From Thermoanaerobaculia bacterium (GTDB taxonomy: Bacteria; Acidobacteriota; Thermoanaerobaculia; UBA5066), in the NCBI GenBank assembly GCA_963816185.1, contig CAWFJJ010000029.1, positions 256,001-320,000 on the forward strand: a stretch of DNA of 64,000 bases, in the 5' to 3' direction. Both the position numbers and the translations under genes were made by a program. Positions 1 through 64,000 of the stretch are shown here, in pieces. Numbering within the stretch: the first letter of the stretch is position 1; each line of letters begins with the position of its first letter. A model generated the notes under the pieces. The model was given only the letters and a program-made list of their open reading frames with translations. It searched no databases and was not told where the DNA came from.

Positions 1-51
1 TGCCGCGTACCGCCGAGATTCCTCTCGTACAAAGTCTCCTCCAATCCTTCG

Positions 52-357
52 TCAGGGCACGTGACCGACCATGTCGAGGCGGGCGAGCTGGGCCACTCCC
101 GCGAGCGCGTCGTCGAGCGTCGGCCCCGTCGCCTCCTCGTAGTCTTCGCCCCTCTTGGCCTCGGCGCGCCAGGTCAGGCCCCACCGGACCGTCCAGCCTT
201 CCTCTTTCAGCTGCCGGAGGAGGCCCTCCCACTCGCGGCCTCTCTCGCAACGGAGGGCCACGAGCGCCTGGAAGCTCGCCTTGAGCAGCTCGAGGTCGAC
301 GTCGTTCAGCGCCACGCTCTCCGGAAGCGGTACTTCGAGAGTTCGTCTCGCGAGCAT
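52..357 (-). CDS. small hypothetical protein (101 aa), distal gene of the acpS-acs-ACP-kbl operon
   Basis: C-terminal part of track ORF 52..1635 from MLARRTLEV; GGGGGAGG RBS just upstream; starts 20 nt after the kbl stop. Confidence 0.65.
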
Positions 358-377
358 GCTCGCCTCCCCCGGCCTCC

Positions 378-1635
378 CTAGAGGCCGTATCTCTCCACGA
401 TCTCGCTCTTCGACTTGCCGAGAATGTCGTGCTTCTTTCCCACCTTCCGGAAGGCCTCGATGGCCTTTTCGAGATGGGCTGTCGTGTGCGCAGCGGAAAG
501 CTGAGTCCGGATTCGGGCCTGTCCCTTCGCGACGACCGGGAAGAAGAAGCCGACGACGTAGACCCCTTCCGCGAAGAGGTCGCGCGCCACGTCCTGCGCG
601 AGCTTCGCGTTGTAGAGCATGACCGGGACGATCGGGCTCTCGCCGGCCTTGATGTCGAAGCCGGCCTCCGTCAGGAGCCGCCGCCAGACCCTGGCGTTCT
701 CCTCGAGCCGGTCGCGCCGTTCGGTCGTTTTGGAGACGAGGTCCAGCACCTTGAGCGTTCCGGCCACGATGACCGAGGCCAGCGTGTTCGAGAAGAGGTA
801 CGGCCGCGCCCGCTGGCGGCACAGCTCGACGATCTCCCTCCGCCCGCTGACACAGCCTCCCGAGGCCCCGCCCAGCGCCTTGCCGAACGTCGTGGTGAGG
901 ACGTCGATCTTTCCGAGAACGCCGAAGCGCTCGGGCGTCCCGCGGCCCGTCTTTCCGATGAAGCCGGAGGCGTGCGAATCGTCGACGAAGACCATCGCGT
1001 CGTGCTTTTCGCAGAGGGCCACGATCTCGTCGAGCTTCGCGAGGTCGCCGTCCATCGAGAAGACGCCGTCGGTGATCACGAGGCGGAAGCGCTTGTCCTG
1101 GTGCTCGACGAGCTTCTCCTCGAGGTGACCCATGTCGGAGTGCTTGTACGTGTCCTGCGCCGCCTTGCAGAGGCGCATCCCGTCCACGATCGAGGCGTGG
1201 ACGAGCCGGTCGGCGATCATCACGTCCTTGTCGGAGAGGAATGCCTCGAAGACCCCGGCGTTCGCGTCGAGGCAGGACGAGAACAGGAGAGTGTCCTCCG
1301 TCCCGAGGAACTCCGTCAGCCGGTTCTCCAGCTCGCGGTGGATGTCCTGCGTGCCGCAGATGAAGCGGACGGACGACATGCCGTACCCGCGGCGTGTCGA
1401 GCCCGGCGTGCGCCGCCGCGAGCACGTCGGGGTGCGACGAGAGGCCGAGGTAGTTGTTCGAGCAGAGGTTCAGGACCTTCTTGAGCGGAGCGCCCGCGGG
1501 GAACTCGACCTCGATCTCGGCCCCCTGCGGCGCGTGGATGTATCGCTCCTCCTTGAAGAGGCCGGCGGCCTTCAGGGTTTCGAGCTCTGCGCCGAGAACG
1601 TCGCGGAAGGTCGCGGAAAGAGTCTCGGTGGCCAT
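378..1635 (-). CDS. kbl: glycine C-acetyltransferase (2-amino-3-ketobutyrate CoA ligase), alpha-oxoamine synthase family; one frameshift near 1393
   Basis: N-terminus in ORF 52..1635 ([22 protein letters not shown]) continues in ORF 378..1379 ([35 protein letters not shown] with PLP Lys, RPYLFSN). Confidence 0.9.
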
Positions 1636-1636
1636 G

Positions 1637-1894
1637 TCAGACCTCCACGGGAGTGAACCGCTTCACGAGATCGAAGATGCTGTCGACGGTGTTGAAGGCC
1701 TCGGGCGTCGCGTCCGCGTCGGGGATCTTCACGGCGCACTTCCTCTCGAGAAAGCGCTTGAGGGAGACCATCGAGAAGGAGTCGACGATCCCGCCGGTGA
1801 TGAGCGGCGTCGACGTCTTCAGCTCGCGCTCGTCCCCCTCCTCGAGATACTCGCGCCGGACGTAGTCGAGGATGGTCTTCTTGAGGTCGTCCAT
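1637..1894 (-). CDS. acyl carrier protein
   Basis: 85 aa, acidic, GIVDSFSMV phosphopantetheine Ser motif; abuts both neighbours. Confidence 0.9.
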
Positions 1895-3628
1895 TCAGTC
1901 CTCCATCAGGGTCGAAAGGTCGCCGACCGGCTCGCCCCACTCCTGCGCGCGGAGGACCCGGCGGACGATCTTGCCGCTCCGGTTTCGCGGGAGCGACGCC
2001 ACGAAGGCGATCTCCTGCGGCATCGCGATGGGAGAGAGCCGTTTCCGGACGAAGTTCATGATCTCGAGCTCGAGGTCCTCTCCCGGAGTGAAGCCCGGCT
2101 TGAGCGCGACGAACGCCTTGACGACTTCCATGTTCACCGCGTCGGGCTTGGCGACCGCCGCCGACTCGGCGACGGCGGGATGCTCGAGAAGCGCCGACTC
2201 GACCTCGAACGGACCGACGAGGTGCCCTCCCGTGTTGATCACGTCGTCGTCCCGTCCCACGAACCAGAAGTAGCCGTCTGCGTCCACGGTGGCGCGATCG
2301 CCGGTGAGGTACCAGCCGTTCGAGAACTTCTTCGCGTACCCGTCGGGATTGTTCCAGTAGCCGCTGATCATCGAGGGCCAGCCGGGGCGGAGGCCGATCA
2401 CCCCGACACGCCCCGGCTCCGTGTACGGCTCGAGCGTCGCCGGGTCGAGGACGGCGGCCGCGATGCCCGGGAAGGGCTTTCCCATCGAGCCGGGCTTCAC
2501 CGGCATCCCGGGGTAGTTGGAGATGACGATGCAGCCCGTCTCCGTCTGCCAGTACGTGTCGTGGAAGGGGAGGCCGAACGCCTCACGCGACCAGTGGACC
2601 GCCTCGGGATTGAGCGGCTCGCCGACGCTCGCGAGATGCCGGAGCGAGGAGAGGTCGTGGCGCTTCGCCGTCCCCGTCCCCTCGCGCATCAGGAGGCGAA
2701 TCGCCGTCGGGGCGGAGTACCAGACGCTGATTCGCCGCTTCTCGATGAAGTCGTACCAGCGGTCGGCCCCGAACCCGGAGTCGAGGACGGCCTGCGTGAT
2801 GCCGTTCGACCAGGGGCCGATGATCCCGTACGACGTTCCTGTCACCCAGCCGGGATCCGCGTTGCACCAGTAGACGTCGTCCGATCTCAGGTCGAGCACC
2901 CACTTCGCCGTCAGATACTGTGAGACGAGCGACCGGTGGACGTGTTGCGCGCCCTTGGGCTGCCCGGTCGTTCCGGACGTGTAATGGAGGACCGACGGCG
3001 TCTCGGCCGTCGCGGGGAAGACGTGGAACTTCTGGAGGCGCGGCTCGGAATCAATGTCGAGCGCGACCTCGCCGTCCTGCAGCGCGAGGCCCTGCGCGTC
3101 GACGACGACGACCGTCCGAAGAGCAGGGAGGTTCGGGCGTGCCCGCCGGACCTTCGGCAGGTGCTTCCTCTGCGTCACGACGGCCGCCGTTCCGGCGTCG
3201 AGAAGGCGCGTCAGGAGCGACTCCTCGCCGAAGGCGGAGAAGAGAGGCTGGACGACCGCGCCCATCTTGAGGATCCCGACGAAACCGATGTACAGCTCGG
3301 GCACGCGGTCCAGGAAGAGACAGATCCGCTCGGAGGGCTCGAGGCCGAAACGCGAGAGCGCGGCGGCGACGGCGTTCGAGAGGAGGCGCAGGTCGTCGAA
3401 GGTGTACGCCCTCTCGCGGCCGTCGGACGCTTCCCAGAGAAGCGCCGGCTTCCTCGCGAGGCCGAGCCGGCAAATCCGGTCGGTCAGATGCCACCCGATG
3501 TTGACCGGCTCACCGCGACCCCACCCCATCTCCTTCTCGGCGATCGCCCAGTCGAATCCCTCGAGCCGTTCTTCGTACGAGCCGATGTTGCAGAGCCGCT
3601 TCTCTTCGAGGATTTCCGTCGCATACAT
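1895..3628 (-). CDS. AcsA-like acetate/short-chain acyl-AMP ligase (ANL superfamily)
   Basis: YTSGTTGQPKG, DPGWVTG, DTYWQTETG, GRDDD, RSGKIVRR motifs; start placed at MYATE, 5 nt after the acpS stop. Confidence 0.9.
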   Translation of the reverse strand: MYATEILEEKRLCNIGSYEERLEGFDWAIAEKEMGWGRGEPVNIGWHLTDRICRLGLARKPALLWEASDGRERAYTFDDLRLLSNAVAAALSRFGLEPSERICLFLDRVPELYIGFVGILKMGAVVQPLFSAFGEESLLTRLLDAGTAAVVTQRKHLPKVRRARPNLPALRTVVVVDAQGLALQDGEVALDIDSEPRLQKFHVFPATAETPSVLHYTSGTTGQPKGAQHVHRSLVSQYLTAKWVLDLRSDDVYWCNADPGWVTGTSYGIIGPWSNGITQAVLDSGFGADRWYDFIEKRRISVWYSAPTAIRLLMREGTGTAKRHDLSSLRHLASVGEPLNPEAVHWSREAFGLPFHDTYWQTETGCIVISNYPGMPVKPGSMGKPFPGIAAAVLDPATLEPYTEPGRVGVIGLRPGWPSMISGYWNNPDGYAKKFSNGWYLTGDRATVDADGYFWFVGRDDDVINTGGHLVGPFEVESALLEHPAVAESAAVAKPDAVNMEVVKAFVALKPGFTPGEDLELEIMNFVRKRLSPIAMPQEIAFVASLPRNRSGKIVRRVLRAQEWGEPVGDLSTLMED

Positions 3629-3633
3629 GGCGA

Positions 3634-4008
3634 TCACCCCTGAAGCACGACGCTCGCCGCGGCGAGGCTGTCCGTGTGCGAGAGGGAAACCAGAATGTTT
3701 GTTACGCCGAGGCGGTCGGCCGCCTCTTTCACACAGCCGTGGAGGAGGAGGCGCGGCGGTGCATCCCCTGCCCCGGCGACCTCGACCTCGCGCCAGAAAT
3801 CGCGCGACGTCGAGCCCGCGAGGGCCTTGAAAAGCGCCTCCTTGGCCGCGAAGCGGGCAGCGAAATGCCGCGCCGGGTACCGCTTGGCCTCGCAATACTC
3901 GATCTCGGCCGGCGTGAAGACCGTGTTCCGGAACTCAGCCCCGTCCTGCTCCAGCTCCTTCGCCATTCGGGCGACGTCGAGGAGGTCGGTACCGATCCCG
4001 AGGATCAT
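3634..4008 (-). CDS. acpS: holo-ACP synthase
   Basis: MILGIGTDL, FAARFAAKEA, VSLSH motifs. Confidence 0.92.
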   Translation of the reverse strand: MILGIGTDLLDVARMAKELEQDGAEFRNTVFTPAEIEYCEAKRYPARHFAARFAAKEALFKALAGSTSRDFWREVEVAGAGDAPPRLLLHGCVKEAADRLGVTNILVSLSHTDSLAAASVVLQG

Positions 4009-4124
4009 GGACGTGACTCATCCCAAACGTCTGACCCCCGGGAAGCCCGCCCGCCATGATTCATGATCATCATGGCGGGAATGAGGAGACGGATCCCGCG
4101 GTACACTTTTCCCGTGTCCCGGAA

Positions 4125-5102
4125 ATGACCCCGCACACGTCCGACTCGCTTCTCGCGCTCGCCCGAAACTTCCAGGAATGCCGAGTCCTTCTGACGGGCG
4201 CGGAGCTGGACCTCTTCACGCTCCTCGCACCCGAGGCGCTTGGACTCGAGGGGATCGTGTCAAAGACCGGTGCCGACCCTCGCGCGCTCGAGATCCTGCT
4301 CGACGCGCTCGCGGCGCAGGGGCTGCTCGCGAAGGAGGGGGGAAAGTGGCGGACCGAGCCGTCCGTCGCGCCTCTCCTGGTCGCGCGAGCCGAGGGCTCG
4401 ATCCTCCCGATGGTTCTTCACGCCGCGAACCTCTGGAACAACTGGTCGGAGCTCACGCGGAAAGTCGCTCCGAAGCATGCCGAGGTGTCCGGCCCGCAAT
4501 TCCTCGCGGCGTTCATCGGCGCGATGCACGTCGTCGCCGCACCGCAAGCCGACTCGATCGTCGCCGCCGTCGGCGCGGGCGGGGCGCGCCGGCTTCTCGA
4601 CGTGGGCGGCGCCTCGGGGACGTATACCCTCGCGTTCCTCCGCGCGAACCCCGGGATGACGGCCACACTGTTCGATCGGCGGCCAGTCGTGGAGATGGCG
4701 CGAACACGCCTCGGCGCGGCCGGCGTCCTGTCTCGCGTGACGCTCGCCGGGGGCGACTTCGCCACCGATCCACTGCCGCCCGGACATGACCTCGCTTTCG
4801 TTTCAGCCATCATTCACCAGAACTCGCCCGCCGAGAACCTCGTGCTCTACCAGAGGATCCACGAGGCGCTCGTCCCGGGCGGCCGCCTCGTCATCCGCGA
4901 TCACGTGATGCAGCCCGATCGCACCCGCCCCCGCGCCGGCGCGCTCTTCGCGATCAACATGCTGGTCGGGACCGCGGGCGGGGGGACGTACACGTTCGAC
5001 GAGATTGGCGGCGGGCTGAGGGGGGCGGGCTTCGAGCGCGTGCGCCTCGTTCAGACGGGCGAGAGGATGGACGCACTGGTGGAGGCGTTCAAGGTCGGCT
5101 AG
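4125..5102 (+). CDS. SAM-dependent O-methyltransferase with N-terminal dimerisation domain
   Basis: LLDVGGASG, AGGDF, SAIIH motifs; start uncertain (track 4056). Confidence 0.85.
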   Translation: MTPHTSDSLLALARNFQECRVLLTGAELDLFTLLAPEALGLEGIVSKTGADPRALEILLDALAAQGLLAKEGGKWRTEPSVAPLLVARAEGSILPMVLHAANLWNNWSELTRKVAPKHAEVSGPQFLAAFIGAMHVVAAPQADSIVAAVGAGGARRLLDVGGASGTYTLAFLRANPGMTATLFDRRPVVEMARTRLGAAGVLSRVTLAGGDFATDPLPPGHDLAFVSAIIHQNSPAENLVLYQRIHEALVPGGRLVIRDHVMQPDRTRPRAGALFAINMLVGTAGGGTYTFDEIGGGLRGAGFERVRLVQTGERMDALVEAFKVG

Positions 5103-5968
5103 AGCCCCGCCAACCGTCCGATGATCGGCGGGATCAGATATGTCGCGAGCTGCCGTTGAGAGCCTCCTCCGAGGACGACCTCCAGCTTCGCTCCGCAGGC
5201 CTTCTCCGCCAGCTCTTTCATCAGAACCGCGATGCTCCAGTAGCAGGGTCCCGAGAGGCCTATGTCAGCGTAATCGCCCTCGTGAGTGTCGAAGCCGAAA
5301 TACCAGAAGAGAAAGTCCGGCTTAAACGTGCCGACCCGGTCGTCGGCGTTCCGCGCGACGAGATCGAAATAGGCGTCGTTCATGGCTTCGCTTCCTCCGC
5401 CCTCCGAGGGGATCGGACAGGCCACGTCGACCTTCGTGCCGTCTTTGGACTCGAAGTCCGCGCTGCAGAAGCAGATGTGGAGGACGTCGGAATCATCGCG
5501 GAAGATCTCGCGCGTCCCGTCGGCGTGGTGTGCATCCGTGTCCACGATCGCGAAGCGCTTCAGGCCGACCTTCTCGCGCAGGTTGACGATGCAGAGGGCC
5601 ACGTCGTTGAAGCAGCAGAAGCCTCCGAATTCGTTGCTACCCGCGTGATGCCCGCCCGCGCCGATGAACGCAAAGGCGTTCGTGAGGTCCCCGCTCGCGA
5701 TCTTCTCGCCGGCGGCGACCACGCCTCCCGCCGAATGCCAGGCCGTGGAGCAAAGGGGATCCTTTTCGACGCGCTCCAGAAGGTCAGGCGTGTGAATCTT
5801 CAACAGCAATTCCCGGGAGACGGGCTCCGGCTCGTACAACTTGACCCTGTCGCTCTCCAGAAGCTTGTCGAGGGCGCTCGGAAAGTCGGCCAGCCGCGTG
5901 CCGACCGTCAGGTAGCTACGCCGGGAGAAGGAAGAGTGATAGAAGACTCCGGTCGCGTGCTTCGCCAT
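5099..5968 (-). CDS. histone deacetylase / AcuC-like Zn amidohydrolase
   Basis: GGHHAG, GFCCFNDVA, DTDAHHADGT, GFDTH motifs; start MAKHATG after GGAGA-like RBS. Confidence 0.85.
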   Translation of the reverse strand: MAKHATGVFYHSSFSRRSYLTVGTRLADFPSALDKLLESDRVKLYEPEPVSRELLLKIHTPDLLERVEKDPLCSTAWHSAGGVVAAGEKIASGDLTNAFAFIGAGGHHAGSNEFGGFCCFNDVALCIVNLREKVGLKRFAIVDTDAHHADGTREIFRDDSDVLHICFCSADFESKDGTKVDVACPIPSEGGGSEAMNDAYFDLVARNADDRVGTFKPDFLFWYFGFDTHEGDYADIGLSGPCYWSIAVLMKELAEKACGAKLEVVLGGGSQRQLATYLIPPIIGRLAGL

Positions 5969-5999
5969 GATTGTCTCGCCCTGAGAAGAAAGACGAGGC

Positions 6000-6779
6000 C
6001 TACTCCCACTTCGGCGGTCGCTTCTCGAGGAAGGCGTGGAGGCCTTCGGCGAAGTCGGGGGTGCCCGCGAGGTGAACCGCCGCGTCGAGCTCGAGGGCGA
6101 GGGCATCTTCATACGGGAGATCGAGGCCCAGCGTGATGCACCGGCGGATGGCCGCGAGCGCGGAGGCCGGCTTCTTGGCCAGAGCCGCGGCATACGCCTG
6201 GGCCTCCTCCCGGAGCTTCTCGGGAGGCACGACGAAATCCACGAGCCCCATCGCGAGCGCTTCGTCGGCCGTGACGAGATTTCCCTCGTAGAGAAAACGC
6301 AACGCACGAGGGCGGCCGAGGAGCCGGGACAGGGACTGCGTGGTGCCCACGGGCGGAATGAAACCGATGTTGATCTCCGGCTGCCCAAGGCGTGCATCCT
6401 TCGCGGCAAAACGGACATCGCAGTGGAGAACGATCTCGAGTCCGCCGCCGACCGCCGTCCCGTGAATGGCGCCGAGAAGCGGCTTCGGAGCCTCGCGGAT
6501 CTGTCCGACGAGACGATGACAGATCTCGACCCATTCCCGCATTTCCCCCGGCCGCATGGCCTTGAGGACTTTGAGGTCCGCTCCGGTCGAGAAGAACTTC
6601 TCGAGCGCGCTGGCAATCACGATGACGCGAACGCCGGCATCCCGCAGGAGCTCGTCCAGCGCCAGCGGGATTTCGCGGAGCATCGTCCAGTCGATGGCGT
6701 TGAGGGGCGGCCGCCGGTACTCGAGCCAGCCGACGCGGTCTCTTACGCTCGTTTTCAGGAACTCGTAGCTCATGGTCAC
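6000..6779 (-). CDS. enoyl-CoA hydratase/isomerase family protein
   Basis: FSTGADL, GGGLE, QPEINIG, FLEKRPPKW. Confidence 0.9.
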   Translation of the reverse strand: MTMSYEFLKTSVRDRVGWLEYRRPPLNAIDWTMLREIPLALDELLRDAGVRVIVIASALEKFFSTGADLKVLKAMRPGEMREWVEICHRLVGQIREAPKPLLGAIHGTAVGGGLEIVLHCDVRFAAKDARLGQPEINIGFIPPVGTTQSLSRLLGRPRALRFLYEGNLVTADEALAMGLVDFVVPPEKLREEAQAYAAALAKKPASALAAIRRCITLGLDLPYEDALALELDAAVHLAGTPDFAEGLHAFLEKRPPKWE

Positions 6780-6852
6780 CTCGCCGAATCGATCTTCAGC
6801 GGGCGATTATCGGCCCGGCATACGATCGGCCGCCGGACGAGGGAGGGCGGGG

Positions 6853-8043
6853 ATGGCGGAGCACGCGGACGTCGCGATCATCGGCGCCGGAGTCATCGGC
6901 TGCAGCGTCGCGTTCCACCTCGCGCGCCTCGGCCGGCGCGGCGTCTTCTTGATCGAGAAGGAGCCGTTGCCCGGCTCGGGCTCGACGTCGAAGGCGAACG
7001 GCGGCATCCGGGCCCAGTTCACGACGGAGATCAACGTCGCGATGTCCCTCGCCTCGATGGCCATCCTCGACTCTCTCGCGGACGAGATCGGCGACCCGCC
7101 GCTCTACCGGAAGGCCGGCTACCTCTTCCTCACGGGCGACCCGGCGCGGCTCTCCGCGATGAAGGCCGCCGCCGCGTTCCAGCGCGCGCGCGGCGTCAGC
7201 GTCGAGGTCCTCGACGCGGCGGGCGTGCGCGCGAAGGCGCCCTACGCGGCCGGGCCGATCCTGGGCGGCACTTTCGGCCCGCGCGACGGATTCATCGATC
7301 CGGGCGGCCTGACGAACTTCTTCCTGCGCGAGGCGACACGGGCCGGCGTCACGGTGCGCTACGGCGCCGGGGTGACGGCGGTCGAGAGGGAGTCCTCCGG
7401 GACGTTCTGCCTCCGCACGGCGGCCGGCGAGATCCGGGCTTCCGTCGTGGTCGACGCCGCGGGACCTTTCTCGGGCCGCGTCGCGGCGCTCTTCGGGGTG
7501 GACCTTCCCGTCGTGCCCGTCCGCCGGCACATCCTCATCAGCGGGCCTTGCCCCTCGCTCCCGCAGACGATCCCCATGACGATCGACGCGGACAGCGGCA
7601 TCCTCATCCGCCGCGAGGGAAACCGGGTCCTGATCGCGTACTCGAACCCCGACGAGCCCGCCGGCTTCAACACCGCCTTCGACCCCGACTTCCCGCTCCG
7701 CATCGCCGAGCCGTTGGAGGCGCGTTTCCCCGCGGTCGGCGCAGCGGGCCTCGACCTCAAGCGGAGCTGGGCCGGGCTCTACGAGGTGACGCCCGACCAC
7801 CACGCCGTCATCGGCCCCGTTCCGGACGTGCCCGGCTTTTTCGTCGTCGCCGGCTTCTCCGGCCACGGCGTCATGCACGCGCCGGCGGCGGGCCGGGCGG
7901 TCGCCGAGATGATCGTCAAGGGGCGGAGCGAAAGCGTGGACGTCGGGGCGCTGTCCCTCGAGCGGTTCGCCCGCGGCGAGGCGATCCACGAGACGATGGT
8001 CCTCTGCCACGTTGACGAATTACGAGAAACAGAAGAAGCGTAA
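6853..8043 (+). CDS. FAD-dependent amine/amino-acid oxidoreductase (sarcosine oxidase beta / DAO family)
   Basis: IIGAGVIG, GGIRAQF, WAGLYEVTPDHH, GFSGHG; start MAEHAD after GGGAGG. Confidence 0.88.
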   Translation: MAEHADVAIIGAGVIGCSVAFHLARLGRRGVFLIEKEPLPGSGSTSKANGGIRAQFTTEINVAMSLASMAILDSLADEIGDPPLYRKAGYLFLTGDPARLSAMKAAAAFQRARGVSVEVLDAAGVRAKAPYAAGPILGGTFGPRDGFIDPGGLTNFFLREATRAGVTVRYGAGVTAVERESSGTFCLRTAAGEIRASVVVDAAGPFSGRVAALFGVDLPVVPVRRHILISGPCPSLPQTIPMTIDADSGILIRREGNRVLIAYSNPDEPAGFNTAFDPDFPLRIAEPLEARFPAVGAAGLDLKRSWAGLYEVTPDHHAVIGPVPDVPGFFVVAGFSGHGVMHAPAAGRAVAEMIVKGRSESVDVGALSLERFARGEAIHETMVLCHVDELRETEEA

Positions 8044-8094
8044 CCGAATCGCTTTCGAGAGACCGCCCGCGCGGATATCATTCTGCGCGGGAAC

Positions 8095-11000
8095 ATGGAA
8101 TCGGGGTCAGACAGCCCGGACGTCGGGAAACGCCTCCGGGAGCGGGGAGAGCGTGTTCAGGCGGCGGCCTTCCGGATCGCCGAAGCCGTCACAGCGACCG
8201 AGAGCCTGAAGGAGCTGTTCTCGAGGATCCACTCGATCGTGAGCGGGCTGATGGAGGCCGCCAATCTCTACATCGCCCTGCACGACCCGGACCGCGACAT
8301 CCTCAGCTTTCCGTACTTCGTCGACGAGGTGGACGAGCCGTTTCCGCCGAAGCCTCTCGGCAAGGGCCTGACGGAGTACGTTCTCCGGACGGGCCGGCCC
8401 CTTCTCGCCTCTCCCGCCGTCTTCGAGGAGCTCGTCGCTTCCGGCGAGGTCGAGCCCATCGGGAGCGCCTCGGTCGACTGGCTCGGCGTCCCGTTGCGCG
8501 GCCGCGACCGGACCATCGGCGTCCTGGTGGTCCAGAGCTACTCGGGCAAAGTCCGCTACACCGAGGAGGATCGCGACCTCCTCGTCTTCGTCTCCTCCCA
8601 GATCGCCCAGACCATCGAGAGGAAACGCTCCGAAGAGGCCCTCCGCGAGAGCGAGCTGAAGCTGCGGTCGACCGTCGCGGATCTGAAGCGGCTGACCGAC
8701 AACATGGTCGACGTGATCAGCCAGGTGGACCTCGGGGGGCGGTTCCAGTTCGTCAGCCCGTCGCACGAGGTCGTGACGGGCTGGACGCCCGGAGAGCTCC
8801 TCGGCGCGAACGCCCTCGACCTCGTCCACCCCGACGACCGCGAGATGATCCGCGCCAAGCTGGCGCGCGGGGCGGTGACCGGAAAATCCGGAGTGGCGGA
8901 GTACCGGTACCGGGTTCGAGACGGAAGGTACATCTGGGTCGAGACCGTTTCGAACGTCCTGCGCGGTCCCGACGGAAAGCCGCAGGCCTACGTCCTCGGG
9001 TCCCGCGACGTGACCGCTCGCAAGAGGGCCGAGGCGGTCCTCGGGGTCCTCCACGAGACGGAAAGGAAGATCCTTCGCCACGAGCCGATCGAACGGATCC
9101 TGCAGTTCATCTGTGACGAGGTGGCGGGCCGATTCGAGTTCGCCGTCGTGTGGATCGGCACAAGGAGCCCGATGGGTCGATCGAGCCAGCGGGCCGTTGC
9201 GGGGCCGGCCGGGGACTTCGTCGAGGCAGAGCCGCTTCCGGTGGGACGGCGCGCCCGAAGGGCAGGGTCCGAGCGGGGAGGCCATCCGCACCGGCCGGCC
9301 GGTGGTCATTACGACGAAGGCGGACGAGAGGGTCGCGGCCTGGAAGGACGGCGTCGAGAAGTTCCGTCTCGGCTCGGCGCTGTCGATCCCGCTCGTCGTC
9401 GGGGAGTCCGTGCTCGGTGTCCTCTCGAGCTACTCGGACCGCCCGAACTCCTACGGCGAGGAGACGACCCGCCTTCTCACGCGCTTCGCCGACCAGGCGG
9501 CGCTCGCCCTCGTCGAAGCGGGGCAGCACGAGCGGATCGAGCTCCAGACCGCGGCGCTCGAGGCGGCGGCGAACGCGGTCGTCATCACGGACCGCGAGGG
9601 CCGGATCGAGTGGGTGAACCCCGCCTTCACGGAGCTCACCGGATGGCAGAGGGAGGAGGTCATCGGGAAGACCCCGCGAATCCTGAAGTCGGACATCCAG
9701 GCCCCCTACTACTACGAGAAGCTCTGGGAGACGATCGTGGCGGGGAACGTCTGGCGGGGCGAGCTTCACAACCGGCGCAAGGACGGCTCGGTCTACGTCG
9801 AGGAGCAGACCATCACCCCGGTCCGGTCGGCGGACGGAGAGATTCGCCACTTCATCTCGATCAAGCAGGACGTCACGGCCCGAAGGCAGAACGAGGAGCG
9901 GATCAGGCACCTCGCCTTGCACGACCCGCTCACGGACCTCTCCAACCGCCACGCGTTCGAAGAGTCTCTGGCGCGACCGTGTCCCGGCGCGCTCCGCGGA
10001 TCGCCGTCGTCGCTTCTCCTCCTCGACCTCGACAACTTCAAGATCGTCAACGATGCGCTCGGGCACCCCGCCGGCGACCAGGTCCTGGTCGAGGTGGCCC
10101 GTCTCATCGTGACGCTCGTGCGCCCCGGCGACGTGGTCGCCCGGTTCGGCGGCGACGAGTTCGCCGTCCTGCTCGAAGGGGTGGCGCTGGAGGGAGCCCG
10201 GATCACGGCGGAGCGGCTCCGGCAATCCGTCGACGAGCACCGGTTCTACGTCGGCGACCGTGCTTTCGACCTCGGGGTCAGCGTCGGAGTGGTCCCGGTG
10301 GACGGCCCGCGGACGCCTCGTCCCTGATGGCCGTCGCCGACACGGCGCTCTATGCCGCCAAGGAGAGGGGCCGCAACCGGGTGATGGTCGTCGAGAGCGC
10401 GCGAGCAGCGCCTCTCCGCTCTCCCAGGCGAGCCGCTGGGCGTCGCGGATCAAGGAGGCGCTGCGGGAGAATCGTTTCGTCCTCCACTACCAGCCGATCT
10501 TCCATTTCAAGTCGGGCCGAGCGGCGCACTTCGAGGCGCTCATCCGTCTGCAGGAGGGGCAGGACGACCTATCGCGCCGGAGGTCTTCCTCCCGGCGGCG
10601 GAGAGGTTCGGCCTGATGCCCTACGTCGATGCCTGGGTCGTGGACCAGCGTCATCGAGCTCCTGGTCAACCGTCCCGACGTGGAGATCTTCGTCAACCTC
10701 TCGGGCACGAGCCTGGGAGACGAGTCTCTCTCTCGTACATCGAGGAGCGCTGACCTCGACGGGCTCCCGGCCGGACGCCTGGCCTTCGAGATCACCGAGA
10801 CGGCGGCGGTCGAGGGACATCGTCGTCGCCCGCGAGTGGATGCGCCGGGTGAAGGACCGCGGGTGCCGGTTCGCGCTCGACGACTTCGGGACCGGGTTCT
10901 CTTCCTTCTCCTACCTCCAGAGCCTGCCGGCCGATTACGTGAAGATCGACGGCTCCTTCATCCGGGGAGTGGAGACCGACCCGGCCGCCCGTGCCCTCGT

Positions 11001-11208
11001 GAGGGCGATCGACACGATGGCCCACACCCTGGGAAAAGAGACGATCGCCGAGTGCGTGGAGAGTCTGGATTCCGTGAAAACTCTCGTGGAGCTCGGCGTC
11101 GGGTACGGCCAGGGCTACGCGCTGGGAATGCCGGCCCCGGAGCTTTCGCCGGGCGGTGGGCGTACTCTTCCGCTGCCGAAGGTCAAGCGGGCGACGGAAG
11201 GCGGCTGA
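8095..11208 (+). CDS. GAF-PAS-GAF-PAS-GGDEF-EAL diguanylate cyclase/phosphodiesterase; multiple frameshifts
   Basis: Domains spread over ORFs 8095 (GAF, PAS, and DDFGTGFSS at end), 9113 (PAS, HDPLT, RFGGDEF), 10260 (HFEALIRL) and 10629 (FVNLS, FEITET). Confidence 0.85.
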   Translation: MESGSDSPDVGKRLRERGERVQAAAFRIAEAVTATESLKELFSRIHSIVSGLMEAANLYIALHDPDRDILSFPYFVDEVDEPFPPKPLGKGLTEYVLRTGRPLLASPAVFEELVASGEVEPIGSASVDWLGVPLRGRDRTIGVLVVQSYSGKVRYTEEDRDLLVFVSSQIAQTIERKRSEEALRESELKLRSTVADLKRLTDNMVDVISQVDLGGRFQFVSPSHEVVTGWTPGELLGANALDLVHPDDREMIRAKLARGAVTGKSGVAEYRYRVRDGRYIWVETVSNVLRGPDGKPQAYVLGSRDVTARKRAEAVLGVLHETERKILRHEPIERILQFICDEVAGRFEFAVVWIGTRSPMGRSSQRAVAGPAGDFVEAEPLPVGRRARRAGSERGGHPHRPAGGHYDEGGREGRGLEGRRREVPSRLGAVDPARRRGVRARCPLELLGPPELLRRGDDPPSHALRRPGGARPRRSGAARADRAPDRGARGGGERGRHHGPRGPDRVGEPRLHGAHRMAEGGGHREDPANPEVGHPGPLLLREALGDDRGGERLAGRASQPAQGRLGLRRGADHHPGPVGGRRDSPLHLDQAGRHGPKAERGADQAPRLARPAHGPLQPPRVRRVSGATVSRRAPRIAVVASPPRPRQLQDRQRCARAPRRRPGPGRGGPSHRDARAPRRRGRPVRRRRVRRPARRGGAGGSPDHGGAAPAIRRRAPVLRRRPCFRPRGQRRSGPGGRPADASSLMAVADTALYAAKERGRNRVMVVESARAAPLRSPRRAAGRRGSRRRCGRIVSSSTTSRSSISSRAERRTSRRSSVCRRGRTTYRAGGLPPGGGEVRPDALRRCLGRGPASSSSWSTVPTWRSSSTSRARAWETSLSLVHRGALTSTGSRPDAWPSRSPRRRRSRDIVVAREWMRRVKDRGCRFALDDFGTGFSSFSYLQSLPADYVKIDGSFIRGVETDPAARALVRAIDTMAHTLGKETIAECVESLDSVKTLVELGVGYGQGYALGMPAPELSPGGGRTLPLPKVKRATEGG

Positions 11209-12272
11209 ATGAAGAAACACCGCATCGCCGTGATCGCCGGAGACGGAATCGGCAAGGAGGTCGTGCCGGAGGGGATCCGCGTGCTCGAAGCGGCGGGCGC
11301 GAAGTTCGGGCTCGCGTTCCAGTGGGACGAGCTGCCGTGGAGCTGCGCGTACTACGCGAAGACCGGGCGCGATGATGCCGGAGGACGGGCTCGACCAGAT
11401 CCGCGACCACGACGCGATCTTCCTCGGCGCGGTCGGCTTCCCGGGCGTCCCCGACCACGTCTCGCTCTGGGGGCTCCTGATCCCGATCCGCCGGCGGTTC
11501 CGACCAGTACGTGAACGTCCGGCCCGTGCGGCTCATGCCGGGCGTTCCGCTCGCCCCTGCGCGGCCGCGAGCCCGGGGACATCGACTTCGTCGTCGTGAG
11601 GGAGAACAACGAGGGGGAGTACTCGACGCTCGGCGGACGGATGCTTCGAGGGCACGGACGCCGAGATGGTCGTGCAGGAGAGCGTCTTCACCCGGCGCGG
11701 CATCGACCGGATCATGCGGTACGCCTTCGAGCTCGCGCCGCAAGGGCCGAAGAAGCACCTGACCTCGGCGACGAAGTCGAACGGCATCTGCCATCACGAT
11801 GCCGTATCTGGGACGAGCGGGCCGAGGCCATGGCGCGGGAATACCCCGACGTGAAGGCCGACAAGTACCACATCGACATCCTGACGGCGCACTTCGTCGG
11901 AACCCGGACTGGTTCGACGTCGTCGTCGGATCGAATCTCTTCGGAGACATCCTGTCGGACCTCGGGCCGGCCGTGCACCGGGCACGATCGCCATCGCGCC
12001 GTCGGCGAACCTGAACCCGGAGCGAGAGTACCCGTCGCATGTTCGAGCCGGTCCACGGCTCGGCTCCCGACATCGCCGGCAAGCGGGATCGCGAACCCGA
12101 TCGGCCAGATCTGGTCGGGCGCGATGATGCTCGAGCATCTCGGCCACCCCGAGGCCGCGGACGCGGTCGTGCGCGCGATCGAGCGGTCCTTCGGGAGGGC
12201 CCGCGCACGCCGGACATGGGCGGCCGCGCGAGCACCGGGGAGGTCGGCAAGGCGGTCGCCGGGGCGGTCTGA
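11209..12272 (+). CDS. tartrate/D-malate dehydrogenase (isocitrate/isopropylmalate DH family); multiple frameshifts
   Basis: IAGDGIGKEV, GAVGFPGVPDHVSLWG, RENNEGEYS, TSATKSNG, NLFGDILSDL, FEPVHGSAPDIAG pieces across frames. Confidence 0.85.
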
Positions 12273-12314
12273 TCCGGCTCGCGCTAGGATGGGCGAAGCG
12301 GAGGAGGACCAATC

Positions 12315-13232
12315 GTGAAAAAAGCTCTCCGGCTCACTCGCATTCCCGCCCTGACGTTCGCCGCGCTCGTCCTCGCGAGCTGCGCGTGGAAGAAGGACCT
12401 CGACCAGGTCAAGGCCGAGAACAAGACGCTCAACGAGGAAAAGCAGCGCGCCCAGAGGGAGCTCGGCGCGGCCGGCGCCGCGACCGCCGAGATGCAGTCC
12501 ACGCTCGACGAGGTGCAGAAGAGCCTCGAGGACCTGCGCGTCAAGGAGCTCAAGGCCGTCAAGACCTCGATCGCCGTCGCCCAGGAAGGCAAGACCGCTA
12601 CCGCCCAGAAGCGCGACGAGCTGAAGACGGAGATCGAGGAGATCCGCAACGCCGTCAAGGCGAACCTCGCGAAGCTCGAGGCCCTCCAGAAGCAGAAACA
12701 CGCCTCGGACGTGAAGGCCACGACGCTCGAGCGACTCGTCGCCGAGCTGCGCGGCTCCCTCGAGGAGAAGGAAGCCACGATCGCCGCGCTCGAGCAGAAG
12801 ACGCAGGAGCTGACGAAGACGACGGAAGAGCTGAAGAGCACCGTGAAGGAGAAAGAGGCGGCCGTGAAGGAGAAGGAGGCCGTCATCGCGGACCGCGAGA
12901 CGCAGATGTCGACCGCCTACGTCCTCATCGCGACACAGAAGGCGCTCAAGAAGGCCGGCCTCGTCGAGAAGAAAGGCTCCGTGCTGGGCCTCGGCGGGAA
13001 CTGGCAGCGGACGGGCCAGTTCGACGAGACGCTCTTCAAGCAGATCGACACGCGCAAGGAGACGGAGTTCGCCGTGGGCGCCGCTCGCGACAAGGCACGG
13101 GTCCTCTCGGATCACCCGAAGGACAGCTACACGCTTGCGGCGGCGGGCCCGAAGGCGAGCACGCTGACCGTGACGGACGCGGCGCGGTTCTGGAAGGGCA
13201 GCAAGTACCTCGTCGTCATGCTGCCGGACTGA
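12315..13232 (+). CDS. coiled-coil lipoprotein resembling the Bacteroidota Cbp1-type family
   Basis: Lipobox LASC, long heptad coiled coil, C-terminal FKQID...HPKDSY...FWKGSKYLVV pattern (family call from recall). Confidence 0.7.
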   Translation: MKKALRLTRIPALTFAALVLASCAWKKDLDQVKAENKTLNEEKQRAQRELGAAGAATAEMQSTLDEVQKSLEDLRVKELKAVKTSIAVAQEGKTATAQKRDELKTEIEEIRNAVKANLAKLEALQKQKHASDVKATTLERLVAELRGSLEEKEATIAALEQKTQELTKTTEELKSTVKEKEAAVKEKEAVIADRETQMSTAYVLIATQKALKKAGLVEKKGSVLGLGGNWQRTGQFDETLFKQIDTRKETEFAVGAARDKARVLSDHPKDSYTLAAAGPKASTLTVTDAARFWKGSKYLVVMLPD

Positions 13233-13408
13233 GGGCGCGCGCGCGTGCACGGTTTCGTGCGCGGGCCTACCCCATGTGGTCTCCGAAGAGCACCCGAGGG
13301 GCGCCCCGACGTGCCATCGGGTTGCAGGCCAACGCGATCGGCTGTTCCGCGCCGTGGCACCGCGATTGAACGGAAGACGAGGAAGCCCGGTTACGGGCAG
13401 GAGGAAAA

Positions 13409-13667
13409 ATGAAGAAGACCACCACCGCCGTCGTCGCCACCCTCGCCGCGGTCGCCCTCGGCAGCGCGGCCCTTGCCACCATGGACATCCAGAAGGAGTA
13501 CAAGGCCAAGGACGCCGAAGGCCAACTGCGCCACCTGCCACGTCGCGAAGATGCCGAAGAAGGACGCCGCCGAGCTCAACGACTTCGGCAAGACCGTCAA
13601 GGCCGCCAAGGGCAAGGACGGAAAGGTCGACTGGTCGAAGGTCAAGGCCCCCGAAGCGAAGAAGTGA
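13409..13667 (+). CDS. small secreted monoheme cytochrome c; frameshift near 13515
   Basis: AGGAGG RBS, signal peptide MKKTTTAVV..., then CATCH heme motif and downstream Met in the shifted frame (ORF 13473). Confidence 0.8.
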
Positions 13668-13702
13668 AATTTCCTCCCCTGGCGGCCGCACGGCGGCTGT
13701 CG

Positions 13703-13737
13703 CGCCCCCGGATCCAAATCCGGGGGCGTTTTCGTTT
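13703..13737 (+). terminator. intrinsic terminator between convergent cytochrome c and tnaA
   Basis: Stem CGCCCCCGGAT / ATCCGGGGGCG, loop CCAA, followed by TTTTCGTTT. Confidence 0.8.
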
Positions 13738-13743
13738 CGTGCG

Positions 13744-15119
13744 TCAGCGGGCCAGCGGAGCGAAGCGCGCCGTGAAGTGGCGGAGCATGCGCGGGGCCTC
13801 GGTGATGCGGTAGCCCGTGATCTTCGACGCGTTCTTTGCGACCTCGAGGACGGCCTCGGCCACGTAATCCACGTGAGACTGCGTGTAGACGCGGCGCGGG
13901 AAGGCGAGGCGCACGAGATCCATCGGGCCGGGCTGCTCGGTGCCGTCGGTCTTCAGCCCGAACATGACCGTCCCGATCTCGACGCCGCGCACGCCCGCGA
14001 CCTCGTAAAGCGCGTTCACGAGCGCGATGCCCGGGTACTGGAGCGGCGGGATGTGCGGGAGCAGCGCGCGTGCGTCGAGGTACACCGCATGCCCGCCGGC
14101 GGGCGGATCATCGGCACGCGGGCCGATTCCAGCTTCTCGGCGAGGTACTCGATCGAGCGGATGCGGTATTGCAGGTACGGCTCTTCGACGACCTCCTCGA
14201 GGCCGCGCGCGATCGCCTCGAGGTCGTAGCCGGCGAGGCCGCCGTACGTCGGGAACCCCTCCGTGAGGATGAGAAGGTTGCGCGCTTTCTCGGCCCAGGC
14301 GTCGTCGTTCATCGCGAGGAAGCCGCCGATGTTCGCAAGCCCGTCCTTCTTCGCCGACATCGTGCAGCCGTCGGCCAGGGAGAACATCTCCTGCGCGATC
14401 TCCTTCGGGGTCCGGCCGTCCTGCCCCTTCTCACGGCGCTTGACGAGGTACGCGTTCTCGGCGAAGCGGCAGGCGTCGAGGAAGAAGGGCTTGTCGAACC
14501 GGTCGCAGAGCGCGCGCACGCCGTGGAGGTTCTCGAGCGACACGGGCTGGCCGCCCCCGGAGTTGTTCGTGACGGTGACCATGACGAGCGGAACGCGGCC
14601 GCCGTCCTTCGCGAGCGTCTCCTCGAGGGCTCCGAGATCGACGTTGCCCTTGAACGGGTGGAGGAGACTCGGGACGCGTCCTTCCGCAATGACGAGGTCG
14701 CGCGCCTCGGCGCCTTCGACCTCCACGTTCGCGCGCGTCGTGTCGAAGTGGTTGTTATTCGGGACGACGTCGCCCTCGTGAAGGATCGTGTGGAAGAGGA
14801 TGCGCTCCGCGGCGCGCCCCTGATGCGTCGGAATGACGTGCTTGAACCCCGTCAGCTCCTGCACGGCGTCGCGAAACCGGTAATACGAGCGGCTGCCCGC
14901 ATACGACTCGTCGCCCTGCATGAGCGCGCCCCACTGCGCGGCCGACATCGCGCCCGTGCCGGAGTCCGTCAGGAGGTCGATGAGGACGTCCTCGGCACGG
15001 AGGAGGAAGACGTTGTATCCGGCCTCGGCGATGGCCTTTTGCCGCTCCTCGACGGTCGTCGTCTTGATCGTCTCGACGGATTTGATCCGAAAGGGCTCGA
15101 TGATCGTGCGGAATTCCAC
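13744..15119 (-). CDS. tnaA: tryptophanase; frameshift near 14100
   Basis: EPFRIKSVE, DLLTDSGT, HQGRAAE, MSAKKDG (PLP Lys), RLAFPRRVYT; LRHFTA has His as in TnaA rather than the Phe of tyrosine phenol-lyase. Confidence 0.85.
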
Positions 15120-15142
15120 GAGAGGCGAGGATAGCAGCGGGT

Positions 15143-16774
15143 TCAGGCCGGAGTGAGTCCGACCACCCGGCCGTCCACGAGGTCGATGCGCTCGGCTGCG
15201 GGGACGGCCGGAAGGCCCGGCATCCTGATCATGTCTCCGAGCAGCGGTACGAGGTAGCCCGCGCCGGCCGCGAGGACGACGCCCCGCACGGTGATGTCGA
15301 AGTCCTCCGGGCGCCCCAGGAGCTTCGGGTCGTCCGACAGCGACTTCTGCGTTTTCGCGACACAGAGCGGGAGGTCGCCGTATCCGAACGCGACCGCTCG
15401 CGCGAGGTCCGCGTCCGCCTCGCGAGTCCAGACGACGTCGCTCGCGCCGTACATGGCGCGGGCGATCTTCGACATCTTCTCCTTCGGGGGATCGGTTCTG
15501 TCGTAGAGCGGCCGGAACCGGCTGCCGGGCCCTTCCGCCTGCGCCACGACGGCGTCGGCGAGCTCGATGCCGCCCTCTCCGCCGCACGCGAAGACGTCCG
15601 AGACCGCGAAGGGAACCTGAAGCCTCTCGCAGGCGCGCCTGACGAGGGCAATCTCCTCGACGGTGTCCGTCGCGAAGCGGTTGAGGGCGACGACGGGGCC
15701 CTCGCCGAAGATGCGGATCGACTCGACGTGCTTCTCGAGGTTCGAGAGTCCGCGCTCGAGCGCCACGCTGTCGGGCCGCGCGAGGGAATCCTTCGCCGCG
15801 CCGCCGTGGAGCTTGAGCGCGCGCACGGTCGCGACGAGAACCACGGCCGCCGTGTCAAGGCCTGCCGAGACGCACTTGATGTCGAAGAATTTCTCGGCGC
15901 CGAGGTCGAATCCGAAACCAGCTTCCGTGACCGTGTAGTCGGCGCAGGCCATCGCCATCTTCGTGGCGATCACCGAGTTGCAGCCGTGCGCGATGTTCGC
16001 GAAGGGCCCGCCGTGGAGGAGGGCGGCCACGCCGTCCACCGTCTGGACGAGGTTCGGCTTCAGCGCGTCCTTGAGGAGCACCATCATCGAGCCGACGGCC
16101 TTGAGGTCGGCCGCCGTGACGGGTGTTTTCTCGCGCGTGAGCGCGACGATCATGCGCGCGAGGCGCGCGCGCAGGTCCTCGGCGTCCTCGGCGAGGCAGA
16201 GAGCCGCCATGACCTCGGACGCCGGGGTGATGTCGAAGCCCGTCTCGCGCGGCACGCCCTCGAGAGCGCCGCCGAGGCCGATGACGACGTGCCGGAGAGA
16301 CCGATCGTTCATGTCGATCACGCGGCGCCAGAGCACGCGCCGCGGGTCGATGCCGAGGCGGTCGCCCTGCTGGATGTGGTTGTCGAGGAGCGCGGCCAGG
16401 AGGTTGTGGGCCGCCGAGATCGCGTGGAAGTCGCCGGTGAAGTGGAGGTTGATGTCGTCCTCGGGCACGACGCGCGCGCGCCCGCCTCCCGTGGCTCCGC
16501 CCTTCATCCCGAACGTCGGGCCCAGGGACGGCTCGCGCAGCGCCAGACACACGCTCCGGCCCGTCTTCGCGAGCCCTTGCGCGAGCCCGATGGACGTCGT
16601 CGTCTTGCCTTCCCCGGCGTCCGTCGGCGTGATCGCCGAGACGAGGATCAGCTTACCCGGATTGCGCCCGTTCGCGCGGGCGGCGAGCGAGACTTTCGCC
16701 TTGTCGTCGCCGTAGAGGGTGAGGTGCTCGCGCCGGATCCCGAGGTCGGCCGCGACGTCCACGATCGGTCGCAT
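15143..16774 (-). CDS. fhs: formate--tetrahydrofolate ligase
   Basis: TPTDAGEGKTT, LREPSLGP, NLHFTGD, HGGPFANIAHG, TEAGFG, MPGLP. Confidence 0.95.
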   Translation of the reverse strand: MRPIVDVAADLGIRREHLTLYGDDKAKVSLAARANGRNPGKLILVSAITPTDAGEGKTTTSIGLAQGLAKTGRSVCLALREPSLGPTFGMKGGATGGGRARVVPEDDINLHFTGDFHAISAAHNLLAALLDNHIQQGDRLGIDPRRVLWRRVIDMNDRSLRHVVIGLGGALEGVPRETGFDITPASEVMAALCLAEDAEDLRARLARMIVALTREKTPVTAADLKAVGSMMVLLKDALKPNLVQTVDGVAALLHGGPFANIAHGCNSVIATKMAMACADYTVTEAGFGFDLGAEKFFDIKCVSAGLDTAAVVLVATVRALKLHGGAAKDSLARPDSVALERGLSNLEKHVESIRIFGEGPVVALNRFATDTVEEIALVRRACERLQVPFAVSDVFACGGEGGIELADAVVAQAEGPGSRFRPLYDRTDPPKEKMSKIARAMYGASDVVWTREADADLARAVAFGYGDLPLCVAKTQKSLSDDPKLLGRPEDFDITVRGVVLAAGAGYLVPLLGDMIRMPGLPAVPAAERIDLVDGRVVGLTPA

Positions 16775-16885
16775 CGAAACTCCTCCGCTTATCAAGTTGG
16801 AATAGGACCGGAGGAATTTCACTGGCGCGGGTGCATCAGGGCGGAGCAGGAAACCGGCCCGCGCCGACTACACTTCCCGGGCCCG

Positions 16886-19807
16886 ATGGAGGTGTCCGTG
16901 AACTCGCTTCGACGCCAGCGACCCCTGTTTGTGCCCCTCGCATTGCTCTTCCTTGCCGTCTCGGCGCTCGCGCAACCGCTTCCCGAGACTCTGTTCCAGG
17001 AGATGCGCTGGCGGATGATCGGCCCGTTTCGCGCGGGGCGCACCGTCGCCGCGAGCGGGATCCCGGGGAACACGAACGTCTTCTACGCCGCCGCGAACAA
17101 CGGCGGGGTCTGGAAGACGACGGACGCGGGGCGCGTGTGGACGCCGATCTTCGACGACCAGCCCACGGGCTCGATCGGCGCCCTCGCCGTAGCCCCGTCG
17201 CGTCCGGACACCATCTACGTCGGGAGCGGCGAGGGCCTGCAGCGGCCCGATCTCTCGGTCGGCGACGGCATCTACAAGTCGACCGATGCGGGGAAGACCT
17301 GGGTCCATCTCGGCCTTCGCGACGCACAGCAGATCGCGGGCCTCGTGGTCCACCCGCGCGATCCGGACCGCGTTTACGCCGCAGTCCTCGGCCACCCGTA
17401 CGGCCCGAACGCCGAGCGCGGCGTCTTCCGGTCGACAAACGGCGGCCGGACGTGGACGAAGGTCCTCTACAAGGACGAGAACACGGGCGCCTCGGCCGTG
17501 ACACTCGACCCGTCGAACCCCGATGTCGTCTACGCCGTGCTCTGGGCCGGACGGCAGGGCCCTTGGGAGAACGGCGAGTGGCAGGGGCCCGAGAGCGGCC
17601 TCTTCAAGAGCACGGACGGCGGCACGACCTGGAGGAAGCTCACGAAGGGCCTGCCCACGTTCAAAGAGGGCCTCGGGCGCATCGGCGTCTGCGTCTCCCC
17701 GGCGGATCCGCGGCGCATTTACGCGACCGTCGACGCATCGCCCGAAAAAGGCGGCATCTACGTGTCCGACGACGCCGGAGAGAGCTTCACGCGCACGAAC
17801 GGCGAGTCGCGCGTGTGGGGGCGCGGCGACGACTTCGCCGAAGTGCGCGCACATCCGAAGAACCGCGACGAGGTCTGGGCCGCGAACACCTCGACGTACC
17901 GGTCGACCGACGGGGGAAAGACGTTCACGCCCGTCAAGGGCTCGCCGGGCGGCGACGACTACCACACGATCTTCATCCACCCCGAGAACCCCGACGTCAT
18001 CCTCCTCGCGGGCGACCAGGGCGCGACGATCTCCGTGAACGCGGGCGCGACGTGGAGCAGCTGGTACAACCAGCCGACCGCGCAGCTCTACCACGTCTCC
18101 ACGGACGACCGGTTTCCGTACTGGGTCTACGGGGGGCAGCAGGAAAGCGGCTCGGTCGCGATCGCGAGCCGGGGCGACGACGGCGCGATCAGCTTCCGCG
18201 ACTGGCACCCCGTGGCCGCGGAGGAGTACGGGTACGTCGCGCCGGACCCGCTCGATCCCGACGTCGTCTACGGCGGAAAGCTCACGCGCTTCCGCCACTC
18301 CACGCGCGACGCGCAGGACGTCTCGCCGGAGGCGGTCCGTGAAAAATACCGGTTCCTGCGCACGGCGCCGGTCCTCTTCTCGCCCGTCGATCCGCACGTT
18401 CTTTATTACGCGGGCAACGTGCTCTTCAAGACGACGACCGGCGGGAAGACGTGGGATGTCGTCAGCCCGGACCTCTCCCGCGAGAGCGCGGACGTTCCGG
18501 AGTCGATCGGCATCTACCGCAAGCCCGAGATGGCGAAACAGCCGCGCCGCGGCGTCATCTACACCGTCGCGCCCGGGAAGAAGGACGTGAACGTGATCTG
18601 GGCGGGCACCGACGACGGCCTTATCCACCGCACCGCGGACGGCGGGAAGACGTGGGCGAACGTCACGCCGCCCGGCCTCACAGCCTGGAGCAAAGTGTCG
18701 CTGATCGACGCCTCGCCCTTCGACGACCTCACCGCCTACGCAGCGATCAACCGCATCCGCCTCGACGACCTCGAGCCGCACGTCTACCGCACGCACGACG
18801 GCGGCAAGACCTGGAAGGAGATTGTGAAAGGCCTTCCCGACGATCCCGTCAACGCCGTCCGCGAGGATCCCGTCCGGAAGGGACTCCTCTACGCGGGCAC
18901 GGAGCGCATGGTCCAGGTCTCGTTCGACGACGGCGAGAGCTGGCAGCCGCTCCGCCTCAACATGCCGGCCACGTCCGTCCGCGACCTCATCGTCCACGGC
19001 GACGACCTCGTCGTCGGTACGCACGGCCGCGGTTTCTGGATTCTCGACGACGTGACGCCGCTCCGGCAGCTCGACGCGAAGACGGCGCTCGACGCGCCGT
19101 TCCTCTGCGCGCCCGAGACCGCGATCCGCGTGCGCCGCAGCCGCAACACCGACACGCCGCTCCCTCCCGAGGAGCCCGTCGGCCAGAACCCTCCGGACGG
19201 TGCGATCCTCGACTACGTCCTCCCGACTAAGCCGGCGCCGCCCGTGACGCTCGAGATCCTGGACGAGAAGGGCGCGCTCGTCCGCCGCTTCTCCAGCGAC
19301 GACGCGCCGGAGCCTCTCGTCGAACCCCTCATCGTCACCCGGTCCTGGGCGCGTCCTCCGCGGATTCTCCCGGCGACGCCCGGCATGCACCGCTTCGTCT
19401 GGGACCTGCGCTTCCCGCCCCCGCGCGCGAAGCACTACGAGTACCCGATCTCCGCGATCCCGGGCGACACGCCGCGCGAGCCGCAGGGCCCGTTCGTCCT
19501 CCCGGGCACATATACCGTGAAGCTGACCGTCGACGGGAAGTCGCTCACACGGTCCCTGACCGTGAAGCTGGACCCGCGTATCGCGATGTCCTCCGCGGAT
19601 CTCGCGACGCAGCTCGCCCTCCTCAAGCGCCTCGGTGCCGCGCTCGAGCGGCTCGCGGCCGAGCCCGCAAGAACGGGTTCGGCGACGCAGAGGCGGCGCG
19701 GCTCGCTGGAGGAAAAGCTCCTGCAGCTCTACGGGATCATTGAAGGCGCCGACGACGCGCCGACCCCGCAGGCCGTTGCCGCCGTCGACGAGCTGGCGGG
19801 GAAGTAA
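16886..19807 (+). CDS. secreted VPS10/BNR-repeat beta-propeller protein (putative glycosyl hydrolase)
   Basis: Signal peptide, WRMIGPFRAGR, many (S/T)xDxGxTW Asp-box repeats, THGRGFWILDD; the track N-terminus from 15728 is antisense to fhs. Confidence 0.88.
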   Translation: MEVSVNSLRRQRPLFVPLALLFLAVSALAQPLPETLFQEMRWRMIGPFRAGRTVAASGIPGNTNVFYAAANNGGVWKTTDAGRVWTPIFDDQPTGSIGALAVAPSRPDTIYVGSGEGLQRPDLSVGDGIYKSTDAGKTWVHLGLRDAQQIAGLVVHPRDPDRVYAAVLGHPYGPNAERGVFRSTNGGRTWTKVLYKDENTGASAVTLDPSNPDVVYAVLWAGRQGPWENGEWQGPESGLFKSTDGGTTWRKLTKGLPTFKEGLGRIGVCVSPADPRRIYATVDASPEKGGIYVSDDAGESFTRTNGESRVWGRGDDFAEVRAHPKNRDEVWAANTSTYRSTDGGKTFTPVKGSPGGDDYHTIFIHPENPDVILLAGDQGATISVNAGATWSSWYNQPTAQLYHVSTDDRFPYWVYGGQQESGSVAIASRGDDGAISFRDWHPVAAEEYGYVAPDPLDPDVVYGGKLTRFRHSTRDAQDVSPEAVREKYRFLRTAPVLFSPVDPHVLYYAGNVLFKTTTGGKTWDVVSPDLSRESADVPESIGIYRKPEMAKQPRRGVIYTVAPGKKDVNVIWAGTDDGLIHRTADGGKTWANVTPPGLTAWSKVSLIDASPFDDLTAYAAINRIRLDDLEPHVYRTHDGGKTWKEIVKGLPDDPVNAVREDPVRKGLLYAGTERMVQVSFDDGESWQPLRLNMPATSVRDLIVHGDDLVVGTHGRGFWILDDVTPLRQLDAKTALDAPFLCAPETAIRVRRSRNTDTPLPPEEPVGQNPPDGAILDYVLPTKPAPPVTLEILDEKGALVRRFSSDDAPEPLVEPLIVTRSWARPPRILPATPGMHRFVWDLRFPPPRAKHYEYPISAIPGDTPREPQGPFVLPGTYTVKLTVDGKSLTRSLTVKLDPRIAMSSADLATQLALLKRLGAALERLAAEPARTGSATQRRRGSLEEKLLQLYGIIEGADDAPTPQAVAAVDELAGK

Positions 19808-19816
19808 TTCCCTTCT

Positions 19817-20407
19817 CTACGGCGCGCGGACGACGGGCGGCACGGGCGCGGCCTCGATGGCCGCGATGAGGTCCCGCCTCGCGTCTGCGGTATCGAGGCG
19901 CCTGAGGTATGTCTTGTTCTCCCACCAGAACCACCACGCGCCGAAGGCCTTTCGCTCGGCGATCGCGTCCTCCGCGCTCCAGTGGTCCACGAGGATCCGG
20001 TAGACGGCGACGACGAGTCCCGTGCGGTCCCTCCCGGCCTGGCAGTGGACGAAGACGGGCTGGTACTCCGGCGTGAGGATGACTTTCATCGCGCGCACGA
20101 TCTCGTCGGTTTTCGGGTTCCATTGCCTCGCTCGGATCCGATAGGAGTTCAAGCCGAGCCCCGCGAGCGCCGCACCGTCGTCCTGCGCCGCGCGCAGCGT
20201 CACGACCGTGCGGATCCCCCGCTCGCGGAGCCGCCGGAATCCCTCGAGAGTGGGCTGTGCGCCCCTCGAGAGGACGGGCGACACGACCGCGAAATTCGGC
20301 ACGCCGCCCAGCTCCTCGCGCGCCACGGGCGTCGCGCCGGGAGACGCGAGCACAAAGGCGGAGACGAAGAGCGTCGTGCCGGCCAGGAGAGAGAGTCGGA
20401 GCCTCAA
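19817..20407 (-). CDS. secreted tyrosine/dual-specificity phosphatase
   Basis: RGAQP, VHCQAGRDRTG (CX5R), signal peptide. Confidence 0.85.
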   Translation of the reverse strand: MRLRLSLLAGTTLFVSAFVLASPGATPVAREELGGVPNFAVVSPVLSRGAQPTLEGFRRLRERGIRTVVTLRAAQDDGAALAGLGLNSYRIRARQWNPKTDEIVRAMKVILTPEYQPVFVHCQAGRDRTGLVVAVYRILVDHWSAEDAIAERKAFGAWWFWWENKTYLRRLDTADARRDLIAAIEAAPVPPVVRAP

Positions 20408-20437
20408 AGTCGCCTCGACACCACGATACCGGGGGCG

Positions 20438-21763
20438 TCAAGGGGCCGGGGCGCGGCTCAGCCGCCTCCCGAGCAGGAACAGCGGCCACCCCGTGACGAA
20501 GATCGCCGTTCCCGCCAGCGCGAGGCGCGCCTCTGTGACGGCCACGTGCGCGGCGACGGCGAAGAGCGCGAGGACGTAGAGCGCGGGGAGGACCGGGAAG
20601 CCCGCGATCCGGAACGCGCCGTCCCCGCCCTCGCCGCGTTTCCTCAGGACGAAGAGCGTCGAGGAGACGACGACGAGCGTGAGCATGTCCGTGAAGATCA
20701 CGTAGTTGAGGAGCTTCTCGAACGAGCCGAGGAGGAACGCGGGGACGAGCATCGTCGCGCCGAAAAGGAGGAGCCCGGCCATCGACACCTGCGTGCGCGG
20801 CGCAACGCGCAGGAAGACCCGCGGCAGGACGCCGTCCTCGGCCATCGCGTAGTAGCTTCTCGGCATCTGGAGGACGGTCGCGTTCACGAAGCCGGCCGCC
20901 GAGAGGAAGATCAGCACCGACACGACGGCTTCTCCCGCCCCTCCGAGGCTCGCGCGCGCGAGGGCGGCCGCGACCAGCTTCGACTCCGCGACGCCCTCGG
21001 CGCCGAGCGTCCTGACGTACGCGAAGTTCAGCACGAGGTAGAGGCCGACGACCGTCAGCATTCCCGCCGTGACGGCGAGCGGGAAGCGCCTCTTTGCGTC
21101 CTTCACATCCGCGCCGAGGTTCATCGTCATGTGATAGCCGCCGTACGCGTAGAAGACCGGGATCAACGCGGCGGCAAGGCCCGCGGGCGCGGCGGAGGGA
21201 GCGACAGGCTGTCCGCTCGCTTTCGGAGCGAGGGCGAGAGCGGCGACAGCCAGGCCCACGATCATCACGATCTTCACCATCGAGAGGACGTTCTGCGTCC
21301 CGGCGCCGACGCGGATTCCGAGGCCATTGAGGAGCAGCAGGACGAGCATCAGGCAGAGCGCGACGTAGAGAACGCTGTTCGTGCCGCGCCGCTCCGGCAG
21401 CAGCAGTCCGACGAGGTACTCGGCTCCGATGAACGCGACACCCGCCGCGCCCGCGCCCTGCATGAGCGTCTGCGCCCAGTTCAGGCTGAACGCGAGCGCG
21501 GGGTGGTAGCAGTCGGCCACGACGCGGTAATAGCCGCCCGCGCGCGGATGGCGCGAGCCGATCTCCGCGAAGACGAGCGCTCCAACGAGGCTCACGAGGC
21601 CGCCGATTCCCCACGCGAGAAGGAAGAAGCCGGGCGTCCCCGTCGCGCGCGCGACGATCGCCGGCGTCCGGAAGATCCCGATGCCGACGACGAGGCTCAC
21701 GACGACCATCGCCGTGTCGAAGGTCCCGAGCCGCGCGTCGATCTTCCCGGCTTCAGCCCTCAT
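20438..21763 (-). CDS. APC-family amino acid permease
   Basis: VGIGIFRTP, AEIGSRHPRAGG, YAYGG, ~12 TM segments. Confidence 0.9.
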   Translation of the reverse strand: MRAEAGKIDARLGTFDTAMVVVSLVVGIGIFRTPAIVARATGTPGFFLLAWGIGGLVSLVGALVFAEIGSRHPRAGGYYRVVADCYHPALAFSLNWAQTLMQGAGAAGVAFIGAEYLVGLLLPERRGTNSVLYVALCLMLVLLLLNGLGIRVGAGTQNVLSMVKIVMIVGLAVAALALAPKASGQPVAPSAAPAGLAAALIPVFYAYGGYHMTMNLGADVKDAKRRFPLAVTAGMLTVVGLYLVLNFAYVRTLGAEGVAESKLVAAALARASLGGAGEAVVSVLIFLSAAGFVNATVLQMPRSYYAMAEDGVLPRVFLRVAPRTQVSMAGLLLFGATMLVPAFLLGSFEKLLNYVIFTDMLTLVVVSSTLFVLRKRGEGGDGAFRIAGFPVLPALYVLALFAVAAHVAVTEARLALAGTAIFVTGWPLFLLGRRLSRAPAP

Positions 21764-22952
21764 GGAGCGCCTCGGCGAGAAGACCCGCGAGCCTCACGTA
21801 CTGCGCTTGGGTGTTGTAGAGCTGCGCCGAGAGGCGCACGAGCTTTCCGCGGCCGACCGGCCAGTCGTAGAACCACGGCTCGACGCCGCGCGCGCGCATC
21901 CAGTCCGCCAGCCTCTCTCGGTCGAGGCGCTGGGCGGGACTGCCGGGCGCGGTCGCGGGCAGCGGGATCGACGCCATCGCGCCGAGCATCGATTCGGGCG
22001 CGGGCGCCGCCACGCCGAGAGCCCCGCAGATCGCCACGCGCGCCTTCGACGCGAGGGCGCGGTTCGCCGCGATCAGCCCCGGCCAGCCGCCCGGCAGGAG
22101 GCCGCCGAGATACGCGATGCAGTCCGGGATGCAGAGCGCGGCCGTCGGGTCGGCAGTCCCCGTCCAGTCGAACTCGTCCTTGAAGCGCGCCTCGCCCCCG
22201 GCGTAGCCGTGGCTGATCGCGATCGGATGGAGACCCTTCTGCCGGTCCTTCCTCACGTGCAGGAACGCGGCTCCTTTCGGCGCGCAGAGCCACTTGTGGG
22301 CGTTCGCCGTGTAGTACGCCGCACCGAGGCGATCGAGGTCGAGCGGGATCATCCCGAGCGCGTGCGCGCCGTCCACGAGCGTGTCGACGCCGCGTCGGGA
22401 AAGCTCGGCGACGAGCCGCTCGATCGGAAAGACGAGCGCCGTCGGGCTCGTGACGTGATCCAGCATCGCGAGACGCGTTTGAGGTGTGACGCGCGAAAGA
22501 ACGGCGGAAACGACTTCCTCTTCGGAACGCAGCGGAAAAGGAACGGACGCCTCGACGACGCGCGCGCCCGACCGCGCCGCAGCGTAGTCGAGCGTCTTCC
22601 TGCAAGCGGCGTACGCATGGTCGGTCGTGAGGAGCTCGTCGCCGGGAGAGAGCGCGAGCGAGCGCACGACCGCGTTGATGCCCGCCGTCGCGTTCGGGAC
22701 GAAGGCGAGGTCGTCCCCGTCGGCGCCCACGAACGCCGCGAGGGCCGCGCGCGCTCCGGCGAAGAGGCCCGGCAGCGCGCGGACGAAGAAATCCACGGGC
22801 TCCTTCTCGAGCTCGAGCCGCAGCTCGGACTGCTTTTCGAGGATCGCCTTCGGGCACGCGCCGAACGAGCCGTGGTTCAGGTAGGCGACGGCCGGGTCGA
22901 GGAGCCAGAGGTGGGCCCACGGGCTCTCCGGTGTGGCGTTCGTCTCGGGCAT
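21753..22952 (-). CDS. class V PLP aminotransferase (isopenicillin N epimerase / C-S lyase-like)
   Basis: YLNHGSFGA, VDGAH, NAHKWLCAPKG. Confidence 0.88.
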   Translation of the reverse strand: MPETNATPESPWAHLWLLDPAVAYLNHGSFGACPKAILEKQSELRLELEKEPVDFFVRALPGLFAGARAALAAFVGADGDDLAFVPNATAGINAVVRSLALSPGDELLTTDHAYAACRKTLDYAAARSGARVVEASVPFPLRSEEEVVSAVLSRVTPQTRLAMLDHVTSPTALVFPIERLVAELSRRGVDTLVDGAHALGMIPLDLDRLGAAYYTANAHKWLCAPKGAAFLHVRKDRQKGLHPIAISHGYAGGEARFKDEFDWTGTADPTAALCIPDCIAYLGGLLPGGWPGLIAANRALASKARVAICGALGVAAPAPESMLGAMASIPLPATAPGSPAQRLDRERLADWMRARGVEPWFYDWPVGRGKLVRLSAQLYNTQAQYVRLAGLLAEALHEG

Positions 22953-23034
22953 GAGACGGGCTCACGTTACACGATCGTCCCGCGAGCTCGCGGGGCGCAG
23001 AATCAGGCCGGGCGAATGGCCCTGGAGGTACTCG

Positions 23035-23821
23035 ATGAGCTCGCGGCCGAAGGCTTGCCGTCCTCTCGTCGTCGCATCGTTGCTCGCCCTCGCGGCGTTC
23101 GCGCAGTGCCCCGCCGAGGCGGCGGAGAAGAGCGGCAAGGCCCGCGCGGGCGAGCCGATCGGGAAGACCGTCGAAGAAACACTGCAGGCGAACTCGCAGG
23201 CGCTGCTGGACGCCGTCGGGTCAGGCGACGCGGCCGTCTGGGATCGCCTTCTCGACGCGCGCGTCCTCTACGTCGACGAGAGCGGCTCCCTCCTCGACCG
23301 CAAGGCCCTCATCGACGGCATCAAGCCGCTGCCCGCCGGCGTTTCGGGCACGATCCGCGTCACGGACTTCCATGCCGCCGTCCACGGCGACGTCGCCGTG
23401 GCGACGCACGTCGACGACGAGCACGAGACTTTCCACGGCCACGTGCTGCACTGCCAGTACCGCACGACCGACACCTGGCAGAAAACGCCGGCCGGCTGGC
23501 GTCTCGTCGGAGGGCAGGTGCTGGCCCTGCGGGCCGACCCGCCGGCTCTCGCGGTCGATCCCGACGACCTCGAGGAGTACACGGGCCTGTACACGCTCGC
23601 TCCCGACGTCACGTACGAAATCACGATGACGGACCACGGGCTCGATGGGCCGCCAGACGGGAAAGAAGCCGGAGCCGCTGAAGATGGAGGCCGGCGACGT
23701 GTTCTTCGTTCCCGGCAAGCCGCGCTACAGGATGATCTTCCTCCGAGACGACGACGGGGAGATCACGGGCTTCGCGGAGAGACGCGAGGCGTGGGACCTC
23801 GTCTTCGTGAAGAAGACCTAG
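23035..23821 (+). CDS. secreted NTF2-like (DUF4440) protein with C-terminal domain; frameshift near 23650
   Basis: Signal peptide, HGDVAV...TDTW...GWRLV; the C-terminus DVFFVPGKPRYRMIF...RREAWDLVF continues in a shifted frame to TAG at 23821. Confidence 0.7.
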
Positions 23822-23878
23822 GCGCGCCGTCTTCGAGCGTCTCGTGAAATACTGCTGCACCCCCGAATCCGGAGTCTC

Positions 23879-26771
23879 ATGAAGAACGTTCTCGCCAGCC
23901 TCGTCCTGATCGCGTCCGCGTCGCTCGCACCCGTCGCGTCCGCGGCGGACATGCTCGTGACGCCCGAATGGCTCGCCGATCACCGAGGCGAACAGAATCT
24001 CGTCCTCCTGCACGTCGGCCCGCCGGCCGACTTCGAGAAAGAGCACATCCCCGGCGCGATCCTCGTGAGTCCGCAGGACCTCTCCATCCCGCGGACCGAG
24101 AGCGCGCTCATCCTCCAGCTCCTCCCGCCCGCCCAGCTCCGCGCGAAGCTCGAGAGCCTCGGCATCGGCGACGACTCGCGCGTCGTCGTGTACTTCGGCA
24201 AGGACTGGGTCTCGCCCACGACGCGCGTCTACTTCAGCCTCGACGCCGCGGGCCTCGGCGACCACACGTCCATCCTCGACGGCGGCATGCCGGCGTGGAA
24301 GGACGCGGGCGGAACGGTCGTTTCGTCGGCGAACGATCCCGCGTCGGCCGTCCAGAGGAAGCCGGCAAAGATCACGGCCCGGGCGCACCCCGAGCTCGTG
24401 GCCGACCTCGACTTCGTCAAGGCCAACCTCGAGACGCCCGGGGTCGCGCTCGTCGACGCGCGCCACAAGAAGTATTTCGACGGCGCCGACGCGGGCGCGA
24501 TGCCCCGCGCCGGCCACATCCCCGGGGCGCACAACCTGCCGTTCGATACGCTCCTCGACGACGACGACACGATGAAGAGCCCCGCCGAGACGGCGAGGCT
24601 CCTCGAGGCAGCCGGCGTCAAGCCCGGCGACACCGTCGTGAGCTATTGCCACATCGGCCAGCAGGCCACCGTCGTGTACTTCGCGGCGAAGCGCCTCGGC
24701 TACAAGGCGCGCCTCTACGACGGCTCGTGGGACGAGTGGAGCCGCAGGAGCGACCTCCCGATCGAGAAGAACGGGGCGAAGGCAGCCGCGCCCGGGGCAC
24801 CGGCCGCGCCTGCCGTGCCGGCCGCCCCGCCGCCCCCTGCCGCTCCCGAGCTCGTCGCCGCCGACACGCCGAAGACGACGCCCGGCGGCACGAACTTCAA
24901 GGCGCCCGCCGGGTGGACGATTACGACGAAAGGCTCGATGGTCATCCTCGCGCCTCCGGAAACGGACGCGCGGCTCGCGATCGTGGACGTCGAGGCGAAG
25001 GACGCCGACGCCGCGGTCGCCGCGGGCTGGTCCGCCTTCGAACCGGGCTTCAAGCGGCCCCTGAAGATCGCGCAGCTCGGGACGGCGCGCGACGGCTGGG
25101 ACGAGCGGCACTCCTACGTCTACGAGACGTCGCCGAACGAGAAGCTGACGGTCTTCGCGCTGGCCTGGCGCGCCGGCAAGGTCTGGACCGTGACGCTCGT
25201 CGACGCCGCCGATGCGACGATGGAGAAGCGCGGCGGCCCGTTCTCACTCGTCATGAGCAGCCTGCGCCCGAAGGGCTATGCCCGCGAGACGTTCGCGGGA
25301 AAGAAGGCGCACCCGATCGACGCGAAGATGATCGCGACCCTGAAGGACTTCCTCGCCTCGGGGATGAAGCTGTTCGACGTCCCCGGCGTCGCCTTCAGCC
25401 TCCTCGACGGCGGGAAGGTCGTCTACGAAGGCGGGCTCGGCGTCAAGGAGCTGGGCAAGCCGGACCCGGTGGACGCGAACACGCTCTTCGCGATCGCATC
25501 GAACACGAAGGCCTTGACGACGCTCCTCCTCGCCGAGCTCGTGGACGAGAAGAAGCTGCGCTGGGACGAGCCCGTCACCGAAGCCTACCCGGCGTTCAGG
25601 CTCGGCGACGCCGCGACCACGAAGCAGGTCCTCGTCAAGCACCTCATCTGCGCCTGCACGGGCATGCCGCGGCAGGACTACGAATGGATCTTCGAGTACG
25701 CGAAGGCGACGCCGGCTTCGGCGCTCGGGATGCTCGGCACCATGCAGCCGACGAGCAAGTTCGGCGAGGTCTTCCAGTACAGCAACCTCATGGCCGCGGC
25801 GGCCGGGTTCATCGGCGGCTCGATCGCGTACCCCGGCAAGGAGCTCGGCGCCGCCTACGACAAGGCCATGCAGAAGAAGGTCTTCGGCCCGCTCGGGATG
25901 AAGCACACGACGTTCGACTTCGCCAAGGCGCTGAAGGGCGACGTCGCGCAGCCGCACGGCGACGACGTGGACGGCAGGCCGGCCCGCGCGCGCATGGACC
26001 CGAACAAGTCGCTCGTGCCGGTGCGCCCCGCGGGCGGCGCCTTCACGAGCGCGCACGACCTCTCGAAGTACGTGGCGATGGAGCTCGCGAAGGGCCTGCT
26101 CCCGAACGGCAAGCGGCTCGTCTCCGAGGAGAACCTCCTCGCGCGCCGCGCGCCGCAGGTCCTCGTCGCCGAGGACGTCACGTACGGCATGGGCCTCATC
26201 GTCGACCGCAAGTGGGGAATCCCGATCGTCCAGCACGGCGGCTCTCTCTTCGGCTACAAGAGCGACATGATGTGGCTCCCCGATTACGGAGTCGGAGCCG
26301 TCATCCTCACGAACTCGGATTCCGGTGCGGCCCTCGAGGGACCGTTCCAGCGCCGGCTCCTCGAGCTGCTCTTCGACGGCAAGCCCGAAGCCGAGGACCA
26401 GCTCCGCGTCGTCGCCGCGCAGAGAAAGGCCGCCATCGCGAAGGAGCGCGAGCGCCTCGTCGTCCCGGCCGACGCCGCCGAGGCCGCGAAGCTCGCGCCG
26501 CGCTACGTCAACGCGGCGCTCGGCGAGCTGACCGTGAAGAAGCAGCCCGGCGGCAGCGTCGTCTTCGACGTCGGGGAGTGGTACAGCAGCGTGGCCTCGC
26601 GCAAGAACGACGACGGGACGATCTCCTTCATCACGATCGACCCGGCGGTCGCCGGCTTCGAGTTCGTCGTCGCCGACGGGGACGGCAAACGCGCGCTTCG
26701 TAATCCGTGACGCACAGCACGAATATGTCTTTATGGAGGACACAGGTCCCAATTCGACGCCCGTGAGGTGA
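23879..26771 (+). CDS. exported tandem-rhodanese sulfurtransferase fused to a beta-lactamase-family serine hydrolase; terminal frameshift near 26697
   Basis: HIPGA x2, YCHIGQQA, YDGSWDEW; SNTK (SxxK), YSN, HGG; track stop at 26710, but the shifted frame continues VIRDAQHEYVF to TGA at 26771. Confidence 0.85.
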
Positions 26772-26850
26772 CTTTCCCCATCCTCCGGGTTATAGGATCC
26801 GCCCCCTGGATCGCGGCTCGCTGAAGCTGCGTTCAAAGGAGGTCGAAGTC

Positions 26851-28779
26851 ATGCGTTTCCTTTCAAAATCAGTTGTTCTGAAGCTTGCGGCACCGGCTGC
26901 GCTTCTTCTCATCACGGCTCCTGCGTTAACGCAACCGGTTCGTCTTCAGGTCCACCGCACCGCGGGCGGCAGCCTGCAGGCCGCACCTCCGGGCGGGGAC
27001 GCCTTGACCGCCACGGAGATCGATCTCGGGCTCGTCGCCGGCTCCGACGAAAACGACGTCGATGCGATCGGCACCCAGCCCCGGGTCAACCGCACCATCG
27101 CCAAGGGAGCGGCGCAGGGGCCGACCGTTCGCGGGCGGGGGCGCGCGAAATCGAATCCCGAGCTGGTGACGACGCTGCCCGGCTTGAACTTTCACGACCA
27201 GCGCTTCGCCAACGGAGGGAACCAGTTCTCCGTCGAGCCGCCGGACCAGGGAGTCTGCGCCGGCAACGGCTTCGTCCTCGAATCGGTCAACGACGTCCTC
27301 CAGATCTTCGATTCGACCGGCCAAGCGGTCACGGGGGTCGTCGACCTGAACACGTTCTACGGCTACCCGCCGGCGATCAACCGCGCGGTCAGCCCGCTGC
27401 AGTTCGGACCCTCGATCACCGATCCGAGCTGCCACTTCGACCGCGACACGCAGCGCTGGTTCCACTCGGTGCTAACGCTCGATCGCGCGTCGCCGACGAC
27501 GACGGCGCTTTCGGGCGCGAACCATCTCGACATCGCCGTCAGCACCACAGCCGACCCGACGGGATCGTGGGTCGTCTACAAGATCCCCGTGCAGAACGAC
27601 GGCACGCAGGGAACGCCCGACCACCATTGCATCCTTCGCATCAACGGCGTCAACCACCACGGACCCTGCCTCGGCGACTATCCGCACATCGGCGCCGACG
27701 CGAACGGCTTCTACGTCACGACGAACGAGTTCAGTCTCTCCGGTCCCGGATTCTTCGGGGCACAGGTCTATGCGCTCTCCAAGCACCAGCTCGCGGCGAA
27801 CGCGCCGGCGGTGGACGCCTTCCTGTTCAACACGAGCGACCCGAGTCTTCTTCTCGACGGGACTCCCGGTTTCACGGTCTGGCCCGCGCTCTCGACCGGC
27901 GGCGTCTTCGACACGGACAACGGCGGGACCGAGTTCTTCCTGAGCTCGCAGGCGGTCTTCTCGGACATTGGCCTCGACAACCGCCTCCGGGTCTGGTCGC
28001 TCACGAACACGAGCTCGCTCGACAGCGCGTCCCCGGCGCCCGCGTTGAGCGCGCGCGTCGCGACGGTCATCCCGTATGCCGTCCCGGGCTCGTCGAAGCA
28101 GCCCGCTGGCGACCTCCCGCTCCTGAGCTGCGTCGCGGATCCGGCCTGCGCTCCGAAAGTGGGCGCCACGACGCACGCCAACGTCGAAGCGAGGCTCCCG
28201 AGCAACGACTCGCGCATGCAGCAGGTCTCCTACGCCAACGGCAAGCTCTGGGGCGCCCTCGACACGGGGATCGCCTTCAGCGGCTTGCCCGGGGTGTTCG
28301 CCGGAATCGCGTTCTTCTCCCTGAACCCGAACTCCCTGCACGTCGCGCAGCAGGGTTACGTGGCGCTCGAGAACAACAACCTCACGTACCCGGCGCTGGC
28401 CGTGACGGAGAGCGGGCGCGGCGCGCTCGCCTTCACCGTGGTCGGCAACGATCACTTCCCCAGCGCGGGCTATACGAGCCTCGACGCCAAGATCGGCGCC
28501 GGCGACATTCACGTCGTCTCGGAGGGCCTCGGCCCGCAGGACGGCTTCACCGGCTACCTCCCGCTCGTCAATCCCATTCGTCCGCGTTGGGGCGACTACG
28601 GGGCGGCCGCGACCGACGGCAACAACATCTGGATCGCCTCGGAATCGACCGAGCAGACCTGCACGTACGCGGACTATCTGGTCGACACCCCGGCCAGCCC
28701 GTTCGGCACCTGCAACGGCACGCGCGCCAGCCTCGGCAACTGGGGCACGCGGATGACCAAGCTGAGCGTCGGCCCGTAA
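26851..28779 (+). CDS. secreted hypothetical protein (Cys-containing, predicted beta-rich)
   Basis: AAAGGAGG RBS, signal peptide, EPPDQG, DYPHIG, RWGDY motifs, strong codon bias. Confidence 0.8.
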   Translation: MRFLSKSVVLKLAAPAALLLITAPALTQPVRLQVHRTAGGSLQAAPPGGDALTATEIDLGLVAGSDENDVDAIGTQPRVNRTIAKGAAQGPTVRGRGRAKSNPELVTTLPGLNFHDQRFANGGNQFSVEPPDQGVCAGNGFVLESVNDVLQIFDSTGQAVTGVVDLNTFYGYPPAINRAVSPLQFGPSITDPSCHFDRDTQRWFHSVLTLDRASPTTTALSGANHLDIAVSTTADPTGSWVVYKIPVQNDGTQGTPDHHCILRINGVNHHGPCLGDYPHIGADANGFYVTTNEFSLSGPGFFGAQVYALSKHQLAANAPAVDAFLFNTSDPSLLLDGTPGFTVWPALSTGGVFDTDNGGTEFFLSSQAVFSDIGLDNRLRVWSLTNTSSLDSASPAPALSARVATVIPYAVPGSSKQPAGDLPLLSCVADPACAPKVGATTHANVEARLPSNDSRMQQVSYANGKLWGALDTGIAFSGLPGVFAGIAFFSLNPNSLHVAQQGYVALENNNLTYPALAVTESGRGALAFTVVGNDHFPSAGYTSLDAKIGAGDIHVVSEGLGPQDGFTGYLPLVNPIRPRWGDYGAAATDGNNIWIASESTEQTCTYADYLVDTPASPFGTCNGTRASLGNWGTRMTKLSVGP

Positions 28780-28790
28780 AGGAGCGGGCC

Positions 28791-28822
28791 GGGCAGGCTC
28801 CCGGTCTCACGGGGGCCTGCCC
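28791..28822 (+). terminator. GC-rich hairpin after the 26851..28779 gene (possible terminator, no U-tract)
   Basis: GGGCAGGCTCCCG / CGGGGGCCTGCCC stem. Confidence 0.4.
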
Positions 28823-29113
28823 GTCGCCTGCTTGCGCGGCCCGTTTCGCCTTTGGGGTGCGCGTCGCGGAAGCGCAGCTTGAGCCAGAGCCCAGCGAAAC
28901 CCAGACCGTGGTGGTCGTCCACGAACGTCCAAAGACGAGGCGGGTAGGGGCGACGAGCCGCTGCGGCAATGGAGTTTGGTCGAAAAGCCATGTTGGTGCA
29001 CGACGACGACGGAAGCGCGGCATCCGGGCTCGACCGCGCGTTGCGAGAAACAGAGACCTCGAAGAGGGTCCGGCGGAAGGGCAGGGAAAGGTAGGGAAGC
29101 CCGAGAGACGGCT

Positions 29114-29425
29114 TTATCTGGCCACGGCCCGGGCGATTTCCTTCGGTCTCTTTCCGGTGGCTAGCAGGGAACGAACGATGAGGTCGAGGCTGACCTGCGC
29201 GTCGGCGCTCTCCATCTTCGCGACTCGGGACTGGCTCGAGCCCAGCTTCGAAGCGAGCGCCGTCTGGGACAGCCCTTTCTTCAAACGAGCCTTCTTGAGC
29301 TCGCGTGCGAGGCTGAGCTTGATCTCGATGTAGGCCGATTCTTCAGGGGTCAAGCCGAGAAGGCTTTCGGCTGATCCGAATGTCCAGCCCTTCCTCATGA
29401 GTCGCGCCTTCTTCGTCTTGTGCAT
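29114..29425 (-). CDS. XRE-family HTH antitoxin-like regulator
   Basis: MHKTKKARLMRKGW...LSQTALASKLGSSQSRVAKME...SLDLIVRSLL. Confidence 0.85.
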   Translation of the reverse strand: MHKTKKARLMRKGWTFGSAESLLGLTPEESAYIEIKLSLARELKKARLKKGLSQTALASKLGSSQSRVAKMESADAQVSLDLIVRSLLATGKRPKEIARAVAR

Positions 29426-29497
29426 TTGATTACTCCGAAAACGGCGGAAACGGATTCCGCCATATAGCCACGCGAGAGGCTCTTCGGGAACCTTCAT
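29426..29497 (-). pseudogene. 5' remnant of a RelE/Gp49-like toxin gene
   Basis: MKVPEEPLAWLYGGIR, then with a 1-nt shift PPFS; resembles the KPLVWLHGEIKTPPFS N-terminus of toxins that pair with this antitoxin type. Confidence 0.55.
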
Positions 29498-29509
29498 TCG
29501 TCCGGAAGG

Positions 29510-29548
29510 AAGATAAGGTCGTTTGAGTGGCTATGTCAAGTCTGACAT
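29510..29548 (-). promoter_or_regulatory. sigma70-like promoter with palindromic operator for the decayed TA locus
   Basis: Minus strand TTGACA-18 nt-TATCTT; inverted repeat ATGTCA-AGTC-TGACAT (29533-29548) overlaps the -35. Confidence 0.6.
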
Positions 29549-29713
29549 GACGGTCAGGGACCTGCGAACGTGGCCCCAAAGGGTAACGCCTCTCATTTGC
29601 AGCCCGCCGCCGGACGACCTAGATTGCACGGCGTATACCGGTCCGGAAGCGTTGAGCCGCGACTGACCAGACCGAGGCGAGAGGCGGTCCTGACGCCTGT
29701 TTGGAGGCACCCG

Positions 29714-32230
29714 ATGAATCCGTGTGAACGTCATGGGACCCGGCACGCAGCCCCGGCACCGACTCCGCATCGCATTCGGACGGCATCACGCCTGCGCGTT
29801 CCGCTGAGCGCCGTCCTGCTCCTTCTCTTCCGTGGCGCCGGCATGGTCGACACCGCGCTCGCTCAACCGGTACCTCCTCAGCCAACACCGTTCTCCTACT
29901 ACAAGCTGAAGGAAGTAAACCTGCCTCCGGAAAAGCGTCCTCCGGTGAAGTACACGCGTGAGCAGCTCCAGCTCAAGAACGTGGGGGGCGATCTGCCGAC
30001 CTACGACGGCGAGCAGTTTCAGCTGAACCTGATGGGGACGACCGTCGAATCGGCCGAGAGCGCGAAGCGCTTCACTGCCCAGTTCCTGCAGTCCTTGAAG
30101 AGTCCGTTGAAACTGGACGACCAGATCCGGCTCAACATCACCAAGACGACCGGAAAGCCGGATCAGCAGTTCATCGACCAGCAGGCCCGGGCCGGTCACG
30201 ACGCCACGACGAAGAAGCTGACCGGCAAGTACAAGAGCGTCGGCAAAGGCTCGACCGGGATGCTCAACGAGCTGGACGCCGATTTGAAGAAGCAGGCACA
30301 AGGCACGATCACCGTCTATCGATTCGACGAGTACTTCAACGGCGTCCTGATCGACAACACGGCGATCACCGTCAGCAACCGGGACGGAGGGAACCTCGCC
30401 GCCGTCCGAGGCCGCTTCTTCGACGTCGTCAAGCCCACGAACAGCAAGAAACTTTCTCCCGGGGAGGCCGTGCGGCGCGCCGTCGCCGAGATCAAGGCGG
30501 CCAACAAATACGACAAGGTGACCGGCGACCCGGCGAAAGCGACCGTCGTGCTCGTTCCGTACGAGGACGGGTTCAAGTACGCCTGGAGGACGATGGTCAC
30601 GGCGGACGGTCCCTACGAGGTCTGGATCGACGCGGAAACCGGTTCGGTACTTCAGCTCCTGGCGCGCTTCTACTTCTCCGACAACGCGAAGGGGCTCGCG
30701 TTCTCGCCCGATCCGAATGCGGGCACCCAGGAAATGTCGTTCGAGGTCGATGCGGCGAGCGGCGGGAAGTACACGTTGCAGAAGACCGGAGTCGTCGTGA
30801 TGAGCAATGACGGCGGGGACGGAACGACCGGCATCGTCCAGATCAAAGACGACGGATCCGGCACGGCCAATTTCAACCAGGCGCCGATCAACGGAACCAC
30901 GGTCGAGCATACGAACCAGGCCGGGTACAACGGCCAGTTCCAGCAGGTGAACGTCTTCGCCCACCTCTTCAACGAGCGGCGGTACTACATGCTGCTCGGG
31001 AGCCAGGCCTTCGCCCAGATGAACGTCACGTTCAACACTCCCGGGGGCAATTCCTTCTGCTGCCCGCCCCACTACTTCACCGGCGACGCGACGACGGGCC
31101 CGGGGGCGACGACGTGCACCGGCGCCTGCAACTGGGACCTCAAGTTCTACAACGCGGGGATCGACGCGACCGTCATCGCCCACGAGTTCGGGCACCAGCT
31201 GAACGGCAACCAGTACGCGGTGGGCGGGGGGACGGATCCCTCGAACGTAAACGAGGGGATGGCGGACTTCTGGGCGTTGACGACGTTCAACACGGACACG
31301 TTCGCGAAATGGTGGGCGCACGACTGCGCGTCGCCCACGCAGTCCGGGATGGCGCCGCGGCAGGCGGAGGCGACGGACGTCTTCGGCCACAGGAATTCGC
31401 AGCCGTGCGCCTCGGACGAGGGTCATTCCGCGGGGCAGATCATCGCCTGGGCGAACTGGAGCGCGCGGAAGGGGATGAACGATCTGACCGGCTGGGGCAC
31501 GTTGAACATCAATATGGCGCTGATCAAGGCGATGACGACGGCGGGGGTCGGGCTCGCGAACATCGGGACCGACAAGGGGGTTCACGACTCGTACCTGGAC
31601 CTGCTGAAGCAGGCCGCGCCGCAGTTCAGCGGGTCCCGCCTGATCCACAAGCTGCTCGCGGGCTACGCGAGGGCGGGGATCTTCCTCGCTCCCAAGGACG
31701 CCGTCCTCGACATCTCGGACAACTATCTGGACCGGAACGCGGCGTCCGGGCCGACCTTCACGGTGTGGACCGGCCGGGACTACACGTTCAGCGGTACGAG
31801 CGTGGACACGACGTCCCCGCCGTTCAACACGCAGTTCATGATCGAAGTGGCGAACAACGAGGCCTTCACGACGAACCCCGTGAGCAGCGGGTGGCTCGGA
31901 GGCGTGACGGCCGGAGACGGCGGAACGGCGACGTGGGCGCTGCCGGCGGCCTCCTGGAACGCGCTGAAGGCGGGAAACGATCTGTACTATCGCCTGACGA
32001 CCAAGGACGGTTCCGGCGGCAACGTCCGGCAGTCCTGGAATCCCGGCAACGGGTTCCTGGCCGGTGTTCCGGTCGGACGGGCGGCCATCAACGGCACGGG
32101 CACCCAGGACTGCTCGTGCTCGGCGTCGGCGGCTCCGGTGAAGTCGGCGATGGCGCTGGTGCCCATGCTGCCGGTCGGTCTGCTGTGGATCTACAGGCGG
32201 AGGCGCCGCGCCGCGGGCGAGCGAGGGTGA
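29714..32230 (+). CDS. secreted M4/M36-like zinc metallopeptidase with propeptide and Cys-containing C-terminal sorting tail
   Basis: GGAGG RBS at 29703, signal peptide, PepSY-like IDAETG, HEFGH...NEGMADF...EGH, tail DCSCSASAAPVKSAMALVPMLPVGLLWIYRRRRR. Confidence 0.85.
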   Translation: MNPCERHGTRHAAPAPTPHRIRTASRLRVPLSAVLLLLFRGAGMVDTALAQPVPPQPTPFSYYKLKEVNLPPEKRPPVKYTREQLQLKNVGGDLPTYDGEQFQLNLMGTTVESAESAKRFTAQFLQSLKSPLKLDDQIRLNITKTTGKPDQQFIDQQARAGHDATTKKLTGKYKSVGKGSTGMLNELDADLKKQAQGTITVYRFDEYFNGVLIDNTAITVSNRDGGNLAAVRGRFFDVVKPTNSKKLSPGEAVRRAVAEIKAANKYDKVTGDPAKATVVLVPYEDGFKYAWRTMVTADGPYEVWIDAETGSVLQLLARFYFSDNAKGLAFSPDPNAGTQEMSFEVDAASGGKYTLQKTGVVVMSNDGGDGTTGIVQIKDDGSGTANFNQAPINGTTVEHTNQAGYNGQFQQVNVFAHLFNERRYYMLLGSQAFAQMNVTFNTPGGNSFCCPPHYFTGDATTGPGATTCTGACNWDLKFYNAGIDATVIAHEFGHQLNGNQYAVGGGTDPSNVNEGMADFWALTTFNTDTFAKWWAHDCASPTQSGMAPRQAEATDVFGHRNSQPCASDEGHSAGQIIAWANWSARKGMNDLTGWGTLNINMALIKAMTTAGVGLANIGTDKGVHDSYLDLLKQAAPQFSGSRLIHKLLAGYARAGIFLAPKDAVLDISDNYLDRNAASGPTFTVWTGRDYTFSGTSVDTTSPPFNTQFMIEVANNEAFTTNPVSSGWLGGVTAGDGGTATWALPAASWNALKAGNDLYYRLTTKDGSGGNVRQSWNPGNGFLAGVPVGRAAINGTGTQDCSCSASAAPVKSAMALVPMLPVGLLWIYRRRRRAAGERG

Positions 32231-32239
32231 GAATGCCTC

Positions 32240-33118
32240 GTGCGACCGCGGTTAATCGAGGTTCTGAACCGCCACTTCCACGGTGAGGTGTTCCAGTTCC
32301 TCGTTCCCGATCCCGCCGTGGTGTACGCCGTCATGCTGGGATTGGGGATCTGGCTCTTCGTCAGACGCTGCGAGCGCAGCGGCTTGTCGTGGGAGCACGC
32401 AACCGGCGTGGCGCTCTGGGCCTCTCTGGCCGCCGTCCTAGGCGCGCGATTGTTCTATCTGATCCAGCATCTGGGGCATACGGTTTCTCATCCTTCGATC
32501 CTTCTCGAGATCAACGGCGCGACCGTGTCCTTCGGGGTCTATGTCGGCGGCGTCCTGGGTGCGCTGCTCTACTCCCGCGTGAAGCATTTCGCGCCCCTTC
32601 CGTACCTCGACGCATTTGCCTCCGTCCTCGGCATCGGACCTTTGATCGGCCGCTGCGCGTGTTTCCTCAACGGCGACGACTACGGGAAGGTGTCGAGTGT
32701 CCCCTGGGCCGTGCGGTTTCCTCACGGCAGCTATCCTTTTCTCGATCACGTTCGGCGAGGGTGGATCAGTCCCATGGAAGACCTGTCCCTGCCGGTTCAT
32801 CCGGTGCAGCTCTACCTGTCGCTCAAAGGGCTCGTCCTGCTCGTCGTCTTCTCGGTGCTCTGGAGAAAGAGATACTTCAAGCCAGGCGTCGTGTTCCTGC
32901 TGTTCTGGATCTGCTATTCGTCCGCCCGCTTCGGTCTGGAGTTCTTCAGAGGTGACGAGGACCGCGGATGGATTGGCGGGTGGTCGACCGGTCAGGTCTT
33001 CTCGGTGCTGATCGCGGCCGTGGCTCTCGCCGGGATCGTCGTGTGTTTCCGAGGGAGGATCAGGGCGGAAGGAGTTCCGGGGAAAGCAGAAGGGGTGATG
33101 CCGCTCACGCTCGAGTGA
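32240..33118 (+). CDS. divergent prolipoprotein diacylglyceryl transferase (Lgt) paralog
   Basis: LGARLFY, IGRCACFLNGDDYG, PWAVRFP, HPVQLY, YSSARFGLEFFRGD, STGQ; ~7 TM. Confidence 0.85.
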   Translation: MRPRLIEVLNRHFHGEVFQFLVPDPAVVYAVMLGLGIWLFVRRCERSGLSWEHATGVALWASLAAVLGARLFYLIQHLGHTVSHPSILLEINGATVSFGVYVGGVLGALLYSRVKHFAPLPYLDAFASVLGIGPLIGRCACFLNGDDYGKVSSVPWAVRFPHGSYPFLDHVRRGWISPMEDLSLPVHPVQLYLSLKGLVLLVVFSVLWRKRYFKPGVVFLLFWICYSSARFGLEFFRGDEDRGWIGGWSTGQVFSVLIAAVALAGIVVCFRGRIRAEGVPGKAEGVMPLTLE

Positions 33119-33208
33119 GCTGACCGCACTTTCCCGGGAATGAACTCGTCGCCGCCTGGGGGAATATTCGGCGGAAGCCTTCGGTCTCCTAGTCTAGGAG
33201 CCTCTCCA

Positions 33209-35569
33209 ATGCGCAATGCCTGTGTGCGAGTCGGGATCCTCGTCGGAATCGCCGTAGCGTCCGCCGCGCTTCTCGGCGCGAGGCCGGCTCGTCGATCGCT
33301 TCTCGCGGTGGCGATTCCGAACCCGATCCTATTCGTCACGCAGGTGCCCGTGCCGGGCGACTTCACGACCGTCGCGTCGGTGTTCGGGAACGCGACGGGC
33401 GGCGTCGCGGCCGCGCCGCGCGGCGGCGATCTCTGGATCCAGTATCCGGACGGGACGCGCAAGAACCTGACGCAGGTCGCGGGATTCGGGCAGACGGGCT
33501 CGCAGGGCGGCGGCGGCATCGCGGTGCGCGAGCCCTCGGTCCACTGGAGCGGGACGAAGGCCGTCTTCTCGATGGTGATCGGCGCGCCGACCGCGCAGTT
33601 CGTGCAGGGAACCTGGTTCTGGCAGCTCTACGAGGTGACGGGCCTGGGCGAGGCCGACACGCCCGTCATTACGAAGGTCCCGAACCAGCCGGCCGGCTTC
33701 GACAACGTCGCGCCCGTCTACGGCACGGACGAGCGGATCCTCTTTGCGTCGGACCGGCCGCGGAACGGCGCCGCGCATCTCTACCCGCAGCTCGACGAGT
33801 ACGAGGAAGCTCCGACGGTGACGGGTCTCTGGAGCCTGAACCCTTCGACGGGCGACCTCACGATGCTGAACCACTCGCCGAGCGGCCTCTTCTCGCCGAC
33901 GATCGACTCCTTCGGGCGGCTCGTCTTCACGCGCTGGGATCACCTCCAGCGCGACCAGCAGGCCGACGGGGACGGCCCGGCCGGCCCGTTCGACCAGGCG
34001 AATCCGTACGGCACGTTCAACTTCGCCGACGAGTCGGCCGGGGCCGCGCGCCTGGCGACGCGGGCCGAGGTCTATCCCGAGCCGCGCGGCGAGAGGACGG
34101 ACCTTCTCGCCGGGACGAATCTCGTGGGGCACTCGCTGAACCACTTCTTCCCCTGGCAGATCCGCGAGAACGGGACCGAGGAAGAGACCCTGAACCACAT
34201 CGGGCGGCACGAGCTGCACGACTTCTTCAGCCGCGTCTTCGACGACGACGCGAACATCGTGGACTTCACGGCGGCGACGTCGGGCCGCGTCAACCCGAAT
34301 CCCATCCGGAACTTCCTCCAGATCAAGGAGGACCCCGCGACCCCCGGCCGCTTCTTCGGGATCGACGCGCCGGAGTTCCAGACGCACGCGGGCGGGCAGA
34401 TCGTGCGGATGGACCTCCCGCTCGGCGCGCACCCGGACCAGATCCAGGTCGTTTACGTGACGAACCGCGCGACGGCGAATCCACGGCTCGATACCGACCC
34501 GGTGCCGCCGGGACATTCGGGCTTCTATCGGAACCCGCTGCCGCTCTCGGACGGCACGCTCCTGACCGTCCACACGAGCGAGACGCGCGCCGACGCGAAC
34601 GAGGGCACGGCCGCATCGCCGGTCTCGCGCTATTCGTTCCGGATCCAGTCGCTCGCGCCGGCAGGCGACGGCACCCTCGTCGCGGACCAGATGCTCACGA
34701 CGGGGATCGTGAAGAGCGTCGCGTACTGGGATCCGGACACCCGGGTGACGTACACGGACGTGACGCTCTGGGAGCTCGACCCGGTCGAGGTGAAGCCGCG
34801 TGCGAAGCCCGTGGCGCCCGCGTCGCCGCTCCCGGCGCTGGAGGCCTCGATCTTCTCGCAGGAGGGTGTGGATCCCGCGGCGTTCGAGGCCTGGCTCGCG
34901 CAGAAGAATCTCGCGGTGATCGTGAGCCGCGACGTGACGACGCGCGACGCCCTCGACCAGCAGCAGCCGTTCAACCTCCGGATCGCGGGAACGGCGCACC
35001 AGACCGCACCCACCGGCGGCAAGCTCTACGACGTGGCGCACCTTCAGCTCTTTCAGGCCGACCAAATCCGCGGCGTCGGAGGCACGACGAGCCCGAGGTC
35101 CGGGCGCCGCGTTCTCGCGCAGGTGATGCACGAGCCCATGGTGATCGCCACGAACCTCCCGAACCCGGGCGGGCCGCCCGGAAGCGTCCGCCTCGGGAAC
35201 GACGGCTCCATGGCGGCGTTCGTGCCCGCGCACCGAGCCGTCACGTGGCAGATGACCGATCCGGCGGGGACGCCCGTCGTCAGAGAGCGCTACTGGCTGA
35301 CGTTCCAGCCGGGCGAGGTCCGCGTCTGCACGTCGTGTCACGGCCTCTCGAGTCACGACCAGTTGGGCAATCCCGAGTCATTGAACGCCCCGGAGGCGCT
35401 GCGCCAGATCGTCCGTTACTACCGCGACGTCCTCAACCCGGCCTCGAGCCACCGTCACGTCGAGCTTCTTCACCCTGACGGCGTGCCGCGCTCCTCGATA
35501 CGCGTGGCGCGGTAGGCCCGCTCGGCGCCGTCCCATGTGATCCTCGACGTCTTCGGCTACTACCGCTGA
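33209..35569 (+). CDS. secreted HzsA-related (TolB-like propeller plus CxxCH) protein; 3' end frameshifted
   Basis: Signal peptide, REPSVHWSGTKAVFSM, RILFASDR, FTRWDH, QPGEVRVCTSCHG; track stop 35515, indel-corrected end at TGA 35569. Confidence 0.7.
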
Positions 35570-35576
35570 GGGAGCG

Positions 35577-35966
35577 CTACCGAGGCAGCTGCTCCAACCG
35601 GATGCCCTTGCCCGCCTGAAGCGCCTTCCGAGCTGCAGCTACGCGCTTGAGGAAGCGCGGGCTCGAAGTCGAGGCACGCTTCCGGGGGCCGGACATGGGC
35701 CGACGCGCGAGTCTCGCCTTGTTGAGCTCGTAGTCGGCTTCGAGCCGGATCCAGAGCTCCGCGCTCGTCCCGAGGGCGTCCGCCAGCTCGAGAGCGGTGC
35801 CCCCGGTGATCCTCTTCCGGCCCCGGACAATCTCGTTGATGGCTTGAAGCGGTCGATGCATGAGGCGCGCAAGGCGAGACTGGGTGAGGCCTCTCGCCTC
35901 CAGTTCCTCGGCGAGAACGTCTCCCGGCGGGATCGCGACGTCAGGCCACGCACGTTCAGTCGCCAT
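35577..35966 (-). CDS. higA: HigA-family antitoxin with extra C-terminal segment
   Basis: IPPGDVLAEEL...INEIVRGRKRIT...LADALGTSAELWIRL. Confidence 0.88.
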   Translation of the reverse strand: MATERAWPDVAIPPGDVLAEELEARGLTQSRLARLMHRPLQAINEIVRGRKRITGGTALELADALGTSAELWIRLEADYELNKARLARRPMSGPRKRASTSSPRFLKRVAAARKALQAGKGIRLEQLPR

Positions 35967-36258
35967 AGTGCTTGCTCACTTCCTCGACGCGTACGATCGT
36001 CCACGCGTCGTCCTCGAAAGCCACGATGAGCCGCTCCCGGTCGCCGAGACGGATCGCGTACTGGCCCCGGCGCTCGCCCTTGAGGGGGTGAATGTCCAGA
36101 GCCTTCAAAGCGAAAAGATCCCGGCCATCCCTCGCGGCCCACAACGTGTTGATGCGCTGGATGTACGTACGCCCCACCTTCTGGCCCCATTCGCGTTGCG
36201 CGAGCCGGATCTCGCGGTAACAGCGCTCGAGCCGGCTGGTGGCGAAACGGACGACCAC
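35956..36258 (-). CDS. higB: HigB-family mRNA interferase toxin
   Basis: HPLKGERRGQYAIRLGDRERLI...EEVSKHY; toxin-first order, overlapping higA. Confidence 0.88.
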   Translation of the reverse strand: MVVRFATSRLERCYREIRLAQREWGQKVGRTYIQRINTLWAARDGRDLFALKALDIHPLKGERRGQYAIRLGDRERLIVAFEDDAWTIVRVEEVSKHYGD

Positions 36259-36266
36259 TCTCGCGT

Positions 36267-36295
36267 AACCTACCCTTTCACCCTAAGGGTGTCAA
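36267..36295 (-). promoter_or_regulatory. higBA promoter with operator palindrome
   Basis: Minus strand TTGACA-17 nt-TAGGTT; CACCCT-A-AGGGTG palindrome at 36279-36291; GTG start 8 nt after the -10. Confidence 0.75.
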
Positions 36296-36432
36296 ACATT
36301 CTCTCCTGAGTCTTCGAGAGGTAGGAAAGCGCCGCCGAGATCATGCGCAGCACGTAGCGAGGAGACGACCGCGCCGATCGCTCCGTTGCCAACGCCTTTA
36401 TGCTCGCGGTCGAGGTCGATGGGGGGACCCTG

Positions 36433-36948
36433 ATGCGTTTCAAGCTGCGTTTTCCCGTTTCCGCGATCGAGAAGTGGGCCGAGGGGTTTTCCGATGCCTC
36501 GGATTCCTTCATCGAGAAGGACATCGCACCCGCGGCGCGCCGGCAGGGATATCTGACGCGCGACCAGTTTCTGAAGATCGCGGAGTGGAAGACGCCGCGG
36601 TCGAGACCCAGGTGCGAAAAGAACGACGCAGAGTTCGTCGAGGAAGCAACGCGCGCGGCGCTGAGCTCGAAGAACGAGCGGTTCAAGGTCCAGGCGCTTC
36701 GGCTTCTGGACGGAGTCGAATGGCCGACCGCGTCCGTCATCCTCCACTTCTGCGACCGAGGCCGATACCCGATTCTCGACGTCAGGGCGCTGTGGTCCGC
36801 GGGCCTCGACGCCACGCCCTCCTACGGGTTCGCGTTTTGGATTGAGTACACCGAGTTCCTGCGCGGGGTAGCGGCGGACGCGGGCGTGTCGATGCGCACT
36901 CTCGACAGGGCGCTGTGGCAGTACTCGAAGGTGAAGCAGAAGCGTTAA
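36433..36948 (+). CDS. hypothetical protein with helix-hairpin-helix-like motif (putative DNA glycosylase-like)
   Basis: WKTPR, LDGVEWPTASVILHF, YPILDVRA, RTLDRALW. Confidence 0.6.
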   Translation: MRFKLRFPVSAIEKWAEGFSDASDSFIEKDIAPAARRQGYLTRDQFLKIAEWKTPRSRPRCEKNDAEFVEEATRAALSSKNERFKVQALRLLDGVEWPTASVILHFCDRGRYPILDVRALWSAGLDATPSYGFAFWIEYTEFLRGVAADAGVSMRTLDRALWQYSKVKQKR

Positions 36949-37121
36949 CTAGAGACGTCGTCGTAGTGCTCGAAGGCGACCCCGCGCGCTCGTGCGAGAT
37001 TCCTGACCGCGATCATCGGGAAGACTGCATGGCTCGAGAGCCTGAAGAATCCTCCATGGACAATGTCGTCCCGGAGATTCGATGCAATCCGCCGGCCGCG
37101 GCGGGCGCCCTTGGACCAGGG

Positions 37122-37571
37122 CTATCTGTCCGGGACCGTCAGTGGACTCTTGAAGTCAGGTTCACCGTTCTTGATGGGATAGAAGATGACGTAAGTCGAC
37201 GTCGAGCAATCCGGCTTGCCTGGCGGAGCTGCTGCGACTCTCGCTGCGGCTGTGGCGAGGCCTGCGACCGCCGTAATCGTCTCCGGGATCTTCGTGTCGG
37301 TCTTCTGGCCGACCGACTGGAGCATTCCGTTGGCGAGAGAGGCGGAGAGATCGGCCGTACCGTAGCCGGAATGGAAGGCAAGGGTCTTCTTCTCGCCAGG
37401 GAGGACGAGGACGGCGGCGGTGACCTTGCAATCGGCCGCTTTCGACACGGCCAGATAGGGCTTCGGCTCGAAATAGGTAAGGCCTGGTCCCTTGGCATCG
37501 AATTCGAGATTGGCGCACCCGGATAAGGCGAGGGCCAGGAAGAGGGAGGCACCGATTCGGGTATTTCTCAA
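37122..37571 (-). CDS. hypothetical lipoprotein
   Basis: Lipobox LSGC; directly downstream of the emrB-like gene. Confidence 0.65.
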   Translation of the reverse strand: MRNTRIGASLFLALALSGCANLEFDAKGPGLTYFEPKPYLAVSKAADCKVTAAVLVLPGEKKTLAFHSGYGTADLSASLANGMLQSVGQKTDTKIPETITAVAGLATAAARVAAAPPGKPDCSTSTYVIFYPIKNGEPDFKSPLTVPDR

Positions 37572-37574
37572 GGG

Positions 37575-39122
37575 TCATCTCCTCATGGGTTTCCGGATTC
37601 CCGGTGAAAGCATCATGGTGAACGGCAGGAACACGACGAAGGCGAACATCAGCATCCAGAAGACGTCCACGTATGCCTTCGCGGCAGCCTGCCGCGAAAG
37701 GCTCCCTTCGATGAGTCCCAGCGACAGGGAGCGGACGGTTTCGGGATCGAGGCCCGAAACGACAGAGAGCCCGTGCGCCGTCGCGGAGAGGCGCTGCTGG
37801 ACGATGGAGCTGTAGGCCGAGATGTGCTCGACGAGGCGCGCATGGTGGGTCTGCGAGTGCCGGGCGAGGACGGTGGCGGACAGGGCGATGCCGATCGAGC
37901 CGCCTTCGTTCCGAAGGAGGTTGAAGAGGCCCGTGGCCTGACCCATCTTCTGGGGTGAGAGGTGCGAGAAGGCCGCCGTGCTGATCGGGACGAAGAGGAA
38001 CCCGAGGCCGAACCCCTGCACGAGACGCGAGAACATGACGTACTTGAAGTCGACGTTCAGGTCGACGCCGCGGAGGAGCCAGAGGGCGTAGAGGTTCAGG
38101 AGCGCCCCCACGAGGACGAGGAGCCGCGTGTCGACCTTGCCGATCAGGTTCGCCACGATGACCATCGCGAGGAGCGAGGCGATCCCCCCCGGCGACAGGA
38201 CGAGCCCCGCCCACGTCGCCGTGTAGCCGAGCATCGTCTGGGCGAAGAGCGGGAGCATCGTGAACGCGCCGAAGAGCCCGAAGCCGAGGAGGAACATCAG
38301 GATCGTCCCCGAGGCGAAGGCCCGGTCGTTGAAGACGCGGAGGTCCACGAGCGGCCGTTCGGCCGTGAAGGAGCGCCAAATGAAGAGGGCGATCCCGGTC
38401 AGCGAAGCGAGGGCGAAGAGGCTGATGAAACGGCTCTCGAACCAGTCGTAGCGCTGGCCCCGGTTCAGGACCACCTCGAGGCTCCCGAGGCCGATGCAGA
38501 TGAAGGCGAAGCTCATGAAGTCCACCCGCCCCTCAGGGCGCTTCAGGTGCGACGGCTCGGTGATGTGCATCAGGCCGAGGACGATCCCGAGGATGCCGAC
38601 CGGGATGTTGATGTAGAAGACCCAGGGCCAGCCCCAGTTGTCCGTGATCCAGCCCCCCAGCGTCGGGCCGATGATCGGGCCGAAGACGACGCCCACCCCG
38701 AACATCGCCATCGCCTTGCCGCGCTCCTCCGGAGGGAAGGCTTCGAGGAGGATCGCCTGCGACATCGGTACCATCGCCCCGCCGGCGAACCCCTGGACGA
38801 CCCGCATGACGACGAGGAAGGGGAGCGACGGAGCGGCTCCGGAGCCGAGCGACGCGAGCGTGAAAATGCCGAGGCACCAGAGGTAGAAGCGCCTCCGGCC
38901 GAAGTAGTTCGCGAGCCAGCCCGTGATCGGCAGGATGACGGCGTTGGCCACGAGGTACGAGGTGATGACCCAGGTGATCTCGTCCACGCTGGCCGAGAAG
39001 GTCCCCTGCATGTGCGGGAGCGACACGTTGGCGACGGAGGTGTCCACGACCTCCATCAGCGTGCCGAGCATGGAGGTGAAGGCGATGAGGTACCGGCTCG
39101 TCGTCTTCGCGTTTTCGGCCAT
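37575..39122 (-). CDS. DHA2/EmrB-type MFS efflux permease
   Basis: DTSVANVSLP, WVITSYL, GPIIGPTLGG, FYINIPVG. Confidence 0.92.
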   Translation of the reverse strand: MAENAKTTSRYLIAFTSMLGTLMEVVDTSVANVSLPHMQGTFSASVDEITWVITSYLVANAVILPITGWLANYFGRRRFYLWCLGIFTLASLGSGAAPSLPFLVVMRVVQGFAGGAMVPMSQAILLEAFPPEERGKAMAMFGVGVVFGPIIGPTLGGWITDNWGWPWVFYINIPVGILGIVLGLMHITEPSHLKRPEGRVDFMSFAFICIGLGSLEVVLNRGQRYDWFESRFISLFALASLTGIALFIWRSFTAERPLVDLRVFNDRAFASGTILMFLLGFGLFGAFTMLPLFAQTMLGYTATWAGLVLSPGGIASLLAMVIVANLIGKVDTRLLVLVGALLNLYALWLLRGVDLNVDFKYVMFSRLVQGFGLGFLFVPISTAAFSHLSPQKMGQATGLFNLLRNEGGSIGIALSATVLARHSQTHHARLVEHISAYSSIVQQRLSATAHGLSVVSGLDPETVRSLSLGLIEGSLSRQAAAKAYVDVFWMLMFAFVVFLPFTMMLSPGIRKPMRR

Positions 39123-39139
39123 CGCGTCGTGCCGCGCTC

Positions 39140-40183
39140 TCAGCCCGGGACGGGAGTCGCCCGGACGGGCGCGGACGCCGGCATCTCCGCCGGCCTTGCC
39201 AGGGTGTCGACCTCGACGTGGACGGAGAGACCGAGCCGGAGCGATCCGTCCCCGTTGCTCGCGGGATCGATGGCGATCCGGACGGGGAGGCGCTGAACGA
39301 TCTTGACCCAGTTCCCGGTCGCGTTCTCCGCCGGCAACAGCGCGAATGCCGCGCCCGTTCCCGCGCTGATGCTGTCGACCCGGCCGCTGTACGTGCGGTC
39401 CGGATTTACGTCGGTCCGGAAAGTGGCGGGCTGGCCGACCCGGATGTGCTTCAGCTCGGTCTCCTTGAAGTTCGCCTCCACCCAGATGTGGTCGCCCGTC
39501 AGCGGGACGATGGCGCAGAGGGGCTGTCCCGGCGCGACGACCTGGCCCGCCGTCGCGGACAGCTTGCTGATGACCCCGTCCACGATCGTCGTGATCGTGC
39601 AGTAGGAACGGTTCAGCTGGGCGTTCCTCAGGCGCGACTCCTGGACCCGGACCTTTTGGTCCGCCACGCCGAGGTCGGCCTCCTTGGCCGCCAGCGCCTT
39701 CCGTGCAGCGTCCAGATCGGCGGCGGCGACCGACTCGGCGGCCACGGCGTCGTCGAACCGGGCCCTCGGAATCGAGTTCTTCCGGTTCAGCTCCGAGTAG
39801 CGGGCGAGGTTCGTCCGGGCCAGCTCGAGGCGACTCGCGTCCGCGGCGGATTTCGCGCGCTTCTCCTCGATCTCGGCCCGGCGGGTGGCGAGGGTCGCGC
39901 GCGCCTCGCCGAGAGCCGTCTCGACCTGCTCCACCTGCGCGTCGGCGTCGCGCGGGTCGAGCGTGGCGAGGATCTGCCCCTGCCGGACCTCCTGGTTCTC
40001 GACCACGTCAATCGTCAGCAGGGTTCCCGGAACGCGGGAGGAGACGGCGTAGACGTCGCCGCTGACGTAGGCGTCCTCGGTATTCGGGTGGACCTGCGAG
40101 TGCTTCCACCTCCGCCAGCCGGCCACGGCGATGGCGAGAACGACGGCGAGGATGACGGCGAGGCTGATCCACTTCCGGGCCAT
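39140..40183 (-). CDS. EmrA/HlyD membrane fusion protein
   Basis: TEDAYV, ANFKET, ENATGNWVKIVQRLPVRI. Confidence 0.92.
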   Translation of the reverse strand: MARKWISLAVILAVVLAIAVAGWRRWKHSQVHPNTEDAYVSGDVYAVSSRVPGTLLTIDVVENQEVRQGQILATLDPRDADAQVEQVETALGEARATLATRRAEIEEKRAKSAADASRLELARTNLARYSELNRKNSIPRARFDDAVAAESVAAADLDAARKALAAKEADLGVADQKVRVQESRLRNAQLNRSYCTITTIVDGVISKLSATAGQVVAPGQPLCAIVPLTGDHIWVEANFKETELKHIRVGQPATFRTDVNPDRTYSGRVDSISAGTGAAFALLPAENATGNWVKIVQRLPVRIAIDPASNGDGSLRLGLSVHVEVDTLARPAEMPASAPVRATPVPG

Positions 40184-40184
40184 G

Positions 40185-41525
40185 TCAGCGCTCCTCTTCG
40201 GCCGGGGCGGCGCCGGCGAAGACGGTGGGAAGGTCGAGGCCCGCGGCCGCGGCGAGGAGGCCCTCCTTCAGGTACGCGGTGTAGTGCTGGTTCACGAGGG
40301 AGAAGCGGCTCTCCGCGAGGACCGACTCGGCGTCGAGGACGTCGATCGTCCGGGCGAGGCCGGCCTTGTACTGGTCCTCTTCGATCCGGAGGTTCTCCTC
40401 GGCGGCTTCCACGTTCTTCCGGGCCGTCTCGGCTTCGTGGAGCGCCTGCGTGAAGTCGCGCCAGGCCTCGTCCACGCCGATGTCGAGGGACCGTGCCAGA
40501 TCCCCGATCTCGCTCTGGGTCTTCCGGGCTGCGATCTCCGCCTGCCGCACCGCGGCCTTCCGGGACCCGTTCTCCCACACCTGCCAGGAGACGCCCACGA
40601 AGAAGATGTTCGTGTTGGGATAGGCGAGAAATTCGTTCTCCTGGTAGGTGTGCGAGAACTGGGCGAAGAGGCTCGGCCAGCTCTCGCCCTTCCGTGCGGC
40701 CGCGGTCCTCTGGTCCACCCCGAGGCTCGCCCGAAGCGACTCGAGCCGGGGATTTCCGGAAGAGGCGCGCCGCTTCAGCCCGTCCAGATCGTCCGGAAGC
40801 GGAGGGGGAGACGACAGGGCTCCGGGGAGAGTGAGCGTCTCGTCCGGGGAGCGGCCCATCAGGCGGCGGAGGGTTTGCGTCGCCACGGCGATCCCGTTAC
40901 CGATCTGCCCGATCTGGTCCTTCACGACGCGAAGTCGAACTTCCGTGCCGAGGAGGTCATTGCGGGCGACGATCCCTTGATCATAAAGGTCGCGAGCGAT
41001 GCGCAGGTGCTCCTCGAGGCTCGAGATCCGCTGGTCCACGACCCGCCGCTGCGCCTTTAGGACGAGCACCTTCAAGTACGTCCCGAGACCTTCGAGCTGC
41101 GCCGTCTGTACGTCCGCCTTTCCCTTCAGCGAGGTCGCGGCCTCGGAGCCGCGGGAGATCTCGAGCGCGGCCGACCGGCGCCCTCCGTCCCAGAGCACCT
41201 CGGTCAGGTCGGCCTCGGCCGTGAAGAAATTCTTCTGAGTCGTCGGCACTTCGAGCGTTCCGAAGATCGCGACGACCTCGCGATCCCGGGCCTGCCAGTT
41301 TCCCGCGACGGAGAGAGAGGGCCAGTAGGCCGCCTTCGCCCGCGTCGTCCCTTCCTGCGCGGCGCCGAGATCGAGCCGGGCAGCCACCGACGCCTGCGAC
41401 TGTGCCGCGACGGCCCGCAGCGCGTCGGAGAGAGTGAGCGCCGAAGGGGAGGCCGGAGGCGGCTCGTCGGCCAGAACGCTTCCGAAACACAGCGCCAGGA
41501 TGAGAGAACCAAGCAATCTGTTCAT
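40185..41525 (-). CDS. TolC-family outer membrane efflux protein
   Basis: Signal peptide, helical TolC repeats, YKAGLARTIDVLDAE. Confidence 0.88.
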   Translation of the reverse strand: MNRLLGSLILALCFGSVLADEPPPASPSALTLSDALRAVAAQSQASVAARLDLGAAQEGTTRAKAAYWPSLSVAGNWQARDREVVAIFGTLEVPTTQKNFFTAEADLTEVLWDGGRRSAALEISRGSEAATSLKGKADVQTAQLEGLGTYLKVLVLKAQRRVVDQRISSLEEHLRIARDLYDQGIVARNDLLGTEVRLRVVKDQIGQIGNGIAVATQTLRRLMGRSPDETLTLPGALSSPPPLPDDLDGLKRRASSGNPRLESLRASLGVDQRTAAARKGESWPSLFAQFSHTYQENEFLAYPNTNIFFVGVSWQVWENGSRKAAVRQAEIAARKTQSEIGDLARSLDIGVDEAWRDFTQALHEAETARKNVEAAEENLRIEEDQYKAGLARTIDVLDAESVLAESRFSLVNQHYTAYLKEGLLAAAAGLDLPTVFAGAAPAEEER

Positions 41526-41581
41526 GAATGGGGATTATCTGGCGCGTACGGATACTCGGAGGAATACTCTGGCGTAGAGCG

Positions 41582-42841
41582 ATGTCGTTTTCCGAGAGGC
41601 TCGAGAAGGTTCTTTCCCTGCAGGACGCCCTCCGGCAACGGCGGGACGCGATGGTGTCTCATGCGGTGAGGAGCCTGAAGTTCACGGTGAAGGACAGCGC
41701 GCGGGAGGTCGACGTCACGATCGACCGGCTTGGGATGTTCCCCGAGGCGGCAGCGCTCCTCTCGGCCCGCGTCCCGCTGCGCGGCCCGGAGAGCCGCGTG
41801 GCCCTCATGCTCGCGTACAACGGGAGCTCGTGGCTGTCGACGGCGATCACCTCGATCTTCCTCGTCGGGAACCGCGTCGACGTTAAGTTCTCCTCGAAGG
41901 GGACCGACGTCATGCGACTGACGGAGGAGATGTACCGCCCGGTCTTCGGGGATGCGATCTCCTTCTACCAAGGGAGCGGACGGAGCTTTCTCGAGTACGC
42001 TCTCCGGGAGCCGAAGGTTTCCGCGGCCGTCGTCTTCGGGTTCGACGAGAACATTCTCCCTTACGGAGACGAGTTCCGGGCTGCGGGGAAGACGCTCGTC
42101 TTCGAGGGACCGGGGCAGGACCCGTTCATCGTCTTTCCGGATGCCGACCTCGCGCTGGCCCTCTCGGACCTGACCGCGGCGAAGTTCATGTACTCGGGCC
42201 AGACCTGCACGGCGCCCAAGCGGATCTTCGTCCACCGCGCAATCTACGACGACTTCCTCGGCCGGTTCGAGGAGAGGGTCCGTCGCCTCGTCGTGGGCGA
42301 CCCCGCCGACCCGCGGACCGACATCGGCCCGGTGGCGAGCGATCTCGCGGTGCGGCACGTCGCAGAGCAGCTCGAGGATGCGAGAGCGCGTGGAGCGAGG
42401 ATCACCGTCGGGGGAGGGATCGACGGAAATCTGATCTCTCCCACGGTGGTCCGCGACGCGACGGACGAGTTCCTCGGGATGCGCGAGGAGGTTTTCGGGC
42501 CGGTCGCGTTCACGACGCCCTTCGACACGGAGGAGGAGGTCGTGCGCCGGGCGCGGAACCACAAGTACGGCCTGCGCGCCTCGGTCTTCGGCGGCGAGGC
42601 GGCCACCCGCACCGCTGCCGCTCTGAAAGGCGAAGACTACTGCCACCCGGTTCCCGGCTTCACGTTCGGCCGTTTCGGGACGGTCGCTCTCAACCAGAGC
42701 CGGGCCGAAACCTGGCGCGGGGCGTTCGTGACGAAGGCGGTCGGCGGCTACGGCTACTCGGGCTGGATCTGGGAGACGGTCGACGGCGAGTTCCGCCTGA
42801 AGCAGGGGCCGAAGCTGCTCAGTCTCGAGACGTCCCGGTGA
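41582..42841 (+). CDS. divergent aldehyde dehydrogenase family protein
   Basis: SGQTCTAPKR (catalytic Cys), EEVFGPV, YGLRASVF; atypical FEGPGQDP. Confidence 0.82.
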   Translation: MSFSERLEKVLSLQDALRQRRDAMVSHAVRSLKFTVKDSAREVDVTIDRLGMFPEAAALLSARVPLRGPESRVALMLAYNGSSWLSTAITSIFLVGNRVDVKFSSKGTDVMRLTEEMYRPVFGDAISFYQGSGRSFLEYALREPKVSAAVVFGFDENILPYGDEFRAAGKTLVFEGPGQDPFIVFPDADLALALSDLTAAKFMYSGQTCTAPKRIFVHRAIYDDFLGRFEERVRRLVVGDPADPRTDIGPVASDLAVRHVAEQLEDARARGARITVGGGIDGNLISPTVVRDATDEFLGMREEVFGPVAFTTPFDTEEEVVRRARNHKYGLRASVFGGEAATRTAAALKGEDYCHPVPGFTFGRFGTVALNQSRAETWRGAFVTKAVGGYGYSGWIWETVDGEFRLKQGPKLLSLETSR

Positions 42842-42903
42842 GCCGGCGAGAGACGCCGGACCGTTCGCGTACGATTGGACTTCTCTAGGGAGACCGACGC
42901 CGA

Positions 42904-43578
42904 ATGTCGACTGATCGATTTCGAGCGGACCGCGAATCCGTGCTCTTCCATTCGAAGAGGATGTGGGAGGCCGGGCTCGTCGTCGCTTCGGCGGGCAACG
43001 TCAGCGCGCGCCTCTCCGGCCATGACGCCATCGCGATCACGCCGACGTGCGTTTCCTACGACGTGATGACCGCGGATCAAGTCGTGGTCGTCAGCCTCGC
43101 CACGGGTCTTCCGATCGAATCGAGGGCCCGGCCGTCCGGCGAGCTCCCGGCGCACCTCGCCGTCTACCGCCATCGCCGGGACGTCGGCGCCGTCATGCAC
43201 ACGCACGCGCCCTATGTCTCGACGTTGTCGGTACTCCGCAGGCCGCTTCCTCCGATCATCGACGAGATGATCGTCTACTTCGGAGGGACGATCGAAGTCG
43301 CCGACTATGCCTTCACGGGCACCGACGAGCTCGGAGCCAACGTGATCGCCGCGCTCGGGGACCGGGCGGGGGTGCTGCTGTCGAATCATGGCAACCTGTG
43401 CGTGGGGGGCGACCTCGCCGAGGCGCTCCACGTCGCGCTGACGATGGAGGCCACGGCGCGCGTCTACGTCGAGTCCCTGAGGATGGGCGAACCTGTCGTT
43501 CTCCCCGAAGGATCGCTGAGGGCGGGACGGGCGATGTACGAGGCCCGCGGCAGGAAGAGGCGCGGCCCGCCGTCCTGA
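42904..43578 (+). CDS. class II aldolase/adducin (FucA-like)
   Basis: GNVSAR, PSGELPAH, HTHAPY, NHG. Confidence 0.9.
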   Translation: MSTDRFRADRESVLFHSKRMWEAGLVVASAGNVSARLSGHDAIAITPTCVSYDVMTADQVVVVSLATGLPIESRARPSGELPAHLAVYRHRRDVGAVMHTHAPYVSTLSVLRRPLPPIIDEMIVYFGGTIEVADYAFTGTDELGANVIAALGDRAGVLLSNHGNLCVGGDLAEALHVALTMEATARVYVESLRMGEPVVLPEGSLRAGRAMYEARGRKRRGPPS

Positions 43579-43590
43579 AGGGACCCGCGC

Positions 43591-45015
43591 TTACTCCCCC
43601 CGTGCGACCTCCCCGTGCTGGCTCACGTTGTCGCCGTCTCCCGGCCTCAGCTCGCGGAACACGATCGCCGAGAGGACTGTCATCGCTCCCAGGACGAGGA
43701 GGGCGAGGTGGATGCCGTGGAGGAGCTCGCCGGGGCGTGACCGGAACCTGTCGGGGATGAAGATGGCGGTCGCGAGCGACGCGGCCGCGACGCCGAAGCT
43801 CAGCGACATCTGCTGCATGGTGCTGACGATCGTGCTCGCCATGCTGGCGTCGGGCGCGGCGACCTCCGCGTAGGCGAGCGTGCCCATGCTGGTGTATTGC
43901 AGCGAGGCGATGCCGCCGAAGAGGAGCGCGAGGACGACGATGAGGGTGACGGGGGTGCGGGCGCCGATCGTGGCGAAGAGGGCGATGGTGCCGCCCATCA
44001 GGATGGTGTTCGCAAGGAGGACACGCCGGTAGCCGAAGCGGTTGAGGATGCCCGGCATCCACGGCTTGAGCGACATCGCGGCGATGGACTGCGGCATCAG
44101 CAGGAAGGCCGACTGGACGGGCGTGTAGCCGAGGCCGACCTGGTAGAGGAGCGGGAGGAGGAACGGGATCCCGCCCGCCCCGAGCCGCGTGATGAAGCTG
44201 CCGATCACGGCCGACCGGAACGTCCGGAGGCGGAAGAGAGCGAGCCTGAGGAGGGGATGCGCGGCGGCGATCGCGTGCCGGAAATAGCCCGCGAGGAAGG
44301 CGAGCGAGAGGGCGAAGAGGCCGAGGATCGCGCCCGTGCCGAGAGTGTGCTCGCCGAAGACCTCGAGGATGTACGAGAGGAGGCCGATGCCGCAGCCGAA
44401 GAGGACTCCGCCGAAGACGTCCAGCTTGTCGCTGCGCTCGGCGCGGTAGTCCGGCATGCGGCGGAGGACGAGGGCGAGGCCGAGGAGGCCGATCGGCAGG
44501 TTGACGAAGAAGATCACCCGCCAGTGGAAGTAGCCCACGATGAACCCCCCGGCCACGGGCCCGAGCATCGGCCCGATGAGCGCGGGGATCGACACGAAGG
44601 TCATTGCGCGCACGAGCTCCGACCTCTCGAACGTGCGCACGATGGCGAGGCGGCCGACCGGCACCATGAGCGCGCCGCCCATGCCCTGCAGGATGCGGAA
44701 GGCGACGAGAACGTGGATGTTCGTGGAGAGCCCGCAGAGGAGCGAGCCGAACGTGAAGATGCCGATCGCGGACGCGAAAACGCGGCGCGTGCCGAACCGG
44801 TCCGCCACCCACCCGCTGACCGGGATGAAGACGGCGAGGCTGAGCGTGTAGCTCGACAGGACCGCCTTCATGCTGAGCGGCACGACGCCGAGCGCCTCGG
44901 CGATCGTCGGGACGGCGGTGTTCAGGATGGTCGTGTCGATCGACTCCATCAGGAACGCCACCGCCACCAGCCAGGGCAGCAGTCGCTTGACGGAAGGGTC
45001 GGGGGGAGTGGGCAC
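43591..45015 (-). CDS. DHA2 MFS transporter (MdtD/HsrA-like)
   Basis: DTTILNTAVP, SGWVADRFG, GPMLGPVAGG; ~14 TM. Confidence 0.9.
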   Translation of the reverse strand: MPTPPDPSVKRLLPWLVAVAFLMESIDTTILNTAVPTIAEALGVVPLSMKAVLSSYTLSLAVFIPVSGWVADRFGTRRVFASAIGIFTFGSLLCGLSTNIHVLVAFRILQGMGGALMVPVGRLAIVRTFERSELVRAMTFVSIPALIGPMLGPVAGGFIVGYFHWRVIFFVNLPIGLLGLALVLRRMPDYRAERSDKLDVFGGVLFGCGIGLLSYILEVFGEHTLGTGAILGLFALSLAFLAGYFRHAIAAAHPLLRLALFRLRTFRSAVIGSFITRLGAGGIPFLLPLLYQVGLGYTPVQSAFLLMPQSIAAMSLKPWMPGILNRFGYRRVLLANTILMGGTIALFATIGARTPVTLIVVLALLFGGIASLQYTSMGTLAYAEVAAPDASMASTIVSTMQQMSLSFGVAAASLATAIFIPDRFRSRPGELLHGIHLALLVLGAMTVLSAIVFRELRPGDGDNVSQHGEVARGE

Positions 45016-45053
45016 CGGGTAAGTTTAGGGAGGTGAGGAGGGGCGGGTTACGG

Positions 45054-45887
45054 TCAGTCGATCTCGATGGTCTGGGTAATCGACGGCGCCGCGTTGAAGT
45101 TCTCGTTTCCGGGCTGTTCCGCGACCACCGTGCAAGTCCCTTCACCGAGGATGTAGAGGGTCGAGCCGGCGAAGGCGCACATGCCCGCGGTCGCGAATCT
45201 GACCGGCAAGCCGGAGGAGGCCCGCGCGTTCAACAGGAACTCGCCCATGCCGTAAACCATGCTCGGGAGATCCCCGAAGGAGATCGTCTGATCGGCCTTG
45301 GCGATCGTGAACTCGTGATCGACGATGCGCGCCGCGGTGAAGTTCGAGTCGCCGGGCTGATGAGCGGTCAGAGAGCAGCTCCCCGCGCCGAGGATGTGCA
45401 CGTAGGACTCGTTCATTTCGCAACTGCCGGACGCGACGAAGACGACGGGGAGCCCTGAGGTCGCGACGATATCCAGCGGGAAATCCGGGTCGAGGTAGGT
45501 CTTCTGCGCAGGGGCGGCGCCGCTGATCTTCTGCCTGGCCTTTTCGATCGTGAACCGCTGCTCGACGTCCGGCGCCGGGTTGAAGTCCGAGTCGCCCGGC
45601 TGGTGCGCCGTCACCCAGCATTTCCCTGCGGAAAGAAGGTGGACCGTCGAGCCGCTCACCGAGCAATCGCCCGACGCGGTGAAGGAGACCTCGAGCCTCG
45701 AGCTCGCGGACGCTTTCACGCTGAAATCCGAATCGCGGTGGACCTTGGACGGTAGCCCTCGAAAGGTGATGGTCTGATCGGCCTTGTGGATCGAAGACGG
45801 CTGAGTGACGAACCTGTCCTCGGCCCACGCTCGCCGCGCCAGGATGAGGCCGATTGCCAAGGCGAGCCGGAGGGCGCTGCGCTTCAT
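45054..45887 (-). CDS. secreted protein made of three tandem ~85-aa Ig-like repeats
   Basis: Signal peptide, then KA(D/R)Q.I...SS.L.V.F...G.C...G.C...A.QPG..NF three times. Confidence 0.8.
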   Translation of the reverse strand: MKRSALRLALAIGLILARRAWAEDRFVTQPSSIHKADQTITFRGLPSKVHRDSDFSVKASASSRLEVSFTASGDCSVSGSTVHLLSAGKCWVTAHQPGDSDFNPAPDVEQRFTIEKARQKISGAAPAQKTYLDPDFPLDIVATSGLPVVFVASGSCEMNESYVHILGAGSCSLTAHQPGDSNFTAARIVDHEFTIAKADQTISFGDLPSMVYGMGEFLLNARASSGLPVRFATAGMCAFAGSTLYILGEGTCTVVAEQPGNENFNAAPSITQTIEID

Positions 45888-45957
45888 ATCGCGATCGAAG
45901 GTGCAACCTTCATACCGCCTGGCCCGTCTCTCCAACAGGGCGGCCGGCGGTCACCGC

Positions 45958-46257
45958 CTATCCCTTGCCTCGCCGGATCTCCTCGACCGTCTGCTCGCAG
46001 TCGTCGTTTATGCGCTTGCGGTCGATGTGGTACTCGCCCTCGGCCTTCTCTCGCTCGGCAGGATCCTCCGTCTTCCGCATCACGTCCTTGAAGAGGATCT
46101 CGCGCTCGGCGAGGCGCGCGGTGGCGATGCCGCGGGCCACGGCGATGGCTTTCTTCTGCCTCGCGGTCAGCAGGGTCTCTTTCGTGCCGGCCGCGCGATC
46201 CTCGGCCTTCAGGCGCTCCATCGCGAGGTCGAACGAGGTCTTCGGTTTGTCTTTCAT
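45958..46257 (-). CDS. small helical hypothetical protein
   Basis: MKDKPKTSFDLAMERL...; TGATG coupling with the upstream gene. Confidence 0.7.
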   Translation of the reverse strand: MKDKPKTSFDLAMERLKAEDRAAGTKETLLTARQKKAIAVARGIATARLAEREILFKDVMRKTEDPAEREKAEGEYHIDRKRINDDCEQTVEEIRRGKG

Positions 46258-46841
46258 CAGCTCCCGCAGCTCAAGCCCCCGAACGCGCCCTTCGCGGGCA
46301 GGGTGAAATCGAAGTCGGCTTCCCACGAGTATTTCAGGCCATCGCTCACCTTCCCGCCGGTGATGCGGCCCGAGAGCTTGCCGCCGGGGACGGTGTTCCC
46401 GGTCAGCTTCCGGATCTTCAGGATCTCCTTGTCCTTGGGCAGATCGAAGACCCAGTTGCGGCCGAGCAGGGGCGAGCCCGCGACGTCGATGCCGGTCTCG
46501 ACGGACTTCACCGCGGCCGCGGTCGCGGCGGGCTTGCCGCCGCCGGGGCAGAACGCGAAGTGCATTCCGGTACGCGGCTTGCCGTCGGCGGTCTTGTCGG
46601 ATGTGGAGGAGTTCTCGTGGAACTCCTCGAGCTCCTTGGCGGTGAAGGGAGAGTCGGAGAACCACAGCGAGACGCTGTACTGGCCGTCGCTGGGCTCGTA
46701 GACCGCCGCGGCGCAGTGCTTCATCGTGACGGGCTTCCCGCCGAGAACCGTCTTTACGCTGCACTTGTCTTCGGCGAAGGCCGGGGCGGAAAGAGCGAAG
46801 CCAAAAGCGAGGACCAGGAGGCGGCCGCGCATGTTGAACAT
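46257..46841 (-). CDS. secreted hypothetical protein
   Basis: Signal peptide MRGRLLVLAFGFALSAPAFA; TACTCT -10 lies 7 nt before ATG 46841. Confidence 0.7.
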   Translation of the reverse strand: MFNMRGRLLVLAFGFALSAPAFAEDKCSVKTVLGGKPVTMKHCAAAVYEPSDGQYSVSLWFSDSPFTAKELEEFHENSSTSDKTADGKPRTGMHFAFCPGGGKPAATAAAVKSVETGIDVAGSPLLGRNWVFDLPKDKEILKIRKLTGNTVPGGKLSGRITGGKVSDGLKYSWEADFDFTLPAKGAFGGLSCGS

Positions 46842-47796
46842 GGGGCGCAGAGTATCCCGAAGTACCCTAGCCGTCATCCGCGCACGCCTGGTCCTTGCCG
46901 CTGTCCTCTTCGCCGCGCCGCTCGCGGCCGAGCCGACTCGTCTCGTCATCGAGCCGCAGCCCGGACTTCCCCCGTCCGCGAACCGGCTCGTCGCCGGTCC
47001 GCATCCCTGGATCGCGAGCGTGATGGAGCTCGTGGGACTCGACGCACGGGGGCCGGACATCCACGTCGTCCTCGCGCCGGAGTCGTCGCCGCTCGCGCGT
47101 AACGCGCCGGGCTGGGTGTCGGGATACACGGACGCCGTGACCTCCGACGCCGGGAGCGTCGTCGTCCTCCTGGCCGAGCGCACGCCGTCGTATCCGGACG
47201 GCGGCCTCGAGGAGGTGCTCGCGCACGAGGTCGCGCACGTCCTCATCCATCGGGCGGCAGGCGGGCGGCCCGTACCGCGGTGGTTCGACGAGGGGCTCGC
47301 GATGCTGGCGGCGCGCTCGTGGCGACTGCGCGACGAGACCGAGCTGGCGTTGGGCGTGCTGTCGGGCCCGCGCGTGCCTCTCTGGAAGCTGGACGGCCTG
47401 TTTCAGGGAGACCAGCGGGACGTGGAGCACGCCTACGCGCTCGCGGGCACGCTCGTGCAGGACCTCCTCGATCGCTACGGCCCGGCGATGCCGCGCCTCG
47501 TTCTCGCGCGCCTCGCGCGTGGAGAAACGTTCGACGAGGCGATGCGCGGCGCGACGGGCGCGACGCTCCTCGACATCGGCGAGGCGTTTTACGCGCGGCA
47601 GGCGTCGCTGAAGCGCTGGATCCCGATCCTCACGAGCACCGCGGCGCTGTGGTTCGGGATTTCGCTTCTCGCGATCGTCGCCGGAATCCGGAAGCGGCGG
47701 AGAAGGGCGGAGCTGGCGGAGCTGGCGGAGGCGGCGGAGGAAGCGGAGGAAGCGGAGGCGGAGATGGAGGATCCCACGGACGGGACGGTGAACTGA
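46840..47796 (+). CDS. membrane-anchored peptidase MA-like zinc metallohydrolase
   Basis: HEVAH, PRWFDEGLA, C-terminal TM followed by RKRRRR; start uncertain. Confidence 0.8.
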   Translation: MGRRVSRSTLAVIRARLVLAAVLFAAPLAAEPTRLVIEPQPGLPPSANRLVAGPHPWIASVMELVGLDARGPDIHVVLAPESSPLARNAPGWVSGYTDAVTSDAGSVVVLLAERTPSYPDGGLEEVLAHEVAHVLIHRAAGGRPVPRWFDEGLAMLAARSWRLRDETELALGVLSGPRVPLWKLDGLFQGDQRDVEHAYALAGTLVQDLLDRYGPAMPRLVLARLARGETFDEAMRGATGATLLDIGEAFYARQASLKRWIPILTSTAALWFGISLLAIVAGIRKRRRRAELAELAEAAEEAEEAEAEMEDPTDGTVN

Positions 47797-47820
47797 GCGC
47801 AACCTCCGGGAGTCGTAGAC

Positions 47821-48270
47821 TTGGGACAGGAGAGGCTGACTGTGCCCTTTCGCCTGATCTACTCCTCCGAGGCGGCCCGGGGACTCACCGAGGTCGCGCT
47901 GGAGGAGATGCTCGCGGAGTCGCGAATCCGGAATCAGGCGCACAGCATCACGGGCGTGCTCATCTTCGTCGACGGCGCATTTCTGCAGATCCTCGAAGGG
48001 GAGAAGAAGGACGTCTTCGATCTCATGGAGCGGATCCAGCGCGACCCGAGGCACCATGACATCAAGGTGTTCTATGAGGAGGAAGTCGACGAACGCGCGT
48101 TCGCGTCGTGGAGCATGGCCTACCTCAGCCCCATCGTCGAGGAAGTCGCGAAGTGGGCCGAGCTCGAGGGCGGCACGACGATCGGGGACGTCCTGGCCTC
48201 GGTCGAGAGCAACCCTGGGCGCCTCCCGAAGATGGTCGTCAACATCCTGAAGACGCTCGCAGCGCCGTAG
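47821..48270 (+). CDS. BLUF blue-light sensor protein
   Basis: LIYSS, RNQAHSITGVL, FLQILEG, DPRH, FASWSM. Confidence 0.9.
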   Translation: MGQERLTVPFRLIYSSEAARGLTEVALEEMLAESRIRNQAHSITGVLIFVDGAFLQILEGEKKDVFDLMERIQRDPRHHDIKVFYEEEVDERAFASWSMAYLSPIVEEVAKWAELEGGTTIGDVLASVESNPGRLPKMVVNILKTLAAP

Positions 48271-48374
48271 GCCCGCGGCCTCAGTGAGCGGGAGCGGTCC
48301 GCGAGAATCTTCCAGTCCGTCCGCGGTCGAGTCGCACACCCCACGCCCGCCAACCGGCCTAGGATGTCCTCCTC

Positions 48375-48860
48375 ATGCGCATCCGCCACTACTGGCGAAA
48401 GAACCTTCTGCAGCACGAACCAATGCGCGTCCGTGCCGTCGCGTGCGATGCGGCGGGGACGGTTGCGCTGCTGTCGAAGGAGCCGCAGGACGCGCTCGGG
48501 TGGTTCTCGCGGTTCATCGCGTTTCTGACGACGCCGTTCAAGAGGATCGGGATCAGCGGCTGGAAGGAGACGGGTTGCACGGGAGAGGGGACCGGCAGGC
48601 CGGTGCGCGACGCACAGCACTCGACGGACGGGTTCTACACGATCGACGTTGCGCTTCAGGCCCTTACGCTCGGCGCCGAAGACGCGCCCGCGGGCCGCTG
48701 CCTGCGCCTCGAAATCGAGCCCGGGACGCGCGCGCACGAGGTGTGCGCAAGGGGTCCGGTCAGGCAGGGGAAGCTCGTCTCGTTCGGCGGCGCGTTGGTG
48801 ATCGATACCGACGGGCCGTTCCTCGAGATCCACCCGGACGCCCAGTTCGAGGTGGGCTGA
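48375..48860 (+). CDS. hypothetical protein (possible OB-fold)
   Basis: Fills the gap between genes; DG...LEIEP...DTDGPFLEIHP pattern. Confidence 0.55.
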   Translation: MRIRHYWRKNLLQHEPMRVRAVACDAAGTVALLSKEPQDALGWFSRFIAFLTTPFKRIGISGWKETGCTGEGTGRPVRDAQHSTDGFYTIDVALQALTLGAEDAPAGRCLRLEIEPGTRAHEVCARGPVRQGKLVSFGGALVIDTDGPFLEIHPDAQFEVG

Positions 48861-48869
48861 GGGGTCCGG

Positions 48870-50444
48870 CTAGTTCCAGTGCTTGAAGTCCGGGGTCCAG
48901 TACTCCGCAAGCGTGTGGCGGAGGCCGCGGCACATGTAGATCGGGCGGTTCTCCTCGGCCATCCCCCAGGGGTGGAAGTGCTCCCCGGCCTTCTCGACCG
49001 ACCGGCAGTGATCCTCCACGCGCCGCCGGCCCCATTGCAGCCAGATGAGGTTCTCGGGCTCCCGCTTCGGCGGTCCCCAGAAATAGTGGTTCTGGTGCGC
49101 GCAGATCGGCGGCGGCAGTCCGTAGGCGGGTCCGAAAAGGTTCAGCGCGCCGGCCTCCCCGTAGTTGCTCGCGAAGATGCCGGTCTTCGCGCGTTCTTCC
49201 GGCGGCAGCGAGCGATAGATCCGGGCCACGTCCGCAACCAGCTCCTCCCAGCCGAACTGGTCTCCGAGGCGCTGCTCCAGGGGCCCGTCGTGCTCGACCT
49301 CGGTCTTCGGCGGTGCGATCCCGAGCCGCCTCTGGTAGGCGAGCAGCTTCTCGGGAGGCAAGAACGGCAGGATCGCGGGAATCAAGATCGCGCCCGCGGC
49401 GAGGACGTACGCCGCGAGGGCAACCTTCGGCCAGAGTCTCTCGCGGCTCCATGCCCGGCGCGTCAGCCAGTCTTCCACCGCCACGGCTCCGGCGGCGAAG
49501 AGCATCGGATAGATGGGGGCCAGGTAGTAGTTCTTCGCCTTGAGGACGATCATCATTCCCAAGAGCAGCACATAGGTCCAGCCGAGGACGCGCAGCCGTG
49601 ACCCTCGCCCGAAAAGGAAAGAGGCAAGCCCAGCGAACCAGATTGGAAACAGGGCGGGGTGAAGCAGGAAGATCTGCTGGCCCACGAACTCCAGCGGACT
49701 CAAGACGACGTTCTTGCCCGTTCGGCGGACATTCTCGAGATCCTCGAGGGTGGGGTAACCGTGCCGGACTTGCCAAATGAGGTTGGGAAGGAAGATCAGG
49801 AGTGCGATGCCTCCGCCTATCCAGATCCAGGGCTTGCGGAGCTCCCGGCGCTGAGGGCTGAGGAGCAACGCGGCCGCGACGGCGGCGCCGAAGAGCAGCG
49901 TCGAGTGCTTGTTCTCGAGACCGAACCCCGCAAGCACGCCGAACCACATCCAGAGCCGCGAGTCGCCCGTGCGCACGATGCGGATCAGGAAGAAGACGCA
50001 CCCCATCCAGAACAGGGCCTCGAAGCCGTTCATCGTGAGGATGCTGTCCATGCCGAGGTACATGGGCGCGGCGAGCGCGCAGATTCCCGCGAGCGCCTGG
50101 GAAAAGCGGCCGCCCCCGAGCTCGCGCGCGAGGAGCATCGTGAGCACCACGCGCGCCGCCCCGGCGAGCGCCGCGAGCGAACGCAGAACGGGCAAGGAGC
50201 CGCCGAGGAGGAGGGCGACCTTCGCGTAGAGGGCGATCAAGGGCGCGCAGTCCACGTAGCCCCAGTCGAGGTGGCGGCCGCAGTCGAGGAAATAGAGCTC
50301 GTCCCGGAAGTAGCCATATCGGCCGGCCGTCACGAGGTGGACGAGAAGTTTCGCCCCGGCCAGGACCGCCACGACGCGAAGATCGAGCGGCCCGATATGC
50401 CACCGTTCGTCGGTGCGAGTCTCGGGCCCGGTCTTCTGCGGCAT
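48870..50444 (-). CDS. GT39/ArnT-like membrane glycosyltransferase
   Basis: YFRDELYF...LDWGYVD, ENK, NYGEAGA; many TM. Confidence 0.88.
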   Translation of the reverse strand: MPQKTGPETRTDERWHIGPLDLRVVAVLAGAKLLVHLVTAGRYGYFRDELYFLDCGRHLDWGYVDCAPLIALYAKVALLLGGSLPVLRSLAALAGAARVVLTMLLARELGGGRFSQALAGICALAAPMYLGMDSILTMNGFEALFWMGCVFFLIRIVRTGDSRLWMWFGVLAGFGLENKHSTLLFGAAVAAALLLSPQRRELRKPWIWIGGGIALLIFLPNLIWQVRHGYPTLEDLENVRRTGKNVVLSPLEFVGQQIFLLHPALFPIWFAGLASFLFGRGSRLRVLGWTYVLLLGMMIVLKAKNYYLAPIYPMLFAAGAVAVEDWLTRRAWSRERLWPKVALAAYVLAAGAILIPAILPFLPPEKLLAYQRRLGIAPPKTEVEHDGPLEQRLGDQFGWEELVADVARIYRSLPPEERAKTGIFASNYGEAGALNLFGPAYGLPPPICAHQNHYFWGPPKREPENLIWLQWGRRRVEDHCRSVEKAGEHFHPWGMAEENRPIYMCRGLRHTLAEYWTPDFKHWN

Positions 50445-50590
50445 GCCGAACGAGGTACGCGGCGCGGTGTTCCCTGGTTGCGCCGGCGGACCAGAGGGAC
50501 CCGACCCGCCAAAATACTTGCCGTTGAGGCGGTTGCATCATGTCTGGCAAACGCTGACGAGACTCTAATTCAGGAAACTGAAAGGTCCGG

Positions 50591-53500
50591 ATGGAGCGCG
50601 TAATGGGGATTCGCGACGTCGGGTTCTCGGCGGCCGAAGCCGCGCTCGGGAAGGCTTTCGCCGAAGTCGCGCCGAACGCGCCCTTCGTGATCTACCAGTT
50701 CCGGGCCCGCCCGGACGGCACGTTCCATTTCCCGGTCGTTTCCTCCGGTTTCCAGGACCTCTTCGGCGTCACTCCTGGCGAAGTCGCGGAGAGTTGGAAG
50801 CCGGCCTTCTCACGCGTGCACCCGGAAGACCAGAAGACGCTCGCCGACGGGATTCTCGAGGCAAGCCGGACGCTCGTGCCGTGGCACGGGGAGTTTCGCG
50901 TGAGGAGCCCGCGCGGCGAGGTCTGGGTCGAGGGGCGCAGCACCGGTCGCCGCGAGCCCGACGGCAGCACGCTATGGTTCGGCGTCCTCTTCGACATCAC
51001 CGAGCGCAAGCGCATCGAGAAAGCCCTTCGCGAGCGCGAGGAGCAGCTCCACGCCATCTTCGATGTTGCGCCCGTGGGGATCGCGCAGGCGGACCCAACG
51101 ACGGGGCGCTGGGTGGCCGTGAACCCGAGAATGTGCGCCATCACGGGCTACTCGGAGACCGAGCTGCTCACGATGCGGGTCCCCGAGATCACGTATCCGG
51201 AGGATCGGGAGCGCGACTGGGCGCTTTTCCAGAACGTCGTGAAGGGCGAGGCGCCCGAATACCGGCTCGAGAAGCGCTACATCCGGAAGGACGGGTCCAT
51301 CGCGTGGGTGAACGTGAACATGGTCGTTCTCCGCGATGCGAACAGACGTCCGACGCGGACCCTCGGCCTGATCGAGGACATCACCGAGCGAAAGAGAGGC
51401 GAGGAAGCGTTGCGGGCCAGCGAGCAGCGGTTCCGCGCCATGTTCGACGTCGTGCCCGTGGGTGTCGCTCTGGCTGATCCCGCGACCGGGCGGTTGCTGG
51501 CCGTGAATCCGAGGATGTCTCTCATCACGGGTTATTCGGCCGAGGAGCTCCTGGGAATGAGCGTCGCCGAGATCACGCATCCCGAGGACCTGGAGCAGGA
51601 CCGAAAAATGTTCCAGGGCATCGTCAGGGACGAGGCGCACGAGTATCGGATCGAGAAGCGCTACGTGCGCAAGGACGGCGACGTTGCGTGGGTGAACGCG
51701 AACATCGTCGTCCTTCCTGACGCAGCCGGGCGGCCGACGCGAACCCTCGCGACCATCGAGGACATCACGGAACGCAAGAAGGCCGAGGCAAACATCGGCA
51801 AACTCAACGCCGAGCTCGAGGACGCGCTCCAATGGCAGCGGCAGATCTTCGAAGGGTCGCGGGACGCCGTGTTCCTGAGCGACGAGGAGGGACGGTTCGT
51901 CGCCGTCAACGAAGCGGCGACGGAGTTGACTGGTTTTTCCCGCGAGGAGCTGCTTTCGATGACGATTCCCGACCTCCACGACGATCCCGACCTCGCGGCG
52001 TACAACGCGTTCCATCGCCGCATCCTGGATGGCGAGCGGATCCTGTCGGAAGCGCCGATCCGAAGGAGGAACGGCAGCAAAGTGGCGGTCGAGTTCAACA
52101 ACAGCCTCGTCGTCATAGGCGGCAAGCGATTCATGCACACGGCGAGCCGGGACGTCACGGAGCGCAGGAGAGCCGCCGAGGCCCTCGTCGCCTCGGAATC
52201 CCGGTACCGCGTCCTCTTCGAGAACGCGGCCGAGGGGATCGTCGCGATCGACCCGGAGACCGGCCGGTTCCAGTTCTTCAATCCGTCGGTGTGTGCCATG
52301 TTCGGATACACGCCCGAGGAGTTCGGGGAGCTGACCCTTTCAGACCTTCATCCGAGAGACGCGCTCGCGCAGGCCCTCAAGGAGATCCGGGCGGCGGTCC
52401 GCGGCTTCAGGCCGAAGATGGCATCCGGAATCCCGTGCCTCAGGAAGGACGGAACGACGTTTCTCGCGGACGTCCACGGAAGCGTCGTCACTCTCGCCGG
52501 CCGAAGAGTCGCATTCGGGTTCTTCACGGACATGACGGTGCGCGTGCGGCTCGAGGAGCAGCTGCGACAGGCGCAGAAGATGCAGGCGATCGGCCAGCTC
52601 GCGGGCGGCGTCGCCCACGACTTCAATAACCTCCTGACGGTGATCTCCGGGAACTGCGAGCTGCTCCTTTCGAGCACTTCCGCCGACGACCGGCGACGCG
52701 ACTCTCTGGTGGACATTCGATCCGCGAGCGAGCGGGCCGCCTCGCTGACACGACAGCTCCTCGCGTTCAGCCGCAAGCAGATCCTCGAGCCGAGGCTCGT
52801 GGACGTGCACGAGGTCGTCACGGGAATCGAGAAGATGCTCCGCCGTCTCATCGGCGAGGACGTGGACCTGCAGACCGACCTCGCCGCCGACCCGAGCTGG
52901 GTGAAGGTCGACCCGGGCCAGCTCGAGCAAGTCGTCATGAACCTCGTCGTGAACGCGCGCGATGCGATGCCTCATGGAGGCCGCATCACGATCCGCACGC
53001 GGAACGTCGACCCGGCGGCCACCGTCGACCTCGAAGAGACGGGGGAGCCGGAGAGGCGCCCGCGGGTCGCGATCGCGATCTCGGACAGCGGAAGCGGCAT
53101 CACGCCCGAGGTGAAGGCCCATCTCTTCGAGCCTTTCTTCACGACGAAAGCGGCGGGCAAGGGCACGGGCCTCGGCCTCGCGACGGTCTACGGCGTCGTG
53201 AAGCAGAGCGGAGGCGACGTCGTCGTGGAGAGCGAGCCCGGAAAGGGCGCGACCTTCACGGTCGTCCTCCCGTCGCAGGATTCGCCGCGGCGGACTCGCG
53301 GCGCGAGCGGCACGCACAGGGCGCTTCCGCGTGGGACGGAGACCGTGCTCGTCGTCGAGGACGAGGAGGCCGTCCGGCGCATCGTGAAGATCGCGCTCGA
53401 GTCGACGGGCTATCGTGTGATCGAGGCCCGGAACGGGACCGAGGCGCTCGAGGCGATCCGCACGCACGCCGGCAAGATCCACGCCATGGTGACGGACGTC

Positions 53501-53710
53501 GTGATGCCGGAGATGAGCGGACGCGAGCTCGCGGAGCGGATCGCGAAGGAAGACCACCCCGGCTTGAAAATACTCTACATGAGCGGTTACACGGACGACG
53601 CGGTCGTGCGCCACGGCATCGTCGAGTCGGGCGTCGCGTTTCTCCAGAAGCCGTTCTCGCCTCTCGCCCTCGCGCGCAAGGTGCGCGAGGTGCTCGACGC
53701 CGCCGGCTGA
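50591..53710 (+). CDS. multi-PAS hybrid sensor histidine kinase / response regulator
   Basis: Five PAS/PAC repeats, [26 protein letters not shown]-terminal receiver (VEDE, TDVVMP, KPF). Confidence 0.95.
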
Positions 53711-53714
53711 GCGC

Positions 53715-54770
53715 TCAGCTCCCTTTCAGGCTCGCGATGTCGATCACGAAGCGATAGCGCACGTCGCTCTTGAGCATCCTTTCGTACGCCTCGTTGATCT
53801 TCTGGATCGGGATCATCTCGACGTCCGAGACGATCTTCTTCGACGCGCAGTAGTCCAGCATCTCCTGGGTCTCGGCGATGCCGCCGATCATGGATCCGGC
53901 GAGCGTCTTGCTGCCGTAGATGAGCGACATCATGGCGACGGAGGCCGGCTTCGGCGGGACGCCGAGGCAGACCATCGCCCCCTCCGGCTTGAGAAGGCCG
54001 AGATGCGTGTTGAGGTCGTGCTCGACCGAGATCGTGTCGATCAGGAGATCGAACCGCCCCGCCAGCTTCTTGAGGTTCTCGGGGTCTTTCGTGAGCTCGA
54101 AGGCGTGGGCGCCGAGCCTGCGCGCGTCCGCCTCCTTGGCGCGCGAGGTGCTGAGCATCGTGACCTCCGCCCCCATCGACGCGGCCAGCTTCACGGCCAT
54201 GTGGCCCAGCCCTCCGAGGCCCACGACGCCCACGCGCTGGTCGGGCGCGCATTTCCAGCGTTTGAGAGGCGAATACGTGGTGATCCCCGCACAGAGGAGC
54301 GGGGCCGCCGCCGCGAGCTCGAGGCCGGGCGGAACCTTCAGCGTGTACCGCTCGGCGACGACGATCTCGGTCGAGTAGCCGCCATACGTCGGCGTCTTGC
54401 GGTCCATCTCGGTGCCGTTGTACGTGAAGGCCGCCCCTTTCAGGCAGAACTGCTCGAGGTGGCGCAGGCACGGCTCGCATGCGTGGCACGAATCGACGAA
54501 ACAGCCGACGCCGGCCAGGTCTCCCACGGCGAACTTCGAGACGTCGGCGCCGACCTTCGTCACCTTCCCGACGATCTCGTGGCCCGGCACCATCGGGAAG
54601 ACGGCGCCGCTCCACTCGTCGCGGACCTGGTGGACGTCGGAGTGGCAGACGCCGCAGTAGAGGATGTCGATCTGGACGTCGCGCGGCCCCGGCTCGCGAC
54701 GCGTGATCGGGTGCGGAACGAGCGGGGCCTTCGCGGAGGGGGCGGCCCAGGCGGGGATGGGAGCGGTCAT
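53715..54770 (-). CDS. NADP-dependent Zn alcohol dehydrogenase (cinnamyl ADH family)
   Basis: GVCHSD, GHEIVG, CAGITTY, GLGGLGH, RYRFVID. Confidence 0.93.
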   Translation of the reverse strand: MTAPIPAWAAPSAKAPLVPHPITRREPGPRDVQIDILYCGVCHSDVHQVRDEWSGAVFPMVPGHEIVGKVTKVGADVSKFAVGDLAGVGCFVDSCHACEPCLRHLEQFCLKGAAFTYNGTEMDRKTPTYGGYSTEIVVAERYTLKVPPGLELAAAAPLLCAGITTYSPLKRWKCAPDQRVGVVGLGGLGHMAVKLAASMGAEVTMLSTSRAKEADARRLGAHAFELTKDPENLKKLAGRFDLLIDTISVEHDLNTHLGLLKPEGAMVCLGVPPKPASVAMMSLIYGSKTLAGSMIGGIAETQEMLDYCASKKIVSDVEMIPIQKINEAYERMLKSDVRYRFVIDIASLKGS

Positions 54771-54871
54771 GGTGGAGTCCTCCTCGTGAGCGTGACTTTC
54801 CTCGGCCACGGCAATCCTACATTCGGCTGCACGGGTGCGGGACGCCCGCCGCCCGCCTGTAGACTGAAGAG

Positions 54872-55504
54872 GTGGGCTCCTCCGAAGGCGCCGTGACGGA
54901 CCTCGCTTCGCTCCTCGGCTCGATCGACATCTACCTCTTCGATCAGATCTTGCGCGGGCGGGTCCCGGCGGGAAGCGACGTATTCGATGCGGGCTGCGGC
55001 CCGGGAAGAAACCTCGTGTACTTCCTGCGCGAGGGCTACGACGTCCGAGCGCTCGACCCCGACGCCGACGCGATCGGCGCTGTGCGCCAGCTCGCCCGAT
55101 CTCTCGCGCCGCGCCTCGACCCCTCGAATTTTCGGGCGGAGCCGGTCGAGACGAACAGCTTTCCGGACTCCTCGGCGGACTTCGTCATCTCGAGCGCCGT
55201 CCTGCACTTCGCCCGGAACCGCGCGCACTTTCGGGCGATGCTCGAAGGCACGTGGCGCCTCGTGAGGAGCGGCGGCGTCCTCTTTTGCCGCCTTGCCTCG
55301 ACGATCGGAATGGAAGGCCGCTTCACACTGCTTGGGAACGGCCGGTTCCGGCTTCCGGACGGCACCGAGCGCTTCGTCGTCGACGAAAAGACCCTGATGG
55401 CCCTCACGGGCGAGCTCTCAGGCGAGCTGATCGACCCGCTGAAGACGACCGTCGTCCAGGATCGCCGCTGCATGACCACGTGGGTCATGAGGCGGGTGGA
55501 CTGA
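54872..55504 (+). CDS. class I SAM-dependent methyltransferase
   Basis: IDIYLFDQ, DAGCGPGRN, SAVLHFA; TAGACT -10 lies 6 nt before the GTG. Confidence 0.88.
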   Translation: MGSSEGAVTDLASLLGSIDIYLFDQILRGRVPAGSDVFDAGCGPGRNLVYFLREGYDVRALDPDADAIGAVRQLARSLAPRLDPSNFRAEPVETNSFPDSSADFVISSAVLHFARNRAHFRAMLEGTWRLVRSGGVLFCRLASTIGMEGRFTLLGNGRFRLPDGTERFVVDEKTLMALTGELSGELIDPLKTTVVQDRRCMTTWVMRRVD

Positions 55505-56246
55505 CGGCCGCGATCACGGCGCGGGCGACTTCCTTCCCGTCTTTTTCGCGGGAGAGGAGGACGCGCGTCGCGCCCGAGGCTTCCACGACGCGCGAGAGCA
55601 GGACGTCTCCTTCGAACGCCTCGCCGCGGAAGTCCGCCTCGAACGTGAGCGGAGGGGTGGCTGCCTTCGGCGGCGCCGTCAAGAGAGCGCGCAGGATCGC
55701 CACGTTGTTCGCGTGGTCGTTCAGGTCGAGGTCGTAACGCGTCACGCGAAACGGCGTGCCGGGGGCGCCGATTTCGTCCTCCGGCGCCGCGAGCGGCTCG
55801 AACGGATCCTCGATCAGGCGCGGCGGCGACGACTTCGCCATCTCGACGAGGTCCGGCGACTGCCGCAGCGGGCGCTTCGTCGCGACGGCGAGGAGGAGCC
55901 AGGCCGACGTCGCACGGGCGAGCTCGGTTCCGTCCGCGGTGGTCACGCGGAATTCGCGCAGGGCCCAGAGGCGGTGGACGCCCGCCGGCCACGTCTCGAC
56001 CGCGATCTCCTCGCGCCAGGCGGGCAGCGCCGCGAGCTTCAGCGTGAGGCGCGACAGGATCCACGTCTGTCCGCGCGCGAGGAGCACGTCCGAGCCCCAG
56101 CCGAGCGCGGTCGCGTGGTTTCCCGCGATTTCCTGGAAGAGGTCGAAGAGGGCGGGGAGGCGCAGGCGAGCGTCCGGGCCCATCTCGCTCGCGCGGATGC
56201 GGAAGCGCTCGCGGAAGGTCGAAGGCCTGGACGCAGCGCCGCTCAT
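55485..56246 (-). CDS. acyl-ACP thioesterase family protein
   Basis: FQEIAGNHA...G, ETWP, ATSAW, YDLDLNDHANN; ATGA overlap with the DAHP synthase gene. Confidence 0.85.
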   Translation of the reverse strand: MSGAASRPSTFRERFRIRASEMGPDARLRLPALFDLFQEIAGNHATALGWGSDVLLARGQTWILSRLTLKLAALPAWREEIAVETWPAGVHRLWALREFRVTTADGTELARATSAWLLLAVATKRPLRQSPDLVEMAKSSPPRLIEDPFEPLAAPEDEIGAPGTPFRVTRYDLDLNDHANNVAILRALLTAPPKAATPPLTFEADFRGEAFEGDVLLSRVVEASGATRVLLSREKDGKEVARAVIAAVSPPAS

Positions 56247-57364
56247 CCGCCCGCCGCGTGCTTTTGCGCGAGCGCGCGGCGCTTCTCCCAGGTCTCGCGC
56301 GCGAGGGCGACGTCCTCGAGGAACCAGCCGAGCTCCGAAAGGAGCAGCGCCTGCGGGCCGTCCACGAGCGCTTTCGCGGGGTTCGGGTGGAAGTCGACGA
56401 GGACCATGTTCGCGCCCGCGACGACGCCCTGCGCCGTCACGTGCATGAGATCGAGGATGCCGTCCGGCGCGCGGTCGCGCGAGCCGACCGAGTGCGACGG
56501 GTCGATGCAGACGGGGAGGCGCGTGAGGCGCTTCACGACGGGAACGAGCGCGAAGTCCACGAGGTTGCGGTGCGGGTCGCCGAGGTTCGTCTTGACGCCG
56601 CGCAGGGCGAACACGATCTGCGACTTGCCCTCGCTCGCGAGGTACTCGGCGGCGTTGAGCGACTCGTTGAGCGTGATGCCGAAGCCGCGCTTGACGAGGA
56701 CGGGGAACTCCGGCTGCCGGCCGACCGCCTTCAGCAGCTCGAAGTTCTGGATGTTGCGCGTGCCGATCTGGAGCATGACGCCCGTGGGCTTGCCCGTCTT
56801 CTCCAGGCACTCGGCGATCTCGTCTACGTGGCTCTCGTGCGTCACCTCCATCGCGATGACGCGGATGCCGTGCCGACCCGCGCGCGTGAAGACCTCGGGA
56901 AGGCAATTCTTTCCGTGCCCCTGGAACGAGTAGGGATTCGTGCGCGGCTTGTACGCGCCCATGCGCGTGGTCGTCTGGTGGAACTTCTCGAGCTCTTTGA
57001 ACATCGCCTCGACGTTCTCGTCCGTGTCCACGGCGCAAAGCCCCGCGAAGACGTTCAGGTTGTCCTGCGAGAAGTCGACGCCGTTGTACGTGAAGCCGCT
57101 CGCGCGCCGGTCGTCCTTGTGGCGTCCGAGGACGCGGTATTCCTCCGACACGCGCACGACGCGCTCCACGCCTGGGAGCGTCCGGATGTCCTCGAGGGAG
57201 AGGCGATGCGTGTCGCCGATGAGGTAGACCTCTGTGACGGTTTTCAGGGCGCCTTTCACCCGGTGGACCTTGACTTCGATGTCGGGCAGGGCACGCAGGG
57301 TGTCGAGAAGCTCACGCTCCCTGGCGGGGTTCGCCGCGAGGGCGGGGTCGAGGAGGACGATCAC
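56243..57364 (-). CDS. 3-deoxy-7-phosphoheptulonate (DAHP) synthase, type I-beta with N-terminal regulatory domain
   Basis: AGLCAVD, YKPRTNPYSFQG, QIGTRN, KRG, DPSH; GTG start overlapping the pheA stop. Confidence 0.9.
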   Translation of the reverse strand: MIVLLDPALAANPARERELLDTLRALPDIEVKVHRVKGALKTVTEVYLIGDTHRLSLEDIRTLPGVERVVRVSEEYRVLGRHKDDRRASGFTYNGVDFSQDNLNVFAGLCAVDTDENVEAMFKELEKFHQTTTRMGAYKPRTNPYSFQGHGKNCLPEVFTRAGRHGIRVIAMEVTHESHVDEIAECLEKTGKPTGVMLQIGTRNIQNFELLKAVGRQPEFPVLVKRGFGITLNESLNAAEYLASEGKSQIVFALRGVKTNLGDPHRNLVDFALVPVVKRLTRLPVCIDPSHSVGSRDRAPDGILDLMHVTAQGVVAGANMVLVDFHPNPAKALVDGPQALLLSELGWFLEDVALARETWEKRRALAQKHAAGG

Positions 57365-58551
57365 GGCGCGCCCTGGGGGAGGCGGTCGACACGTCCTTTC
57401 TTCGTCGTGCGGGCCGGGTACGAGCCGAGCACTTTGAGGTACGGGCACTCGGCCGAGAGCGCGGCGACCGCCCGCGCCGCGGCATCCTCGGTCTCGGCGC
57501 CTTCGAAGTCGACGTAGAAGAGGTACTCCCACGGATGGCGCGGGACGGGACGCGACTCGAGCTTCGTGAGGTTGAGGCCGTGCGCGTCGAGCAAATTGAG
57601 GCAGTGCGCGAGGGCGCCGTGGCGGTGCGGCGTCGAGAAGACGAGCGACGTCTTCGTGGGAATGCGCGGATCGGGCGTGATCGCGACGGCGGAGACGACG
57701 ACGAACCGCGTCCAGTTCTCCTCCTGGTCGGCGACGTCGCGCTTGAGGACCTCGAGGGCGTGATGCTGCCCGGCCTCCTCCGAGGCGATCGCGGCGAGCG
57801 TGGGATCTCCCGTCTCCTTGACGTGGCGCGCGGCCTCGGCGGTGTCGATGAACGGCACGGCCGCGACGCCCGGAAGCTCGGAGAGGAAGCGGCTGCACTG
57901 CGCGAGCGCCTGCGGATGCGAGACGACTCGCGTGATTCCGGCCAGCGGGGCTCCGGGAAGAGAAAGCAGGCAGTGGCGCACCTCGAGGATCTCCTCGCCC
58001 ACGATCTTCAGGTCCGTGTGCCGGAGGAGGTCGTACGTCTCGTTGATCGAGCCTGCCGTGGTGTTTTCGATCGGGAGGAAGGCGTAACCCGCCGCGCCCG
58101 ACTCCGCCTCGCGGAGGGCGCGAAAGAACGTCGGGAAGCCGCGGAACTCCATCGCGCCCTCGCGGTCGCCGAAGTACTTTCGCGCGGCGAGGTGGCTGTA
58201 AGCACCCTCGGCGCCCTGAAAGGCCACGCGGCGCGCGTTGCCGAGCGCGCGCTCCTTGACCTCGCGATCCAGAAGCGCCTCCTCCTGCACCTTGACCGAC
58301 ATGGCGATGATCTCCCGGAAGATCTCGGTTGCGCGGAAAGGATCGAGGCCGAGCTCGCGGGCGATCGCCTCCACGCGCGCGAGAAGCCTCGTTTCGCGGT
58401 CGAGGTCGCGGAGGAACGGCGCACCCTTCGCCTTCAGCCGTCCGACTTCGGCGACCTGCGTCAGGCGCGCGGCGAGCGTCTCGAGAAGGCGGCGGTCCGT
58501 CTCGTCTATTCGCGCTCGCAGGGCTTCGAGATCTTCCATCGGAACCGTCAT
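57361..58551 (-). CDS. pheA: chorismate mutase / prephenate dehydratase
   Basis: LRARIDETD, FQGAEGAYS, PIENT, SHPQAL, NWTRF, LTKLESRP; the start may be 58539. Confidence 0.92.
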   Translation of the reverse strand: MTVPMEDLEALRARIDETDRRLLETLAARLTQVAEVGRLKAKGAPFLRDLDRETRLLARVEAIARELGLDPFRATEIFREIIAMSVKVQEEALLDREVKERALGNARRVAFQGAEGAYSHLAARKYFGDREGAMEFRGFPTFFRALREAESGAAGYAFLPIENTTAGSINETYDLLRHTDLKIVGEEILEVRHCLLSLPGAPLAGITRVVSHPQALAQCSRFLSELPGVAAVPFIDTAEAARHVKETGDPTLAAIASEEAGQHHALEVLKRDVADQEENWTRFVVVSAVAITPDPRIPTKTSLVFSTPHRHGALAHCLNLLDAHGLNLTKLESRPVPRHPWEYLFYVDFEGAETEDAAARAVAALSAECPYLKVLGSYPARTTKKGRVDRLPQGAP

Positions 58552-58694
58552 CTTAGCGGGAGGGCTTCTCTCGAGCGGTGAAGGGGATCAGACCGCGCTG
58601 CGGTCTGCGGGCCTGGCAGGCCGGTTCGTGCCCGCGGCCCTCCGTCTCGCGACGGTGCGTGATCGCGGCCCGGCCGCGGATCTATATTCCCGGC

Positions 58695-59837
58695 GTGGAG
58701 GCCGCCCCCCATCGCGGGATTTCCGACCGCGCGAGCTTCGCGCTCGGCGTGTTCGGTGTGTTCACGGCCCTCATCGCGGCGAACGCGCTGCAGGCAGCGA
58801 TCCTCGGCGCGGTGCTTGGCCGGGACTTCCCGGTCGGGCGCTCCATCGGGGTGAACGCCCTGACGTGGTACGCATGGGCGGCGCTGACGCCGGTCATCGC
58901 CGTCCTCGTGAAGAGGTTTCCTTTCGGAAATGGGCGCTGGAAGACGAGCCTCCTCGTCCACCTCGTCGCGAGCATGGTGCTCTTCGCCGCGCAGTTCGGG
59001 ATCTTCAGCCTCGGCAGCCGCGCGCTAAATCTCACGCCGCCGATGTCTGCGCACCGCCTCGCATTGGGGCCGCCGCCGCCGCCGCTCGGCCCTATGCGGG
59101 AGGCGTTCCGCTGGTATTTTTTCCGGGGCGCGGGCACGTATGCCCTCATCGTCGGCGGGCTCGTCCTTCTCGAGTACGTGAGGAAGGACCGCGAGCGGGT
59201 CGCGCTCGAGGGCCAGCTCGCCCTTGCCGAGCTGAAGGCCCTGCGCATGCAGCTCCAGCCGCATTTCCTCTTCAACACGCTGCACGCGATCGGGGTCCTC
59301 ATCCACAGCGACCCGAAGGCCGCGCACCTCATGCTCACGCGCCTCGCGGAGCTGCTGCGCCTCTCGCTCGACACGGCGTCCGAGCCGGAGCTTCCGCTGG
59401 AGGTCGAGCTCGCGTTCGTGGAGAAATACCTCGCCATCCAGAAGGCGCGCTTCGGCGATCGCCTCACCGTGCGGTACGCGCTCGAGCCGGACGCGATGCG
59501 GGGCCTCGTCCCGACGCTCGTCATGCAGCCCCTCGTCGAGAACGCGCTCGAGCACGGCGTCGCGCCCCACGCGCGTCCCGGCGTGATCGAGATCGCGGCC
59601 TCGCGCACCGCCGACGCGCTCACGATCCGCGTGCGCGACAACGGAAACGGCCTTTCGGAACGGGAGGGGCGCATCAAGAGCGGCGTGGGCCTCGCGAACA
59701 CGCGCGGCCGGCTGCGTCAACTTTATGGCGACCGCTCGCGTCTGACCCTCTCGAACGCCGTCGGAGGCGGTCTCGAGGCGATCCTGGAGATGCCGTGGCG
59801 CGAGGCGCCGCTGCCGGCGCCAGCGGGGGGAACATGA
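58695..59837 (+). CDS. LytS/YehU-family sensor histidine kinase
   Basis: N-terminal TMs, QLQPHFLFNTLH, QPLVENALEHG, DNG, GVGLAN; GTG start 6 nt after TATATT. Confidence 0.9.
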   Translation: MEAAPHRGISDRASFALGVFGVFTALIAANALQAAILGAVLGRDFPVGRSIGVNALTWYAWAALTPVIAVLVKRFPFGNGRWKTSLLVHLVASMVLFAAQFGIFSLGSRALNLTPPMSAHRLALGPPPPPLGPMREAFRWYFFRGAGTYALIVGGLVLLEYVRKDRERVALEGQLALAELKALRMQLQPHFLFNTLHAIGVLIHSDPKAAHLMLTRLAELLRLSLDTASEPELPLEVELAFVEKYLAIQKARFGDRLTVRYALEPDAMRGLVPTLVMQPLVENALEHGVAPHARPGVIEIAASRTADALTIRVRDNGNGLSEREGRIKSGVGLANTRGRLRQLYGDRSRLTLSNAVGGGLEAILEMPWREAPLPAPAGGT

Positions 59838-60604
59838 AACCGATCAGAGCCTTCATCGCCGACGACGAGCCGCTTGCCCGCGAGTGGCTCCGCACGCTGC
59901 TCTCGGAGGAGCCGGGTGTCACGCTCGCCGGTGAGGCCCGGGACGGACGCGAGGCGATCACGGCCTTGAAGGAGACCAAGCCGGACCTCCTCTTCCTCGA
60001 CGTCCAGATGCCGGAGCTCGACGGCTTCGACGTGCTGCGCGGCCTCGACCCCGAGGCTCTTCCCGTCGTCGTCTTCGTCACCGCGTACGACGCGCACGCC
60101 CTGAAAGCGTTCGAGGTCCACGCGCTCGACTACCTCCTGAAGCCGTTCGAACGGGACCGGTTCCGGGTCGCGATGGAACGCGCCCGCGAGCAGCTCGCGC
60201 CCCGGGGCGGGGAAGCCGCGGCCAGGCGTCTCATCGAGCTGCTCGAGTCGCTCGGCGCGAAGGCGCGCGGGCTCGACCGCGTGGCCGTGAAAACCGAAGG
60301 CGTCATCAAGCTCATCAAGCTCTCGGACGTGGACTTCATCGAGGCTGCGGGCCGTTACGTCACGCTCCACGTCGGCAAGGAGCAGCACCTCGTACGCGAG
60401 ACCATGAACGAGCTCGAGGCGAAGCTCGACCCGACGGCCTTCGCGCGCGTTCACCGGTCGGCCATCGTGAACCTCGACCGCGTGAAGGAGCTGAAGACGG
60501 AGAGTCACGGCGAGGTCACGATCGTCCTTCCGGACGGCCGCACGCTGCGCTGGAGCCGCAGCTACCGCGAGCGGCTCGAGGCTCTCCTGGGATCCGCGGA
60601 ATAA
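59834..60604 (+). CDS. LytTR response regulator
   Basis: DDEPLAR, FLDVQMP, DYLLKP, FARVHRSAIVN; ATGA overlap. Confidence 0.93.
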   Translation: MKPIRAFIADDEPLAREWLRTLLSEEPGVTLAGEARDGREAITALKETKPDLLFLDVQMPELDGFDVLRGLDPEALPVVVFVTAYDAHALKAFEVHALDYLLKPFERDRFRVAMERAREQLAPRGGEAAARRLIELLESLGAKARGLDRVAVKTEGVIKLIKLSDVDFIEAAGRYVTLHVGKEQHLVRETMNELEAKLDPTAFARVHRSAIVNLDRVKELKTESHGEVTIVLPDGRTLRWSRSYRERLEALLGSAE

Positions 60605-60720
60605 CTCCGTCGACTTGACCCGGGTCCCCCTTCGGGATCAATCTTCGAGGTGCGCGAGGCCCGAGGCCCGCGACATCAGACCCGCCGGGAGCGAATAAGC
60701 CCCGGCGAAAGGAGCTCCTC

Positions 60721-61212
60721 ATGCATCCTGGATTCATGTCCTGGTGGGCGAGGCACCATGGCCCGTCCGGTTACGAGTACGCCGCCGCAGGTTGCGGCCC
60801 CGGCCGCGCCCGCTGGCACGATACTGAGAGCCGTTTTACCTCGCACGGCGACGAGCCGGGCGGCTTTGGCGGCCCGTTCGGCGTCCGGCGCCCGCTGCGA
60901 TTTCTCGCTTTCAAGCTCGGCCTCGACGACAGCCAGACGGCCGAGCTCGCGGCCATTCTCGACGACCTGAAGACCGAGCGCGCGCAGGCCGCGGTCGACC
61001 ACCGGCGGATGACGTCCGCCGTGGCCGACCTCTTCGCGGCGGCGGCGTTCGACGCCGCGAAAGTCGCCCAGGCCGGCGCCGCGCGCGTCACGAGCGCCAC
61101 GCGCCTCGCGGACGCGCAGGCGAAAGCGCTCCAACGCGTCCACGCGATGCTCGACGACGAGCAGCGGAAGGCGTTCGCGTACTTGCTTCGCACCGGCATC
61201 ATCGCCATCTGA
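60721..61212 (+). CDS. Spy/CpxP-like helical protein
   Basis: LGLDDSQ...LDDEQR pattern; AAGGAG RBS. Confidence 0.7.
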   Translation: MHPGFMSWWARHHGPSGYEYAAAGCGPGRARWHDTESRFTSHGDEPGGFGGPFGVRRPLRFLAFKLGLDDSQTAELAAILDDLKTERAQAAVDHRRMTSAVADLFAAAAFDAAKVAQAGAARVTSATRLADAQAKALQRVHAMLDDEQRKAFAYLLRTGIIAI

Positions 61213-61281
61213 TCGGATCCTGACGAATCGTCCGCGCGGAGCGTCCTCGGGCGCCGCTCCGCGCGGTTCTACAATGTCTGC

Positions 61282-61818
61282 ATGCATCCGCGGATGGCCG
61301 AGATCGCCGCTTATCTCGACGAAACGCGCGCCGCGATCGTCCGGGCCGTCACGCCCCTTTCGCCGGAAGACGCGGCGCGCCGCCCTTCGCTCGAAGCCTG
61401 GAGCGTCGACGAGATCCTGACGCATCTCTCGCTCGTCGAGCCCGGGGTCGCGAAGAGGGTCGCCAAGAGCGTCGGAAAGGCGAAGGGTGAGGGCCTCGAG
61501 CGCGAGACGTCCGTCGCGTCGGTCCTCGGCTCTCTCGACGGCCTCGAGAGGCTGAACGAAAAGCAGGTCGCGCCGGAATTCGTGGAGCCGAAAGACGTCC
61601 ACTCCAAGTCCGAGGTGCTCGCCGCGCTCGCGCTCTCGCGCGAGAGCCTCCGGCACGCGATGGGGGAGGCCGACGGCTGGGCGCTCGAGAAGGTCGTCGC
61701 CCCGCATCCCCGCCTCGGGACGATCGACATGTACCAGTGGCTCGTCTTCGTGGGGCATCACGAGCGCCGGCATCTCGCCCAGATCGAGCGCACGATCGCC
61801 TCCGTGGCGGGGCGCTGA
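61282..61818 (+). CDS. DinB family protein
   Basis: WSVDEILTHL, HPRLG, HHERRHLAQI. Confidence 0.88.
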   Translation: MHPRMAEIAAYLDETRAAIVRAVTPLSPEDAARRPSLEAWSVDEILTHLSLVEPGVAKRVAKSVGKAKGEGLERETSVASVLGSLDGLERLNEKQVAPEFVEPKDVHSKSEVLAALALSRESLRHAMGEADGWALEKVVAPHPRLGTIDMYQWLVFVGHHERRHLAQIERTIASVAGR

Positions 61819-61855
61819 AGGCGACTCTGCTATCCTCGCCGGTCCGATCGAGTGC

Positions 61856-61932
61856 GGTGGGAGTAGCTCAGTCGGTAGAGCGTCGGATTGTGGTTCCGAA
61901 TGTCGCGGGTTCGACCCCCGTCTTCCACCCCA
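61856..61932 (+). tRNA. tRNA-His (GTG)
   Basis: G-1, acceptor stem GTGGGAG/CTTCCAC, anticodon stem-loop TCGGA-TTGTGGT-TCCGA, TTCGA T-loop, C discriminator, encoded CCA; extended -10 TGcTATCCT upstream. Confidence 0.95.
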
Positions 61933-61954
61933 GCCATCTTTTTCGAATCCTCGC

Positions 61955-62031
61955 GCGCCCGTAGCTCAGCTGGATAGAGCGTCAGACTCCGGATCTGAAG
62001 GCCTCCGGTTCGAATCCGGACGGGCGCACCA
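61955..62031 (+). tRNA. tRNA-Arg (CCG)
   Basis: GCGCCCG/CGGGCGC acceptor stem, TCAGA-CTCCGGA-TCTGA anticodon arm, GGTTCGAATCC, encoded CCA. Confidence 0.95.
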
Positions 62032-62890
62032 TGTATCTCCGAAGCCGTATCCTCGGCTTCCAGCGCGTAGGAACGAGCCGGTTTCCGCCGTCGATCCCCC
62101 ACCGAGCGAGGGCGGTGTCGCGGGGGCGTATCAGGGCGCACCAACCTAACCCCCTACCCCATAAGCATTTCGAACGCGCAGAGATTCAACCTCTCCTGAG
62201 CCGTGCCGCCGACCAGCCGATGGCGGGGGACGGTCGCGAGGGCCTACCTTCCGAAGGGGAGTCTCCAAAGGGGGGAGTATGTGTTGTTCGCTGGTTGGCT
62301 ACCGTATCGCCGCGTTGTTCGTGTGTGTTCTTTTCGCCCCGACCGCCCTGGCCGCAGAGGAAATCGATGTCAAGAGCTGGACGGCTCCTCCGTACTGGAG
62401 GACGCCGGCGGTTTCACCTGACGAACGAAGCGGACGCGATGCCCTCGCTGCGGGGCGCCCATGTATCTCCGAAGCCGTATCCTCGGCTTCCAGCGCGTAG
62501 GAACGAGCCGGTTTCCGCCGTCGATCCCCCACCGAGCGAGGGCGGTGTCGCGGGGGCGTATCAGGGCGCACCAACCTAACCCCCTACCCCATAAGCATTT
62601 CGAACGCGCAGAGATTCAACCTCTCCTGAGCCGTGCCGCCGACCAGCCGATGGCGGGGGACGGTCGCGAGGGCCTACCTTCCGAAGGGGAGTCTCCAAAG
62701 GGGGGAGTATGTGTTGTTCGCTGGCTGGCAACCGTATCGCCGCGTTGTTCGTGTGTGTTCTTCTCGCCCCGACCGCTCTGGTCGCAGAGGAAATCGATGT
62801 CAAGAGCTGGACGGCTCCTCCGTACTGGACGCCGCCAGGGGTTTCACCTGAAGAACAAAGCGGGCGCAGCCCGCTCGCTTCGGGGCGCCA
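62031..62890 (+). repeat. 430-bp tandem direct duplication (62031-62460 and 62461-62890) starting at the tRNA-Arg 3' end
   Basis: Both copies begin ATGTATCTCCGAAGCC; identical for ~264 bp, then ~19 substitutions (manual count) in the last ~166 bp. Confidence 0.95.
62279..62500 (+). pseudogene. truncated 5' copy/paralog of the downstream surface-protein gene
   Basis: MCCSLVGYRIAALFVCVLFAPTALAAEEIDVKSWTAPPYW...; homology ends at 62460. Confidence 0.75.
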
Positions 62891-64000
62891 GGCATCGGTA
62901 ACGAGCCCGGTCCCCCTGCCCTTCGTCGCCGTGACGCCGTGCCGCATGGTCGACACCCGCGGCAATGCGCCCATGACGGGCGGTTTCCTGCCTGCCGCAA
63001 TCGTACGAAGCTATACGCTCACCGGCGTCTGCAACATTCCCTCGAACGCCAAGGCGATCTCCCTGAACGCCACGGCCACGAATACCGCCGGTCCTGGGTT
63101 TCTGGAGCTCTGGCCGGAGGGTGAAGCGCTCCCGGGAGTGTCGACGCTGAACTTCGTCGCGGGGCAGACGGTCGCAAATGCTGCCGTCGTCCCCCTGAGC
63201 GCCTCCGGAGGCATCTCGATGGTGTTTGGCGTCTCGGGCGCCGATGTCATTCTGGACACGAACGGCTACTACTCGCCTCTGGGAGTCGTCAACAGCCTGA
63301 ACGGGCAGGCAGGCGCCCTGACTCTCGCAGCGGGAGCCAACGTATCCATCACGCCCTCGGCCAACACGCTCACGATCGCCGCGGTCGCAGGAGGTCCGCC
63401 GACCGGGCCGGCGGGAGGGGCCCTTACGGGGACGTACCCGAACCCGGGGATTGCCAGCGGGCTGTTCGCGAGCCTCGCCGCCAACACATTCACCGGGACA
63501 CAGACGATCAGCGGCGGGAACCTGGCTCTGCCGGCGACCTCCGGCAGCACGGGGGGTGTCCTGACCTTGGGCGGGCAGAGCTACCTGCACGCATTCGGGG
63601 GCGCGACGAACACGTTCGTGGGCGGGCAGGCGGGCGGACTGTTTGCGACGACGGGGATGGCCAATACGGCGGTGGGGTATCTGAGCCTGCAGTCCAATAC
63701 AACCGGCCATGACAACGTGGCGGTCGGAAGCGATTCGCTGACCGGGAACAGCACCGGCATTGGCAACGTGGCGGTCGGAAGCGATTCGCTGACCGGGAAC
63801 AGCACCGGCAGTTACAACTCGGCGTTCGGGTATCAGAGCCTGCTCGTGAGCACGGACGGTTCGTACAACTCGGCGTTCGGCAGAGGCAGCCTGCTGTACA
63901 ACACGACTGGCCGTTCCAACGTGGCGTTCGGATATGGCAGCCTGCAGAGAAACACGACCGGCGGGTTCAACGTGGCCCTCGGCTTTCTTGCCGGCGAACA
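62709..64000 (+). CDS. secreted surface / tail-fibre-like protein (PCRxxDTR...DxNGYY domain plus 17-aa NxAxG beta-solenoid repeats); runs off the window
   Basis: Manual translation, absent from the track: GGGGGAG RBS, signal peptide, FVAVTPCRMVDTRG, STLNF, VANAAVV, DVILDTNGYY, GTYPNP, repeats such as NVAVGSDSLTGNSTG; no stop seen before 64000. Confidence 0.85.
   Translation, partial: MCCSLAGNRIAALFVCVLLAPTALVAEEIDVKSWTAPPYWTPPGVSPEEQSGRSPLASGRQASVTSPVPLPFVAVTPCRMVDTRGNAPMTGGFLPAAIVRSYTLTGVCNIPSNAKAISLNATATNTAGPGFLELWPEGEALPGVSTLNFVAGQTVANAAVVPLSASGGISMVFGVSGADVILDTNGYYSPLGVVNSLNGQAGALTLAAGANVSITPSANTLTIAAVAGGPPTGPAGGALTGTYPNPGIASGLFASLAANTFTGTQTISGGNLALPATSGSTGGVLTLGGQSYLHAFGGATNTFVGGQAGGLFATTGMANTAVGYLSLQSNTTGHDNVAVGSDSLTGNSTGIGNVAVGSDSLTGNSTGSYNSAFGYQSLLVSTDGSYNSAFGRGSLLYNTTGRSNVAFGYGSLQRNTTGGFNVALGFLAGE
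63713..63810 (+). repeat. perfect 47-bp direct repeat with 51-bp period within the 17-aa repeat array
   Basis: CAACGTGGCGGTCGGAAGCGATTCGCTGACCGGGAACAGCACCGGCA at 63713-63759 and 63764-63810. Confidence 0.9.

Follow-up and report, generated by a model that had tools for sequence, protein, structure and literature searches.

The locus described here raises the question of why a secreted metallopeptidase, with cysteines near its C-terminus and no lipobox at its N-terminus, should be followed directly by a gene of the Lgt family. Probably the two genes constitute a mobile cassette in which an Lgt paralog, dedicated to the upstream product, attaches lipid to the cysteine of its tail. Their recurrent pairing across many bacterial phyla may be a lead to the missing enzyme for anchoring proteins by a lipid at their C-terminal end. 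The window, meaning the whole stretch of 64,000 nucleotides that was analysed, contains the following features in and around the first of the two genes:

29714..32230 (+), cargo peptidase gene, 838 aa from the ATG at 29714; gluzincin-type, secreted, with a C-terminal Cys-type sorting tail
29714..29863 (+), N-terminal signal region, aa 1-50, ending ...TALA ahead of Q51; signal peptidase I type, without lipobox
31181..31255 (+), zinc site, HEFGH (aa 490-494) plus Glu514 in NEGMAD; invariant columns
32081..32227 (+), sorting tail, aa 790-838: signature AAINGTGTQDCSCSASA, spacer, helix and Arg run; TIGR03901 match
32111..32119 (+), Cys800-Ser-Cys802 (TGC TCG TGC), proposed lipid acceptor site
32147..32194 (+), hydrophobic helix AMALVPMLPVGLLWIY, aa 812-827, from sequence and tail scan
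32195..32209 (+), RRRRR, aa 828-832, predicted cytoplasmic basic cluster
32231..32239 (+), intergenic gap of nine bases, from the peptidase stop to the Lgt-like GTG at 32240

The peptidase reading frame is open from a GTG at 29570 (29570/29714..32230, +), and its TGA stop ends at 32230. There are 105 homologues, and across 93 sequences H490, E491, H494, E514 and D518 are invariant, in a zinc-site spacing that we take to be thermolysin-like; the thermolysin model NF047971 matches weakly across the HExxH region (24.1 bits), and PepSY scores 22.9 bits, under its cut-off of 24. The N-terminus reads MNPCERHG...RVPLSAVLLLLFRGAGMVDTALA and then QP, the signal peptide probably being cut before Q51, which is near-invariant in the family. 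The first-pass annotation had reported that this signal lacks a lipobox, and the pattern [LVI][ASTVI][GAS]C is indeed absent from the peptidase N-terminus, with lipobox-like matches in the first 45 aa of 5/93 family members.

The C-terminus (...GTGTQDCSCSASAAPVKSAMALVPMLPVGLLWIYRRRRRAAGERG) has the layout originally read from it, in which DCSCS, with TGC codons at 32111-32113 and 32117-32119, precedes a spacer, a hydrophobic helix and RRRRR. N793 and G796 are invariant in the 93 homologues, in at least 90% of which C800 and C802 are kept; within a 61-sequence subset C800 is invariant. The motif IN.xG..C.C is present in 83/93. Such a Cys is uncommon by chance, being present in just 14 of 76 background tails with a TM helix and basic end. 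A point against its lipidation is that, where a lipobox Cys directly adjoins the hydrophobic stretch, the tail Cys lies 2-10 residues ahead of it. Two known tail types had been suggested for comparison. The first held, as aa 800-832 of 838 score 22.9 bits on NCBIfam TIGR03901 (MYXO-CTERM), whose cut-off is 20, and the second did not, JDVT-CTERM finding no match by NCBIfam on the scanned tails of the window and other loci. Like the targets of the myxosortase MrtX in Myxococcota, the window tail is tripartite, has an invariant Cys and passes TIGR03901. However, its family signature is AIN-x-G...C-x-C, not the 'generic GCGC motif' given in passages of PMC11980579, and at E <= 0.01 the MYXO-CTERM model matches just 7/61 peptidase-family tails.

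The second gene, co-oriented and nine nucleotides past the stop as first described, comprises:

32240..33118 (+), Lgt-family paralog, 292 aa, GTG start; proposed tail-Cys lipid transferase
32648..32686 (+), Lgt signature motif GRCACFLNGDDYG, aa 137-149, corresponding to E. coli G142-G154
32927..32950 (+), RFGLEFFR, aa 230-237, corresponding to the E. coli R239, E243, R246 network

Its product is a Pfam family member (PF01790, 145.2 bits) that matches E. coli Lgt (PDB 5azb) in sequence at E 1.4e-15, and its AlphaFold model (pLDDT 88.6) has 5azb as sole PDB match at E <= 0.001, with TM 0.68/0.70; the predicted fold is that of Lgt. Nonetheless, it falls under the equivalog cut-offs of TIGR00544 (100.6 bits, against 118.9) and NF000778, both of which are passed by the Clostridium estertheticum protein L036. 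No terminator-like site was found between the two genes, which are therefore likely to form an operon.

The same arrangement recurs far from the window. Firstly, in two Bacteroidota loci of 42% GC (L001 and L002) the peptidase is 55-57% and the Lgt-like protein 57% identical to those of the 68% GC window, and these two are the only genes in common, kept in co-oriented adjacency with a gap of about 10 nt. Secondly, 27 further pairs lie on apparently shared contigs (of 103 peptidase homologues and 120 listed Lgt-like matches), sharing being judged from exactly equal recorded contig sizes, where chance would give about 0.5 such matches; four of the contigs measure less than 4.5 kb. Thirdly, across 29 cassettes the pairwise identities of both proteins correlate (r = 0.89; Mantel, 0/999 permutations as high), demonstrating that peptidase and Lgt-like protein co-diverge. 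The distribution is sporadic and crosses phyla, among the relatives listed extending to Bacteroidota, Calditrichota, Eiseniibacteriota, Acidobacteriota, Gemmatimonadota and Hydrogenedentota. Horizontal movement of the cassette between phyla seems likely, in line with the initial suggestion that enzyme and substrate travel together.

A survey of 81 Lgt-family loci, namely the window and the best 80 of 570 relatives, selected by pattern, extends the association beyond this peptidase. Under a strict rule (a Cys no further than 22 aa ahead of a hydrophobic stretch that is uncharged and 13-26 aa long, then at least two R/K, and the protein end at most 14 aa further on), 12 of the 81 have a qualifying co-oriented ORF abutting the Lgt start (the window, L001-L004, L013, L019, L025, L028, L037, L040 and L068), against a background of 25/3285 ORFs of at least 100 aa. 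In a 145-row tree all 12, together with L005, fall in one clade (SH-aLRT 99), and the other 68 outside it. Hence an upstream Cys-tail gene accompanies 12/13 clade members and 0/68 others by the strict rule, or 12/13 and 4/68 by a laxer one (Fisher p = 3e-10), within this same sample of the window and the best 80 of 570; both an Lgt phylogeny and a test for neighbour enrichment had been proposed as checks in the first-pass annotation. A more careful 82-row tree recovers a 10-row clade (bootstrap 96, SH-aLRT 83) of which 9 are tail-linked, and monophyly of the 13 is not rejected by an AU test (p = 0.43). The exception, L005 from Gemmatimonadota, is a clade member without a tail neighbour, near whose Lgt-like gene lies an ORF that, by motif, resembles lspA.

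These results bear on whether the paralog is simply the genome's sole housekeeping lgt, adjacent to the peptidase by coincidence. The 64-kb window does hold a single PF01790-type ORF, a search for a second having found none, yet we regard this explanation as very improbable. The adjacency persists between genomes of 68% and 42% GC, and the equivalog cut-offs that the window protein misses are passed by the C. estertheticum one. Moreover, the window gene belongs to a clade separate from the phylum-congruent Lgt groups, with a mix of phyla incongruent with organismal phylogeny, and the same phyla also hold phylum-congruent Lgts, Acidobacteriaceae being present in both groups. Among the 120 best relatives, clusters are small (1-41 member sequences) and 0/13 named matches are isolate-named, ten being MAGs and three having a protein name only.

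The proteins encoded beside the tail-linked Lgt-like genes belong to seven families, BLASTP-unrelated outside the tail, and one of them contains the choice-of-anchor X domain NF041940. This diversity weighs against the idea that the paralog is an extra ordinary Lgt for N-terminal lipobox proteins, which happens to hitch-hike on the same mobile island as the peptidase; we judge this improbable. Extra copies certainly exist: two lgt genes occur in about 1,300 of 12,956 genomes, and copies on plasmids travel with genes for lipoproteins (PMC13251419), while passages of PMC4941574 describe two functional copies in S. coelicolor. Such second Lgt-family genes (S. coelicolor Lgt1/Lgt2, M. smegmatis MSMEG_5408, the B. 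cereus group plasmid lgt) in some cases carry N146C or travel with substrates, and the passages available from these two papers describe them as enzymes for the N-terminal lipobox whose activity is redundant or weak, with no link in that text to C-terminal sorting tails or CPBP proteases. The composition of the locus also fits this idea, since G+C falls to 0.60-0.65 over about 29100-33300 (flanks about 0.69), and the lower GC3 already noticed for the Lgt-like gene (0.78) is evident beside the peptidase (0.87), the next gene (0.90) and the upstream genes (0.88-0.95). Additionally, the L025/L028 cargo has an N-terminal lipobox besides the tail. However, a lipobox is rare in the peptidase family and missing from its window member, none is seen by eye in the cargo of L004, L019, L037 and L040, and the Cys tail is all that the seven families have in common. 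Nor would hitch-hiking explain fusions of the paralog to a myxosortase-type domain.

These fusions are found in four natural proteins (P0256, P0373, P0374 and P0375; 67-75% identical, on four contigs), each joining a clade Lgt-like domain to a PF02517 domain. The best NCBIfam matches of the latter are myxosortase models: Mrt_core NF040914, with its cut-off at 100 bits, gives 107.7, 97.7, 96.4 and 80.5, and MrtP 99.5-132.6 bits on the fused CPBP domains. The partnership between paralog and tail that the first-pass annotation had proposed is supported by clade, neighbours and cargo diversity, and also by fusions to the myxosortase-family CPBP that it had not foreseen.

The residues of the paralog bear on what it may do to the tail. 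In E. coli numbering it retains R143, N149, G150, G154, H196, Y235, R239, E243 and R246 (the role of R239, E243 and R246 being described in passages of PMC4728403), and R138, C141, G145 and G149 of its own signature motif are conserved. Alignment to 5azb agrees with the first report of kept Lgt motifs, NGD for NGE and a missing His: position 146 has C instead of N and position 151 D instead of E, the H103 position has no His (VSFGV), and the Y26 region is not alignable. Natural Lgts include H103 to Y/W/F, N146 to C and E151 to C/D (PMC13251419), and N146C occurs in 80/80 fetched loci (the best 80 of 570 relatives); two of the residues first reported as 'odd' thus belong to natural variation already described and are no hallmark of the paralog. 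Instead, the columns distinguishing the clade (D147, G174, S183, L184) are in the head domain, while D129, R143, G150, G154, Y235, R239, E243 and R246 are common to the clade and other Lgts.

The Lgt-like protein might alternatively be the true partner of the tail without transferring diacylglyceryl to its Cys, whether by using another lipid or head group, by modifying the second Cys or another residue, or by presenting the tail as a non-catalytic receptor or holdase. We consider this unlikely, though with appreciable weight. The association shows just that both proteins work together, and the paralog is missing Y26 and H103, 'absolutely required' in E. coli Lgt according to PMC13251419, which also raises different acyl substrates or mechanisms in divergent Lgt subgroups; furthermore, CPBP proteins can serve lipoprotein acylation, as PMC7387801 reports for LnsB. 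Nevertheless, D129, R143, G154, Y235, R239, E243 and R246 are kept clade-wide, disfavouring a pure receptor, which would not need a conserved donor-site and catalytic network, and the fused CPBP domains best fit myxosortase models.

Under the preferred reading, that of diacylglyceryl transfer to the tail Cys, the metallopeptidase would be exported via its ordinary signal peptide and first held in the inner membrane by the C-terminal helix. The positive-inside rule, applied to the observed sequence layout, would place the Arg run in the cytoplasm and the conserved AIN-x-G...C-x-C at the periplasmic face. The neighbouring paralog, by alignment and modelled fold, retains phosphatidylglycerol-binding and catalytic residues of Lgt, and differs where protein-substrate specificity is reportedly set, at arm-2/H103 and the head domain; passages of PMC4728403 propose HGGL as the acceptor-peptide site of Lgt. 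It would recognise the tail and put a diacylglyceryl group on a tail cysteine, in an acceptor topology inverted relative to Lgt, because the neighbour's Cys precedes a C-terminal helix. A CPBP/myxosortase-type intramembrane protease encoded elsewhere may then remove the helix, leaving a protease lipid-anchored at its C-terminal end. This cutting step is suggested by the fusions and by the published MYXO-CTERM model, in which passages of PMC11980579 place Cys lipidation before CPBP cleavage and surface export. The window was originally said to lack a sortase-like protease, and neither a custom HMM across its 64 kb nor NCBIfam on 38 of its proteins found a CPBP/myxosortase-type candidate. Nor was a CPBP-like ORF, or myxosortase, found within about 10 kb of any of 80 loci (best of 570), so helix removal is unaccounted for wherever the cassette was seen.

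This scheme shares logic with known systems, while differing in its parts. Passages of PMC11980579 assign lipidation of the MYXO-CTERM Cys, as a prediction, to an 'Lgt-like acyl-transferase', which in their words 'remains unidentified'. Comparative genomics there found no cognate acyl-transferase, and the authors favour housekeeping Lgt over a paralog; both points count against the present reading. The MYXO-CTERM system of Myxococcota has dozens of clients, whereas each Lgt-like cassette has one cargo and also occurs in Bacteroidota and other phyla. JDVT-CTERM/MrtJ (Haft; passages of PMC11980579 and of a preprint) is likewise a sporadic pairing of one sorting enzyme with one Cys-tail target, but there the adjacent enzyme is a CPBP protease, and here an Lgt-family transferase. 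CAAX processing, by a prenyltransferase and then Rce1, similarly lipidates a C-terminal Cys before a CPBP-family protease cuts distal to it (passages of the same preprint and of PMC11980579). The proposed pathway would instead act at the periplasmic face, with phosphatidylglycerol rather than prenyl diphosphate as donor and a transferase of an unrelated family, and would remove a long TM-helix tail, not AAX.

The pair had also been placed beside a decayed toxin-antitoxin locus, of which the antitoxin half stands:

29114-29497 (-), Xre/HipB-type HTH antitoxin-like gene, from profile matches

No toxin was matched by Pfam, at up to E <= 1, in six flanking ORFs. Separately, an intact-looking HigA and RelE/YoeB-like pair lies at 35577-36258 (-).

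The two genes considered here are co-oriented and lie close together.

29570/29714-32230, plus strand: peptidase gene, 838 aa counted from the ATG at 29714
32240-33118, plus strand: Lgt-like gene, 292 aa, 9 nt downstream of the peptidase gene

The first-pass annotation had described a Cys-tailed peptidase beside an Lgt paralog, an observation confirmed by the ORFs, the Cys codons, a sorting-signal model matching the tail and a PF01790 match of the second protein. Its interpretation, that the paralog lipidates the tail, finds support within the reach of comparative genomics, through the neighbours of related genes, the diversity of the proteins these encode, the conservation of the pair as a cassette, and a set of fusion proteins. 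We consider that the Lgt-like protein and the Cys tail are very probably functional partners, and that the sequence comparisons make it somewhat probable that the former puts diacylglycerol on the tail Cys.

The peptidase begins with an ordinary signal peptide, comprising a hydrophobic core (VPLSAVLLLLF) followed by TALA before QP, and has no lipobox there, just as had been claimed. Its zinc site, HEFGH...NEGMAD, contains the HExxH and downstream Glu ligand that are the criterion for thermolysin-like (M4) gluzincins, with H490, E491, H494, E514 and D518 invariant across 93 homologues. A Pfam scan found no M4 domain, and matches to the NCBIfam thermolysin model NF047971 (24.1 bits; cut-off 1350) and to Pfam's PepSY (22.9 bits; cut-off 24) were weak. 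Neither sequence nor profile searches found a solved PDB relative; the lone match, to ribosome-recycling factor at 22 bits, was taken as spurious. Hence, with invariant zinc residues, a weak M4 match and no solved relative, the protein is classified from its sequence as a gluzincin-type metallopeptidase, not as a proven M4 member.

The last 49 residues of the peptidase read AAINGTGTQDCSCSASAAPVKS, AMALVPMLPVGLLWIY, RRRRR, AAGERG. The Cys codons are at 32111 and 32117, where they had been annotated, and the tail has the tripartite layout of MYXO-CTERM signals, with a Cys signature, a TM helix and an Arg-rich end. When the MYXO-CTERM HMM was run on the tail, as had been proposed, residues 800-832 scored above the cut-off (NCBIfam TIGR03901, 22.9 bits against 20), although just 7/61 members of the peptidase family reach this model at E <= 0.01. 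The family signature, IN-x-[STAG]-G, 2-5 residues, then C-x-C, is present in 83 of the 93 homologues; N793 and G796 are invariant throughout the 93, while C800 is kept in at least 90% of them and is invariant in a 61-sequence subset. Among 105 peptidase homologues, the tail was found in 76 by the tail rule and in 97 by eye, and the eight lacking it comprised three that look truncated, four with another C-terminal domain and one that stops at the motif. Some homologues are named 'MYXO-CTERM domain-containing protein' at source, including one from a Bacteroidota MAG. Under a strict rule, requiring a Cys at most 22 aa before an uncharged hydrophobic stretch of 13-26 aa, then at least two R/K with the protein ending within 14 aa, the 64-kb window contains one such tail. 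Its high G+C and the MYXO-CTERM match do no more than hint at Myxococcota as the source.

The second protein belongs to the Lgt family, matching Pfam PF01790 at 145.2 bits (threshold 24.9; aa 27-267) and the sequence of E. coli Lgt (5azb) at E 1.4e-15. Its AlphaFold model (40 relatives in the alignment; pLDDT 88.6, pTM 0.85) had 5azb as its sole Foldseek match at E <= 0.001 (E 2e-9; TM 0.68/0.70), and the protein is accordingly predicted to have the seven-TM body and periplasmic head fold of the E. coli enzyme. It nevertheless scores below the housekeeping equivalogs, with 100.6 against 118.9 bits for TIGR00544 and 116.1 against 334 for NF000778, as do five relatives from its own branch of the family (L001, L004, L019, L028 and L040), whereas a control (L036) passes both. 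In the ESM Atlas, its homologue P0044 matched only generic LGT clusters.

The first line of support comes from gene neighbours. A protein search retrieved 447 Lgt-like relatives, and the best 120 of these fall into small sequence clusters. Among these 120, the closest are 73-87% identical to the window protein, MAGs labelled Bacteroidota, Bacteroidia and Odoribacter appear at 55-64%, and an Ignavibacteria MAG at 48%; ten of the 13 named matches are labelled MAG, three bear a protein name and none is named for an isolate. A scan of species genomes yielded 600 pattern matches, of which 570 were confirmed as relatives, and the best 80 provided the loci denoted by L-numbers, a sample biased by the search pattern. 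The Lgt ORF was placed in each locus by HMM, and the co-oriented ORF ending beside it was tested for a Cys/hydrophobic/basic end. Such tail-bearing neighbours occurred in 12 loci (the window, L001, L002, L003, which is cut by a contig end, L004, L013, L019, L025, L028, L037, L040 and L068), against a background of 25 such tails among 3285 ORFs that are 100 aa or longer.

These loci are concentrated in one part of the Lgt tree. A careful 82-row phylogeny, rooted on E. coli Lgt, recovered a 10-row clade (bootstrap 96, SH-aLRT 83) with a tail neighbour in 9/10, which L025 and L028 join at 77/88. Adding 63 proteins gave a 76-row clade (SH-aLRT 99, quick search) containing all 12 tail-linked loci and L005, with the other 68 loci lying outside in largely phylum-congruent groups, such as 17 Clostridia and 22 Acidobacteriota. 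The phylogeny and the neighbour enrichment proposed as checks in the first-pass annotation thus both came out as predicted: under the strict rule, tail neighbours accompany 12/13 clade loci and 0/68 others. With a laxer rule the contrast is 12/13 against 4/68 (Fisher p = 3e-10), the four outsiders being two ORFs that by motif we presume to be lspA, one 70-aa ORF and one polytopic membrane protein. An AU test did not reject a single clade of 13 (p = 0.43), a group named after the tree had been seen. Acidobacteriaceae fall both inside (L013, L068) and outside (L055) the clade; this argues, on the sampled sequences, for the clade members being paralogs, judged at the family level. The window contains a single PF01790-type ORF, with no second in its 64 kb. 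L005, the clade member lacking a tail-bearing neighbour, counts against the tail-lipidation reading, and some clade members may have ordinary roles. ORFs with an FN[VI]AD motif, which we take to be lspA, lie directly upstream of lgt at L027:9319-9942 and L029:2734-3279, and another that we likewise presume to be lspA (L005:12681-13184) is 1.8 kb downstream of the Lgt-like gene. Plasmid carriage was also considered, and a tblastn search of 72,556 plasmids matched just four records, each from Sinorhizobium at 31% identity and one of them annotated lgt.

The residues conserved in the clade are consistent with a lipid transferase that has changed its substrate. The window protein keeps E. coli D129, G142, R143, N149, G150, G154, H196, Y235, R239, E243 and R246. 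Mao et al. assign donor binding and catalysis to R143 and the R239/E243/R246 network, and in the same account propose the arm-2 HGGL motif as part of the acceptor-peptide site (PMC4728403). E. coli R143, R239, E243, R246, Y235, G154 and D129 correspond to R138, R230, E234, R237, Y226, G149 and D124 here, all but Y226 being invariant in the 40-sequence alignment. When the 76-row clade was compared with 69 other Lgts, the residues common to at least 90% of both sets were the donor-site and catalytic ones, including all seven of these positions, Y226 among them, while four columns set the clade apart (D147, G174, S183 and L184), every one of them in the head domain. Hence the comparison fits 'same donor chemistry, different acceptor'.

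The individual oddities that had been annotated are less informative. The NGD in place of NGE (E151 to Asp in E. coli numbering) and the missing SFHGG His are both present, with F98-G99 aligned to H103; the N-terminus around Y26 is unalignable, and N146 is Cys. H103 and Y26 are both reported as required in E. coli Lgt, and their absence here counts against the tail-lipidation reading; the natural variants described in the same source include H103 to Y/W/F, N146 to C and E151 to C/D (PMC13251419), meaning that neither annotated change is diagnostic. N146C was rejected as a mark of the paralog, being both a known variant and present in 80/80 fetched loci, a count partly biased by the search pattern CFLNG[DC]D[YF]; loss of H103 is a similarly weak mark, with other Lgts in the set having Tyr there.

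Secondly, the proteins encoded upstream of clade members, here termed cargo, are diverse. By BLASTP, the 12 cargo proteins form seven unrelated sets with only the C-terminal Cys tail in common.

Cargo sets encoded upstream of the tail-linked Lgt-like genes
Set 1: peptidase; window, L001, L002, L003; 50-57% identity
Set 2: L013/L068
Set 3: L025/L028
Sets 4-7, singletons: L004; L019; L037; L040

Just 14/76 other ORFs with a helix-plus-basic end have a Cys at the equivalent place, and its occurrence in all seven independent cargo families is therefore unlikely by chance, as judged from these sequences. The L019 cargo has a choice-of-anchor X domain (NF041940, 35.5 bits). That of L004 (L004:9740-9991, plus strand, beside the Lgt-like gene at L004:10001-10888) has a GGAGG preceding its ATG at 9740, and is probably just 83 aa as read from the sequence, with a signal peptide and a Ser-rich linker preceding CC, a helix and RRR; it would be a convenient natural test substrate. 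Outside the window's own tail, no cargo tail matched an NCBIfam CTERM model at E <= 0.01. The set 3 cargo proteins (L025:2586-3779 and L028:8637-9953) combine an N-terminal lipobox (LLIGC and LAVGC) with the C-terminal Cys tail, and also carry Cys-rich DDGSxDSC repeats; their lipoboxes count against the tail-lipidation reading. The Lgt-like genes of these two loci group with Sorangium paralogs, and that of L028 has a convergent thyX gene. In an Acidobacteriota/Gemmatimonadota subclade, the cargo and Lgt-like pair sits within a larger conserved block (L013:55-7447, L068:5438-15051 and L037:256-6901), with an uncharacterised 665-870-aa protein and an AAA ATPase downstream, and in L013 and L068 two uncharacterised proteins upstream.

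Thirdly, the peptidase and Lgt-like genes are conserved together across phyla. Close relatives of the cassette were found in Bacteroidota MAGs, and the pair are the sole genes that the window has in common with L001/L002 of Bacteroidota (42% GC), in which the intergenic gap is 15 nt rather than 9 nt, bearing out the earlier suggestion that substrate and enzyme travel together. In metagenomic data, co-location was inferred from equal contig sizes: 27 of the 103 peptidase homologues with a recorded contig size are on a contig of exactly the size of that carrying one of the 120 listed Lgt-like matches, against about 0.5 expected by chance, and four of the 27 contigs are shorter than 4.5 kb. Across 29 cassettes, the pairwise identities of the two proteins correlate (r = 0.89; Mantel, 0/999 permutations as high), validating the contig pairing.

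Fourthly, some clade members are fused to an intramembrane protease of the CPBP (PF02517/Rce1-like) family. When 1.84 billion representatives were searched with a profile, 26,734 matched at E <= 1e-3, of which 1,652 reached E <= 1e-30. The top 150 matches included P0256, a 484-aa protein with an Lgt-like region (aa 1-275) followed by an Rce1-like PF02517 domain, and a second search added P0373, P0374 and P0375; the fusions share 67-75% identity, and the four contigs that encode them differ in source. The Lgt halves of all four fall inside the 76-row clade, grouped with the window's subclade (SH-aLRT 87), and the Lgt half keeps R..CF..GCDFG and R...E..R, while the CPBP half keeps EEIFFRG, FAGAH and HWLAN. 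The CPBP halves best match the NCBIfam models of myxosortases, the family members that process MYXO-CTERM tails, scoring 99.5-132.6 bits against MrtP (cut-off 250; core only) and 107.7, 97.7, 96.4 and 80.5 bits against Mrt_core (cut-off 100; one passes). As the clade is thereby joined to the family that processes Cys-type tails, these predicted fusions are the strongest single argument for placing the Lgt-like clade and CPBP proteases in one common pathway. A custom HMM built from five sequences detected no CPBP-like ORF in the 80 loci or in the window, in agreement with the annotation that the window has no protease for the tail, and in cassette genomes the tail helix may stay uncut; this absence counts against the proposed pathway. 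Other long Lgt-like proteins were also seen: P0305, P0315, P0335 and P0360 (467-890 aa) carry about 190-470 aa of additional sequence, P0315 being N-terminally extended as well, and one of them matches the outer-membrane beta-barrel domain PF13505; the Sorangium proteins P0391-P0398 are clade members of 478-623 aa.

These data bear on a gap in the published model of MYXO-CTERM sorting. In the scheme proposed by the defining papers, the invariant Cys is lipidated, and cleavage by a CPBP protease and surface export follow; both state the transferase to be unknown, and both favour the essential housekeeping Lgt, as MrtX processed the tail of TraA in E. coli (PMC11980579; preprint 10.1101/2023.06.07.544157). 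Their candidate is therefore the housekeeping enzyme, whereas ours is a dedicated Lgt-family paralog, although the processing of TraA in E. coli means that not every Cys tail needs such a paralog. Around 1,300 of 12,956 genomes are reported to have two lgt copies (PMC13251419), and extra copies are treated, in the passages discussing them, as redundant or weak lipobox enzymes (PMC13251419; PMC4941574). A full-text literature search found no Lgt paralog linked to C-terminal tails or fused to a CPBP domain; hence, while the enzyme family and type of sorting signal are already known, their pairing and topology are not described in the papers searched.

The broadest proposal is that the clade constitutes a transferase for Cys-type C-terminal sorting signals, acting with myxosortase-family CPBP proteases in a horizontally spread 'reverse lipoprotein' pathway across at least seven phyla, which we hold about equally likely to be right or wrong. 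In this scheme, the lipid would first be placed on the Cys ahead of the C-terminal helix, the helix would then be cut off by the myxosortase-family protease, and the system would spread horizontally in the form of single-cargo cassettes or of two-enzyme fusions. If true, Lgt chemistry would reach beyond N-terminal lipoboxes to C-terminal anchors, part of the roughly 1,300 two-lgt genomes would be explained, and a tool for the C-terminal lipid anchoring of proteins would become available. There would also be a sequence signature for annotating such paralogs, currently named 'prolipoprotein diacylglyceryl transferase', and their tail proteins, currently 'hypothetical protein', 'Zn-dependent metalloprotease' or 'MYXO-CTERM domain-containing protein'. 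An essential housekeeping Lgt is hard to test genetically as the transferase; as a candidate, the paralog is dedicated and non-essential, with one defined substrate in the adjacent gene. The pair is of high interest because a minimal system of two genes, transferable to a laboratory host, allows the stated transferase question to be tested.

Within the window, the pair has the following neighbours.

29114-29497, minus strand: orphan HTH gene of Xre/HipB type, N-terminally extended by 55 aa
33140-35515, plus strand: 791-aa exported protein, starting 21 nt after the Lgt-like gene

The Lgt-like gene has a GC3 of 0.78, compared with 0.87-0.95 in its neighbours, upholding the annotated difference in bias, and G+C dips over approximately 29100-33300; hence the pair looks, by composition, foreign to its surroundings. 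No convincing direct repeats flank the island borders, and the only tRNAs of the window are at 61857-62031. No terminator-like site separates the peptidase and Lgt-like genes, and such sites are no commoner than in shuffled sequence; one promoter-like site was found, on the minus strand at 29539-29510, by the HTH gene. This gene is the antitoxin-type component of what had been annotated as a decayed toxin-antitoxin locus, but a toxin partner is missing from that claim, with no Pfam match at E <= 1 in six flanking ORFs. The 791-aa protein was rejected as a third member of the cassette: its sole match is to the hydrazine synthase alpha middle domain (PF18582, 36.4 bits), its GC3 of 0.90 is host-like, it is not conserved in related loci, and nothing beyond the pair is common to the window and L001-L005.

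Further along the window, a gene for a HigA-family antitoxin (TIGR02607, 62.8 bits) and a 100-aa ORF that weakly matches YoeB/RelE overlap each other (35577-36258, minus strand), and these probably form an intact toxin-antitoxin pair, as judged from the matches. A 943-aa secreted protein with two rhodanese domains and a beta-lactamase/transpeptidase-fold domain is encoded at 23879-26710 on the plus strand, and a tripartite efflux operon, comprising an EmrB-like DHA2 MFS pump, an EmrA-like adaptor and a TolC-family outer-membrane protein, occupies 37575-41525 on the minus strand.
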